A program made the position numbers and the translations under genes. This document shows positions 1 to 46,880 of a stretch of 46,880 nucleotides of DNA, piece after piece; the stretch's first letter is position 1, and every line of letters starts with the position of its first letter. Source of the stretch: Phoronis australis. Its lineage: Eukaryota > Animalia > Phoronida. Below the pieces are notes generated by a model. That model was not told the origin of the DNA. It ran no database searches and was given only the letters and a program-made list of their open reading frames with translations. Where the stretch lies: the NCBI GenBank assembly GCA_002633005.1, contig NMRA01000609.1, forward strand, positions 1-46,880, in the 5' to 3' direction.

Positions 1-648
1 AGTGCAATGGGCCCACATGCGAGGCCTGCGCACGTCTGGTACAACGTGTATCAGACCGCCTGCAATTATTTTTTTTATATTTTTATAATTGCTATGCTCG
101 AGAGCGACCAATTTTGATATCAATATGCTAAGGCGAATTTCGATTCTATTCTTAGGTCCAACTTTTGCCATTAGATGTTATACAAATTGATGGCCTTTTC
201 GACCTTTTGAAGAGTGTTGAGATATTGAACAAATTGACAACTCGGGATCTGTCATTAGTTGGAATTTAACAAATGAATTTTGTTACTTAAATTGGTAAGA
301 GTTGACTTAAAAGATGAATAAATTTGGCAAATACGGATCACATAAAAACAATCATCGATTAACTGAATTCCCAAAAATGTGTATCGTCCCATCCCTAGTA
401 ATTAACTGTTACAATGGGGCATGCATTGTTTAATTCGATATTATTCTTGGTTTTTACTGAGAGTATGTATTGCCTGCCACTTTGAAGATAATTGAATTTT
501 GTCTCTAAGTAGTCCTGATCAAGATCTTGTGCTGCCTTTCTGTCACGTTGTTTCGCGTCTTTCCTCTTAGCTTACCATCAAGTTCAAAGATATCACTGCC
601 ATACCATGGTACAACAATGGCCGCCAGTGGCCGTCCAATAGGATTTCG
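1..648 (-). CDS. Candidate exons (648-576 and 59->window edge) of an unidentified gene
   Basis: Donor ATG|GTAAGC at 575 and acceptor TTGCAG| at 60 join in phase 1 as RNPIGRPLAAIVVPWYGSDIFELDG-GLIHVVPDVRRPRMWAHCT. No family recognised. Confidence 0.3.
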
Positions 649-982
649 CTAGGTGAAACGTCTCCCTCTCTACGGTCTCTGACTATACTGAGTGGAGAGT
701 TCAGATGAATCGTATAAACAATCAACACATGGTTTTAATGTGTGGTCGGCACACCAGTACAGCAGACAATAGATCAATGCTAAGCTCCACCCACGTGACA
801 GCCATACTTGTTTTGGTCGTCTGTCGTGCTTCACAATTTCGAAAAAATGATTAAAATTACGCTGTAAACAAACACGTATGTCACATTTTCTAAACATGAA
901 GTAAGTATCAGCATTATTTCTAGTACTTCAACAAAAATTGGAACATAATGACCACGCATTCTGAACGAAATTTGATCTCAAG

Positions 983-1223
983 CAGAGGCGGATCTACAGG
1001 GGGAGTTCAGGGGGTTTAAACCCCCCCCTCGGGACAGGATCAAAAATAAAAAACTGGAAAAATATCGCCAGAAAAACGAAATTAGCTACTAAAAATCCCA
1101 AAAAATCTTACACGGGAGGAGGGAAACCCTCTCGCGACCTTCCTTCTCGGCGCTACGCGCCTCGGATTTTTTCGAATCCTAAACCTCCCCCCCCCCCTTA
1201 CTGAAATCGTAGATCTGCCACTG
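983..1223. mobile_element. MITE with CAGWGGCRGATCTAC TIRs
   Basis: 15-bp imperfect TIRs and a CTCAAG direct repeat on both sides. A near-identical inverted copy is at 9845-10083. Confidence 0.9.
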
Positions 1224-3689
1224 CTCAAGTGGCAATCGATGGACCGCTTAACTTCAAAGCCGTTTTTCTCGGCTCGTGATTTCAGGATAGTGACAAGATT
1301 CTCGGGCCTATTTTTCCACAACACGTGAGTCAATTTTTACGAAAGTTGCAAATTTGAAATCCTCTAGGACTGAAGTATAATCGCGTGCCAGGGTTTTTTG
1401 ATAAATGGACCAGATTTTTAGTCATTAGAAGGAAAGTGACCAAATGACAAAAAGTGGCGTGCTTGCCCCAACTCGCACACAAAAAATGCCACAAAATCAA
1501 GATCATAATGATTTTGTACATATATTTGGTATGGATAAGTAGAATATTGCGTAAGGAAACAGTTGATGTTGATCCCTGTGCATTTTGAAAAAAAAATCGA
1601 GGTAAAATTGGATTTTTTGAAAATCAAAAAATACGATTTTTTAAAAAGACGAATTACAAAAGAAACGTGTTTTTTTTTCGATTTTTGTCACTTTCAGAGT
1701 CAGGTCTAACTAGTTAAAACCCCCTTTTTACTCATTTTAGTTAGGAACCTGGAGATTTGATCAGTGTATACACCTACCTTAAATCAATAACTACGGGTAT
1801 GTCACTTATAATTATAGAAAACAAGGTTGGTGACAGAGGAACATCCTGCTGGACACTTTGATTAACATCAAACCAATAAGCGTACTATCGGGTCTGCGTT
1901 CCGCATACGTAAGAATTTAGCCACGGCAGCTAGAGTGATCTCGCACTTGTAATGCATTGCGTTATCTTTCGAAGTTTTGCGTAATCTCGCGTTTTCACGA
2001 GATTGTTGCGTGTACGAAAAGCACGCCACGGCTGCCTACCGTGGATCGCAATAAACTTAGCTCGTCTTTTTGTCTTATGAAAACAAAACAGTTTAACACT
2101 ACATGTACTTCACCCACCTACGGTATCGCTCAGTCCGCTGCCGAGCCTTTCACTCGCGGGAGTTTGCGGGATCTTGCTGTTCTCGTAAGAGAGGTGGTCT
2201 ACGGAACGCTTTCTCGCCACGCAACGCACTTCCCAGAACTTCCCATTTTTCGTGGAGACCACGACAAGCGCGACTATAACTTTCAGAAAACGAGTAATTT
2301 TGCTAAGATTATGTAGGAACTTGTCGACTTGTCGGTGTCTTTAGACACCGAAATACCTACAACGTTATGCATTGTAACCCAGTAAAAGAACATATTTTCT
2401 GAAAGTAAAAATCCTTTAGAATCAGATTAATGACTTCGTACCTATCTGGCATTATTTGCATCAGGTGACCATGTCTTTTAGAAAATTTTAGCAAAAAAGG
2501 AAAGATACATCCGTAGAAAAACAACAGTATCATTTACATGGCTAAATTTTGTTCGGTCTAAATGTTCAAGATGAAATTTCAAAAACGTTGTAACAGTTTT
2601 ATGCAAAATTTAATCTTTTTCATAAAAACAACAAAATTGCTTTTTTTGAAAGCTCCTCATGCAAGACTGGAAAGTTTTGAAAATATTTATATTATTCTTA
2701 AGATGGCTTTGAAGAACAGTTTATAAAGCAAAGTTTCTGAAAGTTTCCTCTATGAACTCCCCATCAGACATTTCTTGGATATGATATTCCGAAATTTGCC
2801 ATTTTTTTCATTTTTCAAATGTAATATATTCCATTGTTTAATGATGACGTACCAGCTACTATTACAACGCGATTTGAACCCTCAAATATTGTTTGAAAAA
2901 AAATGTGTAGGTCTTGGATTTTTTCCGACTCAGGTAAACATGAAGGCACTTTAGCATTAGATTTTTATTGAATAATGGGTTGGATTTATTTTATAAAACT
3001 ATGGGTTTGGAGTAATCCGTTTGATGCGACAGCGGTTGCACTAATCGTATGCACCCGGGGAGTTCAGAAGGATTAAAATTTATCAGGTCCATAGGCAGGT
3101 GCTTAGTAATTAATGAGCGCTACTTCAATTTCGGCATTATTATCGTTTTTAATTCTGGCATTTTGATTTTATTTAACTAGATCTAAAACGTCAACATGAC
3201 GTCACACTAAACACGTGAATGACGTCACAGTTTTTCGTGCAGTGTTGTAAAGAGCAGTGTAAGCTACATGTAGTGGCAATGTTGAACTTTGCTTTGCCTA
3301 ATTCTTATCCATGAGTAGTTGATGCGTTGTGTTTTATGTCTAGAGACATCTACTGTACTACCCTGCATTATACACACTGTATTATTGTGTAAAAGAATTG
3401 AATTTTTCAAGAAATGTTCCATTTTTAGAATCTTTGTTTTATGTCGGCGACGTAATCGGTTCACGTAACGCTCCACTAACTTCTTCGAACTACTCCCGCA
3501 CGCTTTTGGTCTAAGCTCAGGTAATTATCCCGTGTGTTTAACCAAAAAAAAATTATCAGCTGAATTCGGAATGCTTGGCATGTTTCACAGTAACTATAAA
3601 GGAAAACGGTGTAGCTGAGTCAAATCAATCCCCGGCCGGGAATTTTAAACGAATCTTGGCTTCGTTCCCGTAGACCCCAGCCATTATCT

Positions 3690-4106
3690 TCCATGACGGG
3701 GTTTTCCCGTTCAGTGAATTTACCAGACGTAGAGCCGGGTTGTGAGGGTGTGATAACATCTAGCTTCTTTGTTAACTGCCAAGCACAGTCTTTTGTCTGG
3801 TATGGCAACAGGAAGGCCAATTATCTACTAGGCTTATTACAGACCACGTGTAAGCACAGTAAAACCCAGAGCGAATTGGTACGTTGGGAAAGAATAGATT
3901 TTCGTAACTTCGGTTGTAGTTGGGCGATTTTGGCGAGTCAAAAACTAAACATGGTCACCATTTGACGAGGATTTCAGAAATGCTATTGGTTTATGTTCAA
4001 GTATGTTATAAGTTAACTTTTATTTTTAACAGCACAGCTCTTGATCAGGCTAGATACGATCTTATTGGAGGTTAGAGCAATTATCGAACAAACGGGAGCT
4101 GGCCAT
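3690..4106. repeat. Interspersed repeat; intact counterpart of the fragmented inverted copy at 40471-40752 / 41011-41106 / 43708-43756
   Basis: Collinear reverse-complement similarity, e.g. GATAACATCTAGCTTCTTT, CGTAACTTCGGTTGTAGTTG and AGAGCAATTATCGAACAAA. Confidence 0.85.
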
Positions 4107-5140
4107 CCAAGCATAAATGCCAGAAAAGAATTAATCAGTCGTGTAAGATATTGGCTACAGGGGTCATCTTCACAACTTCTTGGGCTATAGAATCGAACAC
4201 GTTGGGAGCAACGGGAAAACGCCGTAATGCCAATCCTGCCGCGAAAGAATTCCGCTTATAGAATAGAAGCAATGAATGATATCCAGTTGAATTCATGAAT
4301 TCAGTCCAATCACACAACTTTCCAACTCCTTTGACAACACTCTTAACCAACATGTAACAAAAAAATTATTTTAATAATTATTCAATTAATACTGGAACTA
4401 AAGTCAATAATTTGTTACAAATTTGATTTGTGTATACATTTGAGACTTTATACAAAAGTTATTTGGTGTTTCCAACTGTGTACATACGTTCTTGTTATTG
4501 CATTTTTCCTATGATTATGACTGGTGTTCATACCGCCCAGCATTGTTGTCATGGCTTAATTTTGTTGTGTTATTTGTTGCGGATGAGGGTGGGGTGGGGG
4601 CTCAGGCCACAGATCGCGTGTTCTCGTTTTTTTCATATATTTCTTTTAATCCATCGATAGATTTTTCGAACAGAAGGCCCACAACCCCGGTCGCCCCTGC
4701 TCATACAATCGTGATTTGCCCAATTCCCCGATGCAATATGTTGCCTCCCCCCCATGTTATCCTAGTTCCGCCACTGTCATATCTGTGCGCTTTACTATAC
4801 AAAACAACACTGATTCCCCTTTTGATCCCAAAAGTAAAGCTAAATTTGACAGAGAGAAATGACAGTCAGAACACGCCAATGAATTGACCAGTTACAGGGA
4901 AATTGTAGGTCCTACAGCTGAAAATTGCATCTTGGGATTATTACAGGATGAGAGACGTGTAGACTTGTTGAGGTATTTACATGTAATAGCTTTGACCGGT
5001 GCTATAAGACAACAAAATCCTTTGTGATTTTGAAACCGTACTGTATTGTTAATTCTCGCCGTTGTCTCTGTGTCAGACAGTCGATAAAACCAGGGACAGT
5101 TACTTTAAGCGTATTAAAATTGTCACGGTGCTTAAAATGT

Positions 5141-5217
5141 AGTGATCGAGTGATCTCCCATGTAGTAACTTCGCCAAAACAGTGATCGAGTGGTCTTCCA
5201 AGTAATAACTTCGCCAA
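5141..5217. repeat. 40-bp tandem duplication
   Basis: AGTGATCGAGTG..TAACTTCGCCAA occurs twice with period 40. Confidence 0.85.
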
Positions 5218-6619
5218 CGAAGTGTTTAGCTACATGTACATGTACAACGGAGGTGCCCCAGATTCAACTCCGCGCTTTGTCATGGGATTCTCAGATATTC
5301 CCTTTTCTCGCCTATAATGTCAATTTCGAAGTTAATTTCACCCATAACACAAGTGAAGTTACTTCAGTAATACATTGTAGCATACCCACAACCACTCAAA
5401 CGCTAACCCATAGACATATTTGAATGATTTCGCAACAATGCCTTACATTTAGAAAATTGAATTATTTTTGTGGTAAGAGCAGTTTATGAAAACAGATTAA
5501 GATATGATAAAAGCCAAACCGTGTTTGTTTCAGACGAAAATCGATTTTACTTCAACACACTACCCACGAAAAAATTGCTGAAGCATACATATATTATCTT
5601 ATTGTCTACACACGATCACTGTGTTTGTGTACATAAAAACGCCTTTGTGAACGCTTTAGACTTTGCTTGATTCTAATTCTGTTGTATGAATGACTTCGAT
5701 CTGAACGAACTAACTTTCGAAACAATGATTCCGGGAATGTCCGAAACCCTTAGCTGCACGTACACAAGATTGCTTTAGCAGAACTTGTAGGTTGCCCAAA
5801 CGGAGCAGGGTATCATTCAATTGACAATCAGTTTACTCTCGGTCGTCAGGTCAGTCGGCTGTTTTATTGGCCGTTTTTAATCGTTATGCAGTTTCTTGAC
5901 TTTTGCAATTAGGAAAAAATCCACAACTTCCAATTTCTCATGCATTTTCTAAGCTAATCAAAACTTCCCCTTTAACAGTGCCACGACAATTTGCCCATTG
6001 ACGACGCTAAAGATTGGAAACTGCCTAAAACAATTCAATATATGGCATGAGTTTGTTGTTTTGTTCTTGTCCTAGAAGAATAGTAAAACGAATGGGAAAA
6101 GGCTTTTTGAGTGTGTAACTTATTAACAGGCCTGTCGGTTAACGAAATTACACCTGGCCAAATAAACTACATTTACAGTACATGTAAGTACTAGGTAAAA
6201 ATGTACATGTTTAGTTTCAAATATCCTCCCTCGGATTTACTATTGCGAATCCCGGTACCAACAACTTGGGAAGTACCTTCGAAATAACATTAACGCTTGA
6301 ACTGTTTTAATAACAACAAAGTGCTCGATGTTGCAATTTTAACAACGACATTGTATTGTATACGTTGTTATGTTTACCATAATAAAAACATATATCAGAG
6401 CTGGTAATACCCGGACAAACAGGAAAAGTTCAATACACAAACGTTTCGCATCCAGTTTCGAATAAAAAGGTAACAATGTTGCTCTTAATTGTCAGGGCGT
6501 TTGGCTTATAAAACTTCCATTGTTAAAGCACTCGCACAATACAATTGCGTTCGGGAAGAATTCAATGAACAGTGTCTATCGCACAGCTGTTTGAACAGCA
6601 GGCCAGAGTTTGACCGTTC

Positions 6620-6846
6620 TGCTTTGGCACACTATGGGTGTTGCAGAAGTCGACTTCGTCTTGTTCTGCTCGGTTAAAACGCCGTTGCGCGAGGTGGAGT
6701 GACGGTGGTGTGAATATGCCGAGAGGCCTTGTAAGCAGAGCACTTCACTGATGACGTTTCCTTGTTGCAAATAATCTTAGAAAGTGTCTCAAAACACGTT
6801 TGTTTCAGTTTCAGGGATACAGACTAAAGCAATAGAAACAATTCTC
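6620..6846 (+). pseudogene. Possible highly degraded THAP-like relic
   Basis: Across frames: AHYGC...RWCEY...L*AEHFTDD...KAIETIL, in the expected THAP motif order. Weak. Confidence 0.3.
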
Positions 6847-9132
6847 AATTACGAGAACTTGTCTATCCTGTGTAGAAAATATGGATTAATCTTCAAACAG
6901 TTGCACTGATAGAACCTGAGTCTAACAATTATCGATGAATGTTCGATTACTCACAGTGCTTTGTTTCGCCTTATCCTGACCGCTGACAATTCTCACGAAT
7001 CAACAAAGCTGTATTTAATTACCAGTTTGCCTCTTTGAACCGGAATTATTCGCGGACGAAAAGTGCGACGAATCTTAAGTGTTTGGATTCCAATTCGAAT
7101 GTGATATATCTGGCCAACTTATTTGAGTATACATGTGTTACCAGGGGACACTATGATTTCCTAGTTGGCTCAGTGATGCAGCTAAACTTGAAGTAGCCTG
7201 ATCAGCCTATCGGTTAAAATACTGTACAGTGTACATTGTAACTCGAAGCCCTCAGCTATAGCGCGTCTGGAGGCCCAGGTAATGATCTGAGCTCACCGGT
7301 ATCCAATTTTCCTTCCTCTCAGTCAAATCCATTTCTCACCCTCACAGTGGCCCTAACTCCCCTCTTCACAATATTCTACCAACCCAGGGGGTCTCAAATC
7401 TGTCAAAAATGACTTTCTCAATAATGAATTTGATTTGAAAATAACATAAACAACTGCCAACACATTTCCGTAATTTTGTTATTTGTTTTGACGGAGATAC
7501 ACGTATAAATTTAAATCTTGTTTTGGTATCTGCGTCAACAAGTTTTAACGGTTACTTATTATCGCTTTTTAGGAGCTTGTATTTCCGTTACCTTACTTTA
7601 AAGACGTGTATATTAAAAAAAACACTGGGCTACTTGTAAATTATGAGGTCAAAAAAGCATATTTAATTTGGTTTTACTGCTGTGAATTTTTTGAGAAATG
7701 ATTACTGAGTATAGTATTTTAGTTATTTGATCAAGTACCGAAATCCAGTTGATGTCAGCTTACATGTACATAATTCTACAGTAGCTGCGAGGGGAAAGGT
7801 TTGTTATCAAAGTAAAATATGTTCCCGTCATTTTGCTGAGGTAGTCTCGAGGTGGGCGAGGGGGTTGACGCTATAGCCTGTACAGCTGCCTACCTACGGG
7901 GGCGCTGATACTCTCTCACTCCTTCCACTAAAGGAGATTGGACCCTCCTACTCTAGTGCTTCTTTGGGGGTGGGCTAACGCACCTTATCTTAGCTGTTTT
8001 GGTCGTCGCTGTGAGTACACGCGTGTGAGGACGAAATAATTTGACATCAAAAATGACAACTTTAATGGTGCATACATGTTAATAATTTTATCTCGCAGAA
8101 ATTATATTTTAACGTAATTTCATGATTGAACTAGTATCAAAAAGAATCCCATATACTGACATGTTTTCATTAGCTACTGTACGAGTCGAACGGAGGACAC
8201 GCTTTCGGGACATTACAGATTGGGAAATGGACTAAACGTGTATTGGCGAGTACTTTAAGTTAGATTTATCTCTTGGTTACACTTATAAATCGATGAATAT
8301 AACTGCTTGTCAACAGAAATAAGTGCCACTCGTGGAAATACAAATAATTATGCTAATAAACTTACCTGAACTAGCGAATCTAGTGTGGCATGTGAGCGCT
8401 ATGCAGGGAGAGTAAAACGTTAAGTGATAGATTATATTGATCACTGTTTTGTATATGTATCGAGTACGCACCATTGATTTTTGTTATTGAATTATGAATT
8501 ATTCAACACATGACACATATTTCTTCCAAATAATGGTCAAATGTGTAATATAACAACTACTAATGGCTGCACCCATGTATTTCCCCTTCCTTGAAACATA
8601 GAGGAACTATTTATCAGTCGCTGCCTTCTGATACATGTACGGTTAACAATATTACATTATGGGAAAAATGGGTAAACAATATGATCCGAAACTACAATCT
8701 CTACATACATGTATGCCTTTATATTTCGATACTGTAACAGTTTTACTCTTGTAACGCGTGATGTGACACTTTCATTTTATTCAGCCGGCCAATCACACAG
8801 CCATGCTAGAAGCAGCTAACCAAGCTTAAGGTACTGACCGTCCTGTGAAACTTTAGAGGTTGCGAAGCTGAAATATGCACCGTTGCCATAGTAAACAAAG
8901 CATCCTGCCAGCCAAAATCAGCGATTTCATGTTTGAAGAAAAAGTCAGCTTAGAAGCATGCAACCATGCCCAGAATACATGGAGTGGCTATTTGATGAAA
9001 TTTAGAAGGTGTTGCTATGATAAATTAGATATCGTTACCATGGTAACCAAAATTTTGACCGTTTAGACCAGAAATTTTAGGTTTGATGGCAGTCATGTTA
9101 GAAAAAAGGACCAATGTTCAAAGTTTTTTAGC

Positions 9133-9243
9133 CAGTGGCGGATCTAAGGGGGGCAAGGGTGCCATGGTCTCTCTAACACTCCCCCATATTCCATTTGGCT
9201 AATACTCTGCCCTGCCCACTAACTCAAAATCCTCAGCCAACTG
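9133..9243. mobile_element. Short MITE related to 39234-39395
   Basis: CAGTGGCGGATCTA end and a shared GGCTAATACTCTGCCCT core in inverted orientation. Confidence 0.65.
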
Positions 9244-9779
9244 TTAGTGACCCTCCCTAAAAACGTAGAGGAGTTGCTAAGCTTCTCAAATACGAGTCGC
9301 TGCCATGGCAGCCAGGTATTTTTGAATTACAACAATAAATTAAGTTGCCCACGCGTGCCGAAGCAAGTATTTGAATTACCTGTTCGCTTTATAAAAGACC
9401 CGTTACAACGAGCAGAACAAATTTTGATAATCCACAAAATGCTTTCCAGGGCAAATCATGCATGAAAACAGGAATGAAAACAACCTTTTAACAATATAAA
9501 TGCTGCTTACAGGTACATGTAAATGTGTCGAGGTTCCTTAGACATAAGTGAAATTTACACAACCGGTCGGCGAATGTCTTTAACACATCGAATAATCTAC
9601 ATGTATACAACGCGTTGTGGATACCCCTGTTGGACGTTCAACAGCGTAACTATAGACGCACTATATCAATTGGTTACCGAAGGAAGGAGAAGGGGTCGAG
9701 TGTGTATCCCTTATGTTCATTGAAATTCGTAAGTGTTACAATGCGTACGTATTTTCCGGGAATATAATAGCCTATTGGT

Positions 9780-10181
9780 CAGTGCTGTAGTGGGGCATAG
9801 GCACACGTACTGTAGGCGCAGCCAACCCATTTGAACGTAGCGCCCAGTGGCAGATCTACGATAAGTTCAGTAAGGGGGGGTTTAGGATTCGAAAGAATCC
9901 GAGGCGCGTAGCGCCGAGGAGAAGGAAGGTCGCGAGAGGGTTTCCCTCCTCCCGTGTAAGATTTTTTGGGATTTTTAGTAGCTAATTTCGTTTTTCTGGC
10001 GATTTTTTCCAGTTTTTATTTTTGATCCTGTCCCGAGGGGGGGGGGTTTAAACCCCCTGAACCCCCCTGTAGATCGGCCTCTGGCGCCTACGCACCATAA
10101 GTTACGTTCAGTGCTCAATGTGATACGGTGGATTTGGGGCGCCTACCTGTACCTACCTCTAATTTTACCACTACAGCACTG
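9780..10181. mobile_element. hAT-type MITE (host of the nested element)
   Basis: Perfect 14-bp TIR CAGTGCTGTAGTGG/CCACTACAGCACTG and perfect 8-bp TSD CTATTGGT (9772-79, 10182-89). Confidence 0.9.
9845..10083. mobile_element. Second copy of the same MITE, nested in another MITE
   Basis: Reverse-complement match to 983-1223, with a GCGCC direct repeat at both flanks. Confidence 0.9.
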
Positions 10182-10261
10182 CTATTGGTAGAGGCTTCAA
10201 GTAAGTGCAAGCACTGGGTCAGTCGTTGGTCCATGCTAAGGAAATGATGACCCTCCGGACC

Positions 10262-10492
10262 ATACACTGTACCAAAGTTGTCTATAGTAGGCCTATTCCA
10301 TGTGGCAACTGCATTGGTGAAGCTGTACGCCGGTACGGTACTCGTCTACATGAACACAGACAAGAACTGGGCGCGTGGGTAACAGCTCAATTCGTATTTT
10401 TGCAGCAAGTGTTAATCCGGAATTACGTCAACAAATCGGCTGTCACTGACCACTATGCTATCCACAACCATATCCCAAAATCCTTGCCGTGA
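10262..10492 (+). mobile_element. Penelope-like retroelement GIY-YIG endonuclease fragment
   Basis: VVYSRPIPCGNCIGEAVRRYGTRLHEH...KSAVTDH...NH matches the PLE pattern VVYxIPCxxCxxxYIGETxRxLxxRxxEH...SAxxxH. Confidence 0.75.
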
Positions 10493-11820
10493 CCTGTCTA
10501 AAATCGTCGTTGCAGTCGTGGTTCGCTGTAACCGAGTGAACTTTTTATTGAAAATAAAACCGTCGAATGTCAATACGTGGCCACAAGAGTCAGTGGTCCG
10601 GCCAGTATTTTTATGTCTGACCTCTGTTGTTTCCATTCTTTGCAGTTTTGTAAGCTTCATGGATTTTGTTTCCACATTTGATTAACAATTTTGGGTGTTT
10701 GTTTTTGAAAGTTTTTATCATTGCAATTTGATTAGTTGTTCAGTTTTGCAGGTTCCCTTCACGTTCCTTTCTTCCTGGAGTTTGTTGGTGATTCTATAAA
10801 GTGTTGGCACAGAAGCTTTGCTACCTCTTTAAGTTCTATTTTTTAGGAAAAGACAATACTTTGATGCTCATAAGGAAACAAATGACCAACATTGACCCAG
10901 TATGTGTACCACATCCACTACATTCACCATGTTTCAAAATAAACGTCTTTTTGCTGACTGCAAAATGCTGTTTAACTGGATTCAGCTTGCCACGCCTTCA
11001 CTACTAGTTGTGATTGTTGATAAGAGTACATGTATATACAAAAAAGGGCACCTACTAATGTGACGCAGTACACAATTTCCGGCATGTAGAAATGCCCGCC
11101 CCACACATTATGAACAAGAAGATATGCACAGCCTGTTTCCAAAATCTTATTCCAATTTCCAGGGAGACTACATAGCCGTTTAAACTTTAGCGAGACTGCT
11201 TCCACTACTTGGTGTGGCTGTATGATTGACACCGCATGAAGTAATTGGAGTGCTGAAAAGGCTTAGAAGGCATTTGTTCGCTAGAATAATGTGAGAATTG
11301 TACTTATGGTTGTTTAGTCTTTGTTTTGTTTTAATATAACATGATACGTGTTTCGGTTTGCTGTATTATACTTTTCACATGAACTATCTTGAGCTTTGTG
11401 CAAAAGAGAAATTAAAGAGATAAAGAAAATATTTTGAACTACTGTTTTATTATTGCTTAATTAGTATAGTTCAGTAGCAAACCTTCGTTAACACAAACTT
11501 CGTTGAAAGCACCACTGGACTTTTTATTTGACAGCTTAAAACGGACTCGCACGTAGTGTCGAAACAATCTACTTTCTTCGGGCGAGCAGCTATGTAGCAA
11601 ATCTCGAGAGACATAACAGACAAACAAAGTACATGTATATGTAGAATAATAGCTATACTTCGAGAGCGCATGTTTCACCATCAGGCAATGAGTGAAATGA
11701 ACATATACCAAGCGAAATAAACAGTGAACTACGCGGTGAGGGGCATATAAGCAGACAGTGTGAATGTATCACACGGTAGGAAGCCCACAAGCCTAACGAA
11801 ACAGAGCCAGCATGCGATTA

Positions 11821-12055
11821 CATATGCGCACCCAGTAGGAGCTCGGGGGGCTCGAACGAGACCCCCCCCCCCATTTGGCAAAATGGGAAAAAAGGTCCGC
11901 CTTCGCGAAACAAAAAGCCCGAGAAAACGAATTAAAAGTGCACTGAAAAGGCACGAACCCGTTTTATTTTATTTTTAGTACCCTGTTTTGTTAGTAAACG
12001 ATCCACACGGTAAAAAATTCGAGAACCTCTATGTTTTAGACTGGGTGCGCACATA
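11821..12055. mobile_element. MITE with CATRYGCGCACCCAG-like TIRs
   Basis: Terminal inverted repeats, with an inverted homologue at 25157-25420. Confidence 0.8.
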
Positions 12056-13270
12056 GCGATACATACTATGAGCTACTCATTCAACACAGGTTTTTAGTGA
12101 CTGATCAATAGGAATGACGATTGTTCTCGTTATTTCAAAAAATTTCACGGCCTTATCATACAATATCTAGCTACATTAAACACCAGGCTGGTTGTTGACA
12201 GACACATCAGACCCATACTCCAAAACCACAAATGAATGGATAGCACTACTTTTGAGCAGTTTCGTCAGTCTAATAAACAATGTGAGTTATATAAACCAAT
12301 ACGACAGCATAAAACCAAGCCAAAATTACAATATTGTGACGCTTCACAAGTTTGATGAAAAGGCAGAAGATTCTGACCTATATAGACGACTAAAAGTCGC
12401 AGAACTTATTTTTACGCTTGAATAATCTGATTTGTTCACGTTTCATACACAGTGGAGTAATCTTCTTTTTCTTCAACAACAAGATTTTCAAATATCGCCT
12501 GTACATTATTTAAGTTTTTTTGTCATGTTCATGACCAGTTGATAAAGTGCTTAGTAGTTAGTATTTTTGGAATTTTGACTTTTTTCTCTTTAGTTCGCTT
12601 TAATTTTATTGGTGAATTGATTTTTTCCATAACCAAATTGTTTTCATTTATAGAAAGCTGTTTAGAAACATCATCTTGAGTTGAAAACTACACCTCCAGT
12701 CATGAAAAGACTATAGTGAGCCAACGAAATAATATGCACGTAATTATTTATGTGAATTAGCCACGAAACTGAAAATTTACTTACTTGTCGGGGGCCGCGA
12801 AGTCGGGTTCCCCTTCCACAGACAGTCAGGGTAAATGTTGTTGCCTACAGTAGGCCCAACTTGAATAATGTATTTGTATTTCAAAATAAAGATTCACCTA
12901 ACATGCGACCATAGCATATAAAATCGAGTAATTGTTTCACAGCAGCTTTCTGTCAGCAAACACTGAATTAGCATGCGGTCACACGGCCTCGGTTCTCGGT
13001 CAATTAGCCGGCATCAAAAGCTTGTAACGCAGTGGCCATTGCTTGCTTCTCAACATTTGCACTCACGAATACTGCAAAGGCATTACAAATTGCATCTAAT
13101 GAAACAGACTTTGTTTCAGTTTTATTTAAGCATTGGTTAGGGTGAGAATAATTCTTTTTTAAACAGAATGCAGAATAATAAACGTCTACATGGCAACTCG
13201 CTCGGCGCCAATCCCGAAGAGCTCATCCGTCGAAGACTTCACGGTCGGGATCGTTAGGCTTCACAGGCTA

Positions 13271-13578
13271 TCAGTTCGAACCGGAATACACTGATCTAGA
13301 AATACTAGAGAGGCGCTGTGAACATGTACAGGCAACGGAACGTATGGATAGTTCTTTGGTAAACCGGAATTCGTCAGAGAAATCATTGTCGACGAAAAGC
13401 CGGCCACAGACACGGAGAAGTTTCACGACCTCATACTTGCTCTTAACAGCGTACCTTTCATTCTTCACTACGGCGAGCCACTTCCTAAGCATTTCGGGCT
13501 CTCGAGTCGAAAAAACGATTTAACCTCTTTCTTCACAGGTTCATAGTTCGTACAAGCGGGAATGATGCACCGCAACAT
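13271..13578 (-). pseudogene. Degraded THAP-domain coding relic (transposon-derived)
   Basis: MLRCIIPACTN...SFF (frameshift) ...MLRKWL...LRVCGRLF fits CxxxxC..F..W..VCxxHF, with the His lost. Confidence 0.65.
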
Positions 13579-15349
13579 AGCGGCATTCACCTGCAGACGA
13601 ACCACTGACGTCGCTGCGTCGTTTCTCACCTTCCTCACAGGTTAACGCGACACCTCTCGGCAAGGTGAGGTCGACCGTATAAGAGGCGATGTGGATATAG
13701 ACCGATTAAGACGGTAAAAAAGACTAATTAAATCTGGTGGCATTCTCCTTTGACGCAATAAAGTGGTTACAGCTGTAACTCGGGTAGAACGCAACAATAT
13801 TAGGGAATATTTTACCACTGATTATACATGCAGGTCCCTAAGGATTAGCAATGTGCCATATTTAGTGGAAATCGGCCGATTCTTACCTTGCTGCTGGATG
13901 GCTGGTGCTCTCGAGGACTAGAACTTTTATGAACTTAAAAGGGTTTGAACAAAAATCAATTTGATTCTGATATCACTACGTAAACAGATGTTATAACCCG
14001 AGGCATTTTCTGTAACTTGCCAGAGGCAACAGTTTATTAAGATAATCATTTTTGTCTAAGGTATCAAGGGTCCTGATTCCAGAGAAAAAGTATGCATCTG
14101 ACAACTCAAGAGGCTGTCTGCAGCATATATTTTCTTTACCTAATTTTCTACTTACACATTTATAAATTAACATCCAGCAATTTTTTGCAATAGAATCCTG
14201 CATTGTACGCTGGGGATACCGTAAAGATAATCTTTCGATCGACTGCCGTTTTCCTAAAATTGGTGCAATTTTCGGTATTTTATCTTTTATAAAATCCAAA
14301 ATACACGTACATGTATATCACCTCAAACGACTGCTTGGTGTAAATGTGCTTCGATTTCTCACTGTGACACAACGTGTATACTAATTCGGAGCCTTGATCT
14401 TTGGCGGAGGAAAATTTAGGGTCAGTTTCGCAATGTTTTTGGAAGTATTTTGCCCAGTATGTTCATCACATTTTCAGGTTTGTGCTCCAGGTGGAGTCGC
14501 ACTGTGTTGACAAGGCAGCGGGGATCGCTAATACTGTATCTCAAGTGTGACAAGTCAAAACGCGTCTCGTTATCATAAACATTTACCGTCGCGTGTTGAA
14601 TCGCTGCCGTATTACGATTTCCATGGCCCTAAGCGATAAGATGCCTAGGCGGTGCTACTGATCTGACCACGAATTTTACAATTCTCTCACACCCTGATCC
14701 CGACGAAAATTTCAATCACTTCTAAGTATAGACCTAATTCAGACGACATCACAATTTTCATCAACCCCTGTCGTTGGAACATTCGACGAGCTCCTGTGAT
14801 TGCAAATGGGGGCCCTAATTTCTCTGATCCTCTAGCGTAATGGGCGGCCAAGTCACTGTGGTGCGCGCTTGAATTAATATGGGGGTGGGAATTTAAAATT
14901 TCTACTCCATCGTATGTTCTGTCGGCGGAACTCCAGTAATCTCCCTCCTCACCATCATAACATGACCAAGTTCACCTAGAGGGGTTCAGGATATGAGACC
15001 ACTGTCAGTAGATGTTCTGGTGAGCAATGCACGTATAGCCAATATACTTTAAATTGAGCCTGCGGATCATAGTCTAGCTGCTACCGGTGTTCCCCGGTAA
15101 ACACCCGCGCTAGCCGCCAATACTAGGAGTGCCTCAGTCACTGTATTATGCTTGGAGAGTTCTAGACGCGACAGATGTTTTTTTGACGTCTGATCACACA
15201 AAGTGTTTTCAAGAACAAGTAGGGGTGTTTATCGGCGTTCTAAAATTTGCACAAACTACATGTAGATGCAGTGCTTAGTGCATGTGCCAAATCATCCATG
15301 GGCCAGAAAACAGTTTAAAGATTTGAGATATCAATGCAACTGGTAAAAT

Positions 15350-15870
15350 CTGTAACAGTAGTAGCAATACTAGTACATGCATAGTTGTAGCAGAGCTAAA
15401 AGCAGTTGTGGTAGAAGTCGTAGAAGTAGTAGTAACAGTAGCAGTAGTAGTTGTTGTAGTAGAAGCAGCAGCAGCATCAGTAGAATTAATACCAGTAGCG
15501 ATAGCAATAGCATCATTAGTGGTAGTAGTAGCAGTGGTAGTACCGGTAGTAGAAATAGTAGCAATAGCAGAAGTAGTGGAAACAGTAGCAGTAGCTTTAG
15601 TAGAAGCATTAGCAGGAGCTGTAGCAGCAACGGAAGTAGACGTAGTAGCTACAGCAGTAGTAAAACTAGAGGTAGTAGCAGCAGCACTAGCAGCAACAGC
15701 AGCAGCTGCAGCAGCAGCAGCAACAGCACCAGCAACAGCAGAAGCAGCAGCAGAAGCAGCAGTGGCAGCAGCAGCTGCAGCAGCAGCAACAACAGCAGCA
15801 GCAGCTGCAGCAGCAGCAGCAGCAACAGCAGTAGTAGTAGCAGTCGTTGTAGTAGTAGTAATAGTAGTAG
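15350..15870. repeat. Compound (GTA)n/(GCA)n trinucleotide microsatellite
   Basis: About 520 bp of degenerate GTA/GCA triplets with a purer GCA core at ~15680-15830. It explains the overlapping low-complexity ORFs on both strands. Confidence 0.95.
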
Positions 15871-18433
15871 ACTGGTAATACGTTTTTGTGAACATTAAGT
15901 AAATACAACCCCGTTGTCAACTTAATATCATTAACCATGGAAAGCGATGAGTATTTTGGCAGTTTGTTGTACTTAAAAAGCAAAGGAACTATAAAAATAT
16001 TCCAGTGATACGCCTAACTATGCTTAGGAATTACTGTTTTGACAGAAATGTGAGAGCGAGCATAATGGAATTTAAGACATCGATATTAAGTCGATTGAAT
16101 ACGAAAGTAATTTCAGTTGATAATATCTGATGACAAATAATTGCAAATACTTCATACCAAACATCTCTATGAATTCATACGAATGGTTACGATACGATAT
16201 ACATGGTTGATAAGACTTCCTATTAGAGACTGAAATAATTTTCGTGCAAAGTTTATCGTAAATCGTGATCATTTGTATGACTGATTTCCTGCCACTGGGC
16301 AATTCTAAATGATCAAAAGAGGTTTTCCACAATTGATGGAACTAATTGTGACCAGTCGGATATCAGACTTACGATCGTTCATCATCACCCTGGTATAAAT
16401 TCATATCAACTGAAATGGAAGTGTAGTCGGGACCTTGCGGTTTTCAGAAGAGTAGGAGTTGGAAACTCCTTAATAGAAACAAAAGGCCGAAACGTTCAAT
16501 TAATGTTGAATTATCATGTACATGTGTAGTATATACTGTGTATACGGTATTGTAGGGACTGGTGTGGTATCGAAAAGTCATTAAACCTACGTGGATCATG
16601 AAGGTTTTGTGTGTTACGAACAAAACTTCTGGATATTGATAAAAGTGGTCAAAACAAGGCCTGAGCTAGTCTCAAAGTTGGAACATACAATACGTACAAC
16701 CTAAAGCAGCTTAATTAAACGCCAATTATTGATGTTTTCAGACGAGACTTCTTTTGAACAAATGAAGACGGCTTCAGAGGTGTGAGGCGTCTTGTAGATA
16801 ATCGTCTTTATATTGTACTTGTGTACGTTCTTACGCAATTTTTTTCAGTGACTGTCATTTTGAGTCCATGTTTTAACCTTATTCTTGTGAACTTTGTCTT
16901 ACTATAAAGCGAGCTGGTCTATTTTCGTCAAGTTTTTGTTGGTGTACACTGTACATGTATATCTGTGGATGTTCCTCTCTCACGAACAACCGTTTAACGA
17001 TCAATTTGACTCTGGCGAACAAAGTATAACATTTGCAAAAGGTGGAGCGTGCGTGTGCTGATCATTCCAGTGGCACTGTGACGATGGGAACGACGGTTTT
17101 TTAGTGACAAATCGCGCCATCTTTGCACGATTTGTCACTCGGTAATTATTTTATTTCATCCGTACATTTCTTCTTGTGTGACATTGATAACGAAGAGGTT
17201 ACGACGACAGCATTGTTTCTGGGGGTCGAGCTGATATAATCAAGTTTCCTAACAGAAGACCCTAGAACTCTGATCCTCTTGTCAACTTTCGCGCTCTGAA
17301 CTCGATTATTTCGTTCCGAAGAAAATTTCAAGCTTCTTTGCCTATACGTCTGTTAAGGACATTAGCAAAAAAGCTATGAATTCAGCCACATACCACATAA
17401 AAAAGAGTTTACCTAGGTATGTATTTTATGAAATCAGCAATTACTTCGTTTTGAACTTTATTGGTATATGCCGTTGATTGGGTCGTCCGAAGTCAATGGT
17501 CGCGATGAACCTCAAAAACGCTGTAACAGTTTTCCAAGTTATCATTTCATTATTATTTTAATATAATTTTCTTTTTTATAAAAATCACAAAAGTTCATTT
17601 TGGTAGCCCCTCATACCAAAGTTGATCAAATTAGAAATAATGGGGGACTTTTAGAAAGCATTGGGGGCTGATCACGTAGGATCAATGACTCTTATCGCCA
17701 ACCGAACTGTAGTGGGCACTTCTTTGCAGTTGGTGGGATAGAGCAACATTGTTACTTCGTAAAAAGCCGTGTTTACGGTGTATGGGATTAGACGTGATGC
17801 TTTTAAACAAAAGTAACTTTGTGTTCTGGTCCTGTAGACGATCTTGAGGCCACTATTATCCGTTCCCACGTGGTCAGTCTTAAAAGTTTCCCGGTATTTT
17901 TGGCAGCGTTTGGAGAACAATGCATAAAGCATAATATCTGGAAGATTTTCAGCCACTACCCGGATATGACGTTCCGACGTTAGCCAAAAGTGTACACTTG
18001 TCTAGGGTTCTACATGTACGTGTACATATACAGTAGGTTATACAACGTACGTGTTTGTACCAGTGGTTATAATATCGAGATTCGTGATATGCAAAAGTAT
18101 TTGAACGAGGGCGAACCTTACTACACATTTTATCACGCTAAGCTTCGACCGGGAAAATATCGTCTGCTAAAGTTGGCTACCACTAGTAACTGAGATAATG
18201 CTCAAGTCAAAGGATCCCGACGACACGATACCCGCATTCAAATTGGAGATCGGTGATTTACAAGTGAGATAACACAAGATAAAAATTTCACTGAATTAAA
18301 ATATCGTTTGATGGAAATTATGCGTCTTATATTTCATAGCGTACTGTATGAATGTCGGTACAACGCCCTTTGCTGAACATGCGATTGTTGCGCGTGTTCC
18401 TTTAGTATTCTATTTTCACGTTCGATGACGTCA

Positions 18434-18682
18434 GCCACTGAGTGGTGTAGTGGTAAAGTCGGCGACTCGAACCCGGCCTCGGTTTCCCGCAAAGATGTTA
18501 TCTCACTAGTGAGATAACTGAATGGGTTATTACACGGTTGCGTTTGCCATTTGACGCTATTACTGTGGTATAAATAATTTTAATTCTATGCCTGCTGGTT
18601 TAATACACACGTCCATGAGATCACGTTGTGTCTGTGCCGCAAAACAACATGGGGGCTTTAATTTAATCCTTGTCTATTAATT
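18434..18682 (+). mobile_element. Possible degraded tRNA-derived SINE
   Basis: A box TGGTGTAGTGG and partial B box TCGAACCC with shortened spacing. Extent uncertain. Confidence 0.4.
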
Positions 18683-19255
18683 ATCCAAGATTATTGCTGA
18701 AGACATTTTTCTTGTGGTGTTTGTAAATTTCATTTGATAACGATATAGTAATAACACATAAGGAAATCGGCTTGTAACAGAGCGTTATATTTTAAATTTT
18801 AGCATCCGGCGCACATACAAGTTATGGCTGCGATATCAGCTCAAACGTTGTCGATTCGTTTTAAATTAGTTATAAGCTTCGAAACAAACTAAAAAGTACT
18901 GAAATGGTTTACCTTGTGTTTAAGCTCCTAGTTTCCAAGATATTGTAAAAATGAACAAAACTTAAATTTAAATTTATACTTTAGTGGAAATTTCCTGATT
19001 ATTTTGTGCATGTGTTATGGAATTTTATGCCCCCAAGAAGTAATGTCTGAAACCTTCACACAATAAGATATAAGATTGTAAGTGAAATGAGTGTAAAGTA
19101 GCAAGGACACCTGAAGGTTGGCCAACTTGTCCAAAATCAATGGCAGGTTATCAATCAATGCCCAATCACGGCAACGGAAACTCTGGGGTAGGACTGTGAG
19201 CGTTATTTCGTGATTTTTGTTTATTTGCTGTAGTGACATGGATTCACGAAATGAA

Positions 19256-19414
19256 CCTGGCGTGCGTTCAGTAGACGCTAGGACCTACGCTAGGACCTAG
19301 CTAAAACCTAGTCAAAGTCACGTGTTCTCATTTAAAATGCATGGCAATATCTCACGTAATCTCGCGAAGTCTTGCTTTTTAGCGAGGTCCTAGCGTTACT
19401 GAACGGGAGGCTGG
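19256..19414. mobile_element. MITE with CGTTCAGTA..CGCTAGGACCT inverted ends
   Basis: About 30-bp imperfect TIRs. An inverted copy is at 36146-36296 and a partial core is at ~26375-26460. Confidence 0.85.
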
Positions 19415-21586
19415 ATGATTAATTAAACACAAGACTATAAGACACACTGGTCATCTCCAGCTACATGTACTTATACGTCACCTTATTGATATTTCTGTAT
19501 TTTTAAGGTGGTAAATGACAATGAGGGGCATATTTAACATTTTTATTTAAAACTGTGTTTCTAGAAAACTCATTCACCTTAAAAAACCAGCACTGGATTT
19601 CGTTCCTGCCATTATAAAAATAATTGATTCATGATAACAAATCAGTTTCAATTGAAAATCTTAGAATTTAAATTATAAGATAATTATGTTATTAATCTGC
19701 CCCCAGTGCGTAACTCATATCAAGGTAAAAAACGGCTTACCTGAAGCTTGTCAAACTTCACTGTAATGCTATTAATAGTTGTGAAACTACAATATATTAA
19801 TTATAAAAAACGGTTGCCCACGCCAGTGACCTCGCATTACCAGACAAGCTGTACATCAAGCTTCGTATACACGTAGTCGCTGTGATCACATTTATTGCGC
19901 ATGAACGTTCGCATGTAGCTAAACAGCGTTGTGACTAAGTTCTAAGTTGGGTTATTTTTAGCGTAATGGTAACCTAGGGCCCAATTTGGTAACCTCTGTT
20001 GGTATAGGCCTACTACATAAATTAATTTGACCCGCTTGACAAGTAGGCCTATAACTGGATCCACTTTTGCGATTGTTCGTCCAATTATTTGTTCGCTGGT
20101 CATTTTGTCATGCAACAGCTTAAAGTTATGTGAGCTCCAAGAAAGATGTCCACCTTGATTGACGGAGGTCAAGTGCCATTAGTGGCGCCACCACATGGTT
20201 TAAAGTTATACATCATCGCATCCATTTTAGGTGTGCTTTGAACAGAAATTTGGAAGATAAGGATACCCGGATGTTATCGACTGATCTGTGTAATTAGCCA
20301 CATGTCTACAAATCCATGAATTTCATTCAGGAAACGTATATTTCTTTTTGACACCAGGAAGACTGTAGAATTTGATTCTTTTTATTTTATACCCATATGC
20401 TGTTGGTTGGTCACATGACCACTTTTTAGTAAAATTTACGGAAAGGAAAAGTAACTACAATCATAGCACAACAACGGTTTCAATAACGCAACCAAAATTC
20501 ATTTGACTGACTTCCTGAATTTCGCAAAATTAAACAAACCCAAACAAAATGAGCCTTATTCTAATTTTCGAAATAAGGAAACAAAAACCACAAAATCACG
20601 CCGACAGTGCAGGAATGTTTATAGCGCCGTCTTATAAGTAATAAATGTCTTCCAGACCTCAGGCTTTGAGTAAAGTTTATGAAAGTAAGTGCAATCATTA
20701 TTCGTGTTCTGTAATATATGGCATTCTATTGCTCTAATGCCAAGCGAGAGCAAAATTGAATTAACACAACTCCATTGGTCCCCCGAGGTCTATATGGTTT
20801 GGACCGGTCTCTATTCGTTTTAATACACGATCCCTAATTAATGCTTCTTTCCTTTGATTTTTTTCGTCCTATTCGTTTATCAAGTTCATAGTAATACTTG
20901 TCGTTTTGTACTGGCATCGTCTGCTTTGTAGTTTGGGCTTATGTTTTCAACAGTATCTGGTTGGTAATCTGGCGAATAGCGACATCTGACGTCAAGTCGT
21001 GATATTTCACGGCCAGGCTGGTCCATATTACGGTAAGTTCCACGTTTTAGGCAATCAGGGGACAGAAGTGTTAGGGGTACGTAGTGTAAAAATGTATTTT
21101 ATACTACACTATCAGCCTGACATGGCCAATACAACCGTTGAATCACCCGTATACATGTAGTTACATGTATTCAACGTGTGTTGAATAACAATTTGGCGGG
21201 GACCAGAGGTCGGTTTCGAGCCGTCGACTTAATCGCTTCGCCATTCAGCAGCTGGGTGACGACATCGTACGTGAAAATAGAATTCTCACGTGACTTGGAA
21301 TGTGGTACCACACGACTGGTTAATAACACCGAGTACGTATTTTTTGATATTACATGGGCGAATCACAAAGTAGTGCAAAGTAGAAAACCGTACGCCTTAC
21401 ATTCTACGGTCTGCAAAACACTAAAGCAACCAAACGCGCGCCAACCAAACAATGTCGGAATTCTGAGGGAATAGCGAGGTTAAAATTGACAAATCGGCTG
21501 TCGCAACTGTACGTAGGAAGGACATGTAAACAACTTCTTAAACGGACCCATCTTCGGCGGCGAATTCCATATCCACGTTCATTTAA

Positions 21587-22549
21587 ACAGTACACACCAT
21601 GGATTTTTGCACATTTTGAATTACCGGTGGCCACAAACTAAATGTATGACGTAAAATTTAGCTAAACCCATGTTTATTTTGTGTAATTAGCTCGAAATTT
21701 TGATTTCTCTTTCAATTTTGCCAATTTTCACATTTCCCGCCATGTGACGTCATGGGTTGAACACAAGAGATTAGTGACTAGCATTGAACAATGGCGGAAA
21801 GCAGGGAATTTGAAAGCGACGACGATTATGAGCAAAAATTGAACGAATACTATGAAGAAACGTACGGGAATGGTGGCCAGGATGAGGAAATGGGGTTGCA
21901 CGAAAGCGAGAATAAGTTTAATGTGGTTCCGGCTGCGTACTTTTCTACTTTGAGCCTTACGAACTGGATCCTCCCGCGAGAGAAGCGGCCTCGGGCTCGG
22001 CGAGTCAACCCAGTCATCCAACAGACGATCCTGAACTAAGAGCTGATGTTTCTGAATGATAAATATTGTCCTTTATTGAACCAGGCCTTCATCGTAACGT
22101 CTCTTGTGACTGGAGTCGAAACGCGAGTCCTCAAAGTGGGCAGAACACAGAGTGGCCCCGGACCGAATCGCTTGGTCCACGATGACGTCCCACACTCTCG
22201 TTCGGCGCACGAAGCGATGCCACTTCTGCGCAACTTTGGTATCCTTCGGAACACCGAGACGTTCTCCGCCTGGCTGCTGTTGCTGCAGCCTCCGGAAACA
22301 CATCTTTTCATCCCTCTACGAACCTTCTCGACGCTAAATGTATTTTGCTTTCTCTTCACTCTATACACTTTGTCTCTGATCCGAACAGTATGGCGAACGA
22401 CTTGGGTTCAACCCATGAGGTTGTACATAATTATTATTTTTTTCAATTTTTGCGTGTTTCTTTATGAGCTGTGCACTAAAGGCACTGAAATCTAGTAAGA
22501 TATAATAATAAAATTTATTTTGATGTACAAGAGTCATGTTGTGTACACT
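21587..22549. mobile_element. Non-autonomous Kolobok-like DNA transposon, copy A, with frameshifted THAP domain
   Basis: Flanked by TTAA (21583-86 and 22550-53), with short imperfect TIRs ACAGTACACACCATG / AGTGTACACAACATG. The minus strand from 22311 reads MKRCVSGGCSN..(frameshift)..PKD..KW..FVR..LCSAHFE, a C2CH THAP signature. A near-identical inverted copy is at 31793-32749. Confidence 0.8.
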
Positions 22550-22914
22550 TTAAACGGAGACGAGCCCCAACTAAAGAAACGCGGAGAGACTGTCTAGCTG
22601 GGCTGTCTCAAGGTCAGTACAGCGCTCGCGCGCGGGGAAGCCTTGCTGGCTGTTATTTATAAACATTTTTAAAGCTTTGATATAACAACTTCAAAGAGTA
22701 TTTATTAGATTCTAAAGTGAATATTTGCCACGAAAGCTCAGTGAATGCAATTTACAATTGTTAAGCTTAAAATAAAACTTTTGACAAAAAGTAACTGAAT
22801 TTTGTTACATTGCGCAAGCGTGTTTTTACAAAAGTTACGTCATGTGATTGAAAGTTTTACACACGTCGAGTTTTTGGCAAAAAATCGTTTTCACGGTTCA
22901 TGTGAGAAAACAAA

Positions 22915-23009
22915 CCCTACACTCGTCTAAGATTAATGACATGGGCAAAACCTCTTGGAAATTTCGTCAAGATGTTTTGCCCATGTCATAAACCTGAGAT
23001 TCGTGTAGG
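22915..23009. repeat. Imperfect hairpin / small MITE
   Basis: ATGACATGGGCAAAAC pairs with GTTTTGCCCATGTCAT; outer CCTACAC/GTGTAGG. Confidence 0.7.
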
Positions 23010-23410
23010 ATTCTCTATTACTTAAATTAGGACGCGCAATAATCGCATGTTCAACGAACGGCATTGTACCGATATTTATACGCTGTGAAAAATATGACGC
23101 ACAATTTAATTAAAAACGACATTTTAATTCAGTAAAATTTATCTGTCATTACTCTCACTTGTAAATCGTCGATCTCCAATTTAAATGCTGGTAACATGGC
23201 GTAGAGATTCTTTGATTTGGATATTATACCCAGTAACCAGTGGTAAACTACTTTAGCAGACAATACTTTATATTTTCAATTGGTTTTGGGTAAAATCAAA
23301 GCATTATTTTAACTTGGCCTTTCTTGAAAGGTCACAAACTCAGACCCGAGGCGAGTCGAGAAAGGTATGTGATGATCGATTCACTGCAATGTTTCAGTAT
23401 GTGGTATAAA

Positions 23411-23568
23411 TAGATTATTACATGTTATCAGCCGTTATCCCCCTTACATGTATCTAGAGCCCGAGTGGATTTTGGAGAATAATTGCCCGATGGGCGTTAT
23501 CCACTAGGCCGATAATTCTACAAAATCCACTCGGGCTCTAGATAAAATTTTTGACATGTAATAATCTA
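23411..23568. mobile_element. Palindromic MITE with TA termini
   Basis: Outer perfect 15-bp IR TAGATTATTACATGT, and inner perfect 24-bp IR TATCTAGAGCCCGAGTGGATTTTG (23451-23544). Confidence 0.8.
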
Positions 23569-23838
23569 CATGCATTCGTTTGTTTACTGTTGTTGCATAT
23601 TTTCGTTGTTGTTGACATTATTTATCATTATACAATTATTGATTTTAACAGAGTGCAATATGTTGATTTCCAGAACCCATCAATTTGATTATGAACGAGA
23701 TGGGGTTGAGCCTGCAGTGAATAGTTCAGCCTTTTGTGCAATAGGGTTATGGAGGGAACTATGTGCTTTGATAAGCATTCACCGAGTGATTCATATTTTA
23801 CAGTTAATTAAAAACTGAAAGCGCTCTGAGGAGCGAAA

Positions 23839-24176
23839 CTTGGCGAAATTAACCAAAAAAAAACACGTTCGAGAGGACGAGAAAAGACGACGACAGAGAT
23901 GATGACGAAGATGACAGCTATGACGACGATGGTGGCGATAATGGACAACCCTAGTTATGATATCATTCATATAACGAACGTAGAGGTCAGAAATCACTTA
24001 AGAAATAGGCTACAGTCTTCAGCGACACTTGGCGAAATTAACTGAAGAAAAGAGGACGTCGGAGATGTTGACGAAGATGACGAATATGATGATGGTGGTG
24101 GCCATGATGAAGAACATCATAACATTCATATGACGAATTTAAATGTCATAAATCATTAAGAAATAGGCTACAGTCT
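23839..24176. repeat. Diverged tandem duplication (~190- and ~150-bp units) with GAY-rich cores
   Basis: Both units start CTTGGCGAAATT and end TTAAGAAATAGGCTACAGTCT. Confidence 0.8.
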
Positions 24177-24206
24177 AGTTCAATAGAAGCTAAACAACCT
24201 GAATGC

Positions 24207-25056
24207 AGCAAGAGCGCTCAACAAAGGAGCAGCGTTATCACAAAATCTCAAATAACTCGAAAAGTAGACGTTGTAGAGAAAAATGGAAAGCATCTTCTGA
24301 AAGCCCGTTCAAAATTCTATCTAAACTGATGGTATCGTTTAATTCCGTAAATTTTTCGAAAAAATTAAATTTTGAGTTTTTTTTTAAGAAATTCAAAGTC
24401 AAATAACTCGAAAACGGTAAGTCTGAGAAAAAAATTGTTACAGGCCATTTGAAAGAATATACTTCAAAGAATCCACATGCAAAAAAATCACGTCTTTTCC
24501 TCTTCCCGTTTAAAATCGCACTCCAGCACGACTGAAAATGGGTCAACATGCGCCAGATCCGCCATCTTGAAAGCAACTTCCGGTTTTTTGGTTTTGTATA
24601 ATAGCATGTTATAAGAAACTAATACCTGTCAAAATTCGAAGGAATTGGTTCGATAATGCGCCCTCTACAGGAGAAAACGTTTTTAGGCCAAAATCGAGGT
24701 GCGCATGCGCGATCGCCGATATTTCCGCCATCTTTAACTGGAAGTAAACAATTTCCGGCACACTTGTAGCAAACTTCCGGTCCATTTACTGTGCCGATTC
24801 TTAGCCTTTTACGTAAAAAACTGTAGCCTGCAGAAGCATTTGAACCTTTAAATGGAAACAAAATGGCCGCCACAGCCGCCATCTTGGATCCGATTTTGAA
24901 GAAAAACAATATGCTTCCAGTACTTCCGGAAGTACGTGTTATGTGTAAATTTCGTGATGTTCAAACGAAAATTGCGACCTGTATCATGCGAACAAACAAA
25001 AAAAAACTTAGTGGAAGAGCAACATACTTGGCGAAATTTATTTCGCCAAGTAATAA
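24207..25056. mobile_element. Possible Helentron-associated (HINE/DINE-like) non-autonomous element
   Basis: Subterminal hairpin TACTTGGCGAAAT/ATTTCGCCAAGTA followed by ATAAT at one end, CAAGAGCGCTC at the other, and internal AAAATGGCCGCC/GCCGCCATCTTG motifs. The family call is an inference. Confidence 0.4.
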
Positions 25057-25156
25057 TGTGATGGCAGAATCCAGATAAAAAGGCTTATGAGACTGTCGAC
25101 TTTGGTGACGTGCTCAGTGGTGGGGGAGTGTTAACTAATGCGTGCCTAGGGAACTA

Positions 25157-25420
25157 CATGCACGCACCCAGACTAAAATATAGGGGAGCTCGAATTCTTC
25201 GATACGTGGACCTTTTACTGAAGGAATTCAGCGAGGACAAACAAAAAACGGGCCGCTAAGTTCGTGCCTGCCAACCGTGCATCCGCGCCGAATTCCTGTA
25301 GACTTTGTGGACTTTTGTCTCGTTTACTCGGACTTTTTGTTTCACTGAGGCGGACCTTTTTGCCCAATTTGCCAAATTGGGGGGCTCGTTCGAGACCCCC
25401 CACCCCTGGGTGCGCCCATG
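25157..25420. mobile_element. Second copy of the CAT..CGCACCCAG MITE
   Basis: TIR CATGCACGCACCCAG/CTGGGTGCGCCCATG, flanks AACTA/AACAA. Confidence 0.8.
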
Positions 25421-26214
25421 AACAAGAAGATCCCAGCGCCGATCTAGATGAAATCTCCATTGTTACGTCAAAATAATAAATGAAATTAAAACGGCGTTAC
25501 TGTGGCAGCGTCCAATCTTAGGAATTATGGAAATATTCACCGCTTGTATAATCTATCCAAATCCATCCCTCCCTTCCTCGCACCCTCCCTCCCTCCCTTC
25601 CACCCCCTCACTCCCTCTCGCAAACGCCTATGGTCTTGACAGTGCTTTTCCAAGCAAACCAGCCTGACAAACTACTTTTGACGAAAGCGAAAACTGCATA
25701 ATGGCGGTTCGTCGGTATCTAATATACATGTACCTACTGTAATCAAGCGTTAATGTTGTGTAGCCCCCCTAACATGTGTAAATTTGGCTAATTTTGAAAC
25801 ATCATATCTCAGAAACCGATGATTATATTAATGTGAAACTTTCCAACACTACATGTATGCGTTATGCAATGTTTTCAAAGGAAACCAATTTTGAGTGAGG
25901 GATATTAAACAATACGACGTGTTCTATTTTTCAAAGATCAAACGTTGCACGAAATGAAATAAAATGTAGCATGGTTTTAAGAGATTTCTCTGTGAATGTA
26001 TGTCAAACAAAATTTGGTCATTTGTTGATACCATTGATTTGCTGTGAATAAAACTTTATTTGCCTTTGTAAATAATCAATTGAATACAGATTTCTCGGCG
26101 AGGCTCTGCATGATGTTTTAAAGATAATTTTGCACCTGCGAAAAAAATTGTCGAAACCACGCAAGTTTCAGTTAGATATCCCCATGACATATTGCGTGGT
26201 CGCACATCTTTTAA

Positions 26215-26745
26215 CTCTTACGAGTGATTACGCATCCCAGGTATCTCGGAATGTGACCTTCAATATTGCCTCGCAGGTGCTCAGCACAACAAGAGTCTGG
26301 GGTGTGTTCTGTGGGCTAACGACACTTGAAAGTGAAGCTGAGTATACAGTAGCCCCACAGAGGTATCCCGGTGATAAAAACCTAGCCAAAATCACGTGCT
26401 CTCATTACAAATGCACTACGATAAATCGAGGAATCTCGCGAGATCTTGCTTTTTAACAAGGTGAACCGAACTCGACCCTGATGTGATCACGTGTTTTGCT
26501 TGAAGTCCAGGAAGGAACTTGAAGTACAGAGTACGGACGGCATCCCATGCTGAGTAATGTAAAGAGGCACCGTACAGTTTTCATCGGGTTTTGGTTGGCA
26601 GTGCACACGTCATTAGATTTTGCCACCAGTTCCTCTACTCTGTCAACAACTCTATGAACATAATGAAACGTTGTCGTTGAGCCGTTTCATATCGACAGCG
26701 ATGCGAACAACCCCAGTTCTGTCTCATGGTTTGGCCTTTTCACTT
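26215..26745 (-). mobile_element. Ty3/Gypsy reverse transcriptase relic, interrupted by a MITE fragment (~26375-26480)
   Basis: GVVRIAVDMKRLNDNV and RVEELVAKSND resemble GxVRICVDxxxLN and VEELLAxLxGA; downstream SEIPGMRNHS resembles the segment preceding the DD motif. Contains stops and frameshifts. Confidence 0.6.
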
Positions 26746-27889
26746 CCACCGAAAATAGGAAGCAAGACCCCCAAAGAGGTTGCCAAAACGAAAATGTAGT
26801 TTTCAGTCCCAAACCACCACTTCCCTACCTTTGCTTGACACGAGATTAAACTAGATTTTTTTTAAATTAAACTTACTACAGATTCGACAAATGTGGTCCA
26901 ATTGTGCTGAAATCCAATCGTAATTTTGGCAATTATTTGGTTGTTCGAGGGTTACATGTACATGAAATCGCACCAGGTTCCTTCGTCGCTGAGCTGCAAT
27001 GCAACAATGCTACGGGGGGGGTGCCATTTTGAAGAAAATTATATCTACAACTGAACTAGTGTATCAATCTACCCACAGAATTCTATTTTCGTTTCGCATG
27101 GATAATGAAAATCGCGGCAACTTTTCTGCGTTTCATGTTGACGGACAACCAGGCTTTTTTGATTGTGAGAGTTCAGTTCAAATCCATTTAAGGGATAATC
27201 GCACTGACCTGAGCCAATATTATTTGACATTTTACTGCATTAAGTATTTTAGATTGCATGCAAGTTTAAGAGGCAAAATATGAAAGATTGTTTCTGTGTC
27301 AACTTCTTTCCCTACATGTATTGCAAGTTAATATAGCAAATATCACGGTTAGCAAGAAGCAAGGTTTACGGTGTAGTATTAATTCCGTCTTTTTTGAGAT
27401 TTCTCTCGGTGTGATACACCAATTTTACCTTAGGTTGCGAAATAGGCGTTTGGTAATGACACTCTATGGATCTTTACATGACGTTTCAGAGAACTGAGAC
27501 GAAATGCAGAAGACTTACAGTACTCCTGAAAGCTTGTCACGGTAATAATGTTTCCGATCCGTAAAACATTGCCATTTCGGCCGCCATTACGCAATCCATT
27601 CAAAATATCCTCTTAGTATTAGTATTAATCTCATCTACATAAACCAACATGTACACGTAAATAGAAATTTACAACGTCGTTCTTCTAATTTTCAAAACCT
27701 TATACATGTACCTAACCGGCGCCTGACGGTCACACTCTGCACGCTCTTGGGGTGGAAAGTGCATGGCGTCCATTTAATTCAAAAGTATAGGCTCGCTTTT
27801 CCTTATAACATGGGCGGCGCAACATAGGTGGCTGGGGGCTATAGCTCCTACTTTTTCAGTGCTGCGCCACCCAAGGTCTACGGGCGGTG

Positions 27890-30800
27890 CAACTTAAAAC
27901 TCAAGTTTTTTCAAGTATAAAACTGAAGTTTTCACAAATAAGCTTTAGTTTTAAGTAATAACTTAAGTTTTCATAAAAACTTAAGTTTTTCGTACTATCA
28001 AAACTCAGGTTTTTCTGATAACTTAAGTGTATCACATAACTTAAGTTTTTCGAATTTAAAATACTTAAGTTTTTATGATAGCTTAAGTTGATAAAAAATA
28101 ATTTCTTTGAATTTTAAAAACTTAAATTTCTTAAGTTTTTCAGAAAACTGAAGTTTTTCATGTATGGAAAACTTAAATTTTCTGAAAACTCTGACATCTG
28201 TATGTGATCCAAATTTACGTTTTCAAGTTTTGAAAAATTGAATATTGTGAAATTTTATTTTTTGTTCGAAGTTTTCCCAATTTTTCCAGAAAAATATTTC
28301 TTGTTTGTTTATGCAAAACCCATTATTTTATTAAAATGTTGGCCTGAATGTTTCCTTTAAGATTTATATAGATACAAACCGTAAAACGACGAACGTTTAA
28401 TCAGTTCACAGAACTAACTGCAGGTCTTCGTAAATTTAAATGTAGACGAACATCCGGTGACAAATAGCAGTATAAATGCATTGCAATGTCCAACCCATGA
28501 GACACTTACCTGATCAGTACAATGTCATCAACATAGTTTACACAATTTTTAACAAAACGTAGTTTTCGTGCAAGTTTCCTTTGTGTTGAGTTGTATTCGT
28601 AAGGCAGTGTCCATCGGAAGTCAACTGTTTGAATTTTATAACCGATCCGGTCAGCTTCGAAGAAAAGGATGTTTATCGGCTAGCCCACGACAATAAAGTT
28701 TATATAACAACTTGCAGAGCCTAGAAGAAGACATTTCAGGAGTTGTGGAAGTCAGGTTAGTGACAGAGAGCGGTCTAAAATCGATTGGCCACAATCGGTG
28801 CTGCGATTGATAGTCAAGTTCAGTTGTTAATTGACCTATCGCAAGCTCCGCACCCTTGAGTAATGACGACAAACAAACAAGTTTTACCCGGCAACGTGTT
28901 GTTTGTCGGGTAAAATGGCGGCTTGGAAACAAAGGTGTGTCAAGAATGATGCGTTCTGATTAGTCAGTTAAGCCGTCAATCAAAGTCCTGGCGAAAGGCC
29001 AATTGTCAGCCGCTCAAGCTGTCACATACCAACATGGACTGTAATCTGTAGGTGGATTATCTAATCTTATTATTCTAACTCGTAACATACTGCCTGAGGT
29101 CCATGAGAACGCTAGTACTCTATTATATTTCTGAGGTCTTCTGAAGTTGTGTCAGTGAGCATCAATGCAAGGGTTGGGGGCTCCTAAGGCAAAATGTAAC
29201 CATTTCGCAAGTTAGGTGTATTGGCATTGATTGTGTGTGCTTAGGTCTCTGCGTTCGTAGTAATTCTTGGTAGCTCCTGTTTTTGAAATCGCATTTCATT
29301 ACAGGTCAACAATTTGCAAGTATCACTTGCCTGGTTCTCAGAATTAGGAATCACCAATGTAACTATTTTATTGATCTGGATAACTTTTTTGTCATTTAGT
29401 TTTGATTGCCTAATTTGACCGATTGCTTAGGCTTGTAGGGATGATCTAGATTAATGAATACGAAAGGGCATCCACTACTAGTACCCAAATTGGCGTACCC
29501 CCGGAATAGGTCACAATGTACTCAAGTGAACTCTCACCAGTCAACACGTTAGCTATTGTTATGCATAGTAAAACTTATATAACTCCTATCTAATTGAACC
29601 AATTATTCAACGCAAATAAATAAAATCTGCCTGATGTGACTGAGAGGCTGGGTACATGATTTTGAATTTTTACCAGGCTGCTGTGGAATACTTAAATGTC
29701 CTAGAAGTTTGCGATATTCAGACAGAAAATTTTCATATGCAATACAAGTTCAACTGGTTTTATTACAATCAAATCTTTCAGCGACATGGTGAAGGTGTTA
29801 GTTTATCTGGGTGCAACTTGATCAAGGCGCGAGTTGAGTTGAAGATGGACTGACTAATATTCTCCCCATGATCAGGAAGGACGTATTCTTTTCCCACAAA
29901 AAACATGCTTGGAACCTCAATTTAATATCTTTGCAAATGTCAGCCAGTAAAGTGATTGGTATCAGTACAGGTTATAGTAATTTTTATTTTTACTGTACAA
30001 GAGATAAAAATGTTATTTTTATTGTAAACAATGATGGTTACGTAAGACGTACCCCTCGTGAAGACCATGCCAGTATCTTCAAGAGCGGATTCAGAAAAGT
30101 GCCAAGGGGGCCATGGCCCCGGCCTCCCTAAAATTCTGCCAGATACCATTTGGCAGTTGAAAGGGTGTGAATGTGTGACGGGCAAAGTCCTGGTTACTCA
30201 AAATCCTGGATCTGCCTCTGATCTTTACATGGATAACAGTCTCTGTAAATGGGTTATGTCTGGATTCTTAAGAAGGTTGTACATACTGTTATGTTTGCTA
30301 ATATCTCCTTATTGTTTCAGGTCTCCATTAACTTGGCGGAGTACTTGGAAGAAACAGATATGCAAACATACGCATCTAAACAATCACCACAGTGGTGGTA
30401 TTGGGCTGTCTACAACCACATGGCAGGTAGAGCTTCATGTGTTTCATTGTTTAGTTTATATCAGTGCTGCTTTAAGGTTTGAATTTGAAACAAAATGAAA
30501 AATAGTTTGCTCTAGATTGTGATACCATGGTAGGTTACCATCTGCATATTTTGTACTCAATTTGTGTAGTATAAATTTGTTTTGAATGTCGTAAGTCCAG
30601 GCTTAAAACTTTATTCAAAACAACTAGAAAACTGACCGACTGCAGTGCATGCTTAAAGTAAACTTGAACTTTTGTACTTGAATCCTGGAGAGTGATTGGT
30701 TAAGTTTTGAGTTTGAAGACTATTTTCTAGGCTTTGTATATAAGTCAGTAAGTGCATGCGACTTTTGCAATTCAGTGCTATATCAACAGCAGGATAAATA

Positions 30801-31040
30801 TCCAGCGAGTTAACTTGTCTTATACTGATAGCTTTTACCCGTCTGTTATTAAATGTTGCTGTATTTATTGCAGAGTGTTTCTTTAATAATCGTTGGATAA
30901 GGAAGACTACCCAGACAACACAACGTACGCACTTATAAACTGCAGCTCATGAATCCACGAATTCAGTTAACTGGTCTCAGAAACGTAAGTGTTTGCCAAA
31001 AACTTAAGTTTTCGTGAAGGAAAACTTAAGTTAATTTTTG
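27890..31040. mobile_element. Degraded large DNA transposon with AAAACTTAAGTTTT subterminal palindromic repeats (EnSpm/CACTA-like?)
   Basis: A dense array of AACTTAAGTT variants at 27890-28190 and two more at 30998-31040. The interior has exon-like pieces (e.g. 30321-30426 +) that do not form an intact ORF. True termini were not identified. Confidence 0.35.
30864..30869 (-). promoter_or_regulatory. Candidate polyadenylation signal AATAAA for the chlorophyllase-like gene
   Basis: First minus-strand AATAAA noticed about 270 nt past the stop codon; another occurs near 30610. Confidence 0.35.
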
Positions 31041-31134
31041 TAAGGGCATGTATAATAACGAATATCCACACCAGCAAGGCGTAAGTAACCCAGTGTGCCA
31101 CAATTCATGCTGGTTACAGTAGACGCTACCACGC

Positions 31135-31325
31135 TCATTTCAACTGGTATTCCAGCTTCATGTACGTAGCTGGAACACGTGTTCTGTCGAGGATATACTC
31201 CAGAGTAGCGTTCCTGCCTAAGGCGGTGGATACAAGAAAAGCAGAGGTTAAGCCTGAGATGTACTCTTTGTATTCTTCAAGGTTTGGATGGTCTTTTGTC
31301 ATGCACACTTTGGTCAGATGGCAGG
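31135..31325 (-). CDS. Chlorophyllase-like gene last coding exon (ACHLTKVC...ISGLTSAFL...YQLK*)
   Basis: Strong polypyrimidine acceptor TTTTTTGTTCTTTCAG|, phase 1 matches exon 6. The C..C and GLTSAFL helix motifs are chlorophyllase-like, and the exon ends in TGA. Confidence 0.88.
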
Positions 31326-34300
31326 CTGAAAGAACAAAAAAATGCAAAAAGAAGTAATTTCTGGGGTTCTTTCAAATTAAAAAGTTACTTCTGACAAGAA
31401 CACAGTTTTACGTAGAAAGTAGCTGGATATCAGAGGGGAGTAGCAAACTGGAGAGTGATGATGACCACGACAGACTGACGGCCTGACAAAAAGTAACAAC
31501 AATCATGATAATAACCTATGCGATATTTCAGACTGGCAAACACACGGAAAGTACACTAACTAAGGATAAATATAAATCGATCCAGCTAAAACAATTCAAT
31601 GCAGCAGCAATGACGCAATCCGCCAAAAACATTCTCGTTAAACATAACTCAAAATGTTCGTGATAGAATCTCAAGCGTTACAGGTACAAAACTTGACCCG
31701 CTTTTATCAACGATTTCAACAGTTTATTACCCACTCGGGCCTGTAGGGGCAAGAAACACGTTAATTAAGTCTGGTCTGGCAATCGAACTTAAAGTGTACA
31801 CAACATGACTCTATAGTACCTCAAAATAAATTTTATTATTATATCTTACTTGAATTCAGTGCCTTTAGTGAACAGCTCATAAAGAAACACGCAAACATTG
31901 AAAAAAATAATAATTATGTACAACGTCATGGGTTGAACCCAAGTCGTTTGCCATTCTGTTCGGATCAGAGACAATGTGTATAGAGTGAAGTGAAAGCAAA
32001 GCACATTTAGCGTCGAGAAGGTTCGTAGAGGGATCAAAAGATGTGTTGCCGGAGGCTGCAGCAACTGCAGCCAGGCGGGGAACGTCTCGGTGTTCCGAAG
32101 GACATCAAAGTTGAGTAGAAGTGGCATCTCTTCGTGCGCTGAACAAGAGTGTGGGACGTCATCGTGGACCAAGCGATTCTGTCCGGGGCCACTCGCCCAC
32201 TTTGAGGACTCGTGTTTCGACTCCAGTCACAGGAGATGTTACGATGAAGGCCTGGTTCAATAAAGGACAAGATTTATCATTCAGAAACATCGGCTCTTAA
32301 TTCAGGATCGTCTGTTGGATGACTGGGTTGACTCGCCGAGCCGAGGCCGCTTCTCTCGCGGGAGGATCCAGTTCGTAAGGCTCAAAGTAGAAAAGTACGC
32401 AGCCGGAAGCACATCAAACTTGTTCTCGCTTTCGTGCAACCCCATTTCCTCACCGTGGCCACCATTCCCGTACGTTTCTTCACAGTATCCATTCGATTCT
32501 TGCTCATAATCGTCGTCACTTTCAAATTCACTGCTCTCCGCCATTGTTCAATGTTAGTCACTAATCTCTTGTGTTCAACCCGTGACGTCACATGTCGGGA
32601 AATGTGAAAATTGGCAAAATTGAAAGAAAAGTCAAAATTTCGAGCTAATTACACAAAATAAACATGGGTTTAGCTAAATTTTACGTCATACATTTAGTCA
32701 GTGGCCACCGGTAATTCAAAACGTGCAAAAATTCCATGGTGTGTACTGTTTAACACCACCAGGTAATGTGTATAGGCGTGAACTCGCATGTTACAGGCCA
32801 AATAAAGGTTTGCGGTTTTCTCAGGAATTTCCACGGACCCGAAAACGAGGGGTGTTTTTTCGGGTCGCTCTATCGCGACCAAAACGCCATATGATTTCAG
32901 GCTTCCTTTCTCACATTGAAGGTGACTCCTGAGGTTGGGAACAGGCAGTTCTGTGTTGTTTGAGATCAGGCTTTAGACTTGGGCTTGTCACGTTGGATTC
33001 GTGTGGTGAACATGGTTTTAAGCTATGCTAAACTCTCCGTTCTTCTCATCCCAATAAGGAAAATTTATAATGATTCGTTAAAACCCAGTCCCAGATTTAA
33101 CTTACGTGTCGTACATTTGCTTTGGCGCGGTTCAGAGGGAAGCTTGGAAAATTTAAACTTCGCTCAGACGATAATTCAGAATTTTTTCCTTTTAACTCAC
33201 AAGCATACATGTAATTGAGTCAACGTTAGAAGCAGACGTGAACTTTTAACCAGTTCTTTGAAATATAATTGCCATGACAATCAACTGTTCCAATAGGTAA
33301 AATGCCATTGCACCTGCATTTAACCCCAATGACTTCTTTCTCATTTCCACGACTGAGCAAAAATGCGCGTACAAAAATTGACACTAATTTTATTTTGATA
33401 ATTTGCAACATCCATAAGTTGCTGTTATGGTCATACTATAACATCATCCAGTATAAGTAAATTCTGAAGTTTTGCCGTATTGCGGCTTTCATATTTGTGA
33501 CCTAATTCTCCGAACAAAAAGTGGTCAAATCACATCCCCAGAATCACAGTTCAGTATTCATGTGGGAACATTATAATCCAGCGCGCGGTGAAGCGCCACG
33601 TGACTTCTTTTTGCGTGCCACGCCACCTGTTAGCGGTAAAGCCTCAATAGGTCGAATGAGTACCTTTTGCAATGCAGGATGCATGCATTGTTTACATTAT
33701 CCGTTCTAACTGATACGATACAGTCCACCTAATTAGATATTTGCCACAGTAATAACTCCATGACCAGGGAAGTAAGAGGGGGTATTCTCAGTCGTAAATT
33801 AGCATGGTATAGATGAACTACGTGTAGCTCTTTTGAATTTTAAAGGAGTTAAACATAAATTAATACATGTACTTCAAACGTTGGTAAAGATGTGAATTGT
33901 TAATTTGCATTCTAAAGTGGGGTTCAGTGAACCTTACGCATTTCTGTATGGTAAAGTAGTCGTCGGCTAATTACCTTCCCAGCCTACGTCATCGAGTATA
34001 TCACAGTGTCCCCAGTTCTTCACTTGAAGTAAGATCTTTAGAGGGCGCCAGTTGTCGTAGAAGTGCTGGAAGTCCACTCCTTTTACGGAGCAGGGCGGAA
34101 AGAGCGGAAAATGTTGTTGCATTAGTTCGGTACCGTACATGAGTGACGGTATCGTGAAGGGTACGGTGCCATGAAGGTTAAAGCTGAACGGTTCCAAGAA
34201 AACTGACGACTGAAAAGTAGAGGGTGACCATTACAGACGCTTGACATGCGCATACGTTACAAAGTAAGCAAATTTTTGTCACAGTAAGCCTAGGTTTGAT

Positions 34301-37300
34301 CACGCATTGTGAAGCTCGGACAGGGAAGTGCTGACCCGAAGTGGTGGGGGGACTTTCAGATGAGAAGGACGGACCCAACTGCGAAGGACGGAGGACAAGG
34401 ACGGGTGTCTACTCTTATTCGGCACAGTCGCTGTGGTATAGGTAACGATTTTCTCTTGCAATGACGAGCTTTCGAAAGGGGTTTCTTGTTGTTCACTTCT
34501 GAGATGAATTGGAAACGTGAAGGTCCCGTTTTTCAACTTTTGTGGTCGTGTTTGGAGATGTTCCGAAGGAATGTTTAATAAAATCAATATGTACTTTCAG
34601 TTCAGCTCCGTAACTTTCCTGGAAAGTAACCATTTCAAAAAACTGGGCATTGCAAGGTAAAAATCGCATTCTTAACCACTGGACGTTATAAAATTGATTC
34701 TAACTTAAAAGTGAATGTATATCCTGAGTCTGGGGACATCAGGCGCCTGGTTCTCACAGCGACTGCATTGGCTTTTGTCTTTTAACTTTAGCCAAAAGTC
34801 AGAAATCTGTCTACGAATGACCAAATGTTTAATTTTTGTCTTTTAGGTTTCTCGAAACGTTTTGCCTTCTGTCAGTTAAAGCAAACAGAACTACAGATTT
34901 TTGTCTTTTGACTTCCTAGACAAATTTTCCGACTTTCAGTCTTAGCCTGATTTTCTTAAAACGGGAAAAATGGTCCGTACAATAAGATTTAGCCGGAAAT
35001 CAAATGACAAAAGCCTTTCCGAAAATTGCCCCTAGTTGGCTTGAAAGGGCTTGTCATTATTTAATGAGATGGAGTCAAGCAGCTGCGAAATTAGTCTCGT
35101 TCCGTCCTCCAGCGCGGAGTTGGATTCGCGCAAGATGAAACCAGAGCCAAGTTCCTGACTGCACTGACTTCCTTATATAGTAAGTAACGTGAATTCACTA
35201 ACTTGATAGAGGTTGCATCAGTGCTGCGCATTTACAACCATCTATCAGCGATGAATACAGTACGCGGACAGTGACCGAAATACAATTATTCAATAATGAG
35301 GGGATCAATCTCAGTGCTTGTGGACAGGGTCATGTAAGTAAATGTATGTAGTAGTCTTGTGAGAACAGTCAGCTCCTCCCAGTATGAAGGGACTTTTATG
35401 ACAGAAACTTTAAGACGAAAATCCATCTCGCTTACTTACATTGAACAACGTGAAATTCGTTTGCAGCATCCGTAATGTGACGTCAGCTCCAGAAGAGTGG
35501 CTCCCTAGTGACGTTGCATTCCATACTATGTTTATCCCCTTGCTTCTTTTGTTAATCAGGTTTTGCAAATTGAATTTCATCTGCAAAGCCAATTGCAATC
35601 TTGAAAACTTGTATTTATGTAAAACGTTTTTTCTGCCTACCGTACTGTGCGCATGCGTGTAATTAAGCCCATGTCCCTATATTCGAAAGTTGATCCATTT
35701 TTTTCAAATAAAAGTTTTGCTCATGGGTTTCATAAACAGCCCTATGTAGTTAAATTTTGTCATAGCTATCCGCTATATATGCACATGCCTCCAACTGGGT
35801 GTTTTCTGAGCGACGTTTGTCCATTGTTGGTGCTTGCCGTTGAAAATTTTTTTAAACTCCAATACACTGCAGGTGCATATCATTCGCAAATTATTCAAAA
35901 TGTGTATCTGGTTTTTGAAAAGAGTTGCAGAAGGTCTGGTACCCCTTGTACCGCTAAGGTGGGTCCATTGCATTGTTCATCTGGAACCACGTTCGATACT
36001 TTATTGGTATATAGTTAAACCCGCGCTGCGGAGCTTGAGACCTGTCTCAATGGTTTAGCACTTTGCCTCAGTGGGACTCGAACTCACGACCTTGAGTGAT
36101 GAAAGTGGAAAAATATACCACTAGACCACACTGCCTCCTCCTGTACATGCCTCCCGTTCAGTAACGCTAGGACCTCGCTAAAAAGCTAGAGATTACGTGA
36201 GATATTGCCGTGCATTTTAAATAAGAACACGTGACTTTGACTAGGTTTTAGCTAGGTCCTAGCGTAGTTCCTAGCGTCTACCGAACGCACGCCTGGTTTT
36301 AGTCACGGTCTCTTCGCATGCGCCTGATTCCAGATGTAGAGCAGTTTCTGGTGTGCACGCCGGGCCTAACTGCGCGCATATATGACATCCATTAGAAATG
36401 TTCTCCACATGTCATGACTAATGATCGTGCACGGGTTCATAACAAATAATACAAGTTACAGGGTTTCCTTTCAAAAATTACACATATTTCAATTACATTT
36501 CATTTCAAATTTTCCCCAAGTACGTGTAATAAAACATAAATCAGCAAGACCTTAGCGCCATCTTTTGCCCAACTGATACCACAGGAACTGACGGGCTACT
36601 CACCCATTGATATTGTTCGAGATACTTTTCACTTTGTGTTTTAGACAGGTCAGCAGTATCTGATGATTTCGGTAGACCCCTTGGGTTGGATAAGGCTGGC
36701 CACACAAGGTCAGATGAGATGACGACGAAGCTGTAATGTGTTTGGGTACATTTTTGAAAACGCGCATGACAACATGTACGCTGGATTCACAGCGCTAGTT
36801 CTACGATTTTAGAAATAACGCTAATTGCTCGGGGTTGAACGACGAAAAAATCAAAATTAAACTTCGACACAAATGTAAGTTCTTACTGATCCCGCCAAAC
36901 AGGAAGAGACGTCGCGCGTGTTCTTGCGATGGCATCAAACGTACATGTAGGCTAACCAGAACAAGCTTTTAGCAATGTAGGTATAAAAAATACCCAAACA
37001 AAGCGACATTGCAAAGCCTGGTTTGGTGATCTCATACACTGAGATACTTGCCATACGTAAAGTGAGCATTCCAAGATGACATTAGGACGCTTGCCGATTT
37101 GATTCACTTCAGACTTGCGGCTTACTCGATCAGTCCGGCTGCACCTACATGTAACTCGACGATCAGTGGACGATTTAATTTCACCATGAATTGATATTAC
37201 CGTGATGTGTGACATTAAAAGCTAATGACAGTATAGTTACCCTCGAGAAGCTACCAGGCTGAGGTAATCCGTGTAAATCTCGCCTTCCACGAAGCCATTA

Positions 37301-39614
37301 GCGCCCGGTACAAAGAAATACACGGCGTAGTCCCCGGGAACAACGGGATAAAATACTGAAATTAGAAACAGCGTGCAACAATAAGTTTGCATTTTTCGAC
37401 TTAGGAACTGTAACAGGCCGTTTTCCGACGTTGTTCGTGACACTGAAAATGATTCATTTTATCTTGAAAGTCACACTAAAACGCATGTGCACAGGTATAA
37501 TATCAGGCTAGGCGCGGAACATTGACCCGCATATGTCACTGCGGACGTACTATTCAAGTTGTTAACCAATAAATACATGTATTTGAGCATATATTCTTAA
37601 AGCCTCACTTCAACGGAATTTTGATATTTTAGATGAATTTGGCTAACTTTCCACTTAAATACGACTAGCCTCGGCATACTCTGTCACAATGTATTTAACA
37701 CAAGGAATTGCGCAGACTGTCCAGCTGCTTTTGCGAAACTAGTGGCTTAGTTTGATTTCGCGTTACGGCTAACTATTTTTCTCGCCGTGATGTACCTTTT
37801 ACCACCAACGTAAATTCTATTTAAATGCGAATAGTTTTTAGGTACATGTACAAATCAACTAAAAGCGTTAAATTAATTTACAAACTATTAATGTATGCAT
37901 GTATGTAAGAAGTGTGTCTAGGCGCAGTACGCAAACATATCATACGCACGATTCTTCACATTCCAATATTCCGCCCGAAATCATGATGGTTGAGAATTTT
38001 CAATAACAATAGTAAAATGGTGTCCGCGTACTTGTATATCCGAAGCATCATTTTCAAGCTTGGTTATATTCGAGGAGAATTCGCCTATCTCCGGATACAG
38101 TAGTAGATTCGAATATAGGCGCATGGGCCAACCATGCTAAATGACGTCGTATGGATTTTTCAAGCTTGCGAGATCCATGCGACGGGCCTAAGTGCGTCGC
38201 ATGGTTGTCGCCTATGGAACGCTGCCATTGTTTTCCTTTGTTGCGTCTTTGTTGGATATAACAATACAGGTCGCACGGATATCGGACCTTGCGGGCCCAT
38301 TAGGCGGCTACCGTTATCTTTATTATAAGAAAGAAAAACAAAGTGAACCGTGGATCCGCCTATCTACCGATATCTATGCGGCGAGCTTGTGACCTAATTT
38401 CCCATAAGTGTTTGAAGTGTTCCTTTAAAGAGTTCAGTTCACTCACCTGAAGAATGCAAAGGTGATTTATCGATGAGAACGTTGACCATAAACCAACGGG
38501 AGTTTAGACGAGTGCCGTTGTACGGGTTATCCCGGTACACAAATATACCTGTAATTATAAAACTGAAGATTACATTTTGCCATGCTTAAAAGAATTGCTT
38601 GCTCGTAAAGCCTAAAAAAATCTCGTCCGGGTGATGGGGTCTGAACTCGAAATTATTTTTCACATCTTCCGTTCTATTTTTCTGCGAACTCAGAATAAGA
38701 GGCCATTACCCTATACTCGAGTACATTATTTTTACGGGGAAGACTACTTCAACTTAGTTTGCACATAAAGCTGTAAGTTCGAGTCTTGACTCGAAATCTC
38801 GAGTTTTCATTCGAAATGTCGAGTTTGCAGCTGGAATATGTGGTTATCATCACGTGAGAACTTGGACTACACGGAGTTAATTTGTATAAACTAGGTGTAA
38901 ACCATAATACACGTATATTGGACCAAATACAAATAGACCATTGTCTTGAGTCCGTGCTCAAATATAACGGACAATTTTATGGATTTCGAGTTTTCAAAGA
39001 TATGAACCCGGGTTCTTCACGTGTTGATCACTTTTCCTTCAAAGCGCATTTAACGGTTCTTTCAAAGCAATGGCCGGCGTGAGGTGTAGTCACGGTCCTT
39101 TTGAAATTCTTTACATTGTATCACACGTGATCCCTAGACGGCCCTAAACTGCTTTACCCGCCGTGACTCGATGAGTTTTTAGTACGGTTCCTCCAAGGCA
39201 CACCAAACATTACTAGTCTCAGTAAATGGCTTACAGGGACGGATCCAGGATTTTAGGCTAGGGTAGAGGGGGTAGGGCAGAGTATTAGCCAGGATTTTGC
39301 CCGTCAGACATTCGCCAACCCCGATCTACCAAATGGAATTTGAGAGAATTTTAGAGGGCCCTGGCCCCCTTGGCCCTCCTCTAAATCCGCCAGTGGCATA
39401 AATCAAATCAAATCTAGAAACAACCACAAACGTAAACAAGGAAGTCTGAGACGTGCTTTATGTTGCTTGAGATTTTGTGACATGGAAAGTCAGGAGCACC
39501 ATCTAGTGTCAATAATAATGGATGGATGATCACGAATTCGGAAACTTGGATGAACATACCTGTAGTTGGTGAGATAAACGATGTCAACACTAACAGTTGC
39601 CATACACTGACCAT
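31135..39614 (-). CDS. Spliced 7-exon gene encoding a putative secreted chlorophyllase-like alpha/beta hydrolase, 321 aa
   Basis: Exons 39614-39560, 38548-38447, 37355-37241, 36730-36604, 35580-35440, 34209-33975 and 31325-31135 total 966 nt. All introns are GT-AG with matching phases (1,1,2,0,0,1) and there are no internal stops. The translation shows chlorophyllase motifs VFYPxxPGDYAV, ASRGFVVI, SHSSG, LEP, FPPC, FQHFYD and WGHCDILDD. Confidence 0.88.
31793..32749. mobile_element. Non-autonomous Kolobok-like DNA transposon, copy B (inverted; in intron 6 of the chlorophyllase-like gene)
   Basis: TTAA at 31789-92 and 32750-53. Full-length reverse-complement similarity to copy A, with the same THAP frameshift plus an extra small deletion in the LCSAHF motif. 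Confidence 0.8.
33975..34209 (-). CDS. Chlorophyllase-like gene coding exon 6 with acid (LEP) and His (GHCDILDD) motifs
   Basis: Acceptor TTTTCAG|, donor AAG|GTAATT, 235 nt. FPPC..GVDFQHFYD and WGHCDILDD resemble plant chlorophyllase FPPCAP..NHxxFF and YGHMDMLDD. Confidence 0.92.
35440..35580 (-). CDS. Chlorophyllase-like gene coding exon 5 with nucleophile elbow SHSSG
   Basis: Acceptor TTTGCAG|, donor AAT|GTAAGT, 141 nt. LGSHSSG occupies the GHSxG position (35488-35502). Confidence 0.9.
35930..36141 (-). mobile_element. tRNA-derived SINE
   Basis: Pol III A box TGGTCTAGTGG and B box GTTCGAGTCCC at tRNA-like spacing, without a complete cloverleaf. The 3' boundary is uncertain. Confidence 0.6.
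36146..36296. mobile_element. Second copy of the same MITE (intron 4)
   Basis: Reverse-complement match to 19256-19414. Confidence 0.85.
36604..36730 (-). CDS. Chlorophyllase-like gene coding exon 4 (FVVISSDLVWP...YLEQYQW)
   Basis: Acceptor TTACAG|, donor TGG|GTGAGT, 127 nt, phase 2-0. Completes the ASRGFVVI motif across the junction. Confidence 0.88.
37241..37355 (-). CDS. Chlorophyllase-like gene coding exon 3 (VFYPVVPGDYAVYFFVPG...LVASRG)
   Basis: Acceptor TTTCAG|, donor GG|GTAAC. Matches the chlorophyllase N-terminal strand and YxxxLxxxASxG motif. Confidence 0.9.
37601..38424. mobile_element. TTAA-flanked Kolobok-like non-autonomous element in intron 2
   Basis: TTAA|AGCCTCACTTCAA ... 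TTGAAGTGTTCCT|TTAA: an imperfect 13-bp TIR with TTAA on both sides. Confidence 0.6.
38447..38548 (-). CDS. Chlorophyllase-like gene coding exon 2 (GIFVYRDNPYNGTRL...SPLHSS)
   Basis: Acceptor TTACAG|, donor CAG|GTGAGT, 102 nt open in phase 1-1. Not present in the ORF track. Confidence 0.8.
39234..39395. mobile_element. MITE in intron 1 of the chlorophyllase-like gene
   Basis: TIR CAGGGACGGAT../..ATCCGCCAGTG, flanks GCTTA/GCATA, and homology to 9133-9243. Confidence 0.7.
39560..39614 (-). CDS. Chlorophyllase-like gene coding exon 1 (signal-peptide-like MVSVWQLLVLTSFISPTT)
   Basis: ATG at 39614, then a hydrophobic stretch and donor ACAG|GTATGT. Phase 1 matches the next exon. An alternative in-frame ATG lies at 39623. 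Confidence 0.7.
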
Positions 39615-39857
39615 CTTTGGCATTTCCTGAACACTCCTGTTTAATAGATGAGACGTGTTCTGCCGGATAACGTACACAAACGTCTCGTAAGTTTAATCAC
39701 GAGGCTTTATCAGTTAGTATTCTAACCTTCATCCACAGGCTACTGAGAGTCCGATCGGTCCAAAGTTTTAATACAGCTGTTGTTAGTTACAGGAAAGGCG
39801 GCTATATACTGTAAGCTTGAACCCATCACAAAATGAACTATTATTTAAAACGCTTAC

Positions 39858-40296
39858 CTTTATGAAACTCGCCTCAAATTGTCTCTTAGTTAAATTAGAT
39901 GTCAGTGATTTCAGAGCTTTCTCTGGTGAACACAAACAATTGGTTACTTAGTCGCGTACATATACATGTACTTGGGCGGCTCTAAAATGTGCATGTTTGT
40001 CTCGGCGTGTCAATTAATGCGCCGAGGACGGTCTCGATGATTATCGAGCTGTCTGTTCTTCGCCGCAAGCCAATGAAAATCCCTTCTCCTCTGAATGAGA
40101 AACAAGTTAAAAACAAATTTATTTTGGTAAGAAGTCAAAATAAAAAGAGTATAATTTACTTAGATAGATGTATCCTCAATGAACAGTGTTCACGGTGCCG
40201 AGCATCGGGTAATACGTAGCGACACGAAAACTGGAACTTACCGTTTGGTGCGCCGGGATCCTTCAGTTTTACTTGCAAAAGTTCACGTTTGACCAT
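39858..40296 (-). other. Two candidate upstream exons of the chlorophyllase-like gene (ending at 40242, and 39922-39858)
   Basis: Consensus donors ACG|GTAAGT (40241) and AAG|GTAAGC (39857), and acceptor TGTGTTCACCAG| (39923). Splice signals only; no transcript evidence. Confidence 0.4.
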
Positions 40297-40752
40297 TATT
40301 GTATGCTGCATGGTAAGGGGCACTGGAAGTCGCGTGCATCTCAGGGCCTACAGCGTTGTACTGAAAAATGCGAACTGTTGTTTTGCCCCATCATCCGTTG
40401 AAATCGCGACTGCACAATAGAAATATCCAGCAAATTCAAAATGCGAGCAAACAAAGCAGTTAAATACGGGACCAGCTCTCTTTTGTTCGATAATTGCTCT
40501 AATCTCCCATAACATGGTATATCTAGCCTGACTGGGTTGTCTGGTTTAAAATAAATGAGCTATAACATATTTTAACATAAACCAATAGCATGTCTGAAAT
40601 GCTCGTCAAATATTGATCATGTTTAGTTTTTTAATCGAGAAAATCGCGCAACTACAACCGAAGTTACGACAATCTATTCTTTCCGAACGTAGTCGCTCTG
40701 GGTTTAATCATAGATAGTCTATGGTTTAACTGTGTTCACACGTGGTCTATAA

Positions 40753-41010
40753 CAATAGGTTTATTTTATGTAACAGGCCTCCGGCCCACATTACAAATAT
40801 ATAATACATTGAGAGTACAAGATTTTCAAATCTAAATTAATTCATATCAAGGAACCCATTTCTACGTTTCTCCGCATTAACAACTTTTCTCAGGACAGTT
40901 AAATCACGAGTCTGTAGAAAATTTTTGAACACTATCTCTTCCACTTTATTGTATCTTGGTAAGAACAGCACTCGTAGATCAGAATATAAATTACTTTCGA
41001 GAAGAAAGTG
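40753..41010 (-). mobile_element. 5'-truncated LINE 3' end inserted in an older repeat
   Basis: HFLLESNLYSDLRVLFLPRY resembles the LINE ORF2 C-terminal HFLLxCxxYxxLR motif. It is followed by a stop, a short GGGCCGGAGGCCT hairpin and AATAAA. It is absent from the homologous repeat copy at ~3840. Confidence 0.7.
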
Positions 41011-42167
41011 TAAGCCTGGTAGATAATCGGCCTGCCCCCTGTTGTCCTACCAGACAAAAGACTGTGCTTGGTAGTTAATAAAGAAGCTAGATGTTATCAC
41101 ACGCTCTGATACGCCGTAAAATGTAACAATTTCGTGAACAGTAACAACTGTTACATTTTATGTCATTGTTACATTTTACGTTGCTAGGCCTCTCCTAAAA
41201 TGTAACAAGTTGTTACATTTTATGTAATTGTTACAATTTACGTCGAGTGCACATGCGAGAACTGTATCATTGTTACATTTTACGAAAGCGACGTCAAATT
41301 TCATGAATTTGCAAGGTATTCGTCACAAGGTGGAAAACCGTTCACACACTTAACGCCTTCTTTCTCGTATTGTGTGAATGAAATTCTATCAAATGTACCA
41401 GGTCGACTTTACAGATGTGTCCGTTCGTACTTTCCATGTTTTTTGAACATGAGTAGTTTAATGGTATAATAAAAATGTACAGCGTATATTTTCAACTCCA
41501 CACGAAAGGAGTTTCCAGGTTCAGGTAACAAGTTTTTCATCGTCAAAGCGTTCTTGCATTTTTTGTTAACGCTAACAAACCAATTTTTATCCGACATTAC
41601 AGTAAATACACTTCCCTTTGTAAGAACAACAATTAATGACATCGTATTTGGCTAATATTTATCGTATTTCTTCGGGAACGAACGACGATAACAAAATTTT
41701 CCATGGAGATTTCAATTTCGGAAGCCAGTTTGTTAGAAAAGATATCAGTTTTAGTCCACGATAGTTTCGTTTATTTCGGCAACTGTTTTATTGCCTTGGA
41801 GTCATCGCTAATGCAGTAATTGCCCCGCTTTACACAAAATGAGAAACCAAAGTTTCTGATGCCGACAGGTGCTGTCTACCACCTTAGTTACGAATGACGA
41901 TTTCTCAAAGACAAATAAAAGCACACATTCATTTGCCGGCAGGTTGACAGATTTTGCCAAAGCAACAGCAAAATATCGCCTATGAGAAGGGTGAGCCATT
42001 AGTGGCGGCATTGTGACGAAAGAAATATCATTGTTCCTACGATGTCAAACCTGGCTGAAACAGTGGTGGTAACAACAGGGCAAACCGTGACGTGTAAACG
42101 TAAAAATGGGATGCCTTGCACTCTGAAGGGATATTTTGCTCAAACCTGGTCTAGATCTATAGATTAA

Positions 42168-42920
42168 AGGGGCAATGATCCTTTTAAGATAAAATATGAA
42201 TTAAAATTGCTATTTGGCCAATGGTCGTTAGTTCGAAGTACAAAAAGATTGGACATTCTGTTATTAATGGACGTGAAGTCACGTGTCTCATGAGGCGCCA
42301 CTTTTTTGTGTTGCAGCTCGCAGATAAGGGAATTTGGTATATTAATCCTTTTGATGCAATGTATTTTAATCTTTTTGATGTATTACATCAAATGCTCATA
42401 TTAAATATCGCTGACTTCGACGTCGGCGGTTTTTGTTCCATACAATCAACTTTCAATGAAACCTAATTCAAATCATTCTGTTAAACCACTGTGTTTTTTT
42501 AAGAATATTGGGGCCCATTCCACATAAAATTGTTGCGTGTCTTGTATGTCCGTTACAAGCTATTCTAATGACCCGGTGACCGCAACTGACTAGTCGTTAG
42601 TTCTCAAATAATGTCTGCCTCCAGAGTTCAGCGTAACGCCATTTTGAACTTACACATCAGTTCTTTGACAAGGAATGTTTTTAAAAAGAGACAATTTTGC
42701 GGTCTGAATTCAGTACTTCGTGGCCAACTACAGATGGACATAGTTATATTTACAAATAATACAATACTTGCCGATAGTTCAGAAATAATCAATTTTTGAA
42801 TTTGGTGCTCGTCTAAACAAGATTTTAAATCTCAACCTCCTCGTTTACATAAGGTAGGCGTACTCTGCATCCACAGCTGTCAAGACGTTCCTCACAATAA
42901 TTATGAACTTAGGAGCCCCT
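42168..42920. mobile_element. TTAA-flanked Kolobok-like non-autonomous element (nested)
   Basis: TTAA|AGGGGC ... GCCCCT|TTAA. The TIR match is short. Confidence 0.5.
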
Positions 42921-43068
42921 TTAAAATCCTATTGGGACAGCACTCGCTGTCCACTTTGGAAAGCCCGATGACAATATTGAACAATAAATGAAATGATTTT
43001 AAAAACTTTGATGTTCATGATGTATCAGCACTTTGCTAAACATGTATTGTGTCCTCGTTAAATAAAGT

Positions 43069-43165
43069 TAATAATAATAATAATAATAATGATAACGAAA
43101 ACGATAACGAGTAGTAGCAGTGACAGTAATATAGTATTAATAGCAGTAACAGTAGTGATAGTAAT
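43069..43165. repeat. (AAT)n / AGT-rich microsatellite
   Basis: Direct reading of the sequence. Confidence 0.8.
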
Positions 43166-43217
43166 GTAAAACTAATAAAACTGTTAATAAGTAGCCAAAT
43201 TCATGTCGTGTCAGCTC

Positions 43218-43490
43218 GGAGGGCATTCCTATAGAAGATGTATACGAAAAGTGCTGCCCAAAAGGGTGTTTTTTCACAAAAAACTACTCTGCAAAATGGT
43301 GCCATTTTCGACATAACTGAAAGGTGCCTTTCCTGAATTTCTGAAACAAAAGTGTCCGAAAATGAGAGGTTTTACTCAAATTAGTTTCTAAATGGGTCAG
43401 TTTTTTGTACGAGCCCACTCTCTAAATGGGTAGGTATTCAAATTTTTCGGGCGCCACTCCTCGTCTAAAAATACTCCAGTACCCCCCGGC
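43218..43490. mobile_element. Degenerate MITE with ..GTACCCCCGG end (nested in the 41107-43710 element)
   Basis: CGGAGGGCATTCC start and CCAGTACCCCCGG end; a similar end occurs at ~29495-29503. Confidence 0.45.
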
Positions 43491-44309
43491 CGGGTCAGAT
43501 ACCCCTTGTTCATGACTTTGGTCATTTTCTTTGCAATATGACGTAGGTTTCGTAAAATGTAACAATTAATGGTACATTTCTCGCATGTGCGTCCGACGTG
43601 AAATTTAACAACTACATAAAATGTAACAACTTGTTACATTTTAGAAGAGGTTTAGCAACGTAAAGTGTAACAATGACGTAAAATGTAACAACTGTTACGA
43701 AATTGCTACAACCCTCAACGTCTGGTAAAGTCACTGAACGGGAAAACGCCGCCATGTATCATGGTCGATCGCGGGAGTTTGGTCTGTTTGGAGATAAATT
43801 CGAATCATTCTTCCGTGAAATACAGACATGAAAGATAGCTGTGTGTTGTACTTTTAGACTTGCGATTTCTTTCAGTTATAAACACACAAAACGTTCGTTA
43901 TCCCAGCCAGTGCCACGGAACCCGATCGGGCCCGTCGCGAACGCCCGGGACTCCCCGTCACGAACATAAACCAGCTTTAGTTGGAAACTACACCTCCAGT
44001 CACGAAAAGACTATACTGGTGAGCCAAAGAAATAATGTGCACGTAATTATCTGTAGCGCCCAAACTACTCTACTCACTGAAATACATAAAAGGCAATTTA
44101 AACGCATTTGCAGTAACGAAAATAGCACTTTATATCCAGTTTCGGCGGCACGTAGAAAATCGCGCTCAAGCGGTCAGGCCTAGGCTTAGGGGCTCAGCAG
44201 CCAACGGCAATGGGCGTGCATGTGGGATCAAACACAAGAATTTCACACATCACTCACATCACACGATTCCAATCCAACGAATAACCGGGTACGGTTGATT
44301 TTCCTTTCA

Positions 44310-44560
44310 GGAAGCGTTGTTATTTCTAGTGTTTCATCGTTTTCAGTCGGTCCTCAGACTCCAACTTAGTCCGAGGCGACTCATCGACGCACTCCGTAAT
44401 TGTTCCTCTCTCAAAGTTTACAGAACACAAACCTTGACTTATGTTGTTTGTGAAGACATCGACCGTTTTTTATCCACTTTTCCACGAAATATTCTGTCTA
44501 CTCCACGCTCCACGCATTTTTGACCGCAGAATCGCACTATTTGTTGCCGCGATTTTATAC
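44310..44560 (-). pseudogene. Highly degraded THAP-like relic
   Basis: Across frameshifts it reads EKWIKNGR...LCSVNFE...RLK. It shares a ~70-bp flanking repeat (43983-44050) with the flank of the 13-kb THAP relic (12683-12748). Confidence 0.35.
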
Positions 44561-45199
44561 CAAATGCAGACGCCATTGATGAACCACGCTATCCCTGAGA
44601 CACAGGCGCTTGAATTTATCTGTTCCTCGATTGTCTCTGACGTCACTCACTACTAAGAAAGCATGTTTCTTGTATGTGGTTACGAGTCATCGCCAAATTC
44701 GAGCGCCTGTGATCCACAATTACAGTTTTCGTTCCTCCGAAACATAATGAGCAGTTTCCTCTTTTCGAGCCGTCGGCAACGCAGAGGTGAGAAACCAATT
44801 TGCCGCGATAATTTTATGGCAAATCCGATTTTTTTGCGGAACTATAACGAAAATACGCGGAGGGAATAAAAGAAAAAAGCGGAAATCCGTCGGATAGTCT
44901 TTGCCGGTGTTCCAATTTGACAGCTGATCCACTTGTAGGATTGTTTTTAGGTGTTTTTGAAATAAAAATTGGTGAAGTCCCATGTCATATGGAACCGTAA
45001 TACAATCGGTGTACTCCATTTGGTCAACTGTCTTAAAACATTTACATTACAGTACACTTGCACTGAAATGCATGTTTCCATACTAAACACATAATCATAA
45101 ACAAATTTTGTTGTTTTTTACTATTTGGAAACACATAGGTTCATAATGAAATAAATATATTATACCAAATCTTGTTAACATAATATGAATACATGTACA

Positions 45200-45661
45200 C
45201 CTATACCACAAAATATTAAAGACTTTTGGACGGAGATTTTATTCTTTGCAGCTTTCTTAAGTACACTGAAGGATACCTCTGATTCAGACACTAACAAGAC
45301 TCAATTTACAGCTGATGTTTTGTAGAAAAACGAACCTTTCACTTAGTCCAATTAACCAGTCTCAATTTGATTATATCTCAGATGAAAAGTGGTCTCAGTG
45401 ACTGGAAATAACTGACAGTTTGTTGTTATAAGAGTCCATCCTGGCTGCATAAAGTGACCCATCATGATGTCATGATAAACCAGTGTGTTGAGCATGGGCT
45501 CGATCAATAACAAATTGCGAGTTCCTTCCAAACCAAGAAATCACCTGACGCAAGTGAAGACGCAGTTTAGCACTAGTCGAAATCAAAAATTTTCTTTCAA
45601 CAGAAGGTAAATTTATAGCACTAACATTCCAAAACAAGATGCTGAGCTTTTCAGATCTCAA
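45200..45661 (-). mobile_element. Degraded non-LTR retrotransposon (LINE) APE endonuclease 5' part; possible ORF1 relic upstream to ~46450
   Basis: KLSILFWNVSAI resembles the APE N-terminal LxIxxWNVxGL motif, followed by degenerate WL and LVSV motifs with stops. Confidence 0.5.
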
Positions 45662-46797
45662 CTTGGAGCCTCCATTAAGCTTGGTTTCCAGCCACGCCAG
45701 TCTGCACTACTGCAGTGCAAATGTGGCGAAAACATTTGGCATGGTCACAGCAGCGTGGAAGCAAAGTCCATGCCACAAGCCTAGAAAGTCTATTGGGATC
45801 GACCACCATAGAGCATGGATGGTACACAACATGTCAAAAACGTCTGCACCCGGTGACCCCAGGCAGACTGAGGCACACCCTGCCCACAGCATCCTGGGAA
45901 GGCCTGGTGAAGCCTGGAGTGTGACGAAAACAAACTTATGCCCTACTAACAGTAAGTTGTGCTAAGGTCAGCTAGTGCAAGGCTGAACACTAGCCTAAAA
46001 AGAGGCAAGTGGCTCATTCTTCAAGACTTTTAACATCAACTGTATCGTCGATTTTAAGATATAAAATCTCAAAATAAAGATCACAAGCAATGGAAACAGT
46101 GAAAGTCGAAGGGAAATAAACAACATAAGGCAACTGCAGTGCACATTTCAGGCACACGCCTCTAAGAATGTCAAAATCTGCCAGCACAGAATTTTCCCAA
46201 TCGCGACCTTGACCTCACAACCAGCCTTGTCACCATCAGTTAAACCCAGGCAGAAACTGTACTCCATTGTACGGTTTCTGGAGAAAACGTACTCTTAATG
46301 TGAAACTCATAATGTAACTCACCAACATGTCCCTATACGGACCACAAACAAAATGTCTCAAAACCAATAATTTTAAGAACATGTAACTCGTATTTTCCAA
46401 AGTTCCGAAATTCCCACCTGCACTAGAAGACAGGCAATGAAACTGCTCCATTATATAGAGTGTGATGGAGACAAATAACTAGTGAATTAGAGCACAGTGA
46501 GAACAGACGGATTGGGGCTTTAAAAAAATGGCTGCAGGTACTTTGAGACAGTCTGGCTGTGATAAATAATACACCTTTTTGTGCAGGCTAATTTAGAACA
46601 GAAGTATAAATTCAAGTCGTCGTAGAATGTAACGCACATGTTAAAAAAGGACACAAACTGGTGCTGATGGTTTTAATGGAATCGAATTTAGCACGGGCTA
46701 AGGAGCAAAACGACCCTTGTTTAATTCCTTGTAGGCTTTGAACCAAGAAGCACTATTTTAATAGTTAACAGTTTGCTTTAGAGGACAGTGAGAACAA

Positions 46798-46876
46798 ACA
46801 GACTGAAAACTAACTTAACACAAATAGTTGCGAGCATTACTCGTAACTATTTGTGTTAAGTTAGTTTTCAGTCTGT
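46798..46876. repeat. Near-perfect 79-bp palindrome (hairpin MITE)
   Basis: 37-bp arms with one mismatch and a 5-nt loop CATTA. Confidence 0.9.
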
Positions 46877-46880
46877 AAAA

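What the first reader, a model, noticed from the sequence alone, without database searches (positions are those of the whole stretch)
31135..39614. Intact, intron-rich, probably secreted chlorophyllase-family enzyme in an animal-like genome
Seen: seven exons splice cleanly into 321 aa (MVSVWQLLVL...VFYPVVPGDYAV...ASRGFVVI...SHSSG...LEP...FPPC...WGHCDILDD...GLTSAFL). The N-terminus is hydrophobic and there are five N-glycosylation sequons (NGT, NAT, NFT, NSS, NAT). Established: chlorophyllases are Ser-Asp-His alpha/beta hydrolases characterised in plants, algae and cyanobacteria, related to cutinase/PETase-like hydrolases. Inference: this may be a gut or extracellular enzyme that dephytylates dietary or symbiont chlorophyll, or another algal ester, i.e. 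an animal pigment-processing activity. Homologues probably exist as automated annotations in marine invertebrates, but I know of no functional characterisation. The ORF track hides the gene because it is split.
Basis: partly seen in the sequence, partly recalled or inferred. Interest (0 to 1): 0.8.

Follow-up and report, generated by a model that had tools for sequence, protein, structure and literature searches.

The report
Secreted chlorophyllase-like esterase of aquatic animals
This is an intact, transcribed seven-exon animal gene for a chlorophyllase-family enzyme that is likely secreted and likely strips the fatty tail from chlorophyll eaten with algae; related genes are already annotated in many aquatic invertebrates, and we found no report of one being assayed.

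Summary
Seven minus-strand exons with GT-AG introns give 321 aa, and RNA reads confirm 3 of 6 junctions (introns 1, 4, 6). Exon 6 alone passes the Pfam Chlorophyllase cut-off. A model of the nearest relative best matches wheat chlorophyllase 8FJD. The predicted triad is Ser162-Glu186-His248, so the acid is Glu, not Asp. The gene is ordinary. Full-length relatives at about 27-42% identity occur in bivalves, gastropods, a chiton, a brachiopod, amphioxus and a brittle star, several already named 'chlorophyllase-like'. A 2025 Nature paper discusses the family's loss in land animals. Two points are added here. (1) A choanoflagellate, an amoebozoan and a chytrid lie in the same branch, and an animals-plus-plants clade is rejected (AU p 2e-81; no algae sampled), which favours old inheritance over transfer from plants. 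(2) The branch carries its own cysteine pair at two positions lining the wheat enzyme's proposed tail tunnel, and lacks Arg146. The substrate is untested: chlorophyll or pheophytin in digestion about 50%, another dietary ester about 33%. Five sequons are not above chance (P=0.10).

The parts
39560..39614 (-). Coding exon 1 (aa 1-18 plus 1 nt): the hydrophobic, signal-peptide-like N-terminus; phase-1 intron at the likely cleavage boundary
   Evidence: junction read in RNA; hydrophobicity comparison; cleavage site inferred, no SignalP available
38447..38548 (-). Exon 2 (aa 19-52): conserved start of the mature protein, sequon N29
   Evidence: (intron 1 junction)
37241..37355 (-). Exon 3 (aa 53-91): oxyanion-loop region; Ala71 at the place of wheat Phe71
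   Evidence: (weak PF07224 hit, E 0.26); its two junctions not listed in the RNA lays
36604..36730 (-). Exon 4 (aa 91-133): variable loop and long helix
   Evidence: (intron 4 junction)
35440..35580 (-). Exon 5 (aa 134-180): nucleophile elbow S160-H-S162-S-G164; conserved sequon N175
33975..34209 (-). Exon 6 (aa 181-258): acid Glu186, Phe217, Cys220, His248, Cys249
   Evidence: PF07224 E 7e-9, 35.3 bits over cut-off 26
31135..31325 (-). Exon 7 coding part (aa 259-321 and stop): Cys260, Cys266, C-terminal helix
   Evidence: (intron 6 junction)
31789..32753 (.). Repeat element of about 965 bp inside intron 6, spliced out; not part of the protein
   Evidence: 93% identical to an inverted copy at 21583-22553; THAP hit on that copy

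Best explanation
The locus is an intact, spliced and transcribed gene for a chlorophyllase-family alpha/beta-hydrolase that is likely secreted into the gut or digestive-cell lysosomes, where it likely cleaves the phytyl ester of ingested chlorophyll or pheophytin. Shown: gene structure, strand-specific splicing at 3 of 6 junctions, family assignment and conserved catalytic positions. Inferred mechanism: a signal peptide coded by exon 1 sends the protein through the ER, where it is glycosylated and forms two disulfides (C220-C266, matching the wheat active-site bond, and a branch-specific C249-C260). Ser162, activated by His248 and Glu186, attacks the ester, forms an acyl-enzyme and releases phytol plus chlorophyllide or pheophorbide. 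Inferred origin: inherited from a pre-animal heterotrophic ancestor rather than taken from plants.
For: Family: exon 6 passes the PF07224 cut-off, and 21 of 21 aligned relatives hit PF07224. Wheat chlorophyllase 8FJD is the best solved relative by profile (E 8e-27 against 7e-14 for the next, a cutinase) and by fold of the P0001 model (TM 0.79/0.84 against at most 0.64/0.80 among the other listed rows). Wheat Ser145, Asp172, His248, His144, Phe217 and Cys220/Cys264 (PMC10011514) map to Ser162, Glu186, His248, His161, Phe217 and Cys220/Cys266; that paper notes Asp/Glu variation in plant members. Secretion: 25 of 26 rows of the branch have a 9-residue hydropathy peak of at least 2.0 in the first 35 aa, the exception being a 209-aa partial protein; the two plant rows score 0.88 and 1.9. 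Digestion: a host protein annotated chlorophyllase is among the abundant intestine proteins of Gammarus fossarum and falls 2.2-fold on a granule diet lacking chlorophyll (10.1101/2024.11.06.622251). The family is lost in land lineages (PMC12804077). Abalone viscera hold phytol-free pyropheophorbide a (PMC6949322), and abalone has this gene. Origin: animals, Codosiga, Dermamoeba and Blyttiomyces lie on one side of a 100/99 branch; an animals-plus-plants clade is rejected, p-AU 1.9e-81.
Against: No activity was measured, and identity to plant enzymes is only 20-23%. Pocket residues that alter kinetics in wheat differ: Arg146 is present in 0 of 26 branch rows against 18 of 20 other rows, Phe71 is Ala here, and Leu249 is Cys. 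The closest relative is from Solemya velum and one member is from a choanoflagellate; from recall these are a chemosymbiotic clam with a reduced gut and a bacterivore, so neither is a heavy alga-eater. Expression is modest (exon-bin depth about 5-6 in X1 and X2, about 0 in X3) and the tissues are not given. The amphipod protein was not available, so its place in this branch is unchecked. Removing phytol gives a photosensitiser, so the benefit would need a further step. Among opisthokonts, cyclopheophorbide-enol formation was found only in chytrids (PMC6775998). The structure was predicted for a 42%-identical relative, not for this protein. The tree has no algal or cyanobacterial sequence.
Confidence: 0.5

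Rival explanations
1. It is a secreted digestive or lysosomal esterase whose main substrate is another dietary ester (galactolipid, carotenoid acyl ester, wax or cutin-like polyester), with chlorophyll at most a side substrate.
For: The next-best structures are cutinases and PETases, and the wheat site overlays the cutinase site (PMC10011514). Arg146 is lost, Phe71 is replaced and a new Cys pair sits at the tail-tunnel positions. Members occur in organisms recalled as not alga-eating, and related genes occur in non-photosynthetic Myxococcota, Planctomycetota and Bdellovibrio. An abalone esterase has been invoked for a fucoxanthin-pyropheophorbide ester (PMC6949322).
Against: The match to chlorophyllase is far better than to PETase (21 of 21 against 5 of 21 members; best E 7e-29 against 9e-8). 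The active-site Cys pair, His161 and Phe217 are kept. The amphipod gut protein tracks a leaf diet.
Confidence: 0.33
2. It works outside digestion, for example as a haemolymph, mantle or immune-responsive esterase.
For: A Biomphalaria gene named chlorophyllase-1 is listed as down-regulated in an infection comparison (PMC13619432). A pearl-mussel shell-colour transcriptome mentions it (PMC12897141). It responds to cold in five crustaceans (PMC13163145). Its level differs strongly among X1, X2 and X3.
Against: These are annotation-level mentions without localisation or assay. The only protein-level localisation seen is intestine.
Confidence: 0.1
3. The gene reached animals by horizontal transfer from plants or algae.
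For: Proposed for crustaceans in PMC13163145 (passage only). Plant clusters are the next-nearest Atlas clusters to P0001. No algal sequence was in the trees, so an algal donor is untested.
Against: Choanoflagellate, amoebozoan and chytrid members group with animals. Animals-plus-plants (p-AU 1.9e-81) and animals-plus-bacteria (2.6e-15) are rejected on 22 rows. Members span molluscs, a brachiopod, an echinoderm, a hemichordate fragment and amphioxus.
Confidence: 0.05
4. It is a pseudogene or a chance stitching of open frames.
For: Three junctions were not listed in the RNA lays, the depth is low, and intron 6 holds a repeat insertion.
Against: No stop or frameshift in 321 codons, three exact junctions read, 349 bits against at most 1.5 for shuffles, and 4 of the 5 codons that vary in the reads change silently.
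Confidence: 0.02

Closest known systems
Invertebrate 'chlorophyllase-1/2-like' proteins (Solemya KAL5006262.1, Haliotis XP_046546133.1, Liolophura XP_064601091.1, Crassostrea XP_022337363, Lingula XP_013416535.1, Branchiostoma XP_035697624.1)
   Same: Same length (about 300-345 aa), full-length alignment at 34-42% identity, hydrophobic N-terminus, H-S-x-G elbow, Glu acid, GHC His motif and four conserved Cys. It groups with Solemya and Liolophura at 97/87.
   Different: No relative is closer than 42%. Ala at position 71, where most have Leu or Phe. It lacks the extra Cys pair around the nucleophile elbow seen in the oyster, scallop, Aplysia, Lingula and amphioxus members. No second copy was found in this window.
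Plant chlorophyllase, EC 3.1.1.14 (Triticum aestivum, PDB 8FJD)
   Same: Fold (TM 0.79/0.84 for the P0001 model), order and position of the triad, His before the nucleophile, Phe217-Pro-Pro-Cys220 loop and the active-site Cys pair.
   Different: Signal-peptide-like N-terminus. Glu for Asp172, Ser for Arg146, Ala for Phe71, Cys/Cys for Leu249/Ile260. First motif Gly replaced by Ser. The Ca2+ ligand Asp255 is Val here. About 20-24% identity. Activity untested.
Cutinase/PETase family (PF12740; LCC, IsPETase, Thermobifida cutinases)
   Same: Lidless alpha/beta-hydrolase core and open site (PMC10011514).
   Different: Much weaker match. The chlorophyllase acid sits after strand beta6, not beta7 (PMC10011514), and Glu186 aligns with that beta6 acid.

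Membership tests
Chlorophyllase family (Pfam PF07224) | Score above the curated cut-off | tested here: met
   Exon 6 alone: 35.3 bits against cut-off 26, E 7e-9; 21 of 21 relatives hit it
Chlorophyllase family (Pfam PF07224) | Alpha/beta-hydrolase fold closest to chlorophyllase | tested here: met
   Tested on a stand-in: the model of P0001 (42% identical, pLDDT 89.7) ranks 8FJD first; profile-profile probability 99.9% to plant and bacterial members
Chlorophyllase family (Pfam PF07224) | Ser-acid-His triad with the acid after strand beta6 | tested here: met
   Ser162, Glu186 and His248 align with wheat Ser145, Asp172 and His248; the acid is Glu in 18, Asp in 7 and Gly in 1 of 26 branch rows
Plant-type chlorophyllase (EC 3.1.1.14) | Strict G-H-S-x-G-G motif with Arg after the nucleophile | tested here: not met
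   Here S-H-S-S-G-A; Arg in 0 of 26 branch rows against 18 of 20 other rows
Plant-type chlorophyllase (EC 3.1.1.14) | Active-site disulfide Cys220-Cys264 | tested here: met
   Cys220 and Cys266 are present and conserved in 25 and 26 of 26 rows; the bond itself was not measured
Plant-type chlorophyllase (EC 3.1.1.14) | Pocket residues Phe71, Phe72, Phe216, Phe217, Leu249, His144 | tested here: inconclusive
   His161 and Phe217 kept, Leu for Phe216, Ala for Phe71, Cys for Leu249; Phe72 lies at a 2-residue insertion
Plant-type chlorophyllase (EC 3.1.1.14) | Hydrolyses chlorophyll to chlorophyllide and phytol | not testable with these tools
   Needs an enzyme assay; none was listed for an animal member
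PETase/cutinase family (PF12740) | Best family and structure match | tested here: not met
   5 of 21 relatives, best E 9e-8, against 21 of 21 and 7e-29 for PF07224; exon 6 did not hit it
Secreted glycoprotein | Cleavable signal peptide and used N-glycan sites | tested here: inconclusive
   Hydrophobic N-terminus in 25 of 26 rows and sequon N175 in 15 of 26; no SignalP on hand; the sequon count is not above chance

The most novel reading that the evidence does not exclude
This secreted branch, shared by animals, choanoflagellates, amoebae and chytrids, is the eater's own chlorophyll-dephytylating enzyme: the step that makes pheophorbide in grazer guts and opens the cyclopheophorbide-enol detoxification route, whose genetic basis was stated to be unknown (PMC6775998). 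Its branch-specific Cys249-Cys260 pair would reshape the phytol tunnel and tune it to pheophytin in acidic compartments.
Probability: 0.25. Interest if true: 0.7.

Novelty: new member of a known kind. Interest (0 to 1): 0.33.

Why it matters
The locus itself is one more member of an annotated family, so it is not surprising. The family matters because a simple assay could settle whether grazers make pheophorbide with their own enzyme or with the food's enzyme. That bears on the use of pheopigments as grazing markers (recalled), on the photosensitising pyropheophorbide of abalone viscera (PMC6949322), and on the unexplained loss of the family in land animals (PMC12804077). The choanoflagellate, amoebozoan and chytrid members also argue against a published suggestion of transfer from plants (PMC13163145), although no named crustacean or algal sequence was in our trees.

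Tried and rejected
No genome is held for the window, so copy number and synteny are unknown; tblastn found no second copy within the window. The word-index search with exon 6 against longer proteins gave 0 of 20 candidates; the HMMER search found 45. The word-index search with P0001 gave only 2 hits. No match in plasmids. The run index listed no RNA holder, which is not evidence either way. The first RNA lay at 90% likeness was swamped by repeats and showed no exon junction among the rows printed. The Atlas search with exon 6 alone was uninformative (best named rows 0.89). Exons 2, 4, 5 and 7 alone do not hit PF07224. A Pfam scan of 251 stop-to-stop frames of 55 aa or more (of 567 frames of 40 aa or more; 8 frames starting in the low-complexity stretch near 15.3-16.0 kb left out) gave 3 hits: exon 6, one THAP domain and one sub-threshold phage-family hit judged chance. 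The sequon count as evidence of glycosylation was rejected as not significant. The first 45-row tree finished only as a quick tree with a long-branch warning and was redone on 31 rows. Searches for chlorophyllase with 'digestive gland' gave 0 papers and with zooplankton plus pheophorbide 1 unrelated paper. No complex prediction was run.
Full report
1. Observation. The region was read. Seven minus-strand exons (39614-39560, 38548-38447, 37355-37241, 36730-36604, 35580-35440, 34209-33975, 31325-31135) give 966 nt, i.e. 321 codons and one stop. All six introns are GT-AG, 510-2649 nt, in phases 1, 1, 2, 0, 0, 1. Three raw-read RNA runs under the same species label were laid on 30700-40140 at 97% likeness. 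Junctions were listed exactly at intron 6 (9, 10, 0 reads), intron 4 (8, 2, 2) and intron 1 (2, 4, 0; reported four bases off with the equivalent cut noted). All 37 reads have the first mate on +, which fits a minus-strand RNA in most stranded libraries. Bins holding exons 6 and 7 have depth 4.7-5.9 in X1 and X2 and 0 in X3, and unique intron bins are about 0. Junctions 2, 3 and 5 were not listed. They are supported only by splice signals and by a gap-free alignment to a profile of 21 relatives (349 bits, against at most 1.5 for 200 shuffles). Six read variants fall in five codons: four change silently and one turns Phe136 to Ser, a small residue of the kind most relatives have there. The five sequons exist but are not above chance (P=0.10).

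2. What it is. Exon 6 alone passes the Pfam Chlorophyllase cut-off (35.3 bits against 26, E 7e-9). A HMMER search with exon 6 found 45 proteins. Full-length ones align to the spliced product at about 27-42% identity. Look-ups of 30 proteins (27 of those 45 and 3) and the names shown gave Solemya, Tegillarca, Crassostrea, Mya, Potamilus, Pecten, Mizuhopecten, Haliotis, Aplysia, Biomphalaria, Liolophura, Lingula, Branchiostoma, Amphiura and a Saccoglossus fragment. Several entries are already called 'chlorophyllase-1/2-like'. The Atlas places P0001 in a 91-member cluster, commonest Mollusca. All 21 aligned relatives hit PF07224, and 5 of 21 hit PETase weakly. Wheat chlorophyllase 8FJD is the best solved relative by profile (E 8e-27) and by fold of the P0001 model (pLDDT 89.7; TM 0.79/0.84). 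The window protein itself was not folded.

3. Active site. Using the wheat numbering in PMC10011514 (passages) and the alignments, the triad is Ser162-Glu186-His248. His161, Phe217 and the active-site pair Cys220/Cys266 are kept. Arg146 is absent in all 26 rows of the branch, against 18 of 20 plant, bacterial and outgroup rows. Phe71 is Ala here, mostly Leu or Phe in relatives. Leu249 and Ile260, which the paper places near the proposed tail tunnel, are both Cys in 24 of 26 rows (not in the two chytrid domains) and together in 0 of 20 other rows. A second disulfide is inferred from this co-conservation and was not measured. In wheat, L249F raises KM, I260F changes little on chlorophyll a, and F71A shifts preference towards pheophytin. 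The natural Ala71 here is therefore a weak hint towards pheophytin. A hydrophobic N-terminus is shared by 25 of 26 rows, and exon 1 ends where the conserved mature sequence begins. Secretion or lysosomal targeting is likely but was not tested with a predictor.

4. Origin. Trees used the window protein, named animals, unnamed relatives, the three protist or fungal sources, 2 plant rows and bacterial rows, most. The careful tree had 31 rows; left out were a partial chiton protein, two long branches and 12 near-redundant rows. It separates plants plus bacteria from all the rest at 100/99 and groups the window protein with Solemya and Liolophura at 97/87. On 22 named rows under LG+G4, the AU test rejects animals-plus-plants (p 1.9e-81) and animals-plus-bacteria (p 2.6e-15), while animals alone form one side with weak support, 78. 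These tests were run after the earlier trees had been seen. The tree is unrooted, has only two plant rows, and has no algal, cyanobacterial, cnidarian, sponge or named crustacean sequence. Old inheritance among heterotrophic eukaryotes is the simplest reading, but an algal source is not excluded. The host is an animal, probably a mollusc or close lophotrochozoan (inference from the tree).

5. How it most likely works. It is likely a secreted or lysosomal serine esterase that meets algal pigment during digestion and releases phytol (about 50%). For this: the family match and kept catalytic core; a host 'chlorophyllase' among abundant intestine proteins of Gammarus fossarum that falls 2.2-fold on granules lacking chlorophyll (10.1101/2024.11.06.622251, passages; its supplementary tables were not seen, so branch membership is unchecked); loss in land lineages (PMC12804077, section 7 and peer-review passages; the term was found only in the review file among 4 supplements, so the species list was not seen); and pyropheophorbide a in abalone viscera (PMC6949322, passages). 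Against: the altered pocket; members in Solemya and a choanoflagellate (their diets are recalled, not from a call); modest expression in samples of unstated tissue; a product that is itself a photosensitiser; and cyclopheophorbide-enol formation seen among opisthokonts only in chytrids (PMC6775998, passages). The main rival is a general dietary-ester hydrolase (about 33%). A non-digestive role (about 10%) rests on annotation-level mentions (PMC13619432, PMC12897141, PMC13163145; one passage each). An oyster SNP study also lists the gene as an outlier under balancing selection (PMC4169597, passages).

6. Known or new. It is a member of PF07224 and of the already annotated invertebrate branch. 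It fails the strict plant motif, so it should be called chlorophyllase-like until assayed. Seven searches pairing chlorophyllase with animal, gut or pigment terms listed no assay of an animal member. That judgement rests on titles and abstract starts for the papers not opened, and the library lacks most subscription journals. The passages searched in the two structural papers held no mention of animals. Verdict: a new member of a known kind.

Noticed in passing
window 31789-32753 and 21583-22553: Two inverted copies (93% identical) of an element of about 965 bp, with imperfect terminal inverted repeats and TTAA at both ends. The copy at 22 kb has a THAP domain above the Pfam cut-off, and RNA reads from many divergent copies pile on the intron 6 copy. 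Likely a non-autonomous DNA transposon; TTAA plus THAP recalls Kolobok (from memory, untested).
   Followed up: partly
window 35572-35573: RNA reads carry Ser at codon 136 (the 35573 change is in 8 of 8, 3 of 3 and 2 of 2 reads) where the window has Phe; relatives have mostly small or polar residues. The window may hold a rare allele or an error.
   Followed up: partly
window 39803-39808: A TATA-like hexamer about 190 nt upstream of the ATG. Reads reach at least 39637 and depth is 0 beyond 39835, so the transcript may start in between. Weak.
   Followed up: no
window 41600-43535: RNA depth skewed to one strand (13.8 and 14.4 against 0.5 and 1.7 at 43052-43535 in X1 and X2; low in X3), with a read-start cluster at 43396 in X2. 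No Pfam hit in frames of 55 aa or more. Possibly a minus-strand exon of another transcript.
   Followed up: no
window 15275-15916: A degenerate trinucleotide-based tract open in several frames (Ala/Thr-rich on the minus strand). Probably a low-complexity repeat; a mucin-like exon was not tested.
   Followed up: no
P0014 (Blyttiomyces, 1419 aa): Annotated as Rad17 but begins with two tandem chlorophyllase-like domains, each with its own hydrophobic start; probably merged gene models.
   Followed up: partly
alignment A1: Many members (oyster, scallop, Aplysia, Lingula, amphioxus, Codosiga) have Cys on both sides of the nucleophile elbow, while the group holding the window protein, Solemya, Liolophura and Haliotis does not. 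This suggests two old subtypes.
   Followed up: partly
L001-L015: The bacterial chlorophyllase-like genes found come from Planctomycetota, Myxococcota, Bdellovibrio and Bradymonadales assemblies, several groups recalled as predatory; they keep the plant-type Arg motif.
   Followed up: no
window 36149-36298, 39270-39315, 40472-41271: Short high-copy repeats with further copies at 19254-19411, 3692-4102 and 43568-43756.
   Followed up: no
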